Origin: Fimicolochytrium jonesii
Lineage: Eukaryota
Assembly (NCBI RefSeq): GCF_025526975.1
Contig: NW_026515695.1
Coordinates: 1 to 64,000 of the forward strand
DNA length: 64,000 nucleotides
Reading direction: 5' to 3'
In this document: positions 1-64,000 of the stretch, piece by piece
How the letters are laid out: each line of letters starts with the position of its first letter
Numbering within the stretch: position 1 is the stretch's first letter
Notes under the pieces: generated by a model
Seen by the model: only the letters and a program-made list of their open reading frames with translations
Told to the model about the DNA's origin: nothing
Database searches by the model: none
Made by a program: the position numbers and the translations under genes

Positions 1-480
1 CGCTGTGAAGGAAGAAGTTAATGGCCCGCGCGATCACTGCGGCAGATCTGGTGCATAGTGATGCGTTTTACGACAGTACTATTGGCTTCATCGACTATCT
101 GTCAGGGCTTTATGCCTGCGGCATCCACGACAACTGCCGAGGCCCATACCGAGGGGTTTGATCGCTCCACTGGGCTCCCCCCTTTGGGAAGAGCCAGCGA
201 GCGACCTTCGCGGGCAAACCGCGTACACGTATATTAACAACAATCAATACGTAAATACATATGATTCAGCACATCTTTGGACCCAACGACGCCGGATCGC
301 GCACGGCGAGACCCAACTTCGGCGATATGGTAAATGAGATGCATATGACGATATGAGAGATGATATGCGTTCGAGAAATGAGCCCCGTGCGCGGTCCGAC
401 CCAAAGATGGCGGCGATATGAGAGGTTAGGTGCCAGACGCAGATGTGAAGTCGAATGTGAGATGTCATTGCCGCGACGCA

Positions 481-779
481 GTCGGGGGACCAATTTTCGC
501 CCCACGCTGTGCTAGTCAGCCATCAATGGATTTTGGGGAGAAATTTGTCCCCCGCACGTCAAACCGGGAAGTCCCGCCGGCGGGGGACCAATTTTCGCCC
601 CACGCTGTGCTAGTCAGCCATCAATGGATTTTGGGGAGAAATTTGTCCCCCGCACGTCAAACCGGGAAGTGCCGCCGTCGGGAGACCAATTTTCACCCCA
701 CGCTGTGCTAGTCAGCCATCAATGGATTTTGGGGAGAAATTTGGCCCCCGCACGTCAAACCGGGAAGTGCCCGGGGACC
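481..779. repeat. 3x tandem 98-bp repeat, each unit an imperfect hairpin
   Basis: CAATTTTC recurs at 491, 589 and 687. Within a unit, GGGGACCAATTTTCGCCCC can pair with GGGGAGAAATTTGTCCCC. Confidence 0.95.
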
Positions 780-1131
780 GTGTTTGTGCCTATGCACCGT
801 GGTTTGCGCTCGGTTTGAAGTTGCTAGATGTCGGGTAGATATGAAGTAGATGTGAAGTAGGGCGAAGTGGCCGTGTATTGAGCAAATGGCAAATATACAT
901 GAAGATGGGCGGAGATGAGCCACAGATAAATAGGAGATCTAATATACAACCCCAGCTCGGGTAATAGGAGCGGAATTCTGCCGCACCGCTAGTTGAACGC
1001 TGGGGTGTGTGCGGATATGCCGTTCGAATGCGTCGGAAGACCATTGACCCCAGCGTTGAATCCACAGTGTGTTGTAGCCGAGGATCGCAAGGTGAGTGGC
1101 CCCGCCGGCGTGGAAACTTGAGGCCCCGATG

Positions 1132-1172
1132 TCCTGCCCTCATCCAAATCGATCCTGCCCTCATCCAAATCG
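1132..1172. repeat. 21-bp tandem duplication
   Basis: TCCTGCCCTCATCCAAATCG occurs twice in tandem. Confidence 0.9.
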
Positions 1173-1383
1173 CTTCGAGCGTTTCTAACAGTTTTCAAAA
1201 GCAGTGTGTGATTCAGGAAGGCTTTTCAGAAGACCGTCGTGGGTAGCTACTTGTTTACATTGCATTCATTTCTACACTAACAGCCGACGACCAAAAAGGC
1301 CCGAGCGGATGATGAGTTAGAGAGCGGAGGGTTGCTATATATTAGACTGGCGACCTAAAAAGTCCGAACGGATGACTGCCGGG

Positions 1384-2898
1384 TTATTCATCTTCATCAG
1401 GGAGGCCGTATTTCCGGATGGCCGCGGCCGTCGCCAGGGGCAGCGTCACAACAGCTGTGTGGCAACTGCCGCCGGACGTGTCAAGCACCGCCGTTCCGTG
1501 GAGCTTGTCAGGCATCCACGTCCACATGCAGTCGGGCTGCAGCACCAAGTAGAAGCCTTGCTCTGGCAGCGCAAATACCCACTTGCCAACAACGGTTGGC
1601 GGAGCGGCGGCGTAGCCTGCCACCCATGCGCATAGTTTGCGGGCTTGAAGCTCCTCTGGAAGCTCCTCCTTCGGGGTCGGCTTCCATATGGCGCGTCCTG
1701 TGTGCGGGTTCAGCACGCCGGCTACGCCGTTGTCCGACGGGTCGGAGAGAACGACCACTTGATAGTTGGTGGTGGCAAACAGCGGGGGGAACTCATTGGA
1801 ATTTGGCCTGTACACCTCTGGCATGGCCATCATCAGGTAGGCCGCCGCGGTGGGGTTGCGTTTGGCGAGCTCCTGCAGCAGTCGCTTGGTGAGGGCCTTT
1901 TCCGTGGCGACGAGAAACGTCTTTACGGACATGTCTGCCCCTCCTTTCATTGAATAGTGCGATGTCCCCCTGGCATATCCCGAGTTCTTGTTGCCACAAC
2001 AAAGCCCCGCGGCGTGCATTGTGCCCCTTGAGGCCTTCCATCGAACCACAGCCGGCCGGGATCCACAGGACTTGACAATGAGCCCCAGCCGTAGGTCGTG
2101 TTCGCGACGACCCGCGGTATTGTATGAGATTGTGGCCACAAGGGCGCCGTCCTTGTCGCGGATGTAGATGTCAGCCCCCGCCCGGGGCTCAATTTGCTCA
2201 AGCCCATCCAGGCCCCTCGCCTTCGCCGGCCTCTCCCCAAACCCCGCATAGACCATCTCGCCCTCCCAGCCATCGCACGAGGCGGGTGTTGGCACCACGA
2301 TGTGAGCAGCCGGGCGGCTAGCGGAGGGCTGGGGGTCCACCAAGAAGTCGGCCGTGGTAAGACTGCCATCGCTGATTGCGGCGATGATGCCGGACCGGAG
2401 CCCAATGTGGTGCTTGGCAGGCTTCTTCTGGTGACGGGACCGCGTTGGCCTATTGATCCACCAACCCCAAAGGGTGGGGTTGTCTTGCTTGATCTTCTTT
2501 GAAAAAAGGCCAATCGCCTTGGCCTTGTCTTCTAGGCGGGCGTCCCGGGCGGCAAGGCCAGCGTCTACCAGCAGGGGATACAAAAAGGCCACCGTGTCGC
2601 CGAAGATAGCTGCGCCGCGGCTCTTGCCCATGCCCATCAGAAGAGCCTCGACCGCGGTGGGTGCGACGGGGGGCGTGGCCTGTGGCGCGGTAGAGGGGAA
2701 GGGGGGGAGGGAAGGTGTTAGCAGCTCAGCCCGCGAGATCAGCATATAGCAAACACGCCCAGGCAGGTCGACCCCCCGCAAGCGGCGGTCGTGCTCAACA
2801 TGGACCGCAAGATCAGCGCAAAGCAAACACGCCCAGACAGCGCATCCCATGCAGGTCGACCTCCCGCAAGCGGCGGTCGTGCTCAGCATGGGCCGCAA
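1384..2898 (-). CDS. Tet/JBP-like 2OG-Fe(II) dioxygenase-family protein (first iron ligand His replaced by Leu; true start may be ~2637)
   Basis: Motif order GTMHAAG … LFATTNYQVVV[L]SDPSD … WVFALPEQGFYLVLQPDCMWTW…LHGT resembles the double-stranded beta-helix core of fungal Tet-like oxygenases. The HxD position reads LSD (CTC codon at 1747-1749); the distal His is at 1498-1500. Confidence 0.6.
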   Translation of the reverse strand: MRPMLSTTAACGRSTCMGCAVWACLLCADLAVHVEHDRRLRGVDLPGRVCYMLISRAELLTPSLPPFPSTAPQATPPVAPTAVEALLMGMGKSRGAAIFGDTVAFLYPLLVDAGLAARDARLEDKAKAIGLFSKKIKQDNPTLWGWWINRPTRSRHQKKPAKHHIGLRSGIIAAISDGSLTTADFLVDPQPSASRPAAHIVVPTPASCDGWEGEMVYAGFGERPAKARGLDGLEQIEPRAGADIYIRDKDGALVATISYNTAGRREHDLRLGLIVKSCGSRPAVVRWKASRGTMHAAGLCCGNKNSGYARGTSHYSMKGGADMSVKTFLVATEKALTKRLLQELAKRNPTAAAYLMMAMPEVYRPNSNEFPPLFATTNYQVVVLSDPSDNGVAGVLNPHTGRAIWKPTPKEELPEELQARKLCAWVAGYAAAPPTVVGKWVFALPEQGFYLVLQPDCMWTWMPDKLHGTAVLDTSGGSCHTAVVTLPLATAAAIRKYGLPDEDE

Positions 2899-2985
2899 GA
2901 TCAGCGCAAAGCAAACACGCCCAGACAGCGCATCCCATGCAGATCGACCTCCCGCAAGCGGCGGTCGTCCTCAGCATGGGCCGCG
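2731..2985. repeat. ~87-bp tandem repeat, about 3 copies (first one shortened)
   Basis: CCGC(A/G)AGATCAGC…GCAAACACGCCCAG…CCCGCAAGCGGCGGTCGT starts at 2731, 2805 and 2892. Confidence 0.9.
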
Positions 2986-3059
2986 AGCCCAGGCGGTCAA
3001 CACCCAGCGGGGGCGCCCACGGCTACACGGCGGCCACTCACCTCGTCGGCGCCGAGCAT

Positions 3060-3195
3060 GCTCAGAGTGTGCTCTGCGTGAGTTGCCGGGCTTGAGCTCA
3101 AAGGAGGTGGGGGTTGGCCGGGGGGGTGAGGGGGCTGTTGTCCGCTGCGAGCGCTTGACGTTTCCATAGCTCAGAGTGTGCTCTGCGTGAGTTGC
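3060..3195. repeat. 27-bp direct repeat pair in the divergent intergenic region
   Basis: GCTCAGAGTGTGCTCTGCGTGAGTTGC at 3060-3086 and 3169-3195. Confidence 0.9.
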
Positions 3196-3428
3196 GTGAG
3201 CTGCGAGCAATTGACGTTTTGTGTGAGAGGAGGAGAGTGTGGTCTTGGTGATGCGGCGATCAGCAGTGTGGACAAGCCACGACTGCGCCACAACTGCGCC
3301 AGGCTGTAAGTCCTCCCCCGCTCTCAGCCTCATTACCACAGCACTGACGCGAGTTCCTTGACACACAGCTATCACGGCAATCACCTGCAACATTTGTCTC
3401 GGCTGACCTAGGGCACAGCACGGCCATC

Positions 3429-6400
3429 ATGTCATCACACCAGGCGCTCCAGGGGCACCTGTGGTGTGGCATCTTTCCTGGAGCTACCACACCACGGCGG
3501 AAGAGGAGAAAGGTTACTCCCGTTAACCCGCGTCTGCCAACCACTGTGCAGACACCATTGCAACCCCCACAATTTGAGCTCCCACCCTCTGTCCATCGCC
3601 ACTTGCCCCAAGCAATTGCGGACATGGTTGGCGAGAGTTCCGGCGATGAAGACAGGCAGCAGCAGCAGCAACAGCAGCGAGGGCTTTCACCCGCGGACAG
3701 GGGTCTGCAGCATCCGTTGAACCTCCCCGCTCCCATCCCGTTCCTTTTTCCCAGCACACCGGGTGGACCCCTGGTGTATGAACCCCCGCCACCACCACCC
3801 GCTCAACGACCCCGGCAGACGCATTCCAGCACCAAGGTTTCGCTTCACCGAATCATCCATAATCAAAATCAAGTTCAAAGGGAGCGCCTGACAGCATTCA
3901 TCGGCAACGTTCACGTCCTTGCGCGCCACACCACCTTCTTTCTCAAGCACTTCCTTGGTGAGTTTTTGAGGTGCGCTGCACTGTATATTTCCCATGAACA
4001 ATGTCCTGACCGCTACGTCTGCCCACCACAGCCGATCATCCTCTACACGATTTCCCGGACATCACGGACAAGCACATCAGTGTGATATTTGAGCTGCTAA
4101 ACAATCCAGGCTACAATGGCAATCCAGTCATCGCGCAAGAGTTGCGTCCATGGGTTCAAGACTACTGTGATGTTCACGGATTTGCCCCCATCCGCATGCG
4201 AAATTGCCAACAGACCGCAGCGTACACGGCTACGAGCATCCTCACAAACCTCAAAGTTAACGTACAAGAGCATTTCATGCAAATGTTTCTGCGCTACGTC
4301 AATGAAAGGCTTGGTTTGAAGCAAGTCGTACTGCATCTCCGTGCCGGAGTCGACCGAGCGCAGCGGCGACGCTATTATCAGCGTGTCTGTCAGTTTACAA
4401 AGTATGTGACATTTGAAGAGTTTCCAACCGAAGAGGAGTTTGCCCGCCTCACACGACTTGAGCGGACTGTCCTCGACGAGTTATGGGCTCTGTTTCCTCC
4501 CCAGGATGAACAGCTTGCATACAGCCTTGTGGTGGACGCAATGCCATATTTAGGTGAGTTAGTATATTTCCGGCCCCCCCCTCCCGCGGGTTCCTCTTTT
4601 GTCTAATCATGGTCCGCACCCGCCTCGCCTCATCACGGGTGCCTATTGTGAGCTCTCACGCCTCTATGAGCGCCGTGGAATGCGGCTGTTTTCCCCTATC
4701 CCGCTGCGCAAATCTCGAATCCAGTCATCTGTTTGGATCGGCATGCTGATCCTAGGCACTCATATCCTGGGCTTGAGCCGAAGTCGCATGGGGAAATTCA
4801 CCGATGAACGCAAGCGGGAGCTGTGGGGGCAGTTTATCAACGTGAATGTATGTCTCTATCCCTCTGCGCTTATTTCACTCACCTCACCTCGCTGAATGAC
4901 GGATTGCAGGACAAGGTCTTCAAGGATCGAAAGAAGCTTGGTCTCAAATTTGATGGGTCAATCAGCACAAGCGGGTATTCCGCTACCATCCACTCCAAGA
5001 AGCCAGAGCTCAAGTATGGGCTTCAGGCCCGGAAGCGCAGCAAGGCCGAAATGCAGGAAGAAGTCAAGCAGCTGTATTTTGAGCACCACATCGCGGAACT
5101 ACGGGTGGCTCCAAACATTGTCTGCATTGATCCGGGCAAGCGTGACCTCCTGTTCTGTCGAGACATCGAGAAGGAGCGGCCATTTCGGTACGTTTCAGTT
5201 GATTACTACTGCCCTGCTGTCCCCGCTGTCCCCGCCCCCCCCCCCCCCCAACCCTCGACTTCGCGGAAGATGGTGCATAGGTGTCCGTGGCGCTGATCAT
5301 GTTGTAGCGGTTGCCACCGTCGCAGATCTGGGCGAGGAGTCCGTTGCTGGAGTTGGACGATGACGGAGCCGTCGACGGGGATGCCGCCGATGACGGAGGG
5401 TTGACGGTCTTCCGCGAGGCTGTCGGCGATGGCTTCATTGTAGACGGCGGTGTTGCCGGCCATGTTGAAGGGGAGTTCGTGTATGAGGGAGCGGACGCGG
5501 TTGGTTTGCTCGTTGCCGTCGATCTTGGAGAGGAGGTCGTCTAGCAGGATCCGGTCGGGGATGTTGCGCGTCATATCCACCTCTTCCCTCTTCCCCGCTC
5601 GTCACGTGGCCCATGTTGATGACCTGCATGACGGTGTCGAGGCCAACCCTGTCCTCGTCCCCGTCCCCACCATCCCCCCCCTCACCGTCCCCACCATCTG
5701 TTGCCGCGTTCTCACAATGCACCACCCCATACCAGATACACATCCAATCAACGGGCGGTCGAGACAAAGTCTCGGTACTTTCGAAGAGACATGACAGAGC
5801 GAAAGATCAATGCCGGCATCGCTGAGTTGGAATCACATATTCCGTCACACGAGAGCATGAACATCGAGGCGTTCTCAGCGTTCATTGTGGATTACGAACA
5901 TGCGGGTATGATGTATCATGCATTGTCTTCAAATACATGGGCTGACATCCATATCCCAGATCCCGCCCTGGATGAGTTTTACCAGGATGAGATTCACGTG
6001 GCTCGCAGATCCAAGGCGTTCTCACTGCGGCAAAAGTCTGAGGGCAAGCTCATCAAGAACATGCGACGCCTGTATGGAAAGCATTTTTCAGTCATCTTGG
6101 GTGATTGGAGCAATGCTGGAAAAACCATGCGCTTTCAGGAATCATCAAAGACCAAGGGGTGAGTGACCATCATTGTTTTTCATGTATTATAATATGCTAA
6201 CTCATCATGGAAATCAGATTCCGCACACTCTTTGCAAGAAACAGCATCCCATGCTACTTGCTAGATGAGTATCGTACGTCCTCCGTGTGCCCAGACTGCC
6301 ACGGCCGTGTGAAGAAAAACATCCGACGCCGGCTGTCATCTCGGCCATGGCAAGCTCGAAAGGGAAGAATGGAATTTGTCCATGGATTGGTGGGTTGCCC

Positions 6401-6575
6401 CAACCCCGAATGTATCAACCAAGACTGGACGCCATTTGAGATTCCTGGAAGACGACCACTACGGATGAAAGTGCACAATCGGGACGTCCTAAGCACCAAG
6501 AATTTCCTCTCGATTGTGCGTTCGGTGGTGTTTGGCGATGGCCGCAGACCAGACGCATTCTCCCGTAACCGGTAG
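3429..6575 (+). CDS. Fanzor: Fanzor (Fanzor1-type, TnpB-related RNA-guided endonuclease), 7 exons, ~754 aa
   Basis: Exons 3429-3957, 4032-4553, 4639-4847, 4910-5187, 5736-5905, 5960-6158 and 6218-6575 join in frame (2265 nt). Motifs: FSPIPLR; FDGSIST.G; RuvC-I VCIDPGKRDLL (D 5129); ILGDWS; RuvC-II LDEYRTS (E 6267); zinc finger CPDC…CPNPEC; RuvC-III HNRDV (D 6483). The intron 2 acceptor reads GG instead of AG (4637-4638). Confidence 0.9.
5206..5580 (-). other. Antisense ORF (124 aa) nested inside the 548-nt Fanzor intron 4
   Basis: Open frame with protein-like composition lying inside intron 5188-5735, flanked by C-rich GTCCCC repeats. Product not recognised. Confidence 0.45.
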
Positions 6576-6672
6576 TCTAGATTTCACCCCATCCCATTTT
6601 CCGGGGTGGTTTTCTGCCATCCACATCATTGTACCTCTGCCTGAGGCGTCGCCGATGATGGCAACTTTACTG
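6576..6672 (+). ncRNA. Candidate Fanzor omegaRNA scaffold / element right end
   Basis: About 97 nt after the stop codon are nearly identical in copy B (29852-29949), then similarity stops abruptly. Potential stems CACCCC(6585-6590)/GGGGTG(6603-6608) and TGCCATC(6615-6621)/GATGGCA(6657-6663). Confidence 0.7.
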
Positions 6673-6701
6673 TATTACAGCTGCAACGCCCTAACTGTAC
6701 A

Positions 6702-7257
6702 TATCCCGGCTGCACATCGAAATCGTCGTTAGTATTTAGCGTCCGTACTACGACACGGTGTGTCGTCGCCTGGTTTCGTCATTCGCACCGCCACCTCAGA
6801 CACCAACATCTAAGCATAGTACACATCATGCAAGTCGTTTTCGCTGCCATCGCAAGGATTTAGTACAAATTCTCCGTTTCGCACTAGCGCTCCCCTTTTT
6901 CCCATCCTTCCTACCACCTCTCTGAAGCCTAAAGCATCTCTCGCACACCCCAATATGCCTCAGCGGGCGTATGTACGACTGTCAATCCTACTTAGACCTT
7001 GCACAGTTTCAAGGTCAGGAGCCTGCGGCGGATGATGATGATGCTGAATGATGATGGGAGCCAGAATGGGAACGAAGACGGTGAGAACGACAACAAGGAG
7101 TAGCTAGTTCCATAGAAAAGCGACGATCTCATATAGCTGTGCGTACGAATATGATTTGCTACAGCTGTGCGGAGGCTATTTACGTTTGACGAATGCAAAT
7201 CTGCGCTGTTGTGCGAATCTTAAATACTGACGACGATTTCGGTGTGCAGCCAGGATA
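6702..7257. mobile_element. MITE-like non-autonomous element with 37-bp terminal inverted repeats
   Basis: 6702-6738 TATCCCGGCTGCACATCGAAATCGTCGTTAGTATTTA versus 7221-7257 TAAATACTGACGACGATTTCGGTGTGCAGCCAGGATA: 3 mismatches in 37. TA at both outer ends (possible target-site duplication); no long internal ORF. Confidence 0.8.
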
Positions 7258-7693
7258 CACATCAGGGACGTCTGCTCCTTACTCCATTGCGGTTTGGGGA
7301 CGTTGCCGGATGCACGTCGCTTGACTCAGCCTGTAAAAGTTGTTAACTTCCTCGCTGCAAACAGAAGAAATGACGGAATGTTGTGATGTGAATATGTGCA
7401 TTGAGTATAATTTCACGAACTCTCGGACTGCGCGGGGCATAACGAAAATGAGCACTGAATGTATTACTGGGGACGAACGGAGTCCGCCGTTCTTTCGATG
7501 GACTTTTCTCTGTCGATTGCAAACCATGTCGGTTTTCGTCGCAGCCAGACCCAGCACAGGTTCTCAATACACCGGGTTTCTTTTACCCCGAGGGCCAGGC
7601 GGTCAACCTCCTTTGATTCCCTCCGGAGGGGTTCCCAAATGACTCGTCCGTCGCAACTCGCAGATGGCGAAGCTGAACGGCGAACATCGGCCC

Positions 7694-8347
7694 TTACTTG
7701 AGGTTCTGCGATGGATCATTCTTGTTCCACCACAACCAGAAGATCACCGCACCCATCACACCCCACAGCGCATAATTTGGACCCAATGCCTCTCCAGCAG
7801 CCGCACCTCCTCCAGCTGCTCCCTTCACAGGCGCACCAGTCCCTAGTACCCGCCCACCAGACGCCGGAAACCCTGAGGACCCGGACGCGTGCTGCGACAC
7901 GAGCCTTTCAACGCGGACGATGTCTGCTCCGACAACTTCATCGAGCTTTTTGCCGGATTTGTACAGGTGGAAGGTGGGCATGGCTGAGACTGAGCACTCG
8001 CGGGCAATGCTCTGTAATGAATGATGTGAGATTCACGGTCTGTCGTATCTGGAAAACTGCCGCAACCGCTTGTCATTCTCCTTACCTGGTGCTCATCCAC
8101 ATCGACTTTCAGGAAGACAACATTCGTATACTGGTCGGAGAGCTTTTCAAACCGTGGCGCAATGGCTTTGCATGGTCTATGAGCAAAGAAGTGGTCAGAT
8201 AAATGCCATTGTATCTCTTCGGAAAAATGGGCGGAGATTGGTCGTTACTCACCCGCACCACGTGGCGAAGAAGTCGACGACACATAACTTTGGGCCTGTT
8301 GTGTATTTGGTGAACTCCGCATGCGAGCGGACGTGAATAGTAGGCAT
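7694..8347 (-). CDS. Thioredoxin with C-terminal hydrophobic tail
   Basis: Exons 8347-8253, 8176-8086 and 8011-7694 give VVDFFATWCGPC…KVDVDE…AMPTF…VVGAD; tail YALWGVMGAVIFWLWW. Confidence 0.9.
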
Positions 8348-8677
8348 GTTTGCGACCAAGCCTTCAGGGAGAACTGCGTGAGATGGTGATGGGAAGACAG
8401 TTGGTTGGTGATCTGATCTCTGGTCTCTGGCTGAAGACACTCGCAGCCACTCGCGCTCTCGCAGCGCTCTCGCGCTTCTCGCGAGACTCCAGTCCAAAAT
8501 AGAGTCCAAATGTCAAATTCGTCTTCAGCACAATCCCGAATCCCAACTGACAGACAAGCTGCGAACAACGCTGGAGATTCTTACGTACTCCAACCATCCC
8601 GGTAGTTCTGCGTATGGAATATACCCTGGCGGCATTTTCAGAACTATCGCCAAAATAACAATTTTCTGAGCAAGCAC

Positions 8678-10644
8678 ATGGCCGACCCACACTCCCACGA
8701 TGAGCGTCAAAAATACGAGGATGAGCTATACAAGGACGACTCGGAAGTAGATAATGAGGGAGCTTCGGACAGGTGTGGATAGCCTTGCGGTCTTTTGGGT
8801 AACTCTTCTCAAGAATTCAAGATGCTGACCACCCCAATGCAGTGAGAATGGTGGCGACGAAGAAGCACTTTCCCACATCAATTACTCGCACAGCTTTCGG
8901 CTTGAGAATGAAGGTTCGATATTACTGTCTTCGCGGGTGACAGCCGGATATCCATAACAGTTCCGTAATAACCTTACGACTTTGTACCTGTAGGGGACGA
9001 AGAGGCAGAGGAAGAGGAAGCTTCCGTGAGCGGCGATATCATACCCCCCGATCTTCTATCCCACGTGCCTTCGTGGACAGAGACGGAAGTCGTCATGATC
9101 TCGGAGGAGAATATGGAAGGCCCCGGCGTATCTTCTATCTCCTCCAAAAAAAGGAGGGAGAAAAAGTCACCCGAGGATGTCGACCTTGAGGTCAAGGTGA
9201 TGCGGATGCGAAGCCCTTCCGCTGACGACAACCCCAACTTGGACGAGGGCTCACTGGAGGTGCGCGGAAAGGGGAGGAGCAGATATTTTGCAGAGGCAGG
9301 GGGGAGGGGATTCTGCAGGATGTGTCGGCATAGTGGGCATACGAGCAGGTTTTGTCCCGAGAAGGTACGAGTGGGTGGACGCTCTCGAATTCGTCGATGC
9401 CGCACGCCTTAGATCGCTGATTAGGGGTTTTCAAAGGAAACCAACTGCTATCTATGCAAAGCCGACCACGATCCCCTCCGTTGCCCAATGAGCAAACTCT
9501 GCTTCAAGTGCATGCAGCGGGGTCACATCTATGCCGTGAGTCCTCCTCTCGCATTGTCATCGACGGAACGGTCGTTCCGCTAACATGGAACTTCAGGAAT
9601 GTCCGAACGCGCGTGATAACACCAGATGCGGCTTCTGCAACGACGGCAACGGGCATCACCCAATGGTATGTTTCGCCTTGTTTCGCCTCTCAAAGTGGTT
9701 TGTAAGGTGACAGAACATCGCTCACGATCCCTTATCCAGCAATGTCCGCAACAATGGAGACAATTCGTGTTTTTGCCGTATAGCGGGGATAAGGAACGGG
9801 ACCAGCTCACGATATACTGCTATAACTGCGGAGACGGGGTATGTTTCGTGGGCGTGCAACATGTGCAGTGTGTGATTGAGTTTCAATGGGCTGACATCTT
9901 CTGATCATCTTTCGTTAGGGTCATATGGGGGATGTAAGTCGACGAACAATCATACTCTAGTTTTACACCATACGCATGGCCCTGAACAATGACTTCCCAA
10001 TCCAGGAATGCCGACACCGCCCCATCCACGGTAGCACCGGAATCTCCTCCTTCACCGCCCTAGCCTTCAACCACAAATTCCCCGACCGCCGCCGCGGCGT
10101 CACCTACACCCCCGCCCGCCGCGAATCGCCCAGCGGCGGAGGTCCCATCGAAATTTACTCCGACAACGAAGACAACGAGCCGATGCCGGTCCCAGGTGTG
10201 CCGCGACATACGAAATTCACCGACTCACCCTCCCGATCACGGTCACCCGTCCCGTCTCGACCACCAGCAAGGGCTGCAACGAAGAAGTATAAAAGCGCAA
10301 AGGGGCAAGCGCGGTCGAAGGAGTGGAAGAAACGAGCCCCAAGGCCTTCTCGGTCACCTTCGCCAGTGCGGCAGGGTCAATCAAGGGGGCGGGCTGCGTC
10401 GGCGGTAAAGCCAAAGAAGGCTCGCGGGTCGTCACATAGCCAGAACCCGCAACAGTGGAACCAAGGTAATAGAACTGGCGGGAAGGCGAAGAAGACGGGC
10501 GGGAAGCAGTCGATTCACCCGGAGGAAACGTCGAATAATAAACGGCGTCGGAATGCAAACCAGAACGCAAACGCGAACGCAAGCGCGTCGTCGCCACCTG
10601 CACGAGGGCGGTCTACACGACGGAAGAAGAGTCGGCCTAGCTGA
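8678..10644 (+). CDS. Air1/Air2 (ZCCHC7)-like multi-zinc-knuckle protein, multi-exon
   Basis: CCHC knuckles CRMCRHSGHTSRFC, CYLCKADHDPLRC, CFKCMQRGH, CGFCNDGNGH…WRQF and CYNCGDG; RYF motif before the first knuckle; acidic N-terminus and basic tail. Confidence 0.8.
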
Positions 10645-10770
10645 ATGGAGATTTTCTCTTCGCGATAGATAACTTATAAGTTTTGCACAACCTCTTATAT
10701 TGGCCCACTATCTCTCACTACCATAGCGCCTAGCGAGCTAGTGAAAAGTGTATCCCAATCCTACTATAGA

Positions 10771-12990
10771 TCATGTACATATAGACGACTCCCTCAAAGC
10801 CCTCTCAAAAATCCCGATCAACACCTCCGCCTCCTCCAACCCCACACTAACCCGAACCAGATGCTTTGGCACGCCGTAACTTTCCGCCCACTCGAGCTCG
10901 CCGTAGTGCGCGATCAGTGTGTACGGGCACGCCAGGGTGAAGTTAGTGCCAAGCGATGGGCCTTTGGCGACTTGGAGGGCGTCGAAGAAAGCGATTGCAA
11001 GTGCTGGGGTGGAGAGGGAGAGGGAGAAGAGGCCGCCGTAGCCGTAGTTTTTGATTGGGGAAGGTGGTGGGCAGTCGGCGGCGGTGGATGATGATGCTGT
11101 GGTCCCCGGGACGACCCGCGCATGCCGCTCGTACAACTCCCTATCCACAAACTTCGGATAATGCACCTCCACAACCCCCTCACACCCCTTCAAGTAATCA
11201 CACAACCGTTCCGCAGTCGCATTAATCCTCTCAATCCTCTTTCTGAAACTCCTCGAATTCCGCTCCAGCACCACCGCGTCCTCACACCACATCGTGTCCT
11301 CGTACAGGCATCGCATGGTCGCTACCAAGGTTTCGTAGTGCGGCGTTATAGGGCTGATCACCGCGCACCCGCCCATGACGTCGGAGTCGCCGGAGAAGAT
11401 CTTGGTGAGGCTGGAGACGAGGATGTCTGCCCATAGAATCGGGGACACGTTGAGGAAATTGCCGATTGTCTCGTCGACGACGATCAGGAAGTTATGCGCG
11501 TTTGCCAGACGGCGCAGACGGGTAAGGTCCGGCGTTCGAAGGAGCGGGTTGGACGGGAACTCGCAAAAGACGGCGGAGATGGGTGTTGTGGGGAGGATGG
11601 AGTGCTCGAGAGCGTCGAGGTCGGCGGTGTCGCCGTGGCCGAGGAAGATGCAGCCTGGGCCGAACTTTTCTTGGATTTTGAGGGTGTCGAGGTAGGGGAA
11701 GCCGTATTGGACGGATTTGCGGTTGGGGTGGAGGTGCAGGACGAGGCGGTGGGCGTTGTAGATGGCGCTCATGCCGGAGGGGAAGAGAAATACGTCGGAT
11801 TCTTTGAGGTTGACGCCTCGGCCCGGGATCGTGGGGGTTGTGGGAGTCGTAGGAGTTTGGGATTGATTTGATGTTGCGTCACTTGGCGTGTCGACAACAT
11901 TGCCGTTGCTGGTATGAACGCCATCAGTTAATGGCTCACCATCCTGGAACAGCTCTTCAGCGTCTCCCAGGACTCCAGCAATACGCTTCTTGATGATCGT
12001 TTTGGCCTCAGCTGCAGTTCGGAAATCCAGGCTCCGTCCGAACCGCTCCTCGACGTACAGGTGATGTTCGTTATTCGCAGCGTCCTGCCTCGCCACAGTC
12101 ACCAGATGATGCTGCCGTTCAGGCGTATACTCATCCTTCCTGTAATGCCTCGCGCCTGCTCCCCTCAACCCTTGGGCATACCCGGCGATGGCAAATCCTT
12201 TCGATTTCTGATTGGCTTCCAGTACGTATAGACAGTGTTCTGCGAAGCGGCTAGAGATACCTTCGCCGGAATGTTGCCAGAACTGTTTGGCCACCTTGCG
12301 TCCTGTCTCGCAGCCCGGAAAGACGGCGACGTGCAGGACGCAAGGCGCGGTATCGGCGATGGTGGTCAGACGCGGGTCGTGGGAAAATACAGAGTCGGCG
12401 GAGGTGGTGGGCGAGATGGTAAGTTCTGCGATCCGGACGGGGGGTTCTTTTAAGTTGGCTGTTAATCCATTCGCATTCTCATCGTCGCTGCTGCAGCCCG
12501 CTTTGGTCTCGAAGGAATATCGGTGTTTGAAGAACCTCCTGAACTCCTCCGCGGCTCGTCGGCAGAGGTACACCAGACACGCCTCGCCATCTTTCGCAAA
12601 CTTGGCTTCGCAGACCGCGGTCAGCCTCTTTACGCTTGCATGGTAGACAAAACGAGGGTAGCCGCTCCGCAGCTTTGTAATGATCTCCGGGTCGCCTTCC
12701 TCGTACCCGACGTTTGCTTGCCATGTGGGGAGTGACACGGAGACGGCGTGTGGGGCGGATGGAATGGGGGCTCCGAGAGGGAAGGTCTTGACTGTGTGGG
12801 AGGGCCGGGAGTCGGGGGCTACCTGAAGATCCACTGCTGAAAGTGGGAGGGGTTCGTTGGCGTACATTGCAGCAGGCATTTCCGACGGCGGTTTGTCGTA
12901 ATGTCGTACTGTACGTTGGGGGGGCGGCAGGTTGATGAAAATGCTCTTATGGCGGATGGGGGGCATTCTGACGCGAGGAGTCATCGCCAT
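10771..12990 (-). CDS. Cystathionine gamma-synthase (fungal Str2/Met-7 type)
   Basis: HAVSVSLPTW…GYPRF; FPSGMSA; GFPYLDTLKI; EFPSNP; PLP lysine motif SLTKIFSG; KGPSLGTNFTLACPY; RVSVGLE. Confidence 0.93.
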   Translation of the reverse strand: MAMTPRVRMPPIRHKSIFINLPPPQRTVRHYDKPPSEMPAAMYANEPLPLSAVDLQVAPDSRPSHTVKTFPLGAPIPSAPHAVSVSLPTWQANVGYEEGDPEIITKLRSGYPRFVYHASVKRLTAVCEAKFAKDGEACLVYLCRRAAEEFRRFFKHRYSFETKAGCSSDDENANGLTANLKEPPVRIAELTISPTTSADSVFSHDPRLTTIADTAPCVLHVAVFPGCETGRKVAKQFWQHSGEGISSRFAEHCLYVLEANQKSKGFAIAGYAQGLRGAGARHYRKDEYTPERQHHLVTVARQDAANNEHHLYVEERFGRSLDFRTAAEAKTIIKKRIAGVLGDAEELFQDGEPLTDGVHTSNGNVVDTPSDATSNQSQTPTTPTTPTIPGRGVNLKESDVFLFPSGMSAIYNAHRLVLHLHPNRKSVQYGFPYLDTLKIQEKFGPGCIFLGHGDTADLDALEHSILPTTPISAVFCEFPSNPLLRTPDLTRLRRLANAHNFLIVVDETIGNFLNVSPILWADILVSSLTKIFSGDSDVMGGCAVISPITPHYETLVATMRCLYEDTMWCEDAVVLERNSRSFRKRIERINATAERLCDYLKGCEGVVEVHYPKFVDRELYERHARVVPGTTASSSTAADCPPPSPIKNYGYGGLFSLSLSTPALAIAFFDALQVAKGPSLGTNFTLACPYTLIAHYGELEWAESYGVPKHLVRVSVGLEEAEVLIGIFERALRESSICT

Positions 12991-13091
12991 CGCTTTCGCT
13001 TATCTTCACAAAGCGCAGTCAACGCACGCCCGTCCGGCGTCCAAGCGCTTCTTTTTTCGACCCCGCAAGTTGCAACTGCCTCTGCGAACCC

Positions 13092-14264
13092 ATGGCCAAG
13101 CGGCGACGACGGCCTCTTTCCCTAGTACCACCACCACCTCCTCAGGAACTATTGCCCGCTGAAATGCCTCAACCAACAAAAGCATACAAACCGCAACCAG
13201 CCTCGCAAAAGCGGTCTGCAAAACTATCCGCAAAACCACAAAATACTCGCCCATCAACCACCTCCACTGCTCGCTCAAAACCAACGAACCCCACACAAAG
13301 AGACGACACGGACCTCCTCCTCCTCCACTCCGCTCAACGCACCCTCCTCTCACCCTCCTCCCCCGAACAATACCTCCTCCACGCCCTCATCACCGCCTTC
13401 CCACCCACACCCACCACCACCACCGACTCGACCGCAGAACACCTCCGCACCATAAAAACCCACTTCTTCAACCGAAACTACGCCGCAATATTCACCACCG
13501 AGTCGCTGCTACCTGTTTATGCCGCCGAGTATATCCCGAGCCGCGCGCTATGCTATAGGGAGATGTTTATGCGGGTGAAGGCGGTGAGGGAGGTGATGGT
13601 CAAGGGAGGAAAGATGTGTTGTTTGGGCGCCGGGAACGGGAGTGAGCTGGTGGGCGTGGTGGCGGCGATGTGTGGCATGGAGGTGTTTGGGCTCAAGAAG
13701 AGGATTCCGACGACGGACGAGTCATCATCACCACAAGCACCACGAATACCATCGCATCTGGAAGTTCATATCCAGGATTTGGCCAATTACGGCACGGTCC
13801 TCCCCTCCCTCCTCGCCAGCCTACAACAGCACTACCCCACCGCATCATCCCACGTGCACCTAACAACAAGCGTCTCAGACCTCCTCCAACCCACACCCAC
13901 CCAAATCACCACTCTAAAAGAAACCATCTCAACATCGTCCCTAACAACCGCCATGTTCCTCCTCAACGAGCTCCTAACCACTAACAAATCCGCATTCGTC
14001 AAATTCATCACCCTCCTCATGGACGCCCTCACCCCCGGCTCCTTACTCCTAGTAGTCGACTCGGCAGGCAGTTTCTCAGAGTGCAGTGTTGGGGGTGACG
14101 CGGGGAAGAGGGAGTATATGGTTTATCAATTGCTGGATAATATGAGGTGTCTGGAGACGGTGGAGAGTGAGGATGCGATTTGGTATCGGTTTCCCGAGGG
14201 GTTGAGGTATCCGACCAGGCTGAATAATATGAGGTATTTTCTCAGACTGTATCGGAAGGCGTAG
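13092..14264 (+). CDS. Bmt6-like 25S rRNA uridine-N3 methyltransferase
   Basis: IKTHFFNRNY…F…Y(A)…PSRALCY; CLGAGNGSEL; MFLLNEL; PGSLLLVVDSAGSFS; WYR…LRYP..L.NMRY. Confidence 0.75.
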   Translation: MAKRRRRPLSLVPPPPPQELLPAEMPQPTKAYKPQPASQKRSAKLSAKPQNTRPSTTSTARSKPTNPTQRDDTDLLLLHSAQRTLLSPSSPEQYLLHALITAFPPTPTTTTDSTAEHLRTIKTHFFNRNYAAIFTTESLLPVYAAEYIPSRALCYREMFMRVKAVREVMVKGGKMCCLGAGNGSELVGVVAAMCGMEVFGLKKRIPTTDESSSPQAPRIPSHLEVHIQDLANYGTVLPSLLASLQQHYPTASSHVHLTTSVSDLLQPTPTQITTLKETISTSSLTTAMFLLNELLTTNKSAFVKFITLLMDALTPGSLLLVVDSAGSFSECSVGGDAGKREYMVYQLLDNMRCLETVESEDAIWYRFPEGLRYPTRLNNMRYFLRLYRKA

Positions 14265-14515
14265 ATTTAGACGTAGATATGTAGATCATGATACGTATGA
14301 TAGTCATTGGTGATACTAATAGAGCTGTGGGGTAGCGTGCACGGCCGCTTCCCAAGCAAACGCTCTATTGATTATTGACTTGCGATATTGGGATGGTGGT
14401 TATGTACAAGCGACACCGGGTCACCTTTCGCATCGATGCACGGCGTGAGGGCGCCGTGAGACAATCCGTGGTCGGTGCGTGCAATGGTATATATATGAGA
14501 TGCTGTCCCCTTCAC

Positions 14516-15526
14516 TCATGCAGCCAGCGGCTCCTCCAGCTGCCTCTCCTTCTGCTTCTGTCTCGTTTTCGTAGCTACGGGTGCCGTTCCAGTATCCCCC
14601 ACATTCGCTTCCTCCTCAGCGTCATCCGCCAGGGTGTCCGGCACGTCTGGCAAGGCGTCGGTGTCGATTGCGGGTGTGGGTACGGTGTTTTCTGGGATGG
14701 CGGGGAATTTGGCCACCGTCTGTAAATGCCATCCAACGGGGTTTAACCTGTCTCACTCCGGGAAAAGGAATGATGTATGCGTAGCACACCAAACGCACCT
14801 CCTCCGCCTCCAACAGATCCAACTGCGCCATAATCTCGTCCTCATCCTCCGCCGATATCGACCCGCTTATCAGATCATTGATCTCCTGCAAAGCGCAAAT
14901 GTAAGCCATACGAGCCCCCCCGCGTCACCCACCCCATCGCGTACACTCACAGCCTGATAAGCAATCCCATCCGCCGTATCATCCATCAACCTCTGCACCG
15001 CATCCAACGACATCTCCTTATGAATCATCGTCAATATCTCATTCCCTTGCTGCAAACCCTTCATGACATCCTGTTCCACCAATGAATATTCGATTTGGCC
15101 CGTCTAAAAAGTGGATCATGATAGGCGTTAGGTTTTTTATAGGCATGATGGGGGATAAGGTGATGGCACGAGACTTACGAGTTGCTCGAGAGTGAAGAGC
15201 TGGTCGTCGGTCTGTTTTAGGAGCCGTTCTTGGTATTTTTTCTTTTTGAGGGCTAGGAGGGCCCGGCCTTGGTCGCCGGCGCGGAGATGGTGTTTTGCTA
15301 CTTCGACTTCTTTGTCTAGGACTAATTGTATCTTTTCCGATTGTCGCAAGCATTAGCTCTCAGCTTTCATCGTGGATGAGGGGAAAGGCGGACTGACCTT
15401 CTTCTGGTATTGTTTCAACTTATCCCGCTGGAGTTTGAGGTCGAGTATTGCTCTGTCTTTTGGGAGCATGTCCTTTTGGCGGATTTTATGCGCTTTGGAC
15501 TTGTCTTTTGAGACTAGGTTGCCCAT
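14516..15526 (-). CDS. VPS20: ESCRT-III subunit Vps20/CHMP6, multi-exon
   Basis: N-terminal MG; DRAILDLKLQRDKLKQYQKK; RALLALKKKKYQE.LL..TD.QL..LEQL; LMDDTADGIAYQ; terminal EEPLAA. Confidence 0.92.
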
Positions 15527-15775
15527 GGTGGTGGTGGTGGTTTCGGTTGCGTAGAAGACTGGGTTTGTTTTGCGTACTGTGTTGGTGTTAGCGGGGCTTG
15601 GGTTGTCTCTGTTTCTGGCAATGACGGTGGTTGCCGATGTCAACCCAATGTCACCCAATGTCAACCAGAATGTCAACTTGCTGCTCAACGCTCTCGAGAG
15701 TCTCAACGCGTTGCTTGCGTTTTCCGCAAGTTGACAAGGTGTTCTCCGCAACACAGTGCTCACTGTAATAGCATC

Positions 15776-16843
15776 ATGGCTTCCCACGAAGGCCACGAAG
15801 GCCACCACCCCCCAGAGCACGGTGGCGGCGGGACCGGCGATGACACAGACAGCGGGGGAGGCCATCACGGCGGTGGAATCGGCGGCGGACACTCCATGGG
15901 CGGCATGGTGTTGAATTGGAGCAATAGTTAGTACAGGCAGAATATGTACAGCCACTCTCCCCCAAGTCAGCGAAACTGACCTCCCATATCTTAGATGTCG
16001 TTATCGTGTTTGACTGGTGGAGAAGCGATAGTATGCCCTCCATTCAAACCGGCATCCGTTCTGTATCATTTATCTGATCTCCCGAGGCGAAACAGGTCCC
16101 GAAGGCCTCTTCGTTAGCTGCTGGGCAATCCTACTCGCAGCATTCCTGTAAGTCCCCTCACCATCCTCCATCTTCCTTACGGGTTTTCCCCTCATCCCTC
16201 CAAATCATTCTCCACCCGTAAGATTCGAAGCCTTCCGCGCCTTCCGAACGAAACAAGACAAACGGCTCGTTAAACTGCTCGAGACGCAACCGAGTGCGCT
16301 GGGTGCTTCGGCGACTGGTCCCAGTAGGCATCGGTATGGATTGACGGGCGGGATGGAAGATGAGGAAAGGGAGGGGTTGCTTGGTGGCGATGGGGGAGTG
16401 CGAGTGCCGGAGAGTGTGCTGAGGGTTGGGGATGGTGGAATGAGTGAGAGAGAGGGAGTTGGCCTACGAAGCTTGGAGGGTGCACAACTGGGACAGCAAA
16501 GAATGGCATTGGCATGGTGAGGAAATGGCAACGGCTGATTGGAGAGTGGCCTAACATGTCTCATTTTCGCTTCACTTTTCCGGTCTTAGCATCCGCGGCC
16601 GCTCGACCATTCAGTTATACCGGACCTTCTTACACGCCACAGAACTTTTATTGGGCTACTTCTTAAGTAAGTGCCTTTGATTGCTTCTCGAAGGGCAATT
16701 GGGACCATACTCATTCACGTGCAGTGATGGCATTCATGACCCTGAACGGTTACATATGTACATCACTCATCCTTGGAGCCGCGTTGGGGTTCTTCTTCTG
16801 CCAGTCGCAGCCGGTACCGGCCAATCGACAGGCGTGTCATTGA
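15776..16843 (+). CDS. Ctr-family copper transporter, multi-exon
   Basis: His/Met-rich N-terminus (MASHEGHEGHH…HSMGGM); LGYFL…MAFMTLNGY…ILGAALGFFF; C-terminal CH before the stop. Confidence 0.85.
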
Positions 16844-17039
16844 TGGGTTTTTTGGACCGCAGGCTGGTCCGGTATGTTAGGAAGCTGTTAATGCTACCTC
16901 TAATGGTGTTGGGCTAGGTGCAATTGCAGCATAATCAGGGGAGATGTGGCACGCTTCATCTGCGTTGCTTCGGAGTTTCGATGTGGAATACTGCCATATA
17001 CTGTACATATATACAACGCAACGTCCAACGTCCATCGTC

Positions 17040-17930
17040 CTACATCCAATATCTCGACTTGAAGAACGCCACCATCTCCGGATCATCCACCCCCTTCCGA
17101 TTCGCCCCCGCATAAACCTCCATCAAAACCCTACTTTGCCCCGCCCCATCCAACTCCTCCACCCACTTACTCATCGCCCCAATCCCCACCACCCTCGCCG
17201 CCGCAACCATACTCCCCACCAGCGCCGGGTCCTTGTACCGTTTCAACAGCATCAACGCGCGGACGATCTCGGTGTGGATGTATAGGTCGTCTTGTGTTGC
17301 TTCGGTTGTTTGAGGGAAGGGGAAACGGGTGTAGACATCGACTGCCTGTTCTAGACCCTGGGGGGCGGGACTGTGGTGCTCGAGAAAGGCCCCGAGCTCG
17401 ATGTACGCGTCGTGTAAAGTCGGTGTGTCCTCAATCGCCCGCGTGTACACGTCCACGACCATTTTGAACAGCTCGGGCAGCTGGCCTTCTTTTGTCACCC
17501 ACGCGGGTGGTGGGTTCGGGTTATCTTCCTTGCCGGTGGGTTGATCACCGGTTTTCTCGAGGGTTGCTTGTCGCTTTTCTTGGGATTGTTGGTATTCGAG
17601 CAGGGCGACGTAGCGGCGGGTGAGGACTTGGCCCATTGTGACGTAGATGCCGGGGGGAGGGATGTAGCCGGAGTATTTTTCAACGGTTTTTGGTTGTGAT
17701 TGCGATGCATCTCCGTCTCCTGTGGTGGCAATCTTCGCTGGCTGCACATCCGGTGCAGTTTTAGTTGATGTCTTTGGAGTTAACGTCTCTTTGCCACCTT
17801 TGATTGTTGCTTTTGATGAACCGGCAGCTACGGTCGTAGCGGGTGTGCTTAATCCGGTCTTGGGCCGCCCGGTCACTGCAGGTGCTTTTGCGGCAGGTGC
17901 CGCCTTGGCGGTGGTTTGTGTTGGTGGCAT
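17040..17930 (-). CDS. Hypothetical protein with helical/TPR-like C-terminal half
   Basis: 296-aa ORF; low-complexity N-terminus followed by amphipathic helical segments. Confidence 0.6.
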   Translation of the reverse strand: MPPTQTTAKAAPAAKAPAVTGRPKTGLSTPATTVAAGSSKATIKGGKETLTPKTSTKTAPDVQPAKIATTGDGDASQSQPKTVEKYSGYIPPPGIYVTMGQVLTRRYVALLEYQQSQEKRQATLEKTGDQPTGKEDNPNPPPAWVTKEGQLPELFKMVVDVYTRAIEDTPTLHDAYIELGAFLEHHSPAPQGLEQAVDVYTRFPFPQTTEATQDDLYIHTEIVRALMLLKRYKDPALVGSMVAAARVVGIGAMSKWVEELDGAGQSRVLMEVYAGANRKGVDDPEMVAFFKSRYWM

Positions 17931-18224
17931 CTTCTGGGTACGGAGGTAAATGAGAGCTCCCGACCCAATGCGTTTTCGGAGAAACGCGTGACGCTCTCTC
18001 TTGTTTACGCGTTTCTCTCAGACGTCTCTTCGCCAAAGGTCTTCTGAGGTTATCAGACAGGCTTGCATATCCATCCTATATTGCACAAAGTCATAATATA
18101 CCGAAGGTGCGCAAAGGTCTTTATAAACATCTGATACCCCAACGCACAGCCAGCAAAAAGCACATCCAATCCAACATTCAATTGAACCACTGAAACCCAA
18201 ACCCCCTCCCGCAACCCGATAACA

Positions 18225-18518
18225 ATGTCCGCCTACACCAACCCCATCGCCGACCGCTCCGCCTCCACCTCCACCTTCACCACCGCCACGCCCAACGACC
18301 CCACCGACAGCCCGCGCCGCAAATCCAAAGCGCCGCTGTACGACAAACCCTCGCGCGAGCTGCTCGACGAACTTTACGACGGGCCGGTTTTGTCGTCGAA
18401 TGCGGGCACCCATGCGAGCGTGACCTTGAATCATCGTGATCAAATGTTGAGTCATGCAGGGAGCACTGGGAGCCTGTTCGGTGATTTCAAGGGTAGGTGG
18501 TTGGGATTGGTTGCTTAG
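18225..18518 (+). CDS. Small hypothetical protein
   Basis: 97-aa ORF with an ACAATG start context and C-ending codon bias; the 3' end may be spliced. Confidence 0.45.
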   Translation: MSAYTNPIADRSASTSTFTTATPNDPTDSPRRKSKAPLYDKPSRELLDELYDGPVLSSNAGTHASVTLNHRDQMLSHAGSTGSLFGDFKGRWLGLVA

Positions 18519-18836
18519 AGATTTCGTGGAAGTGCTCCTAATGTTTGAACCATCTACTTCAGACACCAACACTCAGATGAAGAACTCTTGGTGATCGGAT
18601 GATTGTCACTTGCATTTGTTTCAACGTGTGGTTTCTATTGAAGGCTTCCGTCGATATTCTAAGTACTGCCTTTTATGTACGTCTAGTCAAATAAGAAAAC
18701 AGATCCTCTGAAAACGAATCGAGCAAAGAGGAGTCTATGGATCTAGTCATCTAGTGAACGGTGCTCACGTTGGTGCAACGTCCGTGCGTTTGCAATAAGT
18801 GCAATTCTGGCTCGTTGATCGAAATCTGAAGTCCCC

Positions 18837-19763
18837 TCAGACCTCCTTCCGACGCTTCCTGACAATATTGACCAGCACATGCTTGCCAGGATCGTCCCTC
18901 GATGGCTCCTTGCCAATCTCCACGACCTCCAAACCTTGATCCGTAAACAGCCGCTTGACATGGCTCATGGTGGTGAAGATCTTGCTGGCCTCCGTGCCGC
19001 GCTCCTTATATGCCCAGTAGCAGACTTTGGTAGGTGCTTCAGGACTGGGTTCCAAAAGATCCGCCATTGTCTTCACAAAAGCGGGGACGAGTTCCTCCAG
19101 CCATGCGACTTCGGCCGCCATGATGATGGGAGCGGATCGTGGGTCGGTGAGTTTACATTGCTGAGATACAGGTTCGAACCAGTCTAACGTCTGCACGCTC
19201 GCTGTCCCTCGCCCCACCACAGTCGTCGTCTTCCATTTCGATATTGGCGCATGCCCATTGTCCGACGCAGAACTGTTCGCATTCCGCCGCACATTCGCCC
19301 GCGTCAAATCGCACACGCTGGCCACATCCGTCAGCAGCACGTCTCCGCCCAGCGCCGCAACACCTAGCCCGGCGATTCCCGTCCCGCTGCCCAGCTCGAC
19401 CACACTCTCGCGGTTTTCGATGACTCTGCGGCGAAATTCGACGGCTTCGGGGTTTTCGGCTGATCGGAGGAAGGAGAGGAGAGCGATGGCGCCTTCCCAG
19501 ACCGAAAATCCTGTGATGTGCACGCCATAAAAGATTAGGAGTTTTGTTCCTGCTATGATGCGAGACTTCAATATTCATCAAGTCTAACCAGTAGCAGCCG
19601 CGAGCGTGTAGGATGGGTCAAAAAAGTACGGGTCCACTGCTATCTCATCGTCTTCGTCGTCTTCCTCCAGGCGCGACGCAATGACAAGTTTATGTGGCGG
19701 GAATGCAACGTGGTGATATAAGTATTCCTTGTCGGAGGTTCTGCTGATCTGTAGAGGCTCCAT
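18837..19763 (-). CDS. METTL21/family-16 protein-lysine methyltransferase
   Basis: TG..VWEGAIAL; VVELGSGTGIAGL; VLLTD; LDW; one intron near 19513-19588. Confidence 0.85.
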
Positions 19764-20212
19764 CGTGGAGCGAATTCGGGTTTTTTTTGGAGGGTATCAC
19801 AAGGGATGGAGCGAACCAGCGCCTAGCACATATCCTTTCGCGGGACAGAATTCAGGCGAGCGTTGAGAGGAGCCGGGCGAGGGCGGAGCAATAGGGTATC
19901 TTGCGTTTATCGGATGCCGCTTTATGTTGTGTGCACGAGCTTCTGAACTGCGAATCCAGTCTTCCCTTGACAAGGCCCATGTCCAAAAAGGAGACAGCGG
20001 CCGGTGCATCGGGGCATGCCGTCATTTTTGCCTTGCGACTTGGCGTCGGTTCCAACTTCGAAATTCACCCACCACCATCCCCATCTACAGTTACTCAACA
20101 GACCCCCTGGCCTCGCAACAGTCTACGAGGATAGTCATATCTCGTCCTACGGTCTCCTACAGCAGGCCCACCCATCCACAGGCTGTCGAAACACCCCTTG
20201 CGAAGTGAAGTC

Positions 20213-22474
20213 ATGCCACCGGCCGCTGCCACACCGGCACCAAAACAACAGCAACAAGCGACCATACCCAACCCGCCACCGAACCTCACCCCCGCCGAAT
20301 TACAGCTATGGGCCATAGAGTACCAGCAAAAGCAGAACGCCTTGCAATCGAGACGAAACCCGTCCCGCAAGGAGAACTGGGACAAGATTTATGAGTCGTC
20401 GAGGAAGGGGAAGAGGCACGGGGTTAAATTGCCTGTGGTTAGTGCAGTTGGGCCGAAGTGAAGGAGTGGGCGTTTTGGAGGTATTGCGGAGGTGGGGCGT
20501 GCGAGCGAGTCGTGCGTTTGTGGTGTGCGCTGGAGGGGATGGGCTAGCGAGGCGGGCCCGCTCTCGTTTGTTTTGCGAGACTCGGCTTGTATTGTCCCGA
20601 CTCCCGCAAGCATAAGGGGCAGGGTGTTCTTTCATTTTCCATTCTACTGGTGTTATTCAAAACTGACCGCCGACACTCACTTTCCACAGGAATATCGAAC
20701 GCAATTCGTAGAACCGTACGACCACTTTCTCACCAGCCTGCTCGACTGTTTCTTTGCACACTCAGTCGAACTCGACGTAGATCGGCTGAACCCAATAATA
20801 GACGAGGCGCGGCGCTCGGCGCCGCGAGGAACGGGGTGGACCGTCTGGCTGTCGACGGAGGCCAGAGAGAGATATCGAGACGCGAAGCAACTTGTTGCTG
20901 ATGCGAAAGTCACGCATAGCGAGATGGTGTATGTTATGCTGAAGGTGCAGGAGCGTTTCGGAAGGCATCATATTGGACGCGAGGATGATTGTGGGCAGCT
21001 GGAATCACTGAACTCAGACGAAAAGGATGCGGATGTGAAGCCAGAGGACCATTTTGAACGCGTTGTCGACTCAGAGCGGATGTCGCAAAAGTCGCTTCTG
21101 TTGCCCGATTTGCGGGACACAGTGGAAGAACAGCGCTCTGCTGGCCCAGAATGCGAGCCACTTCCACCTTACGGCGTCAAAAGCGCGGCCATGCCAACCA
21201 TGTCTGTGACCACGTCTACGTCGGATGCTAGTGAGGCCTGTCCTTCCACACCACGATATACGTACGAAGCACCTTCCATCACGCCAACAGATCACGAGGA
21301 GATCACCGCTCCTCCATATAGGCAGGCGCCTGGAGCAGGCGAAGCCACCACAGAACCTCTACCGCCCTATCTGCACGAGGATTCGCCACGGCTAGGCGCT
21401 TCGGCTGACCTGCCTCCTTTGGATTTGGACATGGAGGTGGGCTCAGTGAGGTCATTAGAGTGGGGCATCTCGCCATCATCCGCGTTCAATCTTTTGCCTT
21501 CCGCCACTCTGTCGATGGATACGATGTACAGCGGCACCGTCGATGGATCATTTTGCAATTATTTCGACGACGCAACATTTGCTCAATCCGTCCAGCCATC
21601 AGCAAGCGAAGGCTACACCAACGCCGTGCCATTATTAGACCAGAGCGAGGCGGACCAGTACCCGAACGCCTTCGGACTGCAGGAAGTTTTCGATGAACCA
21701 CTGCCTTCATACGAGTACTCAATTGCCAAAAGTTCTGATAGCATGGATTTCGGTCACGATAATAAAGCCGACATGGACATAGACCTCGACACCAAATGGG
21801 ATGCCTGGCTGCGCATGGACGATGAGGACGCCTACAGCCAGCCAGCTGCAGAAGAGCATATGGCATATTCCTCATCACACGCAGAGAAGCAGCGGCTGGC
21901 CGAACGCTACATGGTTACGGACGGTGAAGCCATAAGCCATCCATCCATCTCGTCGCCATTCCCAGGCTTTTCCGCGGCCACGCATGATATGCAAGTCGAC
22001 CCCAGCATCGGTGCACTCCCCGCCGATATCCCATTCGTCGTTGACGATCCATCCACGACACAGTGGATCGACGATCTCCTCAGCGGCGTCGCTACCTGTG
22101 CGTCATACCCATCCTCACTCTATAACCTCGACTACACCGCTCCAACTACCCTCGATTACACCGCTCCAACCAGCACCCTTCCACCACCCGAGATGGACTG
22201 GCATCTTGGTATCGAATTTGGAGCAGAACGGACAGGCATCGTGAGAGGCATAGGGGCATCATCCAGCACTTCTACCGCCCCACCACCAGCGCCGTCGCTG
22301 TCATGGGGGTTGGACGAGATGGGACTGGATGTGGATGTTCTGTCGGAGTATACGTTGCTCACGGATGCGGATTGGATGGCGCATCAGAGTACGCGTGCGG
22401 AGGATGGAAGGGGCTACGGGGCGATGGCGAAGGCGAAGAGGCCGGTGATGGGTGGGGTACGGCCGTTTAAGTGA
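20213..22474 (+). CDS. Hypothetical protein with long acidic low-complexity C-terminus
   Basis: First exon from 20213, probable intron to ~20689, then a long open frame to 22474. Confidence 0.6.
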
Positions 22475-23168
22475 GCCGGGGCCGGGCTTTTCCGTCTGCC
22501 CGGACGACTTTTTGTTTTGGACTTTGCTTTGACATACCTAAACTACTGAATTTTTGTACATATAACGCTAGCAGTAAGATCCAAAAATACCTTCAATATC
22601 GTTTCACCACTCAATATGGATTATGGAGGATCTCTGACAGCAACGTCTCCCGGCGGAGTATGGCTTCGTCGCTGACCCTTCGACAGCGTACGAAATGACG
22701 TGGGGCTGATATCATTTTTCTGTACCATTTACCAGCGGTGGTCGGGGCTCACGATGGACATGGGGTTGGCGCTTTTGGATTTGAAGTTGGCGCTGTTCGA
22801 AGGCTTCCGGATCCCGGTCCTCACACCAAGTTGCAGCTCGGATTTGGCAGGTTTGGGACGTCGTCACACGGTATGGCCAAAACGGAGAGGGACTCTGATG
22901 AGGGGAGGCTTGCAAGCGGCGGACAGAGGCCCAGAGTGAGGAGAATGATGGTGCGCGCTCAGGGCTTTCTTGACCGCCGACGGCAGCCATATCGTTCTTT
23001 ACACTTCCCGTCCCCAACAAACAAAGCGCCAGCAGAGGGGCTTTTGAAGTCCCACACCACGCGATCCCTCATCCTTTCTGTCCTTGTCTCGTTCGTGCCG
23101 TGAAGACAGGAAAAGCATAACTTCCCTCATCACCGTCCCTCGTTTCCCGCCCATCACCTCATTCCAAA

Positions 23169-24903
23169 ATGCCAAATCTCGATACTCCTCTCTTCTTCTT
23201 TGGCGTGACGACTGGTATCGCCCTCGCCGCCGCCACCCAATACCTCCTCAACAGCGCGGTCAACGCAAAGCACAGGAAGAGAGACCAGGGTGTCTCAGAA
23301 GTCGATAGGTCAGAAGCGCTCCTCGGCGTGCCACTGACGCACGATGCCGCACAGCTGGAGATGCGGTCTTTCACAGAGTCCCTGCTCGGCTCCACCTCCG
23401 CATCCGGGAACGTCCTGCAGTCGCCGACAGCCGTAAACGTCGGCACCACGCATGGACGCCGACCATCTTACAGCGTTCCTTCGTTCGTCGCTGCGGACGG
23501 TACGTTACCGCAACTCGAACGCGAGTTCACCGTCCCGCCGCACCGATTGCAGACCATGGTCAGACACCTCGTGAACGAGATGAAGAAGGGCTTGGATGCG
23601 GACGGACATACCCTGAAAATGATCCCGTCGTACGTCGTCGCGAGACCAAAAGGACAAGAAACGGGGTCGTACCTCGCTCTGGATTTCGGAGGGTCGAATT
23701 TCCGGGTGTGCTTGGTTGAACTGCGGGGCAACGGACAGAGCCGAGTGCGTCAGTCGAAACACTCCATCTCGGATGAGCTCAAGAAGGGGAAAGGAGAGGC
23801 TCTCTTTGACTTCTTTGCCAAGTGTATTGGGGAATTCTTAATTTCCATCGGTCAAGATGTCCTCGAGCCCCGCAATATCGGCTTTACGTTCAGTTTCCCC
23901 GTGCAGCAGACTGCTCTCAACCACGGCGCTCTCATGCACTGGAACAAAGGTTTTGAGTGCAGCGGAGTTGAGGGCCAGGATGTGGTCGGGCTCCTGAACA
24001 AATCGCTGAGGAAGGCCAATTACAAACTCACTGTCACCGCGTTGGTCAACGACACCGTCGGAACGTTGATTTCGCACGCATACCGCGATCCCCAAACGTT
24101 TGTGGGAGTGATTCTCGGCACGGGCACCAACGCCGCGTACGTCGAGAAAATGGAGTACATCAAAAAATGGAAGGGAAAGAAGACCACTGGCGAAATGGTC
24201 ATCAACACCGAATGGGGAGCCTACGACGAGCAGTCTGTACTGCCGCTCACCAGCTGGGACCGCATGCTGGACCGCGCATCGCTCAACACGGGGAAACAGA
24301 TCTTCGAGAAGATGATCTCTGGCATGTACCTCGGCGAAATCGTGCGGTACATCCTCATCGACCTCGTGTCGACGGGCGAGCTGTTCAAAGGCACCTCGTC
24401 TAAACCGCTGCAGGTCCCTTACAAGTTCGAGACGGCTTACATGTCGCGAATCGAGCGTGACCATTCACTGGAGTTGTCTGACACGAAAGTAGTTTTGGAG
24501 GATATTATGGAGATCCCGGCAACGTCGGTGCAGGATCGACGGGTTGTGAAGCATGTGTGTGAGCTTGTGGGCATTCGCGCGGCTCGGCTGAGCGCTGCTG
24601 GTGTCGCTGCTATCATCACCAAAATGAACCGGTTTGATGCTTGCACGGTCGCTATTGACGGAAGTGTCTTTGGTAAGTGTTGAGATCATTCTGAGAATGC
24701 GCCATTCTGTGTTCCTCTTTCTTCCATGACGGCCGATATCTTATCATTTGTTATTTGCAGAACACTACCCCCACTTTGCCAACCGCATGCGCGATGCATT
24801 ACGTGAATTGCTGGGTATCATGGCCGAAAACGTCGTTTTGGAACAAGCACGAGATGGGTCTGGGGAAGGCGCCGCTCTCATCGCTGCCTTGCACGGAAAG
24901 TGA
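23169..24903 (+). CDS. HXK: Hexokinase with N-terminal hydrophobic anchor
   Basis: LALDFGGSNFRV; GFTFSFP; WNKGF; VNDTVG; ILGTGTN; INTEWG; FEKMISGMYLGE; DGS. Intron 24673-24760; last exon carries DGSGEGAALI. Confidence 0.96.
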
Positions 24904-25895
24904 GGGGCCGAATCGAGTTTCTTTCCAACTCCTCTCGATAGGATTCTCCTTTCCGCCAACATACCCCATCGCACCCGGGCCTGTATAGACGCAGCGACAA
25001 TCCAGCCCAGTGGGCTCCCGCTGTGAAAACATAATCCCCGTAGAGATGACTTTCTCTGTTCCCGATTGTTGCATCCTTAGTTTCACCACCAAGTTGCCGC
25101 TGTTTGTACTTGTCTGATTGGACTTTTGGGGTTTCCTTGATATTTGTAAATATTATGGACCTCCTTTTAATTCATGCACTGATGCCACTCTACGGCGGGA
25201 GATGGGGGTGGGTTGATTTTTGGCTTTTTAAGGCTTCGATAGAACATGCTTCGAAGATCAATCGTCTTCGGTCTGGATCAGACTTATTAAAGCCTGCGCA
25301 ACGCTCACGTGATGAAACCCACGTGATGGAACGCTCTCTCGGACGCTCTTTTGGCCACCTATTACTGTAATTGCACTCTGATAACACTGGCGCTTTGGCA
25401 CAGTTGAATCTTGCTCTCCCTGCAGACGTGCAGGTCGCAAGTTCAATTCCCATTCCCAGACAACTTCTTTGTTTGTTCAGATTATGACCCCTGTCGCGCT
25501 AGGCGCGGCGTGGTAACTACTGTCGCGCTCGGCGCTTCGCGGGTGTTAACTGAACAGCACAACTACCGTACGTACTATGTATCGCAACAGAAAGCAACCT
25601 TACCCACTCTCAAACAGCTCGAGCCACGACCATTTTTCCTCTGCCTCACGGTTCTTTTCGTTTTATTCCTGCTGAAACGGGTTGTTTATAAACACTCCCT
25701 CTCAGACTGCAGATCGAATTCAGTCGCCGTCGCGCTGCATTCTGATCTCATGGAACGTTCCGCTCTCAACTCCCGCGATCGATGGAGACAGCCCGGAATA
25801 GGGGCAGCCTCGCGATTCGCTCTATGAGAGAGCGTGTGTCAGGAGCAGTGGAGATGGCGGAGACAGTTGTCTCGGAGACAATGATGAACTCACCC

Positions 25896-26864
25896 TCACG
25901 CAAATGCATAATCCTCCTCCTCCCACAACTCGGAGCCCGCTGTCTCGTCGCCACCAGATGTAGATCCGTATGACGACACGGACTCGGAGTGTGGGAGGCT
26001 GCTCTCCACCGACGTATACTCCTCGTCTTCATCATCGGCGTCGTCGGAGGCGGGGGTAAAAGCCCGCACTTCCTCGGCCTTCTGCTTTGCAGCGGCCAGG
26101 CGCGCTCGGTGTGCTTCGAAGAGGGGCGTGGTGTGGGCCTTCATCACCTGGCGTGTTGTTGAACCGCACGTCTCCCTCACTAGCTTTCCCAACGCCCTCC
26201 AGTGCCCCTCCTCCTCTTCAAGCGCGGCCAGCTCCTCCTGCGCCATCTCGACATACCCCTCCTCCTCGTCACCGGTCGTCAGGGTGGGCGCTGCTGCTGC
26301 TGCTGCTGCGGCTGCGGCCCCTGCTATGGCGGCAGCGCGGGTGGGGCGGGTGGGGATGGGGGCAGGGTTGAGAAGGGCGGAGATTGGGGCGGGGTTGAGG
26401 AGGCTGGTGATTGCAAGGGGGTTAGGGATAGGGGCAGTGGGAGCGGCAGCGGCGACGGGAGGCTGGGGGGCGGAGACGGGGGGAGCGGCGGCAGAGACGA
26501 GGGGCTGGGCAGTGGAGACGGGGGTTGGGATGGTGGAGACGGGGGGATGGTGGGCGGAGACGGGGGGCTGGCGGGTGAGGTGCGTGGTGGCTGGGGCGGG
26601 TGCACGGCGGGTGGTTGAGGGGACGACGGGTTTGCCCGGGAGGGCAGCGATGGCGTCCAGATATGCCTGCGCGCGCCCACACTTATTGCAGGCCGCCCTG
26701 GCTGTCTTGACGTTGTTCACAATGCCCGTTCGCCATGCAGCGGACGTCCGAGCCCCGCAAGCAACGCAGACTCCTCCAGGAGCAAGGCAGGAGTAGTTTC
26801 GGTCGTCACTACCCCTGCCTGCTCCAGCACCAGATTGAGTTCGGCGTGGGGGTGCTTTGGGCAT
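25896..26864 (-). CDS. GATA-like zinc-finger protein with Pro/Ala repeats, divergent from Fanzor copy B
   Basis: CVACGARTSAAWRTG…ACNKCG; PPVSA repeats; acidic coiled C-terminus. Likely ATG at 26864, after an (AAC)n tract. Confidence 0.65.
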   Translation of the reverse strand: MPKAPPRRTQSGAGAGRGSDDRNYSCLAPGGVCVACGARTSAAWRTGIVNNVKTARAACNKCGRAQAYLDAIAALPGKPVVPSTTRRAPAPATTHLTRQPPVSAHHPPVSTIPTPVSTAQPLVSAAAPPVSAPQPPVAAAAPTAPIPNPLAITSLLNPAPISALLNPAPIPTRPTRAAAIAGAAAAAAAAAAPTLTTGDEEEGYVEMAQEELAALEEEEGHWRALGKLVRETCGSTTRQVMKAHTTPLFEAHRARLAAAKQKAEEVRAFTPASDDADDEDEEYTSVESSLPHSESVSSYGSTSGGDETAGSELWEEEDYAFA

Positions 26865-27102
26865 GGTTGTTGTCGTTGTTGTCGTTGTTGTTGTGTTGTC
26901 GTTGTTGTTGTTGCTGTGTCGGAGGGTGGAACTCGGCGTGTGCTGGGGTTGGAACAAGAGAGCGCGAGGAGGAGGTCTCAGAGACAGGGACCGCAAAAGT
27001 AGGTAGGTTTGACAGTATTTTGACAGTGTAGGCATATAATAGGTTCGCGATCCGTAAGGAAGACTTTTGGCGTATGGCTCTTTTTGTTTGCTCATATGAC
27101 AT

Positions 27103-27326
27103 CCCTAACCCTAACCTTTAACCCTAACCCTACCTACCTTCCCCAGACATCCCAGCCCCAGTCCGGGGCACGTCTCGAAATTCCCCAGGCTCCTCTGGCT
27201 GAGGTTTCCAGCACATTCTCCCCCACAGACATTCTCACCAAACCACAATTGCGCACACTTCCACCCTTGCACATCAAGACAAACCCCCAACCAACCTCTA
27301 AAAGCCTTCAACACATCGCAGGTAAG
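27103..27326 (+). promoter_or_regulatory. Telomere-like CCCTAA tract plus putative non-coding first exon of Fanzor copy B
   Basis: CCCTAACCCTAACCTTTAACCCTAACCCTA at 27103-27132. Block 27244-27326 ends in CAG|GTAAG and recurs at 51992-52074. Confidence 0.6.
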
Positions 27327-27413
27327 CAGGATTCCTGGATCCTCCTCAAGAGCAGGCCCCTTGCTCGGTCCCCTTGATCTCACCACTTGCCTGCACAGCA
27401 CAGCACAGCCATC

Positions 27414-29851
27414 ATGGCATCACACCAGGCGCTCCAGGGGCACCTGTGGTGTGGCATCTTTACCGGAGTAACCACACCACCACGGCGGAAGAGGAGGAAG
27501 GTTACTCCCGTTACCCCGCGTCTGCCAACCACTGTGCAGACACCATTGCAACCCCCACAATTTGAGCTCCCACCCTCTGTCCATCGCCACTTGCCTGAAG
27601 CAATTGCAGACATGGTCAGCGAGAGTTCCGGCGATGACGACGGGCAGCACCAGCAGCGAGGGCTTTCACCTGTAGAAAAGGGGTCTGCAGCGTCCGTTGA
27701 ACCTCCCCGCTCCTATCCCTTTCCTTTTTCCCAGCACACCGGGTGGATCCCTGGTGCTTGAACCCCCACCACCACCACCACCACCAGTTCAACGACCCCG
27801 CCCACAAACACATGCCAGCACCAAGGTTTCGCTTCACCGAATCATCCATAATCAAAATCAAGTTCAAAGGGAGCGCCTGACAACATTCATCGGCAATGTT
27901 CACATCCTTGCACGCCACACCAGCTTTTTTCTCAAGTACTACCTTGGTGAGTTTTTGAGGTACACTGTATATTTCCCATAAACCAATGTCCTGACTGCTA
28001 CGTCTGCACCCCACCACAGCTGATCATCCTCTACACGACTTCCTGGACATCACCGAGAAGCACATCAGTGTGACATTTGAGCTGCTAAACAATCCAGGCT
28101 ACAACGGCAATCCGGTCATCGCGCAAGAGTTGCATCCATGGGTTCAAGACTACTGTGATGTTCACGGATTCGCCCCCATCCGCATGCGGTATTGCCAACA
28201 GACCGCAGCGTACACGGCTACGAGCATCTTCACAAACCTCAAAGTTAACGTACAAGAGCATTTCATGCAAATGTTTCTGCGCTACGTCAATGAAAGGCTT
28301 GGTTTGAAGCAAGTCGTACTGCATCTCCGTAGAGCTGGAGTCAACCGAGCGCAGCGGCGACACTATTATCAGCGTGTCCGTCAGTTTAAAAAGTATGCGA
28401 CGTTTGAAGACCTCCTCCTCGCGCTCTCTTCTTCCAACCCCAGCACACGCCGAGTTCCACACCCCAACACAGCAACAACAACAACGACAACACAACAACA
28501 ACGACAACAACGACAACAACCATGCCCAAAGCACCCCCACGCCGAACTCAATCTGGTGCTGGAGCAGGAAGGGGTAGGGACGACCGAAACTACTCCTGCC
28601 TTGCTCCTGGAGGAGTCTGCGTTGTTTGCGGGGCTCGGACGTCCGCTGCATGGCAAACGGGCATTGTGAACAACGTCAAGACAGCCAGGGCGGCCTGCAA
28701 TAAGTGTGGGCGCGTGCAGGCATATCTGGACGCCATCGCTGCCCTCCCGGGCAAACCCGTTGTCCCCTCAACCACCCTCCCCGCACCCGCCCCAGCCACC
28801 ACGCACCTCACCCGCCAGCCCGCCGTCTCCGCCCACCATCCCCCCGTCTCCACCATCCCAACCCCCGTCTCCACCGCCCAACCCCCCGTCTCCGCCCGCC
28901 AGCCCCCCGTCTCCGCTGCCGCTCCCCCCGGTCACTGTCCCCACCATCCCTCCCGTTCGATATTCCGCTGCACTGCCCTCACAATGCACCACCCCATATC
29001 AGATACACATCCAATCAACGGGCGGTCGAGACAAAGTCTCGGTACTTTCAAAGAGACATGACAGAGCGAAAGATCAATGCGGGCATCGCTGAGATGGAAT
29101 CACATATTCCATCGCACAAGAGCATGAACATTGAGGCGTTCTCAGCATTCATCGTGGATTACGAACATGCGGGTATGATGTTCTACTTCTTTGATTTTCA
29201 AATTTGGTAATACATGGGCTGACATTCATATCCCAGATCCCGCCCTGGATGAGTTTTACCAGGATGAGATTCACGTGGCTCGCAGATTCAAGGCGTTCTC
29301 ACTGCGGCAAAAGTCTGAGAGCAAGCTCATCAAGAACATGCAACGGCTGTATGGAAAGCATTTTTCGGTCATCTTGGGTGATTGGAGCGATGCTGGAAAA
29401 TCCATGCGCATTCAGGAGTCATCAAAGACCAAAGGGTGAGTGACTATCATTGGTACTATGTATTACAATATGCCAACTCATCATGGAAATCAGATTCCGC
29501 ACACTCTTTGCAAGAAACAGCATCCCATGCTACTTGCTAGATGAGTATCGAACGTCTTCCGTGTGCCCAGACTGCCACGGGCGTGTGAAGAAAAACATCC
29601 GACGCCGGCTGTCGTCTCGGCCATGGCAAGCTTGAAAGGGAAGAATGGAATTCGTCCATGGATTGGTGGGTTGCCCCAACCCCGAATGTATCAACCAAGA
29701 CTGGACGCCATTTGAGATTCCTGGAAGACGACCACTACGGATGAAAGTGCACAATCGGGACGTCCTAAGCACCAAGATTTTCCTCTCGATTGTGCGTTCG
29801 GTGGTGTTTGGCGATGGCCGCAGACCAGACGCAATCTCCCGTAACCGGTAG
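27414..29851 (+). pseudogene. Fanzor: Fanzor copy B, pseudogene
   Basis: Closely similar to 3429-6575 with the same intron positions where retained. It has a +1 frameshift near 27677, the equivalent of ~4420-5680 (including RuvC-I) is replaced by foreign DNA, and there is a CGA>TGA stop at 29633-29635. Confidence 0.92.
28411..28930 (+). repeat. Inverted copy of ~26477-26975 (5' part of the GATA-like gene) inside Fanzor B
   Basis: Encodes MPKAPPRRTQSGAGAG…CVVCGARTSAAWQTG…CNKCG, nearly identical to the minus-strand ORF; AGA microhomology at the left junction. Confidence 0.93.
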
Positions 29852-29949
29852 TTTAGATTTCACCCCATCCCATTTTCCGTGGTGGTTATCTGCCATCCAC
29901 ATCATTGTACCTCTGCCTGAGGCGTCGCCGATGAAGGCAACTTGTACTG
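29852..29949 (+). ncRNA. Candidate omegaRNA scaffold / right end, copy B
   Basis: Near-identical to 6576-6672; ends …GGCAACTTGTACTG. Confidence 0.65.
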
Positions 29950-30174
29950 CAGAACACGGGCATGTCCGACTTGGCAAGTTCCATCGCGTCGCCGCCGTGC
30001 AAAGAAGTTTCGGTCAACGAGATCTCCTTCTGGCACGCCAAATCTGGATGGCCAATCCTCTGTCAAGCATCCACGATCCCACACGTCGCTTATAGCTATA
30101 GCCGTCTCCCTCCCCCCGAACTTCCCCGTCGTCACCGTCAAAGCTGGCGACGCGGTCCGACGTAGGATTCTCCA

Positions 30175-31819
30175 ATGTCAGAGTCACAACAGCAGCCGGG
30201 ACAGCCTCCAACTCACCAACATCCACAGCATCTGCAAGCGCATCCACAACTCCAACAGTTCCCGCAACAGCACCTCCAGCAACTTCCGCAACATCTGCAA
30301 CAGAACTTGCAGCAGCGGCAACAACAACAACAACAACAACACGTCCAGCAGCCTCTCACGTCCCTGCCCCCACAACAACACCCCGGCGCGCAATTCCTCA
30401 CCAACAACCCGCTGGTGCAGACGAGATATCAATATGCAGTGCCAGGGTCCGTGCCCGGGTCCATGGCCGGCGGCCCGTTTCCTGGTCCTGGTATGCAGTA
30501 CCTACAGCAAGGGCAACAGATACAGCAACAGCAACGCTTTCAACCACAGCAAGTTTTGATGCAGCCGGTTGCAGGCTTGATGCCCATGGGAATGCAGCAG
30601 GGTCCCATGTACTTCCAATATCCGCAAGCCCAGCAGCAGTTGCAGCAGATGCAACCGTCAATACAGCAACATCCCCAATATGTGATGCAGCAACAAGGTG
30701 GGCGGCCGATGCTAGCTGGGCCGCCTATGCAGCAGCAGCAGCCGCAGCAGCAGATCAGGCAGGATGGTGGGATGTCTCAGCAACAGTATGCGCCTCCTAA
30801 TGCGTACTCGGCGCCACAGCAACAGCAACAGCAACCTCCACCACAACAGTTGCAACAGCAGGGTATGGTGTCCCAACCCATGAGCTTTCCCCAGCAACAG
30901 CGACCGCCGATGGCGTCGAACTCGTTCCAGAACGGATCGACTGGTCAAATACGAGCACAGCCAGGAACGGTGCAAAGCTCCCCGCGACCGACTCCTCCGG
31001 CAGGTCCACCTGTAAGTCAAGCTACAATCAATCAGGTGAGTGCTTGATGACTCAATGCCGTTTGGCCCGCTTTTCTGACCTTGGTCTGGGCTGCGTATTC
31101 AGGTTCTGGAGATCAACCAGCATTTGATACATGTGCTGTTGCGGTTGCAAGGCCATCCAGGGGCTGATCCCCAAGAATACAGGAGGTATGTTATCATCCA
31201 TCGCAGATGCTTATTGCCTGATGCGTCCCATGCTTACAATAAAACGTGATTGCTCAATAGATATCAAGAACGACTCCAAACGAATCTCACATTCCTAGCA
31301 ACAACCGCCGACCACTCTCTGAAACCCGACAAAGCCCGTCTCATAGCTCCCGCGCCCATTCCCGACCTGACGGCAGTATTGTACCCGAAATTCATGAGCC
31401 ACATCCCGCTCCCACGTCCAGACGCAAGCCCGTCGTCCCAAGACCCGGCCTTCAAACCCGAATCGGGTGGATCGCCGCATAACAATCCCTCTCCACGTGC
31501 GGGATCACCGCACGCTCCGCACAATAACGGGGAGAGACATAGCAATTCACCACTGCTGCGGTCCGACCAGCCCGTGACCTCAGCGTCGGGGACGCCGTCT
31601 GTGCCGCATGGAAAGGCGCCTGTGGGGGTTTCGGGGAATGTGGAGTATCAGAGGATGTCACCGTATGGACCGCCGGCGGGGTCGCCGAGTGTTCAGCATC
31701 AGATGCCGGGGCAAGGACAAGGGCAAAGCCAGGGACAGGTGCCGAATCCGTATACTGGGCAAGGGCAAAACCAAGGACAGGGGCCAAATCCCTATGCTGG
31801 GCAAGGGCAAAATCAATGA
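30175..31819 (+). CDS. Gln-rich SSXT (SS18/GIF)-domain protein
   Basis: Spliced exons give ATINQ-VLEINQHLIHVL…YQERLQTNLTFLATTAD, matching the SSXT pattern; Q/P/G/Y-rich flanks. Confidence 0.75.
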
Positions 31820-33368
31820 CAGGGGCCGAATCCGTATCCCGGGCAAGGGTATACGCCGGGGAATTGAGCCACTGCAGTGAGATGGACGGAGGGTCGGTGT
31901 TGGTATGCCATGGCCGATTCTGGGGATTGTCAAGGCCCAGTGAAGAACGAATCTATCTTCGCGCAGAGTCGAGGAAATGAAGTCGGCCAAGCAGCGCATC
32001 GAGGAACATAAAACAGCTGAATGCAAAATGCAGCAAAGTGCAGGAAGAGAAATTGGCGGAGGAGTCGCGACAAGTAAGAGTCGCAAGATCGACGAGCCGA
32101 AGCCGACAGTGCAGCAGAAAGAGAAAGTGGCTCAAGAGAGCATCGAGCAAATCGCAAGAGCAGGGCGGGTAGGCGAAGTGCACAGCGTGCAGGAAGGGAA
32201 GCTGGCTGACGAGCGAGTCGAACAGAAGTCCACAGAGCGGAGGAAGAGGAGACGCGTGAGGGACGCACCAAGGCCGCTTTGCTTTACGCGGATTCCAATC
32301 CTTCTCGACGGCGTATTGCCGAACCAAGCCACGCACACGCCTTGATTACTGCGATGAAATATCTTCATGCGGAGGAACGAACAGGTCTGACCACTCTCGC
32401 AGAAACTTCGTCGTCGGACCAGAGCAAATGCTCAGTCGCCCAAGCGATCCTCTCACCGAAAAGACCTTATTCGACGTCCGCCCCATCGAACACTCGACAG
32501 GCGGTTGCACGCACTCCTCCCGAACGGGGCAAAATGATCATCTTCATCAGGGCTGTTACCCGTGATCTAAACGTTATTCTTTCGGCCATCTAGCACGCCA
32601 CGAGACGGCCGCATGGTTGGACCTACAAAGCTCGCCTTCCACCCGCCCAGCATGCACCTTCGTTCATACACCGCGCCTTGTTTGGCAACCGCACTAAGAA
32701 CCCACCTACGAGAACCGGACACCCTACCGCCACTCCACGACTCCCATCCAGAGGGAGGTGCCGGGAGCCAGCCCGCCCCAACGTTAGAATACCCGCCACC
32801 CCGAACGCGTTTCGAAGATGTACAATAAAATCTGTAGATAGCACTTCGAGAACGTTACACACATCTCCCTGAGAGCTTGTACTCGAAACCCCCCTCACAC
32901 TCGATCATCGAACCCCCCATGCCCCGTCTAAGATCTAGTGTACAAAAAGAAATTGCGGATTGTAATCCGCCTGAGAATGAAGAGATGTGTATATGTAGAG
33001 GCGTGCCCAATAGACGGTTTGAATTGCACCTGTTGCTTTGAGTGAGTGAACGAGTGGAGCCAACTGGGAACTGAAACAGACGGCGTTCAATCTTGCCATT
33101 CATTGTGAGAATATATACATTCCGAGGGGTGCCAACTTCGAATCTATGTCAAAACCCCCTCACCCTACGCCCAAAGTGCGTCCTTGATCGGCATGGGCGG
33201 AACAAACCATGCATCGGTTCCTGTTCCACGACCAATTTCTTATGTAACCGCGTAAGCTAGGGTCCGGAGGCAGCGGGGAAGAGTACATAGCGTCATAGCA
33301 TAGAGAGGAGGGGTAGGTAGGTACATATACACCGCTGAACTCGTATAGGGACAAATGCTTTCGTGAAA

Positions 33369-34636
33369 CTACAGCTCGTTCCCGACGGTGACCCAGAAGT
33401 CTCTCAGGTTGTTCTTCCGGCCAAAGATCTCGAGGTACTTGCCTGGGGTGAGATGAGAGACGAGGGGACGAGAGGGGCGAGAAGGGGGTCAGTCACGGAA
33501 AGCAGGCAGCACCCCTCCTCAATCGACAGCCCATACCATTAGGAACCAGCTCCTCAATCATCTCATACAACTCCTCCGGCTTCTGACTCTGCCCCCTCCT
33601 CTGCGAGAAAATCACATCGCTCGCCACCCCGTGTCTGCACCCAGGCGGATCCGCCCCCTTGCGTCCAATCAAACACGTCTCCTTCGCATGTTGGAGGTAA
33701 TACCCATGCCCCTTTGCCATCCGCCTATTCACCGTCTGCTTAACCCAGGTGATATCGTCCACGTAAGTGTACCCCCAGCGCTCCATGAGTTCAAAAGCCT
33801 TGACGTATTTGTTGTTGATGACCCAGATGAAGATGAATCCGTTTTGCTGGAGGGTGGAGATGGGGAGGTCTTCGATGCAGGCGTCGGGGAGCTGTTGGTA
33901 GGCGATGGCGACGCCGCGGGTCGGGGCGTGCGAGGCGAGTTGCCACGGCGGGTCCATGAGGATGACGTCGAATTGGCAGGCGGCGGCGAGCAGGGGCCAT
34001 TCGAAGGTCATGACGTTGGTTTTGATGGGGACGCACCATTCCGGGGCGTCGAAGTTGGAGTAGTCTATGTCTGTGGGGTGGGGAGGGGTGTATGTTTGAA
34101 TGGTTGCTTGTTTGGATGGTTGAAACGATACCCTGCTCGCCTCGCTCCTCTCTCACACTCTCCATCTCACCTTCGTCATCAATCCCCTTCTCCTCTCCAT
34201 CACGCTCCCCATCCCTTTTCTCCACCCCATCATCAACAGCAACCCCCTTCAGTACCCTAACATCCTCCAACAAGGCATCAATCATAACCTGCAACTCCTC
34301 CTCCCTCTTTCGCAGTTTCTCGATAGGCCAATCAGCGGTGGGCATCAAATCGGTCTCCTCCTCGTCATCTTTCGAAAGCGCCGAAGAAGCGTTGGAAGCG
34401 TTGGAAGCCGTAGAGGAGGTGGGTTGCATAGCCTGTCGTTGCAAGGTATCCTTTCTGAGGGTGCTAAGAGTAGCTTTACTTGAGCCGCCGGCATGACGTT
34501 TGCGAGGGGTTGGTTTTGCCCTTGGTTGAGGTCGTTTACGAGCCCTTGTGCTGGTAGAGGTAGTTGTGTTGCTGGCAGAGCTTGCCTCGTCGTAGTCACT
34601 GCCACCGGAGTCGCTGTGGTTCGCGTCGGAGGACAT
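33369..34636 (-). CDS. AMT1: MT-A70 family adenine methyltransferase, AMT1/MTA1 (DNA 6mA, ApT) type
   Basis: FDVILMDPPWQLASHAPTRGVAIAY; FIWVIN; GHGYYLQHAKETCLIG; RRGQSQKPEE; YLEIFGRKNN. Introns 34071-34131 and 33443-33536. Confidence 0.85.
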
Positions 34637-35234
34637 TGCGGGTAGCTAGCTAGCTCTGAAGTTGTGGGGGGAAGAAGCTCTGTTGGAGTTTGCCAGGGGG
34701 GGGGGTTGGCAGAGGTGGTTGTTGAGCGGGTTTAGCGGGAGGTTGCAACCGCCGAGCGGGGGTGAAATCAGAAGGGCGTCCGGACGAGTCGGACAAGTCG
34801 GACAAGGCGCAGTGCGGGTTGCGTGCGGGCTCTTCAAGTGCGGGTTGGGAAGCGCGTGCGGGTCCACTCCCACTCCCATCACTCTCCTGAGTCTCCTGCG
34901 CGTCTCCTCCCTCCAGGCCAAATGCCAAATGCATGATGACTCTGATGAGGGATGGATGATGACCAACAGGACGCCCAAGCCACCCGGTTGAGATGGCCCC
35001 CCCTGGCATTGCAGACAGACAGACGTAACGTAAACGCTCCTTCACGCTCTCGCTCAGCGTTGTCAAGCCCCCACTCATCAGCGTTCTCACGCTCATCTCG
35101 CACCGAGCACTGCTCCCCAAACTGGCATCGGCGCACTCTGACTCGGTCCGCACGCTTTTCTGGAGTATCCGCTCAAACTCGTCTATAACGACCATCCCTC
35201 ACGCGACTTTCTTGGCAGAACTCACAGCAACACG

Positions 35235-36696
35235 ATGAGTTGGAAGGGATTTCAGAAAGCCGTGACGCGGCTTCCCACAAAGTTGGCGCAGGCCACAGGC
35301 TATGCATCCGAAACCGTCGACGACGAGTTCGTCGCGTTAAACGAGCAGTTCAAACGAGTCGAGCTTCTCGCGCGGAAACTCACAGACGACGCGAAAAAGT
35401 TCAAGGACTCCCTCTCCGCCATGTTGGCGCACCAGGCCAGATTCGCGGAAACTTTGGTGGAAGTCTACCGGCCTGTGCAAGCCGTCGGGGCAGGAGGCTC
35501 GCCTGTCGCGCAAGGTAACCCCGACCTCGACGACGAAACGCAGGCCGCGTCACCTGGGTCAAACCTGAAGCCAAATACACAGCACCCGCAATCTTTCGCT
35601 GCCGCCGAGGCGTTTGTACGATCAATGAGAGCAGCACGCGAAGAACTCCTACCAGACCTCGACGTCATCGAGCGCCAAGTGGTCGCGCCCGCCTTAGACT
35701 ACATCGCCCTAATCAACAACGTCAAACGCATCCTCGAGAAGCGCTCGCGAAAACTAGTCGACTACGACCGCCACAAGGACTCGGTCAAAAAACTGCAAGC
35801 CAAACCCGACCGCAATCTCTCCGACGAAAAACGTCTGAGCAGCCTCGAAGCACAGCTCGACCAAGCCACGCGCGAGTTCAACAACGTCGACAACATCGTC
35901 CGCCAGGAACTGCCTATCTTCCTCGGCCTGCGCACACAGTTCATCGATCCGTGTTTTCAGACTCTGTACTGGTACGAGCTCAAAGTCGTCGAGGCGCTCA
36001 ACCGCCACTTCTCGGATCTGTGCCATGAGAACGGCTTTGACGCGTCGCAGCCGCCTTTGGTAGCCTTCGAGGCCAAATTCGAAGGAATAATGGAAGCCTT
36101 GAAGGAACTCACGCTGGCCAACAGGGGCGCCCTCAAGCGCCCTGCGGTCAACTACCAGAACCCAGAGGAAGGCTATGAGGAAGGCGGCGGGGAAGCGCCC
36201 GCTGAAGCCTTTGCGCCAGAAGACGAGCACCTCCCAGCCTACGAAGAACCCAACGGCGCCAAGGGAGGATACCCCTCAAGTCCATCAAAATCAAACACGA
36301 CGTATAAAGCTTACGCGGGCCCTTCGTCCTCGGCGGCCAGCATCGCTGCAGCGGCTATGGCTGCACGTGGTCAGACTCCACCTGCTGCTGCTTCTGCTGG
36401 TGCATCCTCAGCTACACGCGCTGCCCCGCCATCGACGACACCACGCACGAGTTTTGTGATTGCGTTGTATGATTTTGATGGCGCTGAGGAGGGTGATTTG
36501 GCGTTCAAGGTACTGTCGGGAATATTTCACTTACTCGCATCACCACGATCACTGACATTTGCGTTTCTGCAATCATTAACAGAAAGACGACAAGATCGAA
36601 GTCCTCGAACGCACCCCGGACACCAACGACTGGTGGAGAGGCAAATGCAAAGGCGTCACGGGCCAGTTCCCTGGGAATTACGTTTCTGATCTTTGA
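35235..36696 (+). CDS. RVS167: BAR-SH3 amphiphysin, Rvs167-like
   Basis: [25 protein letters not shown]3 ALYDFDG…GDLAFK, intron 36510-36582, then DWWRG…FPGNYV. Confidence 0.9.
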
Positions 36697-37126
36697 GCGG
36701 AGATGGGGAGGCAGGAATACACTTTCTTGCGAGATGTTCTCTTTTTTGCATTATCGCTTCAACGTCGCAGGTGGAGGAACTTTTGGAGACAGGGAGCAGT
36801 ATCTTTTTGGTTGGAACATGGGGTGTGGGAGGGGAAGGACGGCTGCGAGTCATTGTAACATGTGCTTCTGTTCGTTTGCGCCATACATCGCGGTATCCAA
36901 TCGAAGGCACAGAATGCGCATTCGTGCTCAGAAGAAATGTTCGCGAGATGTGCGTGTCGCGGAATTCTTGACAGCTTTTGCTCTCACGTCACCCGCAGGC
37001 AAAGGGACATGAACTTTCACAAACTGTGTTCAAAACGCAGCACATTAAGCCTCACCACAGAGCAGGACTTTCGATAATATCCTTCAAGAGCCGGCTTCCC
37101 TAGCAACAGCGCACAGGTACCCAGCC

Positions 37127-38992
37127 ATGATGGGCGCCCACCTCCCCCCCGTCCGCTACCCCACCCTCGACGCCTACCTCAGCGCAACCCTCCCCCAATG
37201 GACTGGCACCGACCAGCCCTCCCTCGACAAGATCCAAGCCCTATTCCGCAAGTTCCCGCCAACCCGAACCAAGCTGACCGCGCCGGCGTGGGATCAGAAG
37301 ATGACGTTCTGGCGAAAAGTGCTGTTGGAAAGTTGTGCGCTGGGATTGTTGGGCGAGCATTTGTCGTGTTTTGATACGGAGGGGTTGGAGGAGAGGTTCA
37401 AGAAGGGCGGGGTGAGGCCTGAGGGGTTGGGTGTGGTTTTGGTGGGTTTGTGAGGGGCCGATGCAGCTGTCTTTCTACCAGCGTTGGACATTCGAAGTTC
37501 TGGGAACTGATGCTGGCCAATTTCGACAGGGTGAAATGATCAAGAACGGAGAGCTCGTGCCGCTGGCGACCTTCAAGCGGACAGAAGGGTGGGGATCATG
37601 GGCGCTCTCCAAACTGGTCGTGGCACCCATATCGTGGGGTATCTCGCAAGTCATGGGATCAGCGAAGAATACGGCGGTGGACGTACCGAGAGGGGCGTAT
37701 GTCGTTCCGTCCGTTGTCAAGGTGCGATACTTGACTAGCAAAGACATGATTTGCCCGTGCGCATCGGGCCGCAGACGGAACTAATCGTCGCCTGGTATGG
37801 TCGAAATAGGACTCGTCCGACACGTTTCTGATCAACCTGCGGAACGAAGCGCAATACGCAGTGGACCACGTCATGAGCCAGGCCGATTTCGAGGCGCAAC
37901 TGGTAGAGGAGAGCAGCCGGAACGGGCGCAAACCGTCGGACCTCGACATGGATCTGGCGAGGACGTTTATGGAGAGGAACGGGGATCTTTTGTTTGAGGA
38001 GGGTGGAATGAGCAAGGACGAAGGGGTGAGCTTGGATGCCGAAAGACTTCCCCGGAGGGAAGGAAGAGTGAAAGTTGCTGATGGAATGTTGAATATCATT
38101 ATGAAAGATTGTCAAGATCAAGCCAGCGCAGGACAAGTCGAACTCGAAGTTCGCTATTGGTGATACCGACCGTGGGATCGTGAAGATGAAGACCACCGTC
38201 AAGATGCTGCATATCCAGGTGGACGAACTCGAGGCAAAGACGGACGAGTAAGTAAAACACTCATACGTCGAAACAATAATCCCACATGAAAGGGGTCTCT
38301 AACCCCATCGCCACCCCCAACCTTTTCCCCCCAGTCTCACAAAAAAAGCCAAAGAGCGTCTCCGCGTCGGTCAAAAAGAACGCGCACTCTACCACATCCG
38401 CCAAAAAAAAGCCCTCACAGATCTCTTGAAAAAGCGCATCAACTCCCTCGAAACCATCGAAGGCATCATCGCCAAGATCCAGACCGCCGAGACCGAATCC
38501 GACGTGCTCGCCGCCTACTCCCTCGGCTCCACCTCCTTGAAATCCTTCATGGCCTCGTCTGGCTTGACCGCCGATAACGTTGAGGAGACGATGGATGCGT
38601 TGCAGGATACGCTTGCGGACCAGGCGGAGATTGATATTGCGTTGGAGAGCGGGCAGAATGCGGTGTTGGCGCAGCAGGGGGTGGCGGATGAGGATGAGTT
38701 GGAGGATGAGTTGGAGGAGCTGTTGAGAGAGCAGTTGAGGGAGAGGTTGCCGAATGTGCCGACTGCGGAGCCGGTTGGGGTCCAGGTACCGCAGCGGTAC
38801 ACGCAGCAGCCACAACAGCAACAACAACCGCAGCAGCAGCAGCAGCAGCAGCAACCATCCATTGCGAAAAAGACAGGACGGGAAGAAGAGTTTGCGGCCC
38901 TTGACGCCGAACTCGACGCGATGCTCTTGGCGGAAACAAAAGCCGCTTCGAAACCCAAACCCGCTGGAGAACCGGCGATGCTTCCCGCATAA
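37127..38992 (+). CDS. CHMP7/Chm7-like ESCRT-II/III hybrid, multi-exon
   Basis: N-terminal KMTFW…G..P.GL..VL and WGSW segments (winged-helix-like); Snf7 domain LETIEGII..I.TA….VL.AY..G…L; VEETMD; DELEDELEEL. Confidence 0.8.
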
Positions 38993-40938
38993 GTTAGGAG
39001 ATAGGATGGCGCTTTCCTGGTGCCCCACCTGTTGCCACGATAGAAAGCTTTTCATCGGAACTGCACCTTACCCAGCGTCCTTGCGCTGTTCTTCATACGT
39101 ATGTGCACAGTGGCGATCGCTTAGACGCCACAGTATGACCTTCTATTTTATTTGCGTCGTGTTTTTGTACATAGACTTTCCTTTTTACGCATTTTTGTGT
39201 TTTTTCTCCAATTGGCTTACTTTTGCAAAACCCACTTTTACATATACTGTGCTACCATTTGCACACTTAACCGGTTCCCGTGACCAAATGTCTCCTCATT
39301 AGCAAAACCTGTTTGTCGCGGGCGCTGCAGCAGCGGAGAAGCTGGCTACAGTTTGGGTTAGATATAAGAACCAGGCATACAAACCCGGCCAGAGCTTCAC
39401 GCCATAATGAGGAACTCCTTCACCAAGCCCGAGAGGTTGCTTCTGAGGTGATGGGGGATCAAGTGAGTGGTGGAGCGAAGGCAAAGTGGAATAACGGGCT
39501 CAATGGACGAAGGGCTTGATGGACAAGGAGGCTGAAAGAGACATCGGTTCCATATCTGCCGCAATGAGCAAGCATGGAGTCGACTGGAAAAGTGCGCATT
39601 GCCTACGCTTTCAATGGCGATGCGGTCTTGACGGAACTTCGCACAGTGCATGCACACCTACCATTCTCAGTTCATGATTTCGGTGCTTCTCAGCGTGATA
39701 CAGGTAATTCTTTCCTTTTCGGTCATTCTTTTCAAGGTAACGAAGGATGGAAAAAAACTCACGAGGGGGGACTTCTGACGTGGCAAGACTGATATTATTT
39801 TTGACTACATACATCCAACGCTGCCAAGTGGAACGGGGAGACTAGACTACGCCAAGTTGCTAACCAAAAAAACCATTTCGAAAATCAATCACACCTCCTT
39901 CATGTTGAGCGGGAAGAACACGAAAACCCCGGGGCTCTTGATGCGTGGTCTTGTTCAGGACTGGCCGCCGCGCTCGGCAGCCCTCTGCGCGCCGATCTCG
40001 GCCTCCTTCGCGGGGTCGATTTTTTCGCCCGTGCGTTTTTCGTGGAGCTGTGTCGGGGAAGCGGAGTGGGGAAGGGGTCAGGATTGGGGGTGACAGGTGG
40101 GGAATTGGGGGTTTGGATGGGGACGATGAAACATGCCTTGGCAAACTCTTCGGCCGCGTGCATCCTTCCTTCTTCGGTGTTGCTGGGGTTGTGGGCAGCA
40201 GCCTGCAGAACAATCACAGGAAATGCGGTGATGAGCTTCTACTTACAAGTAGGAGCGTATTCCAAGCAGAGCAACACGGGCACACTCCTCTCACCTTGAA
40301 CGAACGCTCCCGGCGAGAGTCCTCGTCGTGCGTCTCGATGTGCTTGACTTGCGACTGGTCGGCGGACATTTCTGTTTTGCTTTTGAGTGAGGTTTTTACG
40401 ACGTTGCTAGAGAGATTTTGGATGATGTGTTTTCGATGGTTCTCTGTTGTGCATGGAGGGCGAACGGGAGGCAGAACGGGAGCTCTTTATACAGTATGCG
40501 AGGGAGAAGGAGTTGAGGAGGTCGAATGGAGTATGACGGATGCATGAAGATTGTGTTTTTCTTTCTCCTCTGCCTCGTGTCCCCAAGGTGCTCCACGTAT
40601 CCTTTTGTGGAGAGGTATGCATTGCAGAGAGCGTTTGACAGCTTCCCCCGAATTTGGCCGCTTCACAATGAGTCGGCCGCATATGGGTATATGTGAGTTC
40701 CTGGAGATCTCCGCGAATACTGTCGCCGACGTGACGTGGAGTTACGAGGTGCTCCCCTCTTTCCTCATGCAGATTTCGTTGGTTCAACGTCAGGCCTGGG
40801 AACGGGGGGTAACAGCGTATGACAGCAAGTGACAGGACTGTGCGAGTCGCCGTGAACTAGTGATGACGTGAGCAGTGCCGTCAATTTTCGAGTTTTCGAG
40901 CATTCACCGTTTTTGGATGTGAAATAAGAACACTATTT

Positions 40939-43649
40939 CATGGACGAAGATCGAGCGAAGGCCATCTGCGATTCACTGTATGTTATGCAGATCATTCCTT
41001 TTGGACAGCGGCGTTAAAGCGCTATTGAATCGCGGCTTCTGCAAATGAAGAAAGCGAGTTTGAAGGTTTTAGTAAGAATAAGGTTTTTAATCGATCCCCC
41101 CCTCTGCCCCATGAAAGGACATCGCTATCCGTGAACGAAAATAGAACGTTTGGCATCAGGTAGTCCTGCAGTGGGTTTTCTTGCTGGCAACGATCTCATA
41201 TGGCTCCCGAAATGAACAGGAACGTGCAGAATCGAAGGCATATTGACGAGGCCCGCGGATGCTTGCATGCCGACCCTTGCTCCTTGGATGTGGGCGAGTT
41301 CCCGTCCGAAAGTCCTGCGGCAGGCCGGAATTATCATTGCATCTGCTCGTAAGCTTTGCCGAGGCTTTGTGCCCACTCGTGCATGATATGATGATGAGAT
41401 CTGGAGCATATGATATGCGCAGCCCTGAGCGTAGGCTTGAATGCGGGCTGAGGGCCGAAGAGAAGCAACGTGACGTGATTCTCACTCATGCTCGGCCTTC
41501 CACACAACCCCTTTTCGGCTCTCGCATTTCGCACCAACATTGGGCCACCTTGCCAACAGAAACCGCCACGCTCCACATTTACTTCCCTTTGACACAGGGA
41601 AACAGCAGTACCCTCGGTTCTTTCCTCCCCATCTGACCCGCGGTCGTCAAAACCAACCTTGTAAAAAGCCAAAGCGCGGCTCAAACCCTCCTGTCGAAGC
41701 CGATCTCTATCGCTCGTCGCTCGAAATATACCACAATTTCGGTCAAACCACCATATCGCAGAGGCCATGCACTCCTCAGCGCAGACGCCGCAGTCCTTGC
41801 GGGAGATAATAGGATACTCGCAGCAGATTCTCAAACGACATAAGGAGAAGCAAGGGAGTAGAGATGCTTGTCTAGGTGAGCACACGCTCGTTCGTGGTCA
41901 AGGTGACAGAATTCTCCCTGGAGCTGTGTGGCCTTCCTGGCTCTGGTGGGGTATTGGCTTTTTGCTTTTCAGTCCACTATTCTGATACCTCCGATTTCTT
42001 CAACGTGACAGAACTCGAGAGCACCATGAAGATTGTGCATGACAGGGCACTGCAGCTGAAAAATTCACTAAACATGCAAAGAGAACACGTACTATCCAAT
42101 GAACACGTTGCTCAAAGACAGGTCTGTTTCTCGCAGACGCATGGGGTGCTTCCCGGAGATTGCCAGGACTGACCTTTCTTTACAGCGGGTACGACAGCTC
42201 AAGCGGGAGACACAGAGAAAGGAGGATTCGATCGAGCGCTATAGTAGATTGATGACTGATTGGGAGTCCTCTCTCGCGAATCTGTCCTGCAACATGGACA
42301 TGTCACTGTCGCGTGGACTCCCGGAAGGCCATGGCTCGTCAGTTCCACCGAGCGCAGATGAACACGGAGAAGATGACGAAATAATCAAGACGGAGAGTCG
42401 ATTCGAAGCGCAGTATGAAGAGTTGGACGATGTGGACGACAATCCGTACGATGCTGGTGGGGACGATCGGATTTTAGCGGGCGGGATGCTGCCGTCTTTC
42501 GCCAGCAGCGGGCCAATGAGCAGTCAGCCGCCAGCGATCGTCAATGGCATGGGGGACATGCTCCTAACGGCAAACGATCTTCTGTCGGCAAATTTGGGTG
42601 GAACTTTAACGACGTATGGGGGGACGCAGGCCGATGATCTTCTGGGTGGGAGTTTTGGAACATCGATGGCTTTCCTGCCAATGAACCTTGATGATTTGTC
42701 TGGACATGGCGGGCCAGGCCGGTTTGGAACAAGTGCAGTGAGCATGCTAGGGGCATCTACGACTGCAATAGCCCCGATAACCCCTACTGTCGTTGACCAA
42801 TCTCACAACTTCTTCGACCTAACGGGAGGTGCAGATGGTCTGAACGGCCTGGGGCAACTCACGGGTGCGGAGGGAACCGGTGCCGATACAGATTTTCTCA
42901 ACTCATCCGATCTGGTTGACATGTCAGCCATGGATCTCGACCTAGGGATGGTGGGTGCAGGAGGGGCAACGAATGACACAGATGCTCTCCTCAGGGCAAC
43001 CCCACGAATGAACATGCAGATTCCCGATGATAGCGCGACAGCAAACGCCATCACCAACATGGCGGGTCTTACGGCTACTCTAGGCTTCTCCAATCCCGGC
43101 GTATCTTCCGCACAAGACGCCTTAGTCCCCAACGCCGATTTCAACACCTCGTATACCAGCAATCCGATGACGACAGACACCGGCGATCCCATGGGGATGT
43201 TGGATTGGAACATGGGCGATGTGGGCGGCGGGGACTGGGCCTCCCTAGCCTTCGACGGGTCCCTAGACGACGGAGGCGGGATCGGCGGGTTCAGCGGCGA
43301 CTTCGGCGGCGGCGGAAGTACCAGCGGGTTCGATGGCGGCGGAGGAGGAACCGGCGGGATGTCTGGGTTGACGTCGATGTTTGGAACGCCGACACTCCTG
43401 CCGGCATCGACGAACGTGAATAATCCGGCTATCACGACGTCGGCGGGTCAAAGCGTTATGCTCACTGGGTTTCCGCTACCTCAGGATCCACCGTCGAGTA
43501 GTGAGACGGCCGCGACTCCTGGTAATGAGAACCCGTCCGGGCTGGACGATCCTGCCAATGACGCCAGTTTGGGCGCGTTGTTGGATGGAGGGTTGCTGAC
43601 TGGCACCTCGGCCGCCGATTTCTTTGAGGAGTTCATGAATGTCCAGTGA
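40939..43649 (+). CDS. Hypothetical multi-exon protein with coiled-coil and long acidic Gly/Asp/Met tail (start uncertain)
   Basis: Coding-like exons near 41767-41876, 42012-42121 and 42187-43649 with GT-AG boundaries; 5' exons poorly defined. Confidence 0.5.
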
Positions 43650-44249
43650 AACAAAGAGAAGTCATCTGCGTGGTCGGCGGAAATGAATCTGGCTGTTTGC
43701 TGGCCAAATGATACGAGCTCATATCCCCCCTTATGTGTTTTCTGGTCGGTAGCTATCCCTTCATATATATCCCCATGGCAATACCATCAAACATACCACA
43801 CAGCTCATGTCGTAGTTATTCACGTCTGAAGAGAGTTCGTATGCAGGAAAATTCAATCAATAAGAGTTCGCGGAGAGCGTGCGGGAACTCGCACGTAATG
43901 CACATGCTCGTGACAAAAATGTGTGCTGTATTGAGTAGTCCCAATGCAGAAGCCTGAATGCATAAATGTCGCTTTCCGGACCCCGTTGTCCCTTCGTCTT
44001 CATCTCCCCAGCCCGTACCCACCGTCCTCTTCACCACCTAAGTCTATCCAGTGCCATAAACAAGCAAGGCTGTGCTCCCAAAATTCTCCGCGGACACCCG
44101 CGCCACCAAACAAATAGGCGAAGATCTCTTCGCCTACAACCGATGCCATCTTCAGTCGCAAAATGCAGCAGCAAATTGCATTTCCAAAAAAGCGCGCCGA
44201 ACTCCCAAAAAGCAAGCAAGAAAACCGAAAATAATCCGACTTCCTTCTT

Positions 44250-45619
44250 TCAAAACTCCCTAAACTTTTCTCTGTGAGGGTCCGCGCACACGATCCCATA
44301 CGGCTCATAGTCCTCGGGATAAGCGTCGAAATTGCTCGTGTCCCCTTCGCCCTTGAGTGGCGGGGTGTACGGTGGCTGAATCTGCAGGGCCCTAAGGGCG
44401 ACCCAATCGACGCCCACGAACCATTTATGTTTCTTGATGTCGTTGACCCCGCCTTTCAAGTTGCCGTAGCGCTTGGTGAGGTCGGCTTGGAGGAGGCGTT
44501 TGACGAGGTCTTTGGCTGCTGGGTCAAAGTGGTTGGGGAATTTCACCTTGCAGGCGAGGATCTTTTCGTAGAGTTTGAAGTGGTCTTCGTCGTAGAAGGG
44601 TGGGTGGCCGGCGAGCATCTGACGGGGAAGCAGATTCGTTAAATCGTAACTTCCAGCCCCGGTGCATGAGAGCAGGTGATGCTCACCTCATAGATCAAGA
44701 TCCCGAGCGCCCACCAGTCAACAGCGCGGCCATAACCTCTCGACTGGATGATTTCTGGGGCAAGGTAATCCGGCGTGCCGCAAAGCGTCCATGTGACATC
44801 AGGCACATGTTTAGCGAAGCCAAAGTCGGTGATTTTGATGTTGCCTTTCGCATCGATCAACAAGTTCTCCGGCTTCAAGTCGCGGTAAATGATGTCCTTG
44901 GCGTGCAGATGCTCAAATGCCATTACCACCTCCGCTGCATAGAATTTGGCTACATGGTTTGGAAAGCGCTAGCAAGGCAGAAACAAAGTCACGTGAGCAC
45001 TAATCCCCCTCATCCGTTTCTGTCGCATGGCATTACATCGCCAGCAAGAAAGCACTCACCCCACATCTCCGCAGATACGAGAACAGCTCCCCACCCTGCA
45101 CATACTCCATGACAAAATACAAATTGGCATAATCCTGAAACGTCCCTAACATCGAGACCAAAAATGGGAAATCCAGCTGCTCCAAAATATGCTTCTCGTT
45201 CACGGTATGCTCGATCTGCTTCATCTTGACGATCTCCGTCTTCTTCAGCACCTTCATGGCGTAATATTTCCCCGTTGAGCGGAGTCGGACTAGATGCACC
45301 CGACCGAATGAGCCGGTGCCGAGTGTGCGGTCGAGGTGGAAATCGGCGAGCGAGAATTTTGGACGGCCTTTGGGCTGTTGCGGTGTTGCGCCGGGAAGAC
45401 TCGGCAGGACCTACATACGGCGATACGGCCGGTGATGGCAGAAAACATGAGCATCATCTTCCCGTTTTCTCACGCGTTCTTCGCCTGCTACTCGTTTATG
45501 CGCCTCCTGCCTATGGCACCTACTCGCTCTCGCTCCAAAATGCCGTATCTCACCTTGGCTCCCCTGTTAGGGTCTACGATATCCATCGGGACGACCCCGG
45601 TCGAGAAAGCCGTGGTCAT
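44250..45619 (-). CDS. PKA-C: cAMP-dependent protein kinase catalytic subunit
   Basis: [57 protein letters not shown]; terminal FREF. Start codon uncertain. Confidence 0.95.
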
Positions 45620-46190
45620 CGCGGAGCTACCGTCGCCGAGCAGAGCCACAAGGAGCTGCTCCAAAGCGGTCGTTCGGGTTCCGCCCTTCAGGAGACTGCT
45701 TCGTACCAGTGAAGTGGCCCACTATATGAGAAAGTCTGAGCGCCTTGCCTTTGAGGTGAATGCAAGTGCAATTGGAATTCTCCCCCGGCCAAGTGTTCCA
45801 AATGTAAAGACAAAGGATTACTAATGCCGTATCCCTGCTCAGTGCTTGCCGACACACAGCTAATAGCAATAGAGCTGTTTGGATGTGAGTCGAAGGCCTT
45901 GGCCTTTCGGACGTATTCGCGAACCTTTTCCAACTGTGGCGGAGGAGAGTTTCGCCTGGTTCAAGGCGCGGTGCAAGACTTGAAGCCGATTGTGGGAAAC
46001 GCGAGTTCCATTCAGCGCATTTTGTCACCGTATTACGCCTGCACGGCAAAGTATGCACCCGTACCCCACGGTGGAGCCTACCCCCCCACCATGCTATCAT
46101 ATCTAAATAATCTATGTATGTACGATCCGCACCGTCTTCAAATAATCCAATCCAACCTATGGCCCACTCCCACTATCTTCCGAAATTCCC

Positions 46191-47667
46191 TCACGCACCA
46201 AGCCCACCCTTCCGACCACTCCGAATCCGCTGTGAAATGTTCCGAGAATTCTCGAACTGCGCTTCCATCTCCTTTGCGATCTTGCTGGCTACTTTGTCAT
46301 CGATTGCTGAAGCTGGTACGGGTGAAGCCGCTGGGGTGGGAGTAGCCGCGGCACCATCCTTCTTGGCTCCGAGGAGGCGGAGGAATTTCTGAGATGGGAT
46401 TTCGGTGAGACGAGCGAGACCGGTGAGACGGATGGGAGAGAGGTCAGCTTACGTTTTTACGCGCGGCATCACCGTCGAACGATGCCTTAGTCCAGTCATT
46501 CCATGCGGCTTTTGGTGCTGCCCCTTGTTCTTTGGTCTCAGCGGGCTGAGTTTTCGCAGGCACTGGCTTGGCTGATGATTGATAAACAAAATGTCCCCAC
46601 ATACATCTGGCGAAAACGCCATCTCTGCATCCCGGAAGCATACCTTCTGTTGCAATCTTTTTCGCAGGCCTCCCCTTCACTTCCGCCACCGCATCCGCGA
46701 CCGGTGCGCTTTCGTTAGTCTCGGCAGTAGCCTCCGCACGTGTCCGTTTCTTCTTCTGCCTCTTCGTCTCCTTCACTTTCTCCCCCACCGGTTGTGGTGT
46801 CTCCGCCTGTTCCTCAGCTCCCTTCGCTTCCGCCTTGTCCTCGATCACCGGCTCGGTTTTGCCTTCACCACCCTCCGTTCCTGCCACCTTATCCTTCTTG
46901 TTCCTACTCCTCCTGTTCTTCTTTTCCTTCAGCGACCGCTCAGCGGGCGCAAACTTCTTCACAATGTCCATCGCATCCGCGTCTACTTTCGCCTTCTTCG
47001 ATTTCGGTTTACGCGCCTTCTTGGCCGGACTGGACTCCTCGGTTTGCGCAGGTGCAGTTCCTTCGGGTGCAGCAACCTTATCCTCCCGTTTGCGCTTCAA
47101 TTCTTTTGCCGCTGCGGCGTCGGTCACAGTTGCTGCATTACTGTCCTCACCTGCCGGCTTTCCGTCACCGGCGACTTGGCTGCTCGCCTTTCCCTTCTTC
47201 TTCCTCCTCGTCTTCTTCTTTTCCCCATCGGCAGTACCAGGCACTGCCGCGGCAACTCCGGCATCCTTTGCCGCTTGCGACACGTCCGCCTTCTTGTCCG
47301 CCTTCTTGGCCTTCGTCACTGTCTGTGCAGGCTTCTCAGCTTCCCCGGTCGTCGGTGCAGCCGCATTTCCCTCGCTCTCGTTTGACGCGGCTGTTGAGGA
47401 GTTCTTCGCCTTTTTCCTGAACTTTTTCACTGACATGGTATCCGCGGCGGCGGAGGCTTCGACGGCGGGACCCGGAACCGCTTCGGTGGCCCCAGCGGCA
47501 ACATTCGTTGTAGCGTCGTTGGAGGTGTCTTTGGCTCCCTTTGTCTTTTTCGTCCTCTTTGCCTTATCGGCGGTGACGGAGGCGGCGTGCGTAGATTCCA
47601 CGTTCGGCGCGGCTGCCTCCGCGGCAGCGACGGCGGGTTTTGCGGTGCTCTTGGTCTTTTTAGCCAT
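46191..47667 (-). CDS. Lys/Ala-rich nucleolar-type protein with C-terminal SMAP-like domain
   Basis: W.KASFDGD.ARKN|KFLRLLGAKK…EAQFE…GGLG. Confidence 0.75.
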
Positions 47668-47998
47668 TGTCGTCGGTGTGTGGTTAACGATCTTGTGAAG
47701 TCAAAACCGACGGTGAACTGAGGAAAACGCTGCCAGAGACCGCAATCATTGCCGGAAACGCGGAGCGTGACAAGCCACACTTGCGTAAGCAATTCCGCTG
47801 GTTTCGACAGGCGGGAGGATTCAAAACTCAGCCCTTCGACAGACTTATCGTACAGTACAAGCAAACGGTCGAAGGGAACCGATTTTAAAAGAGATCAGAG
47901 GCAAAAGGGTCACGGAATTTAGGGGCCAACACGACGCAAAAACAGACTCTAAAACTTGTCCTATCTATGCAGTACTGTCTCAACGAACTCCCCACACA

Positions 47999-49224
47999 TC
48001 AGGCATCCCGTATCGCCCCCGCGGCCGCTTTGACAAAAAAAAGCCCCTCCTCCGACGCATCGGCTAAACTACTCAAAAATGAATTATCCTCCACATCCAC
48101 TAACAGATCCTCATCCGCAAGGACAGGGCTCTTGGCGTCCGGCCTGCCGATGAAAGCATATCCATCCCATCGCCGGCGTTGCGTCTGGCGTCCGCCGAGG
48201 AACCACCACTGGGTGAAGATGATGGCGTCGAAGATCAGGGTTCCGCCGCTGCCGATGAGATAGGGTGCGGCGCCTTTCAGGAAGTCGGGGTCCCTCCTCG
48301 TGCAGAGGATGCTGAGTACGTAGGTGAGGTTTCCGAACGCGGCGCATCCAAACATGGACATCGCCAGACCCTCGGTTGAGCGGCGACGGAAGTTCCGGAT
48401 GATTTGTGGGATGCGGGAGGAGAGGTACAGGACCATGCAGAGATAAGCTGTGATGACCCCGATGATGTGGGCGAGACTGGGGCTAGGGGCGGGGGTCTCG
48501 GTCATGACACCAAACTCGGGAGGCGGAGATATGACGGCGGACGGCGTCCCGGTTGATTGGGAATGTTGAACCGCGCCGGTTAGAAGATTGGAGAACCCAA
48601 AAAGCATCACTCCGAAAAACGCCGTAGACGACTGCGTACGGCGAAGCGAGAGGAGAGCTGATGTTTCCGTTGGGTCAATCATACTCGTGTTCTCGATTAG
48701 CAGACTGGCGTGAGATGCGGATGTGGGGAGGGGTATAAGCATCGAGCGGCTGTTGCGGCGGATCGGCGCTGGGCGGACGCGGGTATAGTAGATGTACTGA
48801 GCCAGCAGTGTTACATCGGCAAAAACAAAGTATGTTGCAAGGCCAGTCTAGAAGGATGGAGTGTGTGAGCACTGGGAAATGTACAGACAAAGTTACCAAC
48901 GCCAACACGGTCACCTACCTGGAATGGCAGCTGATTCGTCAGAATGCAGCCAGCGAGGTTGCAAACGTCCCCCAACAGCCAATTCGCAAGAAACGCCCCG
49001 CTGAGCCCATCAGCGTTTTTCCGTTTGTAGTTCCTCCACAACTGCGGCATCTGGGCACATAGCCAAAAGGTCATCGACGCGTAGGCAAACACCTGGGCGA
49101 ACACTTCACTGTGGGTATAGGCGCAACGCTGCAGGAACATCTGCAGCAATGGATGGGCGTGAAGGTCGGACGACGTGGGTTGCGCCGAACAGGCGGGGTA
49201 TATTTCGGAGGTGTGGGAGAGCAT
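47999..49224 (-). CDS. PQ-loop vacuolar amino-acid transporter (Ypq/PQLC2-like)
   Basis: CAQMPQLWRNYKRKNADGLS…WLLGD.CNL.GC.LT.QLPFQ; second repeat SRIPQIIRNFRRRSTEGL; PYLIGSGGTL.FD. Confidence 0.92.
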
Positions 49225-50627
49225 AGCGTCCAGGGAATAACTTGTGGATGCGTGATCGTCAACTTGGAGGTGGAAAAGTCTATAGGTCTATATATCGGCT
49301 CTTTCGTTGAGCGGTCCGCGATGCACGGAGGTTCGGGGAGAGCCCCTTGTGGATGTTCGTACACTCGTTCAGTGAGAAGCAAACGAGACCATAACAGATC
49401 GCAGAAGTGTTTCGTTGACTGTTCTGCCTGGAAATACGTTCTCCATTAATGAGCCGCTCATCACATCAACTGATATGAAGTGGTGAGCTGAACTGAGCGC
49501 CAGAAACCCACCTTCAAAATGATACTGTATGCCTTGGAATATGAGTTGCCGAACAACCTATCGGCGTGCGCTTCAATCGGGCTGCTATGTAGAGTTCAAA
49601 GTGTGGAAACAAAGCGTAAGCACGGCGCTTCTAGAAGGTGTGCACTACGACTGCGCGCTTTTGACTACTGGAAACGACAGCATTCGGGGTTCAGCACATG
49701 CATTTCGAACACAAGACAGTGCGATAACACCATTGCGGAAAGGTCCATTGCGACGCCTCCAGCAGCTCCTGCAAGGCCGACGAGAAAAAACTCACTTGCT
49801 GGTGCCTTGGGAATGGCACAGGTGGTGACGCTCTGGTACGCGGTTTTGACGGCTAAAGATGCTGCTGGGCGAATAATGCAATGGCAAGCCAGGTGATAGT
49901 AGCGAATGGGTGGGATGTTGGGAATGGCCTGGAATGCGAGTGGACGTTTCTCTTTATTTGAAGGCAGCGAGAGGAAGGCCGTCCGCTTTTTCCCAGCAGG
50001 ACCGCAGTCAAGTCGGCGCACATAAGGCCCCGAGGGGGGGTCTTGGTGGGGTGCCGCGCGTGAAAGCACGATAAGCTTGTCTTTCTGATGTCTTACCACG
50101 CCCGATAATTGATACGGGGGGATCTGCCGTCAATTCAGATCTCGGTACCGCCCTCATCTTTCTTATCCAAAGTCCAAACACTCGAAATCAAAATCTTCTG
50201 ATTTAAAATTTGTTAAGCGGCCGTTTAATCGGAACACCCCTTGTCACGCACTCAAAATTGCTGATCATTCAGGCTCAGCATGACCTCACGCGCCGTGATA
50301 ACCAACCCCACTCCGACCCCACACCACTGCAGAACACCCATTCCACGATTCCACGACTTCCTACTACACAGGTTGCCCCAATGGAAGGGTGGTCGGGCAT
50401 GTGGAGAAGTGGTGACCACGAGTATCGCCTGAAACTCTTCCTGTCTGAGGTAATGACAATCATGACAACCATGGAGCTGTGCCTACTCGTCGTCGGACTG
50501 ATCTGACGACGGGGAGGCAAAGCTGCCCGACAGGGACTGTACTTTCACTCGGGACCCTCTTCGTCGCTTCTCATAGGCAGATGCTTGGTGATGATTTTGA
50601 AAGTGTACGGCACCGGCCCCGCTTCTC

Positions 50628-51630
50628 TCAGTCCGGTTTCCGACGTTTCGTAAAGCGTGGTTTTCGAGTTGGAGTCCCGTGCAGTTTCGAAAACGAACTC
50701 AGTATTCTCCATAGATCTTGTTCCTGCCACCTCATCTTGGACGTGTGCGACCGTCCAACCCTTCCATCGTCTTCGAAGACCAGGAATTCCCGTTCCCATC
50801 CAATCGTTGCAAACCGGTAAACCCGAGGGTCCTCCTTCTTCGTCCGTTTCCGGGCCATATGCACCATCAGCATGTGAGCAAGTGTGTGTGAGATAACCTT
50901 GTCGCCAATCTTCGTTCCTCTGGTCTTCGCTTGAGAGACGAGCGAGACATTCGCCAGTGATTCCGAACTTTGGTTCCCGTAGCCCAGAAAGTAATCGTTT
51001 GCACCCGACAGAGTGATACCGGTTTCCGGTGAAGTATATGTTGCCGAGAAAGCGCCGAGAAAGCGCAACGGAACTTTAGACTCATCGGAGGCGATGTGCC
51101 GCACTATTCTGAGAAAGACGCAGTCCATGTACGTCCGCGTCATGGAATCGGACCGCATGCCAAAGTGTATCGGAAGTTCCTTCCATTGAGTCCCTGAGGG
51201 AGAAGAGAGAATTAAGTTAGCTTGAGGTCAGGATAGACGATGCGATAATGTAAACCACAACGTACTGAACGACTAAGTGAGCCTCACGAGTGGTAAGCCG
51301 TCTGGCATAGTGAAAGACTCCAAAGGACCCTGCCCAGGCATATCGAACGGGCCCTCTACCTCCAAGACAGGCCATGGGTCAAAGTCCCTACCGAAAACGG
51401 ATATGGGCTCTTTCCGCGTCACGGAGGTTGCATGCACCGTCTTTGGGCGTATAAGCTGGTCGAGAAACCGTCCGAAAATACTAGTATGTTTATGCTGACT
51501 GAAGCGAGTTTACTTACGACACCCAAGAAGTTCTTGATCGTCGGGTCGTCAGCTGCTAAATCGAGCAACTTTCGTTATATACCGACGGAGAGGGCTTCGT
51601 ATCGGTCTCTCACTAGCTGCTCATACTCGG
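50628..51630 (-). pseudogene. Degenerate PD-(D/E)xK restriction-endonuclease-like (Crinkler-REase-type) gene
   Basis: LSGANDYFLGY…LVSQAK…TLAHMLMVHMARK…VYRFATIG..REFL resembles the fungal pattern G..DY…VEAK…Q.LAYM..VH..RK…VYG.ATDG..F.F, with several conserved residues altered. The upstream coding frame contains a stop. Confidence 0.55.
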
Positions 51631-51696
51631 ACATTGTGCATAATCTGGTTCAATGGAGACGCGGACACTCAATTCCATTAAGGGGTGGGTTTACCA

Positions 51697-51913
51697 CCAG
51701 GCTGGCAGGCCAGGCTGGCGCCGCTGCACGGCGCGTCTCTTGGGACGCGGACACTCATCAATTCCATCGCCTCTGGCCAGGCTGGCTGGCCAGGCTGACC
51801 CGCTGCACGGCGCGGACTTGTACAGCCTTCACTGTCGGGCTTACAGCCTTCACCCTCGGCCTTGTGTATATGTACAGTACAGCCTTCAGCGCGCGGGGCA
51901 GGGTTAGGGTTAG
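51697..51913. repeat. Cluster of short direct repeats plus TTAGGG tract
   Basis: CCAGGCTGGC.GGCCAGGCTG…CCGCTGCACGGCGCG twice (~51697, ~51777); TACAGCCTTCA three times (~51821-51888); AGGGTTAGGGTTAG at 51900-51913. Confidence 0.85.
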
Positions 51914-51991
51914 TGGGCCGGGACGGCTTCACAGGCGAGAAGACAAATTCCAGACCTGCTTTCACACCGAGAGCTCCTTCTCACAATAGCG

Positions 51992-52074
51992 CACAATTGC
52001 GCACACTTCCACCCTCGCACATCAACGCAAACCCCCAAACAATCTCTGAAAGCCTTCACCACAGCGCAGGTAAG
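51992..52074 (+). repeat. Second copy of the Fanzor-B promoter/5' exon block
   Basis: CACAATTGCGCACACTTCCACCCT.GCACATCAA…AAACCCCCAA…AAAGCCTTCA…CGCAGGTAAG aligns with 27244-27326. Confidence 0.85.
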
Positions 52075-52454
52075 TAGAGACACGCATTTACGCACATATT
52101 GATGCATAAACGTTCCCATATGCATACGTATGCATGAGCAAACAAAACATTGTAAAGACCCACAAGCGCTATGTACATGTTCATGTTCATATACATCTAA
52201 AAAGGCATCCGGTCAATAACGTGGAATGCCTTATCTTGTCGACGTTGAGTTGTTTGACATCGACGCCTCCGAGCCACTTGACGTAGATTCCATGGACCGC
52301 CAACCTTGTGGTAGTACCGGGGATAGAAGTTTCACGACGGGGTATATACGATTCCCGCACCAATTGCCTAGATAAACCACACCAGTGAATAAAAGCTGAG
52401 AACGGAGTCGTCTGTCTTACTACATACCTGTGTGTAGATGAGGCCTACTCCTCA

Positions 52455-53201
52455 TCAACATCGTCTCCTTGACCAAGACTTGACCTTAATCCTCCCAGCT
52501 TCCATGTTGGTGAGTCGGTTGCGGACGACCGAGAGGAGTTCTTCAGTCACTTTGGCGAGACTATGCTGGCGTATCTGGGGCTCATAGTCCATGAAGCTCG
52601 AGATGGCGTCCTCTACTGCCGCAAACTGTGGCCTCGTTCGATGAGGATCGGTGAGGTCGGTCAACAGCTGCCTGGCCCCGGTGTTTCCAGCGCCATACTT
52701 GGTCACGTCGGCCGGTGTGAGACTTGAATACCCAGGTATAAAGCCATTGAGGAACTCTTTGACTAACTGATTGAGTACCTTCGGGACTCTGCTGGCGGGT
52801 TTGGTTGCATTTGGTCGTGCCGCTGAAGTGGCTGAAGTGCTGGCTGTCATGTTGGTGAGGTCCACCGGAGTCCTGCCCAATTGCGAACGTAGTTCATCCT
52901 GAATGATATCCCTCACGAGCGGACCAATGGTATCACCAAGCGATGATAGAAAGTCGTCAAACATGGCTCTAAAGTTGTCCTGTTGTTCCTCCAGGAGCTG
53001 TTTCAAGTCGGCATGGGTAAGCTTCTGGCCGGCCGTGGAAGGAGGAGTAGATTGACCGTAGAGTCGGGTACGTTGCGGAACTGGGCTACCCGTATCGTAA
53101 TTGCCCGAACCCAAACGGGGTCTAGGCTCCATCGGGACTGAGCTTGAACTGTGATGTGGACTACCTCCCACACGGGTTGTATAACTGATGTTCGTATACA
53201 A
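52455..53201 (-). CDS. Orphan ORF in the accessory island (248 aa)
   Basis: Uninterrupted ORF with a coiled-coil-like segment; no family recognised. Confidence 0.45.
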   Translation of the reverse strand: MYTNISYTTRVGGSPHHSSSSVPMEPRPRLGSGNYDTGSPVPQRTRLYGQSTPPSTAGQKLTHADLKQLLEEQQDNFRAMFDDFLSSLGDTIGPLVRDIIQDELRSQLGRTPVDLTNMTASTSATSAARPNATKPASRVPKVLNQLVKEFLNGFIPGYSSLTPADVTKYGAGNTGARQLLTDLTDPHRTRPQFAAVEDAISSFMDYEPQIRQHSLAKVTEELLSVVRNRLTNMEAGRIKVKSWSRRRC

Positions 53202-56200
53202 TAACTACTTGCTGTAAGGTATTGTAGACAGACTGGGTGTTTGCCGGCGCTGCTATTCGGTATGTAGTGAAAGAACTACTTGTTGTGAATAGCAGCGCCG
53301 GCGAACACCCAGTCCGTCACCCAGACACCCAGTCAATATTGTAATGGCTGCAGCTACACCGTGCAAAAAAAGTATTGCTCCGATGCATGTCGGCCTCCTT
53401 TTCGAGAAACGAACCCGATCAAGCAAAGGCCAAACTACTACCCAGTTGCGACTGAGTATGATAAAGCCGTTCATGGGTTGGGGCTCAGCTTGGTATGTGA
53501 ATGGCACCTGCAACTCGTGTGTACTTGAGAAAGCGAAGGTCGTAAAGGAGGTGGACAGATGTGTGAAGTAGGTTTTGATCCCCTTTCTCGCCCATCATCG
53601 CCGGTCATTCATGGATTTCTATTCCCCTTCGTAGGTGCCGCTAGTACTGGGCGGAGAATCCGCACAGAGGGCTCGCGGTGGATCCATATCAAGAACTGGC
53701 TACTCTTCTTGACCGTGAGATGTCACTGAACGTGACAAGGAGCTCCATCTCCCTCGGCCGATTCAGCCATTCAATATGGCCGATTCATTCCCAATGTGTT
53801 GATGATGATCCGACCTGAGAATGTTGGGTATGATGGCTGGCTTTACATTCCCAGGGACCGAACCCGTTCTCTGCTGACAATGACACGGTAAGGAAGCATT
53901 GAGATTCGACATTTATGCCCGGTCACATTCCGGCTCCCCGGCGCATGACGTTGGACGCTTCCCCGCATCTGCAGAACTACCGAATTGTCCCGGCGCAGCC
54001 ACCCGGGCAAGGATGCATTCATTTCGGTCTGGTAGACCCAGTTTCAGCTTTCGAACTGGTTGGGGCGGGGCAGCCGAATGTTCCGCCGCCTTCTGACATA
54101 TGTGCCACTGTACCTGGTAACCCTAGCTTGGTGAGGGCCTCCTTCTCCGGCGCATTTGCTTCTTTCATGGCTTTGGGCTCACCATGTCCTATTCCCAAGT
54201 GTGACGACTTACCCCCTCCGGATCCACCTGCTGGGGGCCCCGATCCGCTTTTCCAGGCCACACTGAACCCCCTCCACCAGGAAACTCCTCTGTTCCCGGT
54301 GGCGACGGCACGCCTTGGCTCCCTGGTTCTTCTGATCCAACTGTTTCCCTTCCACCAGGGAACCCGCCTCTCAGGGGTGGCTGCAGTACGCCTACTTCTC
54401 TTCCCGGGGCAGTCTCCGTCCCATCGGCAGCTAATCCTTCGAACCTGCCCGATCTCGCTGCAATCGCAGCTGGCCTGGATCCCAGCTCAAGTGTCCTCGC
54501 AAACTGGCGTCGCAAACGGGTCTCATGCATCGACACCTCCGCCCCAGGTTCTCCGGGAAACGGAACGACCGCATGCGCATGCTCTGTGGTTTTCGCAAAT
54601 AACAGCTCTACACTCGCCGATACCCAACGTCAAAACAATACACTCGAGTTCGGGGGAAAGACATTACAGTGCACGCCTTCGGCTGCTGGTGCAATACCTG
54701 AGAGCCCGTCAAACACAACAAAACCTCAGTACACGGCTCCCTCGGGATCTTTTAATGGGACATGTCCGAATGGTAGGCTGACGCTTCAATCTTAACGTTT
54801 CTGAGCGCATTGGCTTCTTCTTTTGAGCTCCTATTTCTAGTGTTTCGGAGACGGAGTGCGGCTTCCCATCTGAGATCGGTCTTTGCACTTATCAGTATCG
54901 CGTGGATCACCACGATTACGATTTCGTAATCTGCCAACTGATTGGGAAGCTGGTCATCTTTGTCAACGTTCATAAGAGTAGACCAGACGTATGGGGTATG
55001 GGATCCCAGACGGTTGGGGAGTATAGTCCTGGACATCTCAGTTAGTGTATATAGAATGGATCTTGGATAAACATGACGGAAGGATACAAGCCAATTCAAT
55101 AGATTTAAAGAACGTGCAGCGACTATAGTACTGTATGTACGTGCAGCTCATAAGGTGGCTTCCAGAGAATGCGCTAAAATCTCAATTGCGCGTGGTCCGT
55201 TTTGAGGATCGCAGCTCACCGTCACCAACACCGAAACACAACCATTCTCAACCCCTGGAAGTAGCCGGCTACGCATCCGAATCGCTCACAGTGTCGGCAT
55301 TCGATCTGTGAAATGGTTCTTACAAGAATATGGGACCACAATGGGGAAATCATCACATATCTTCGACTATTACATGTGTGATGGATTCTGTCGGGATCGG
55401 AGGAAACTGACGGGGTCCGCGCGCTTTGCGTCACACAACATTTTCCCAGCGAGCATCTGGACTTCAACGTTTTCGCCTTGCACATGGAACCCACATGGAA
55501 CGATTCGCAAAAAGCAAAGGCCAGCAACAGAATGCGTCCAGCGAACAACCACTGAATTTGTCTGTCCCAGTCACTCCCAACTTCCCTTTGGCGCACGACT
55601 GACGGCCACCCCTGTCGCCTCACCATGGTCAGCCAGGGCTCCAATCCATATGCCAAAGCGCTGGAGCCAGCCATTTCCAGACGGGTGTCTCGCCTAGCGT
55701 GGCTTCCATTCGTGACCATCCACATCCTCACGATCATATGGTCCCTGTCTCTTGGGGACTTCCTTGGCTTTGGTAAATACGATACCTCTGTCCTTCTTTG
55801 CGGGTTCATTTGGAAATCCTCACTCGATTTGCGCTGTAATTCAGGTTTCATCACCAAGATCTTCAACCCGACGACATGGCTCGCTAGCTTTTTGTCGTTT
55901 TTACCGGTTGCAGCAATACTTGTGGCACGGGCTAGCCGACTTCAAGGTTCGTACGGTGCGCCGGACAAAGAGAAATGGAAAGCCCGGAATATGGCAAAGC
56001 ATCTGTGTTGTTCATGGATCTCACCCAGCCTTAAGTTCAGCGTCGCGTCGCGAGCAGTCGGTTGTTGGAAGCGGTTTCTTTCCTGGACCGCCATGTCATA
56101 GTCTCCGTCGGTCTACACGCATTGTCGGCGCTTTCGCTCGGTATATCATACGCATTGCTAAACGACCGACAGCTGGAGACTTCCCTACTGCTGTATCCGC

Positions 56201-57209
56201 AAGGGTATGGTACTCCATCGCATGAGCTCGTGCCATGATCGGGTGAAGACTGATGCCCGATGTCCTTGTGTAGACACCTCCTGCCGCCACAGCTCAACGA
56301 CAACAATGTGTTTCTCGTGGGGTTCTGCATATTTGCCGGCAGCGCATACGCATTAGTTCGACGGTGGACCGAGCGGGATCAACTGTCGTTTCCGAGTCTT
56401 CAAACAGGGTTGCAGAGGCGTCTGAAGATGGAGGTTGCGACCGGCTTTCAGCTTGCCATTCTGTCTAGCGCGAGGATTGCTTTGGAATACGCAGTTCTGT
56501 ACTGGTTGGGAGGATCCACAGCGTATAACTCGGTGTCCGCGGTAGTGCAAGTCTTTACTCCCGACGGGTAAGCCGCTTGTGGAGAGGCCATTCGCCGTCT
56601 GATGAAGAGCTAAGTCCACGTGATCTTCTAGATTGGCGAGATACGACAGCTATCGGCCCAAAGCATTCAACCCCCGGCGACTTGTGCATACGTTTCTCTC
56701 GGCATTTTTGATGACTTCTTGTTGGGAGCTGAGTCATCGCTGGTTTGAGATTGCTTTCACGGCGGTGAGTTGGGTTGAATCGAGTCTTTCCGCAAAATAG
56801 TCGATGTGCTCATTGCTTCGTCCCAGCCCATCGAAGACGATGCGGACGTTCCCATTGGTACACTTGTGACTGGCCTGGCACTTCCAAATGATGTCTATCA
56901 GAAGGTTGGTCCTCTGCAAATGCTTCTGGGGTTGCTGATGTGTCGAGAGGACCAACCAAATCCCTAGTGTCTGGCATATCGCCACTTGAAGCGCATCACC
57001 AGCATAGATAGAATACGGCGAGCGCAGATTTACACGGAAGGCGTCGACTCGGAGCGATCAGCATGGGATTGCGTGTCCGCGGAGTGCTTGGCGACGATCG
57101 ATCGGTTGAGTCAGGCGATAGAAAACGAGCAGCGAAAGGCCACCGGTATGCTTCACCGATTTTCATCCATGTCGTTGTCAATACTGACGTAGTACATTCC
57201 TCTGTAGCG

Positions 57210-58203
57210 ATGAAAAGCAAAGCGCAAGCAGCCAAGACAGATTCGCAACACAAGGCAGCATCCGCGATTTTACTCAAACCGAAAGCACCCAAAACGGATC
57301 TCTTCGGCAAATTCACAGATACGGCAAAGAGGCTATTATACCCACCAGACAGCCCGTCCCGCGGGAAAAGCGGGGACGACCAGACAGAGCCCGAGATTCC
57401 CTCCGAAATCAAAACGACGGGCTGGACAACGGATCCTCAACGCGATGAGGTGCCCCTTTTGCTTCGGAGACGTGGGAACGGTGCGAATGCTGCGCCTGCT
57501 GCTCGACGCAGCGGTCCGATCGAGGCCGCCGGCAGCAAAGCGAAAGTGGTGGTAGAACATCCGAAGATGTATAAATCGCCGGGGCAGCAGACGCTGGAGC
57601 TGATGCGGACGGTGGTGGAGAGGTGGGCGGTCGGGAGGTGGTTGGTTGCTGAGACGGTGACGAGGCAGTCGAAAAATCTGTTCAAGGATGCGCAAATACA
57701 GATTTGGGCCATCCAAAGTACGTATAATGCGTCAATCTTCTCTTCCCTCCCGGCACAGGGATGCTCATTCTTTTGTCTCCACAACAGGCATATCTGCTCT
57801 CGTCACCTCTGCTGCAACCAATCCGGAAGAAGACAAGTTTGGACGTGTTTCTCAGGATTTGAGAAACATCATCCAAACCCTTCTGCGTTGCCAGTTTGCT
57901 CTTGAGGACAGATTACGACAACCGCCCATCACACTGGACACCGACCCCACATTAGCGAGAGAGGTGTTGGCTAACCAGGTCATCGTCAGGGAGGCGTATA
58001 TATTATTGCAAGGTACGTCTCGCTGCAACTACTTCCTAAGCTCCTTGAACCGCGCCTCATTGATGTCTGCCTTCCAAGTGGTCCAAAACTCCCTTTACCG
58101 AATCGTCAGGAGCTGGTACGAGCAACTGGGCACCAGCGGACATATCGTGCTCGAACCCGCGTATGCTGAGAAGTTCCAGCGGTACCTCGACTTTAGGGAG
58201 TAA
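57210..58203 (+). CDS. Hypothetical multi-exon protein
   Basis: Coding-like frames joined by GT-AG introns near 57718-57788 and 58013-58077. Confidence 0.5.
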
Positions 58204-58572
58204 ACGACGTAGGAGGAGGGTTGGGTACTGGTATATATTGTAGACCACTGAGCTGTTATATATATGATACATACAGGAGCTTCCAACAAGGCTGTACCCC
58301 ATCGTAAAGCAGAAATGCCATTCGAATTCCGTTTGGCAGGAAGTGACGTACGCGGGAATTCCGTCGAAAGATTCCTTCTGCACATCTGGATATATCCGCC
58401 AGTCGTCCCAATGTGCGCAGGACAACAATAACCAAAAATCATGGGGGGTGTGGAGCTGACGCATCAAAAGGAGTTCGAGGGACCCATTGATGCACTCCGG
58501 AATGAAGCTGTAAAGTGCGTTGTATGACGGAGGGTGTCGGCTGGAGACTTGGTAGTTGTCGGCTAAGGGTTC

Positions 58573-60603
58573 TCACCCGTTTCGTTGTCGCTTCACGTTG
58601 CCGGCTGGGGTGGACGACGATGGCGTACCTACAGATGCGCGCTTCCGTGGCTGAAAGGAGGTAGCATGGTTGTAGAACGTAGATTAGGACAGGTGTTCCG
58701 CGGGCTGCGGTGAAACCACCAACACAAACGCAGACGCGTGAGTACTTACCACAGACGACCCCCCATCAACCGCCGCATTCCCCGCCACATCCCTCGCCCT
58801 AATCCTCAACTTATTCAACTCAAAGTCCACCTTATCGCCAACTTTCTTCAACTCGAGCAAAGTCTGGCAGTTCGTCTGCAGCTGGACAAACATCTCGCAC
58901 ACGTTGGCGGTTGGCATGTGCGGTTTGATATTGTGCTCGACGGAGAGCTCCCGCATCATGTCTTGGATGCGCGGGAGGAGGGATGCTTTGGGAGCGGGCA
59001 GCAGTTTTTGTGAGCGCGCGAAGACGCCGGGGCCCATGCGTTTCATCAGGGCGGAGGGTTCTGTTTACGTGGAGTGGAATGGGCGGTTAGATATCAGGTC
59101 CGTCAATGCATTTTGCCAGTGATTTCGGGATCGAGCCGGACATACCTTCGTGTTCCGGTGAGTCTTCGTCCTTCACTTTCCTCCTTCGAGCCGTTCCAGC
59201 ATCTCCGGGTAATATAGATGTCGGCGTGGCTGCATCATCTGCATCCACAGATGTATTCCTCCTCCCTGTTACCGTCAGCGACCTCCTCTTCTTCAGTTTA
59301 TCCAACGCCTTATCCGATGTGGGCAGGCCACCTGCCAGCGATGTTCCAATCATCTCTTTGACTACCGATCCCTTCAGTTCATTATCGCGTAGCAGCTGCC
59401 ACACGGTCTCGCGTTCCCTCAACAGCTTGTCCTCTTTCTGCTCACGCCTGCGGAGCTCATAGAAGAGGTGTTCTTCTTCGCGTATTTGTTCAGCGGTTCG
59501 AGAATATAAGATTTCGAGATTCTTCTTTCGCTCCAGTTCGCGGGGTTTGTTGAAGTTGTAAGGCGTCAAGTCGACGGCTGCGGTGCCTCTAGCGGCCAGA
59601 AGCGCGTGCGCGATGCCAAAGTAGCGCTCTCGTAGGTCCTACGGACAAACATCGATAAATCGCTCACGACACTGCTGGCCAGGAACTCGTTCACATACAT
59701 CTATTGTCCGCGTATGCCCGGGCCATTCGAAGCGATCTGCAATCACATGCCATCTTAAATCGAATGTTTTACAAAGTCCGTATAGGTGATCTGTCTCGGC
59801 CCTGGTCCATGGCGTCGACGCTGTCATCAAGAGATCTGCACTGCAAAAGTCAGATGCTTGCTGCTTTGAGCGCGGGTGCGGAGCGACCTACTTTTTACGT
59901 GTGCGTCGTACTCCGCGTCATCATATTGAACTACTTCCACCTGTTTGTTGAACGTCGCAAAGTAGTAGTCTGGGGACGACAGAGATCAATCATTTGTACT
60001 CTTTGCCGAGAACTTCCTAACATGGGCAGCAGTAATAGTCACCTGCTTCATCAGACGCCTTCACCCAGTGATGCAGCTCCAGATCGTCTTTCCGCGCGGG
60101 ATTCTTGAAAGGTTTCCACACCCTGCGAATGTTCCAAAGACCCTAAGTTCCAAGTTCCATCGCCGGCCAGATCATCTCATATCTATCCATTCTCGGGCGC
60201 GGAAACGAACCATGGTGACACGGTAATCTGCTTACTGAAGTTTGGTCTTGCTTTATATTTCTTCTTTGCGATAACAACTGGAGGTGCGCCTCCGGTTAGA
60301 GAGAGGAGTTCCCGGGTAAGAGCGTCTACGGGATGAAATGGAGCCCGCGGTGTCAGACAAGAACTTTGCATGCAGAGAGTTCATGGGGCGCTTTTGAACG
60401 GTGCAAATTCAAGCCTCGCACTGCCGACTTGCATATGCCCCAATTGCGTATAATCCCCGCTTCATATAGTACATACCGCCCTTCTTCTCCTTTGACTTCT
60501 CAGCGTTCACCGCTGCCCTAATGGAGCTCGTTGTGCTTGGGCCCGCGTCTTCCCCGGGCGCCGGCAACTGCAGAATGTCGCGCACATCGGAGGAGGACGC
60601 CAT
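58573..60603 (-). CDS. SWC4: Swc4/Eaf2/DMAP1 (NuA4/SWR1 subunit), multi-exon
   Basis: SSDVRDIL; REL.SL.G; F.NPAR.D.LEL.HWVK; SANT WTRAETDHL..LC..FDLRW.VIADRF; E.ERK..LE.L.SRT.EQ..EEE.L; MPT..VC..F..L. Confidence 0.92.
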
Positions 60604-60904
60604 TTCGAAGGGACCACCGGAGACTCACGCAGGAGGTGCTTGCTAAGTCAACGACGGGGACAGAAATATTGCCGCACATGGGGGTCTGAGATGGATGGCG
60701 AGAGCGTTGGGGGAGGAAAGGCAACTAATAAAAGCAAAAGCGCTTTGAACTACTCGTGTCAGTCATGCTTTGTCACGTGCGTGCCTTTACAACTCACGCA
60801 CTTTGCCCTTGTCGTTTTTGGAAGTTTTGGGGCCTCGCATTCGAGGATCCTCAAAAAAGCCTCGTCAAGTCGACGTCTAGGAGGGAGAACAAACAGGAAA
60901 AACC

Positions 60905-62364
60905 ATGCGCTTCATAACAGGGGACGAGGTCGGCCTCACGAAAATAATAGCACCGGCCCCACCACCGGAAAACGACCAGAATGACTGCCCCTCTAAACGA
61001 CGAAAAGCTAGCGAAAAGCCCCAAAAGGACATCGACGAACCCGCCGGTCCCAGAATGACAACCACGACTCTCGGCACCATGGACCGTGGCGGCGAAGTGC
61101 AGCTTATGTGCTGGGCGGTGTGGAAGACTCAGAGGGACACGGTGGTCGTGGCGAGGAAGGACGGACGGGTGCAGTATTTGCGGTTAGAGGACGGGAGCGT
61201 GGTGAGAGAGCACGTGGTCTTCCGGGAGAGGCGGGGAGAGGATGGGAAGGTGGTGGTGAATAAGTATAAGAAAGGGGAGCACTTTGTGGGGCTGCATGAT
61301 GTTGAAGGGTATGTATTCGCTTTGGGCGCGTTTCTGAAGGTGCGCATCGAAAACTGATATCCTCTCCATTATCCCACAGCACACTGGTCGCATGCACAGA
61401 TCTTGGTTTCGTCCACATCATCCCATCGCCAGAAAGCAACGCACCAACATCGCCGCTCCCATCCGGGACATTCACCACATCCCACGCCCTCACCTTCCGC
61501 GCCCGCCTCCACCCACAACACACCCACCTCCTCGCCACAGGCGGCGACGAATGCGATCTTACAATTTGGAACCTCGCCGAGCAATTCCCCAACACGACCA
61601 CCGAAGAAACGTCCACCACACCCCCACCAACCCAACTGACCGCCCACTGGACATCCAGAAACGTCAAAAACGACTTCCTCAACATCCGCGTTCCCGTCTG
61701 GATCACCGAGCTCGCTTTCCTCGACTCCACCGCAACCCGTCTCATTGTCGGAACCGGCCACCACCAGATCCGCATCTACGACACCACTCTCGCCCGGCGG
61801 CCTATCGTCGACATCACGGTTGGCACGCATCCCATTCGGTCCCTCGCTGTGTATCCCGTAGACAACGCAAGTGAAGGGGTGGTGAAGACGGTGTGCTCTG
61901 ATACGACGGGGCAGATGATGCAGGTCAATGTGGATTGTAAGGCAAAGACGGCGAAGGTTGTCGGGAAATATGCTGGGTTAGCGGGGGCGGTTACGGATGT
62001 GGCGATACCGGCGGGTGCGGAGACGGTGGTTAGTGTGGGGTTGGATCGGCTGTTGAGGGTGTTTGAGTTGGAGGGCGGGCGGAAGTTGGTGCAGAAGGTT
62101 TATTTGAAGCAGAGGCTTTGTAGGGTGCTTGTTGATGATACCGAAGCGGAGACGGCGGCGGTTGGGAATGCGAAGGGCCAGGTTGGGGCCACCGAAACTG
62201 CGACAGCTGGAAATGGGGACGAGGAGAGCGAAGCTGAAGACGACGACGTGTGGGCTGAGATCTCGGTGGTCGGCGGCAAACAATCGGCCACGAATGGAAA
62301 AGCAAAAAAGCGGAAATCCACATCGAAGGACGGCAAATCGTCCAAACGGAAGGGGGTCTCCTGA
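60905..62364 (+). CDS. NSA1: Nsa1/WDR74 ribosome biogenesis WD40 protein
   Basis: TGDEVG.TK; ATGGDE.DL.IW; W…NVKND.L..RVPVW; GTG.HQIR.YD…RRP; SVGLDR.LRV; KVYLKQRL. Confidence 0.9.
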
Positions 62365-62568
62365 TTATTCAACCCCGACCCTTTTTGCGTAATTTAAGTA
62401 GAGTCATATTGTAGGATAGCCCAGTTCATCCATCCCAAAATCTGTATATGTACATTTGCTCGAAAGCGGAGCGCGGCAGCTTTCGTAATAGAAATCAGAA
62501 GATCGGATGGCTTCTCCGGATTTGTCTGTTCGAGATGCACCTCGTCATCGTGCTCAACACTTCACACA

Positions 62569-63791
62569 TCAATCCGACGACTCAAACGGATGTTCCACCC
62601 TCTCCACCAAAACCTTCGGCCGACCACCCCCACCCCACTTCGTCCCACTCCTCACCGGCTCATTCGGCCCCACAACCCCCTCCACCTCCCCGTCCCCATC
62701 CACGATCATCCCATATCCCACCGGCGGCACAAAAACCGCATCATTCCCATCCCTCGGCGGGCCCACATCCGCATCCGTGACTATCATATGATTACCAACA
62801 TGCGGTACGACGGCTTCATCCCCAGCTTCAGAGACAGGCTGACGACGCTGTTTGGCGCGCTGGAGGAGGCCGCGGACACCTACTGACGGCGTGGAAGGGT
62901 TTTCGCTGGTTGTGGGGCGGGTGTCGCTGCCGAAGGCGAGCATGGGGAGGGGTGGGCCGGGGGATTTTTCGATGTGGAGGGGTTTGGGGGGCGGTGGGGT
63001 GGGTTTGGGTTTGGATGACTTTGGTTTTGGAGTGGGGGGATTGGAGGATGTGCTTGAGAGGGAGGAAGTGGACCCGGTTCTCGAATGCAGCTCGTTCTCC
63101 GAGTCGATCGACTTTGACGATCGGGTGATGCCTTTCTTCCCTTTCTTCGCCTTGTTCCCCTTCCCATTCTCGTTCCCGACTTTTTGTTGTTGCAACAATG
63201 TCGCTTTAGCCTCATCAGCCGCCTTCTTCTTCTCCCTCCGCTTCCGGTTGCGTTTCTGCGTTTTCGTCAATTTGCCCTGCGATTTGCTAGCCACTTTATC
63301 ATCTCCATCCGAATCATCCGAGTCAGCATCGTCAGAGTCATCATCATTCTCCTCCCGCCGTTTAGGCCTGATATCCTTCTCATCACTAACAACCATCCCC
63401 TTCAACACATCCACCGGCGGCGGCTGCTCTCCCTTTCCCGGGGCCGCGACACTATCCAACGACCCGCCACCACCAAACGGATGCGGCTCTTCCTTCTTCT
63501 GCTGGGCTTTCTCTTTTTTTTTGCTGGGTTTGGGCGTGGAGTGCGGTTCGAGGGAGAGTGGGCCGTGTAGCGTGCTTGTACGGTCGACGGCGGAGGTGGT
63601 GGTGGTGGCGTCGGCAGGGTGAATTTGAGATTTCTTGGGTTTCTTTTGTTTTTCGTTTGCTGTAAGATATACGGAATGAGATATGGTGCTGAGCACACTG
63701 TTTCTGGCCGTCAGGACGCAAGACATACGTCTTCACTGACTCTTACATTTTGTTTTCGTAACCGGAGTCTCAGCATCTCCGCCTTCGTCAT
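62569..63791 (-). CDS. Lys/Ser/Pro-rich hypothetical protein (start uncertain)
   Basis: Long low-complexity open frame from 62569 to ~63660, with a possible short first exon near 63747-63791. Confidence 0.5.
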
Positions 63792-64000
63792 CGCTTATGC
63801 GGTCGCCTTTCCGGTCAAAACAGGAGCAGAGGCGTCCCAGTCCCATTCTTGTTGATGCACTGGTATTACGTGTCTTGAATTGTAAGATGCAGCACGGTAT
63901 CGGGGTTCGCTGTCGGTTTGCGTTGCAGAAAAGAAGGGGTCTAAAAGCAGAAGACCAGACGGTTGGAGATTTGGGTGCCCGTTTTGCGCGCCCAGGGACC

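Follow-up and report, generated by a model that had tools for sequence, protein, structure and literature searches.

A Fanzor nuclease gene head-to-head with a TET/JBP-like dioxygenase gene in the chytrid Fimicolochytrium jonesii

Fimicolochytrium jonesii is a saprobic member of the Spizellomycetales. In the stretch of its DNA analysed here (the window, 64,000 nt of contig NW_026515695.1), a Fanzor gene lies head-to-head with an open reading frame (ORF) resembling TET/JBP dioxygenases, and the locus raises the question of whether the two genes act together, serve one element in parallel or are neighbours without benefit. A sequence-only reading had proposed that one element couples RNA-guided targeting to the oxidation of modified bases, in a pairing of which it knew no description. 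Fungal TET+ DNA transposons were reportedly described by Iyer 2014, as cited by Kojima 2025. The F. jonesii family joins two known kinds of transposon cargo on one repeat. The role of transposon-borne TET genes is called not experimentally validated in the text of Kojima 2025 (PMC12730594).

The two genes of the window copy

The Fanzor1 gene (3429..6575, + strand) has seven exons (3429-3957, 4032-4553, 4639-4847, 4910-5187, 5736-5905, 5960-6158 and 6218-6575) encoding 754 aa in a frame free of internal stops. The RuvC residues D494, E653 and D725 (nt 5129, 6267 and 6483) are all intact, as is the C4 zinc finger, counted from C660 and C696, and E653 precedes the finger by about six residues, which is the Fanzor1 arrangement. 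The product shares 87% identity with a paralog of full length, P0038, which in turn shows full-length Fanzor1 homology: over residues 129-759 it matches SpuFz1 (8gkh; E 4.6e-149), the three acidic positions falling in register, and a Parasitella Fanzor1 is matched at E 2.4e-37. Thus, the spliced Fanzor with intact RuvC D/E/D and zinc finger was borne out, with two caveats that the first description lacked. Introns end in AG in five of six cases, the acceptor of intron 2 being GG (4637-4638), and residue 383 is W for R, the motif reading VRID in 12 of the 15 listed paralog models that show it. Because of these two changes and of a 548-nt intron 4 (5188..5735, +; the remaining introns measure 54-85 nt), the window Fanzor copy is probably impaired. 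Intron 4 likely contains a foreign insert of about 450 nt, and model P0025 reads through it. A 131-aa ORF within this intron (5206-5601, -) gave no match in Pfam and PHROGs searches. A likely 5' UTR with an intron lies at 3060..3418 (+), with a 27-bp duplicated donor region and its acceptor at 3417-3418.

The gene is followed by a 3' tail (6576..6672, +), which is likely the omegaRNA scaffold and the right end of the element, placed at 6672 +/-2. TTTTCCG stands at 6597, a hairpin at 6604-6622, and 76 nt separate the motif from the end; the scaffold of Saito et al. 2023 (PMC10432273) is given as 75 nt, and the SPu-1 consensus tail, with the same TTTTCCG opening, measures 71 nt by our own count in the supplement of PMC3627910. 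The tail had been read as structured and conserved. It is indeed shared with a second Fanzor copy in the window up to 6672/29949, but its divergence between the two (5 differences in 98 columns) is like that of the coding sequence (44 in 936), folding against shuffles gave z values of only -2.17 and -1.50, and the best folds of the copies differ, so that 'structured, conserved' fits it modestly. An Rfam search of the tail gave no match. About 15 nt 3' of position 6672 would serve as guide; the putative guides of both copies had no match elsewhere in the 64-kb window.

The TET/JBP-like 2OG-Fe(II) dioxygenase ORF (1384..2637, - strand) encodes 417 aa, with a helical N-terminal region of about 95 aa followed by the catalytic domain. 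Its start at 2637 is putative; the public model of this gene starts at 2889, inside a tandem repeat, and Powellomyces TET-like models likewise start with translated repeats. A Pfam scan of the 417-aa ORF gave no match. The window copy carries L297 for the first iron His and C392 (TGC) for the 2OG Arg, and thus lacks a complete HxD...H triad and Arg of its own; it also carries C213/C214 (TGT), where the least-decayed paralogs have RR. Judged by H297L and R392C, it is predicted to be catalytically dead.

The local TET-like family is dispersed and multicopy, comprising 12 F. jonesii models on 12 different contigs, with paralogs 87-89% identical to the window copy. HxD is kept in eight of the 12, and four (P0003, P0004, P0027 and P0028) combine full length with a complete set of HxD, H and R. 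The family pattern is N/D-x(5)-H-x-D, a W-x-F-x-x-P-E-x-G strand and a distal H, with R-x-T/S in most members; the aspartate and distal His do not vary in 14 of 14 alignment rows. The predicted HxD...H triad and 2OG-binding Arg are present at family level, where the Tet/JBP motif layout attributed to the ORF holds, but not in the window copy itself. Relatives were found in Powellomyces hirtus (P0041 plus two near-identical copies, at 36% identity, and P0042), in Geranomyces michiganensis (P0044) and in metagenome records (P0043, P0049 and P0045), and the N-terminal ~95 aa are conserved across three genera. One of the nine hits of a distant homolog search, P0046, was spurious. A further homolog search added no new members, and a search of metagenome contigs, viral contigs and phages gave no relatives.

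Several comparisons bear on the fold. P0045, alone among eight family members scanned, approached PF20515 (Tet-like oxygenase family; E 0.011, below the cut-off). ESM Atlas neighbours scored 0.90-0.97, and the named clusters among them were PF20515 (15% and 100% of members) and PF12851 (16%). A phage TET/JBP alignment was built, the seed of which carries PF12851 at E 4e-6. A first hhalign run against it, with P0028 as master and -M 50, was negative (probability 0.8%). In a second attempt, the insertion-free P0045 was the master and six of the 10 rows of the chytrid family were compared with 11 of the 12 phage rows. The resulting alignment spans 194 columns (E 4e-4, probability 34%); its score of 34.3 compares with a maximum of 17.3 in 25 column shuffles, and the ligands fall in register (HxD on HRD, HG on HG, R on YR). 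AlphaFold2 models from two shallow alignments reached pLDDT 33 and 36, too low to show a fold, and Foldseek with VIA-align on the second gave nothing over background. No TET came up among PDB sequences in HMMER searches started from A2, A3 or P0045, or from a phage TET as control, and PHROGs and NCBIfam scans gave no relevant match. The profile alignment favours the dioxygenase assignment, with which a double-stranded beta-helix fold would be expected.

Recurrence of the pair and exchange of upstream modules

The intergenic region (2638-3428, about 0.8 kb) contains an 88-bp tandem repeat (x2.6, 2758..2984), so that the short, repeat-rich spacer was found as first described. It probably acts as a shared divergent promoter, and the repeat also occurs upstream of several paralogous TET-like models.

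The listed Fanzor gene models number 27 in F. jonesii, an exon-2 search having given 16 clusters, every one from this species, and look-ups 11 more members. For the Fanzor and the TET-like protein alike, each close relative that bears a species name is an F. jonesii model (roughly 80-93% identity). Protein accessions appear to be ordered as genes, since the two halves of a single Fanzor, which belong to different tag series, are numbered KAI8820125 and KAI8820126. By accession order alone, Fanzor KAI8819505 adjoins TET-like KAI8819506 and Fanzor KAI8823094 adjoins TET-like KAI8823095. Such pairs account for two of the 11 non-window TET-like models (P 0.0012 for random placement, assuming 27 Fanzors scattered over ~11,400 genes and ignoring the clustering of repeats). 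A further locus, on another contig, is indicated by model P0026, which reads the antisense TET-like 5' end and the 88-bp repeat and then splices into the Fanzor start. The pairing, indicated at four genomic places and head-to-head in the window and at the P0026 locus, is thus confirmed as a real observation that is not restricted to this locus, and further copies of the pair, for which the sequence-only reading proposed to search, are indicated, two by consecutive accessions and one by P0026. The same order and repeat at the P0026 locus, together with the divergence of the TET-like paralogs, argue that the arrangement is not a single very recent duplication. Fanzor models P0019 and P0026 come from different contigs and hardly differ in the part that they share, which points to a recent duplication of a TET-linked copy.

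The pairing is recurrent but not obligate. Nine of the 11 non-window TET-like models have no adjacent Fanzor in a list that is incomplete and omits even the window's own; three of these nine lie on the contig of a listed Fanzor, 15, 56 and 81 accessions apart, and the remaining six have none listed on their contig. Only three of the 27 listed Fanzor models are tied to a TET-like gene. The four TET-linked Fanzors grouped together in 0% of 200 bootstrap trees, in a 177-column protein tree with one of 17 branches well supported, and none of the four indicated loci is established with both genes intact. The C-terminal tail common to P0003 and P0007 is missing from the window, so the sequence past the TET stop varies among copies.

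A second Fanzor copy of the same family, internally rearranged, lies at 27398..29949 (+). It matches window positions 3413-4419 (90%) and 5711-6672 (94%), which fixes the shared boundaries 3413 and 6672; upstream of 3413, where the likely 5'-UTR intron has its 3' end, the two copies have no sequence in common. Its divergent partner, found 21 kb from the TET-linked Fanzor, is a GATA-like zinc-finger ORF (25896..27095, -; PF00320 at E 0.17, below the cut-off), and a GATA-type upstream region occurs at another locus in model P0025. This second upstream module (25896-27413) has proline-rich repeats in the GATA-like ORF and telomere-like CCCTAA x4.8 at 27103-27132, and its 86-nt exon with splice donor recurs without Fanzor at 51992-52077, beside TTAGGG-like repeats (region 51900-52077). 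The second copy has lost the central part of its gene, in place of which stands a 509-nt segment (28408-28916) that repeats, inverted and at 95% identity, a part of its own upstream GATA-like ORF (26470-26978). This inverted copy ends beside the same C-rich intron 4 tract that bears the foreign insert of the first copy, suggesting a capture hotspot. Elsewhere in the window, a long imperfect palindrome (53227-53318) lies just upstream of a 249-aa frame (52455-53204, -), and together with short tandem repeats at 51697-52005 it may be another repeat element.

Since the shared sequence begins at the 3' end of the 5'-UTR intron, the Fanzor cassette stands behind at least two unrelated upstream modules, which suggests recombination at this intron as a means by which Fanzor cassettes move to new host elements. 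The same finding favours the view that the cassette once joined a separate TET-carrying repeat, by recombination into it or by insertion at its side, the joint then being copied a few times without benefit from the pairing. The occurrence of the second module without Fanzor at 51992-52077, the damage in both genes of the window copy, the variable 5' regions of the Mucor MCi-2 Fanzor family as outlined in PMC3627910, and the passive movement of TET genes among transposon families described in PMC12730594 would all fit such hitchhiking. However, the head-to-head order and intergenic repeat are repeated on a second contig, and the TET-like paralogs are 87-89% identical to the window copy. An accidental origin is unlikely, though it is a serious contender.

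The exchange of partners also bears on the idea of one machine, in which the Fanzor-omegaRNA complex would bring the dioxygenase to guide-matched DNA or would need it to clear target methylation before cutting. A divergent layout suits co-expression, the pair is indicated at four loci, and a similar pairing is mentioned for red algae (bioRxiv 10.1101/2025.02.11.637652). Against this, a Fanzor with all its nuclease residues in place would cleave the targets that it binds; the protein hardly changes from one partner to the other (90-94% identity at the DNA level); no fusion was seen among the 27 Fanzor models; and SpuFz1 works alone, as reported in PMC10432273. We regard such a machine as very improbable, and the coupling originally put forward was not upheld, given the same Fanzor with another partner, the few TET-tied models and the lack of a locus established with both genes intact.

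No TIR, TSD, transposase or left end was found in the window, and the left end may lie outside it; no transposase was recognised in the window ORF lists. A left TIR candidate for the first copy (72-106) was reached by 46 of 200 shuffles and is ascribed to chance, a TIR-like match of the second copy (0 of 200 shuffles) was set aside because the GATA-like ORF in which it lies is of low complexity, and 5-8-nt matches resembling a TSD were at chance level. Two features are candidate parts of the element. A 98-bp tandem repeat (x3, 477..773) with internal 15-nt inverted repeats is a possible subterminal repeat, and a decayed tyrosine recombinase C-terminal relic (939..1139, -) was matched at E 2-6, with six of the 10 listed rows annotated as tyrosine recombinase. 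This relic (939-1172), which we take from its motif to be DIRS/Ngaro-like, is broken off at a 21-bp tandem duplication (1132-1172). On the other side, 30 nt past the Fanzor right end, lies a MITE-like element (6702-7257) with 50-nt inverted ends and TA on either side; its left flank is CATA, the SpuFz1 TAM, possibly by chance.

CpG decay and the proposed roles of the two products

Between the two Fanzor copies, transitions affect 38 of 244 CpG positions versus 30 of 751 other C/G positions (P 1e-8), a ~4-fold excess which indicates that the host probably methylates these copies. Four host genes have a CpG o/e of 1.04-1.22, and the values are lower, at 0.84-0.89, for the TET ORF, the intergenic region and the Fanzor gene taken as a whole. 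No CpG depletion is seen in Fanzor exon 2 when taken singly (1.02) or in the 88-bp repeat (0.99). Arginine changes among paralogs of both genes occur at ~2x the rate of other residues. In Spizellomyces, 5mC is described as confined to transposons and 6mA as lying on expressed genes (PMC12695648). Given the CpG-methylation signature here and the transposon-confined 5mC there, an anti-silencing role is the most economical reading, and the TET-like enzyme likely helps the element to escape silencing by DNA methylation. Base oxidation, as first proposed, is plausible in this form, but its coupling to RNA-guided targeting did not stand, another upstream partner lying 21 kb away.

An ORF at 33493-34645 (-) has a DPPW motif and presumably resembles an MT-A70 adenine methyltransferase, which bears on host 6mA. 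The dioxygenase might be imagined to act on 6mA or thymine, or to make a hypermodified base, marking the same element instead of erasing its 5mC. Both 5mC and 6mA are oxidised by CcTET, and glyceryl-mC is the product of CMD1, as summarized in PMC12730594; 6mA lies on expressed genes in Spizellomyces (PMC12695648); and the family is too divergent for any Pfam cut-off. Yet CpG decay provides a direct selective reason for action on 5mC, 6mA is an active-gene mark whose erasure would not help the element, and the window ORF lists show no partner glycosyltransferase or methylase near the gene. Such other chemistry is decidedly unlikely.

On balance, we lean modestly towards a repeated element, probably from a subfamily of non-autonomous DNA transposons, of which the window contains a decayed copy and in whose intact form the Fanzor would re-copy the element and the dioxygenase would oxidise its 5mC. 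Both genes face away from the 0.8-kb region with the 88-bp repeat, from which a shared promoter would likely drive them. By analogy with SpuFz1 and the restorative homing model, which is reviewed in PMC13565253 and is for Fanzors a proposal, the Fanzor would bind the right-end omegaRNA, take ~15 flanking bases as guide and cut the empty site, and in an intact copy would re-copy the element into emptied sites. The transposase would be supplied in trans. The host would methylate CpG in the element, as the mutation spectrum suggests, and the dioxygenase, perhaps anchored on the tandem repeats via its helical N-terminal region (a hypothesis borrowed from PAG3 and VANDAL), would oxidise the mark and keep the shared promoter on. 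The two products would then not form one machine but serve in parallel as selfish helpers, the nuclease by homing and the dioxygenase by countering silencing. By comparison, it seems very unlikely that they make up a natural module for RNA-guided DNA demethylation, expressed together from one promoter and oxidising methylated empty sites or silenced sister copies under guide control.

The family extends transposon-borne TET-like genes to chytrids and adds a divergent TET-like family with intact members. It also brings built-in controls, since some Fanzor copies have a TET-like and others a GATA-like partner, and the dioxygenase exists in live and dead alleles. Its host is related to Spizellomyces, a chytrid that can be transformed. 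Were the two proteins coupled, they would form a natural programmable demethylase, although no result here points to physical coupling.

Comparison with known systems

No description of a fungal Fanzor-TET pair was found in the literature searched (most subscription papers and Repbase lay outside that search), and 'oxygenase' has no occurrence in the text of Jiang 2023 and Kojima 2026. For the pairing, of which the sequence-only reading knew no description, a related association exists in red algae: a single sentence of the Bostrychia preprint (bioRxiv 10.1101/2025.02.11.637652) mentions PAG2/PAG3 in Bangiophyceae together with elements that encode Fanzors and are uncharacterised. PAG3 (ParB + 2OG oxygenase) has an oxygenase that adjoins tandem repeats and is proposed to bind and modify its own element. 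Compared by description only, PAG3 differs in its ParB domain, in travelling with PAG2 and in not being called TET/JBP; a Pfam scan of the TET-like family gave no ParB match.

The Mucor MCi-2 family (PMC3627910) is similar in that a near-identical Fanzor 3' region stands behind several different 5' regions, with no oxygenase reported and the word absent from the main text. Fungal TET+ DNA transposons, as presented in Kojima 2025 (PMC12730594), resemble the F. jonesii family in their multicopy TET/JBP-like cargo, a host probably methylating CpG and the same anti-silencing hypothesis. Those elements come from Basidiomycota and Pezizomycetes, and they carry a gene for a DDE transposase or a Helitron Rep, whereas the partner here is a Fanzor and the host a chytrid; neither 'Fanzor' nor 'chytrid' occurs in the main text of that paper.

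The closest Fanzor counterpart is Spu-1/SpuFz1 of Spizellomyces punctatus (Bao & Jurka 2013, PMC3627910; Saito 2023, PMC10432273; PDB 8gkh), of the same Fanzor1 family, with RuvC D/E/D and the E just before the zinc finger. Both elements also exist in many copies, have no internal transposase and end on the right in a tail of ~75 nt that begins with TTTTCCG followed by a hairpin. Spu-1 itself is described as a 2.1-kb element with one single-exon gene, 30-33-bp TIRs and a TA TSD. In contrast, the F. jonesii element has six coding introns, a ~135-aa proline-rich N-terminal extension and no TIR found, so that it falls outside Spu-1 as thus defined, and it further differs in its swappable upstream modules and its second gene.

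What the first reader, a model, noticed from the sequence alone, without database searches (positions are those of the whole stretch)
25896..29949. Exchangeable cargo slot: the same Fanzor sits next to a different divergent partner and a different promoter
Seen: homology between copies A and B starts only at the splice-acceptor-like GCACAGCAC just before the ATG (~3413 vs ~27403) and ends at the 3' tail. Upstream, copy A has a Tet-like ORF and copy B an unrelated GATA-like zinc-finger ORF, both divergent from Fanzor. Each has its own GTAAG donor for a 5' UTR intron (3306 vs 27322). Inference: the Fanzor+omegaRNA cassette is modular, splices onto different non-coding first exons and is associated with different DNA-acting partner genes.
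Basis: partly seen in the sequence, partly recalled or inferred. Interest (0 to 1): 0.82.

Follow-up and report, generated by a model that had tools for sequence, protein, structure and literature searches.

The report
Fanzor element with two cargo arms
In a chytrid fungus one RNA-guided DNA-cutter (Fanzor) gene family sits behind two unrelated front ends, one with a TET-like gene and one with a zinc-finger gene, each pairing indicated at several places in the genome; the front ends were likely swapped inside a predicted intron just ahead of the gene, and the copy flagged here is broken.

Summary
The sequence observations hold, with one large omission. Copies A and B share DNA only from a tandem CACAG acceptor (3413/27398) to the 3' tail (6672/29949), but not continuously. 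B has a frameshift and has lost about 1.26 kb including RuvC-I, replaced by an inverted 509-bp copy of its own zinc-finger partner, so B is dead. In Fimicolochytrium jonesii gene models, 3 of 4 other zinc-finger paralogues and 3 of 4 other TET-like paralogues lie within two accession numbers of a Fanzor model (chance 1.5% each). Two further Fanzor models run into the A-type or B-type upstream DNA. B's first exon recurs at 52.0 kb without Fanzor. Best reading: two amplified subfamilies of a non-autonomous Spu-1-like element with a common Fanzor arm and different cargo arms, likely joined by template switching. A repeatedly used slot is not shown (clade test p 0.13), and splicing is untested. 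The scan noted this Fanzor family on other pieces of this genome and the TET pairing on this window before.

The parts
74..93 (+). Candidate left terminal inverted repeat of element A, with TA at 77-78
   Evidence: 17 of 21 positions match the reverse complement of B's 3' end, starting at its last base; 5 of 1000 shuffles of 1-1383 score as high; against A's own end 280 of 1000
483..773 (.). 98-bp tandem repeat, 3 copies, inside A's left arm
1384..2889 (-). TET-like 2OG-Fe(II) dioxygenase ORF, cargo of arm A; His of HxD replaced by Leu in this copy
   Evidence: 4 paralogue models in F. jonesii and homologues in Powellomyces and Geranomyces; HxD...H aligned; Atlas hit of homologue P0022 at 0.96 to a cluster with PF20515 on 15% of members
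2890..3310 (+). A-type divergent promoter and predicted untranslated first exon, ending at GTAAG 3306
   Evidence: paralogue model P0007 runs through this DNA into the Fanzor start
3413..3423 (+). Acceptor of copy A, start of A-B homology
3429..6575 (+). Fanzor1 copy A, seven predicted exons, 754-aa open frame with IDPG, LDEY and NRD motifs; intron 2 ends in GG, intron 4 carries an insert
   Evidence: exons match SpuFz1 (8gkh) at E 3e-23 and 1e-29
6576..6669 (+). Conserved 3' tail of A: predicted omegaRNA scaffold and right end, TA at 6668-6669
   Evidence: 96% to B over 98 nt; fold z -2.2; contigs of run X1 part from the window behind 6667
25896..27095 (-). Zinc-finger ORF, cargo of arm B (stored model starts at 26864): C4 GATA-like finger, Pro/Ala-rich middle, acidic tail
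   Evidence: 4 other paralogue models; three 86-91% identical, the fourth in the same 90% cluster
27103..27131 (+). Telomere-like (CCCTAA)n repeats in the B-type divergent promoter
   Evidence: in the window these 8-10-mers occur only here and at 51900-51911
27244..27326 (+). B-type predicted untranslated first exon with GTAAG donor at 27322
   Evidence: 89.5% to 51992-52077; paralogue model P0016 joins this exon to the CACAG run and omits B's intron
27393..27408 (+). Three tandem CACAG acceptors; start of homology to A at 27398
27414..29851 (+). Fanzor1 copy B, broken: frameshift in exon 1, middle with RuvC-I lost
28408..28916 (+). Inverted 509-bp copy of the zinc-finger gene (26470-26978) filling the deletion; 3-nt shared AGA at the left joint, C-rich tract of intron 4 at the right joint
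29852..29946 (+). Conserved 3' tail of B: predicted omegaRNA scaffold and right end, TA at 29945-29946
   Evidence: z -1.4; 2 contigs of run X1 part from the window behind 29946
51900..52077 (+). Third copy of the B-type first exon and donor, with telomere-like repeats in the opposite orientation, and no Fanzor behind it

Best explanation
Copies A and B share a Fanzor1 gene and its 3' tail but carry unrelated front arms, and likely belong to two separately amplified subfamilies of one non-autonomous, Spu-1-like DNA transposon whose front arm (cargo gene, divergent promoter, predicted untranslated first exon) was likely replaced by template switching during break repair.

Steps. (1) Shown: the shared DNA begins at the acceptor and ends at the tail. 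(2) Indicated by accession order, not by DNA: each arm travels with Fanzor at several loci, so the mobile unit is arm plus cassette. (3) Inferred: a transposase elsewhere in the genome moves the element through its ends; none was recognised inside. (4) Inferred from known TnpB/Fanzor biology: active copies cut empty sites, and repair copies the element back. Such copying can switch template and so make mosaic copies and captured fillers. (5) Inferred: a switch anywhere in the 5' UTR intron leaves the reading frame whole and needs only a donor from the new arm, so that is where viable swaps are kept. The slot is a permissive breakpoint kept by selection, not a dedicated mechanism. (6) Shown: copy B has a frameshift and a filler-replaced deletion, the kind of product that step 4 predicts. 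B can at most supply a guide RNA and its zinc-finger protein. (7) Speculative: the TET-like protein would oppose methylation silencing, and the zinc finger would act on the element's own promoter.
For: Sharp homology limits. 3 of 4 zinc-finger and 3 of 4 TET-like paralogues lie within two accession numbers of a Fanzor model, against 1.5% of all models (P for 6 of 8 about 3e-10; data). Accession order is positional: 9 split Fanzor models have N and C halves within two numbers, and at two loci the order is partner, N half, C half. Model P0007 reads through A-type DNA and P0016 through the B-type exon. Candidate left inverted repeat with TA outside the TET-like gene. Fanzor copies look mosaic: 553 of 903 informative site pairs are incompatible and neighbouring sites are more compatible than chance, p 0.004-0.013 (25 of 28 rows). 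The filler in B has microhomology at its joints, as in gap-filling Pack-TIRs (PMC8277862, passages). Intron 4 of A holds a second foreign insert at the same C-rich tract. Fanzor A versus B dN/dS is 0.28.
Against: No DNA of the other loci was available (scans 21, 72 and 73 empty), so pairing rests on accession numbers. No left inverted repeat was found for B (595 and 880 of 1000 shuffles as good), and A's is significant against B's end only. 34 of about 42 other Fanzor loci have no partner that I could classify. The B-type exon also stands without Fanzor at 52.0 kb. Decayed copies and mis-spliced models can inflate site incompatibility. dN/dS of the zinc-finger copies is 0.54 on only 12 changes, so selection on it is unproven.
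Confidence: 0.66

Rival explanations
1. One or both arms are separate mobile elements or their fragments. One of them landed once in the 5' UTR intron of a Fanzor element, or a Fanzor cassette landed once in it, and the composite was then amplified. The zinc finger or TET-like gene belongs to that other element and is a neighbour rather than cargo.
For: The B-type exon and telomere-like repeats recur at 51900-52077 with no Fanzor. Model P0016 has that exon, but the DNA further upstream is not clearly B's. No left repeat for B. 1 of 4 paralogues of each partner has no Fanzor model within two numbers. Gypsy insertions occur in Spu-1 loci (PMC10432273, passage).
Against: An independent element should mostly stand alone, yet 6 of 8 partner paralogues are beside Fanzor. 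No transposase or reverse transcriptase family was hit in either partner ORF. A's candidate left repeat matches the Fanzor right end.
Confidence: 0.17
2. The 5' UTR intron is an actively and repeatedly used exchange point. Fanzor cassettes move between several arm types by recombination at the CACAG run, so one Fanzor population drives several cargo genes.
For: A-B homology begins at an acceptor and B-third-locus homology ends at a donor. The three TET-type Fanzors fall in three places of the quick tree, with at least 2 changes forced by well-supported branches. Copies recombine. The CACAG run varies in copy number.
Against: Holding the TET-type rows together is not rejected (AU p 0.131, quick tree, 26 of 28 rows); the same test for the zinc-finger rows did not finish. 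Gene conversion inside the Fanzor body gives the same scatter without moving any junction. Only two arm types are documented.
Confidence: 0.14
3. Simple insertions of a Fanzor cassette next to resident single-copy host genes.
For: The two upstream regions are unrelated.
Against: Both partners are multicopy and recur beside Fanzor. Zinc-finger relatives were found only in F. jonesii among 7993 scored candidates.
Confidence: 0.03

Closest known systems
Spu-1 / SpuFz1 of Spizellomyces punctatus (PMC3627910 passages and section 15; PMC10432273 passages; PDB 8gkh)
   Same: Closest solved relative of the nuclease. Multicopy, no transposase inside, conserved 3' tail, inverted repeats with TA.
   Different: Spu-1 is about 2.1 kb with one ORF. 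Here the gene has six predicted coding introns and a 5' UTR intron, element A is about 6.6 kb, and two amplified cargo arms exist. Saito et al. saw extra genes in 11 Spu-1 loci and named Gypsy/Ty3 as probable insertions.
Chimeric Fanzor1 elements of Bao and Jurka 2013: DFa-1/2/3, PPa-1/4/5, PGv-1 and Mariner sets (PMC3627910, passages)
   Same: 5' and 3' modules of Fanzor elements are recombined.
   Different: In the Sola2 sets one transposase-bearing 5' arm is joined to different Fanzor 3' parts. Here one Fanzor 3' part is joined to different arms that carry non-transposase genes, with the joint in a predicted UTR intron.
TET/JBP-carrying fungal DNA transposons (Kojima 2025, PMC12730594; abstract, term search and section 4.1 read)
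   Same: A TET-like gene rides passively as cargo and is proposed to counter methylation silencing.
   Different: Described for rusts, mushrooms and Pezizomycetes beside transposases; the main text holds neither 'Fanzor' nor 'chytrid'.
Pack-TIR / Pack-MULE capture by gap filling and template switching (PMC8277862, passages)
   Same: A filler from nearby DNA, short microhomology at the joints, later amplification.
   Different: Here the element keeps an RNA-guided nuclease that could itself trigger the repair, and the cargo arm likely supplies the nuclease's promoter.

Membership tests
Fanzor1 (SpuFz1-like) | RuvC-I DPG motif (PMC10711439) | tested here: met
   IDPG at 493 in copy A. Copy B has lost this part, so B is a broken derivative.
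Fanzor1 (SpuFz1-like) | Catalytic Glu six residues before the C4 zinc finger, then RD of RuvC-III | tested here: met
   LDEY 651, CPDC 660, NRD 723 in A; the same exon is present in B; match to 8gkh at E 1e-29
Fanzor1 (SpuFz1-like) | omegaRNA transcribed from the right end, RNA-guided cutting | not testable with these tools
   The tail is conserved (96%) and folds modestly (z -2.2, -1.4); no Rfam hit in the window
Spu-1-like non-autonomous TIR element | About 30-nt terminal inverted repeats with TA | tested here: inconclusive
   Imperfect 21-nt candidate for A (5 of 1000 shuffles); none for B. The end may lie at the TA or 3 nt beyond it.
Spu-1-like non-autonomous TIR element | No transposase between the ends | tested here: met
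   No Pfam transposase hit on the partner ORFs or Fanzor exons of either element
Spu-1 proper | Single ORF in about 2.1 kb | tested here: not met
   Seven exons plus a cargo arm, about 6.6 kb
TET/JBP dioxygenase | HxD...H iron ligands | tested here: not met
   For copy A, His of HxD is Leu; the 7 other aligned rows keep it, and the distal His is invariant in all 8. The family meets it; this copy does not.
TET/JBP dioxygenase | Double-stranded beta-helix fold or a profile hit above cut-off | tested here: inconclusive
   No Pfam hit for 7 of 8 homologues to this family; P0026 hits PF20515 at E 0.011, below cut-off; Atlas 0.96 for P0022; model pLDDT 38
GATA zinc finger | C-X2-C-X17/18-C-X2-C spacing (spacing recalled) and Pfam PF00320 above cut-off | tested here: not met
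   Spacing is X22 (sequence); 14.9 bits against 26.8; Atlas first hit a GATA cluster at 0.86, a lead only. GATA-like, not filed as GATA.
GATA zinc finger | Sequence-specific DNA binding | not testable with these tools
   needs an assay

The most novel reading that the evidence does not exclude
The Fanzor cassette is a promoterless, splice-in homing module. Its tandem acceptors let it take promoter and first exon from any upstream arm, and Fanzor-triggered repair both swaps the arms and copies them to empty sites. One RNA-guided nuclease population would thus drive several exchangeable cargo genes through the genome: a TET-like anti-silencing enzyme, and a GATA-like regulator of a telomere-repeat promoter like the Ams2/Teb1 AACCCT box of fission yeast histone genes (PMC5128866, passages).
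Probability: 0.17. Interest if true: 0.78.

Novelty: new variant of a known kind. Interest (0 to 1): 0.52.

Why it matters
What Fanzors do in their hosts is open; Saito et al. could only propose that they help transposons in trans. A family of about 44 loci in one fungus, with at least two amplified cargo arms on one nuclease arm, offers a natural comparison. It lets one ask whether Fanzor homing carries passenger genes, whether a TET-like passenger protects the element, and how a eukaryotic Fanzor gets its promoter. The Fanzor proteins themselves are already database hits (33 F. jonesii rows in Table S2 of PMC10711439). I found no description of the arms in six literature searches or three supplement searches; Repbase and unread supplements may hold one.

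Tried and rejected
No whole genome is held for this window. Both metagenome scans (Fanzor exon 2; 3' tail pattern) and one viral scan (zinc-finger ORF) returned no locus.

Sequencing runs: one DNA run at share 0.05, no RNA holder listed. Laid, it gave short contigs mostly 90-95% alike and no joints. It had no cover at the acceptor junctions, at A's left end or over 24900-25261; these gaps are not used as evidence.

A 28-nt match of the Fanzor right end inside the zinc-finger ORF (26030-26057) was rejected: 6 of 60 shuffled queries score as well. A 9-nt match near 25090 as B's left end was rejected (595 of 1000). A left-end-like match at the third locus is weak (35 of 1000).

The AlphaFold model of the TET-like protein was unusable (pLDDT 38), so no fold search was run; a PDB profile search found no dioxygenase. 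The careful tree did not finish, nor did the clade test for the zinc-finger rows.

My first adjacency count, on N-terminal models only, gave 3 of 8 directly adjacent. It was superseded when the published list of C-terminal models was added and the limit set at two numbers; with a limit of one number the count is 4 of 8. A Fanzor-zinc-finger fusion in B was rejected: the filler is read in another frame. The intron-4 insert ORF and the third-locus ORF are unrelated. Rfam gave nothing. PMC12247965 (passages) does not bear on the question.
Full report
OBSERVATION. A self-comparison of the window gives two A-B matches: 3413-4419 with 27398-28410 (90.5%) and 5711-6672 with 28978-29949 (94.1%). Nothing aligns upstream of the CACAG acceptor, even with 7-nt words. 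GTAAG lies at 3306 and 27322; chance gives about 0.06 per 120 nt. Both partner ORFs exist and diverge from Fanzor.

THE NUCLEASE. Copy A splices in silico to 754 residues over seven exons, with IDPG, LDEY, a C4 finger and NRD. Its exons match SpuFz1 at E 3e-23 and 1e-29. Intron 2 ends in GG, so A may splice poorly. Copy B has a frameshift in exon 1 (533 against 529 nt) and lacks about 1.26 kb with RuvC-I: it cannot make the nuclease. Shared coding parts show dN/dS 0.28 (24 synonymous, 23 replacement changes). The 3' tails are 96% alike. Contigs of one soil run (X1, laid) part from the window behind 29946 and 6667, which places the right end at a TA. The 2026 review states that the 3' target duplication lies within the scaffold (PMC13565253, passages).

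THE PARTNERS. The zinc-finger ORF has relatives only among F. jonesii models: three clusters at 86-91% and one member of its own cluster. The finger is GATA-like with X22 spacing, below the Pfam cut-off. The TET-like ORF has four F. jonesii paralogue models, four Powellomyces hirtus models and one Geranomyces model among 7 of 9 hits looked up here. This list is incomplete, since that search returns one protein per 50% cluster. The seven other aligned rows keep HxD and the distal His; copy A has Leu at the first His. The family label rests on an Atlas hit of a homologue (0.96, PF20515 on 15% of that cluster) and a sub-threshold Pfam hit of a distant homologue. The fold prediction failed.

DO THE PAIRINGS RECUR? 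No genome was held, so I used GenBank numbers of named models. Two searches with exon 1 gave 26 Fanzor models, 20 of them with accessions seen; the other 6 lie on contigs that bear none of the 8 partner paralogues. Table S2 of Yoon et al. (PMC10711439) lists 33 F. jonesii hits; I saw 32 and used 31. These 51 models form about 42 loci. Nine split genes have their N and C halves within two numbers, so numbering follows position. Of all other models 1.5% lie within two numbers of a Fanzor model, but 3 of 4 zinc-finger paralogues (P0018, P0004, P0002; not P0003, 7 away) and 3 of 4 TET-like paralogues (P0020, P0019, P0028; not P0021, 24 away) do; P for 6 of 8 is about 3e-10. At P0004 and P0020 the order is partner, N half, C half, as in the window. 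Two more models show upstream DNA directly: P0007 runs through the antisense of the TET-like gene and the A-type promoter into the Fanzor start, and P0016 runs through the B-type exon into a longer CACAG run, without B's intron. So four other loci are of TET type, three of zinc-finger type, one has the B exon, and 34 are unclassified.

ELEMENT ENDS. The reverse complement of B's right end aligns at 74-93, outside the TET-like gene, from its last base (17 of 21 positions; 5 of 1000 shuffles; one of five such tests; not significant with A's own end). No such match exists between the hexokinase gene and the zinc-finger ORF. X1 contigs cover 25278-25486 and 25775-25919, so B's arm may reach that far, but its left end is unknown.

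ONE SWAP OR MANY? In a quick tree of 28 N-terminal rows the three TET-type Fanzors fall in three places, with at least 2 changes forced. Holding them together (with P0008, the near-twin of P0007) is not rejected, AU p 0.131 (26 rows, P0017 and P0039 dropped). Among 25 rows (P0008, P0017, P0039 dropped) 553 of 903 informative site pairs are incompatible and neighbouring sites agree more than chance (p 0.004-0.013). The copies therefore look mosaic, which fits either arm exchange or conversion within the Fanzor body. Repeated use of the slot is open.

MECHANISM. B's filler has a 3-nt shared AGA at the left joint and merges into the C-rich tract of intron 4 at the right. The same tract holds a foreign insert of about 0.4 kb in A, absent from the short intron retained in P0016. 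Nearby filler and microhomology are the marks of gap filling by template switching (PMC8277862, passages). The filler is closer to other paralogues (117 of 121 residues to P0018 and P0002) than to the adjacent gene (114 of 121), so it is old or came from another copy. TnpB nucleases cut empty donor sites and promote restorative copying; for Fanzor this is proposed, not shown (PMC13565253; PMC10432273). I infer that the same repair replaced the front arm at least once. The joint survives in the 5' UTR intron because there the frame stays whole and the new arm need only supply a donor. The third locus, where the B exon ends at its donor against the 3' end of a convergent two-copy gene, is most simply a front-arm fragment that lost its Fanzor; it also keeps the nested-element rival alive. 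Telomere-like repeats occur in the window only before the two B-type exons. The likeness to the AACCCT box bound by the GATA factor Ams2 (PMC5128866, passages) is a lead only.

COMPARISON. Chimeric Fanzor elements are known since Bao and Jurka (PMC3627910, passages and section 15), in the mirror form: one transposase arm, several Fanzor parts. Spu-1 loci with extra genes are known (11 loci). TET cargo is known on many fungal DNA transposons, with no mention of Fanzor or chytrids in Kojima 2025. Intron gain in Fanzors is known (PMC10530073, passages). Searches and supplement searches showed no description of these arms; one Saito supplement was a scan, and Repbase could not be searched.

VERDICT. 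A real, genome-wide feature and a new variant of a known kind: two amplified cargo-arm subfamilies on one Fanzor arm. The flagged copy is dead, the splicing is unverified, the partner functions are leads, and a repeatedly used slot is not shown. Interest 0.52.

Noticed in passing
window 5188-5735: Intron 4 of Fanzor A is 548 nt against 54-85 nt for the other five and holds a foreign insert with a 122-aa ORF on the - strand (5206-5574); no Pfam or NCBIfam hit, exact sequence not in the protein collection.
   Followed up: partly
window 50500-51640 (-): A broken, intron-split gene diverges from the third copy of the B-type exon. Its motifs recall fungal PD-(D/E)XK nuclease domains of Crinkler-type proteins (recalled; no Pfam or NCBIfam hit). 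It could be a third cargo type or a resident pseudogene.
   Followed up: partly
window 52455-53132 (-): 225-aa ORF of no known family with a second model (P0046) on another contig, not near a Fanzor model; its 3' end abuts the donor of the third B-type exon.
   Followed up: partly
window 53227-53318: Imperfect 94-nt palindrome upstream of that ORF.
   Followed up: no
window 6702-6738 and 7221-7257: 37-nt inverted repeats (92%) about 550 nt apart, just right of element A; possibly a MITE.
   Followed up: no
window 2758-2984 and 3060-3195: An 88-bp tandem repeat (2.6 copies) over the start of the TET-like ORF, and an exact 27-nt direct repeat in the A-type promoter.
   Followed up: no
window 74-78, 6668-6672, 29945-29949: Both right ends are followed by TA then CTG, and A's left end is preceded by CAG then TA: either a palindromic target preference or three more bases of terminal repeat.
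   Followed up: partly
window 25278-25486: Covered by contigs of run X1, one with a loose end before 25363; may be a small repeat inside or beside B's left arm.
   Followed up: no
window 51658-51863: Short direct repeats (39-nt pair, 13-nt and 21-nt tandems) upstream of the third B-type exon.
   Followed up: no
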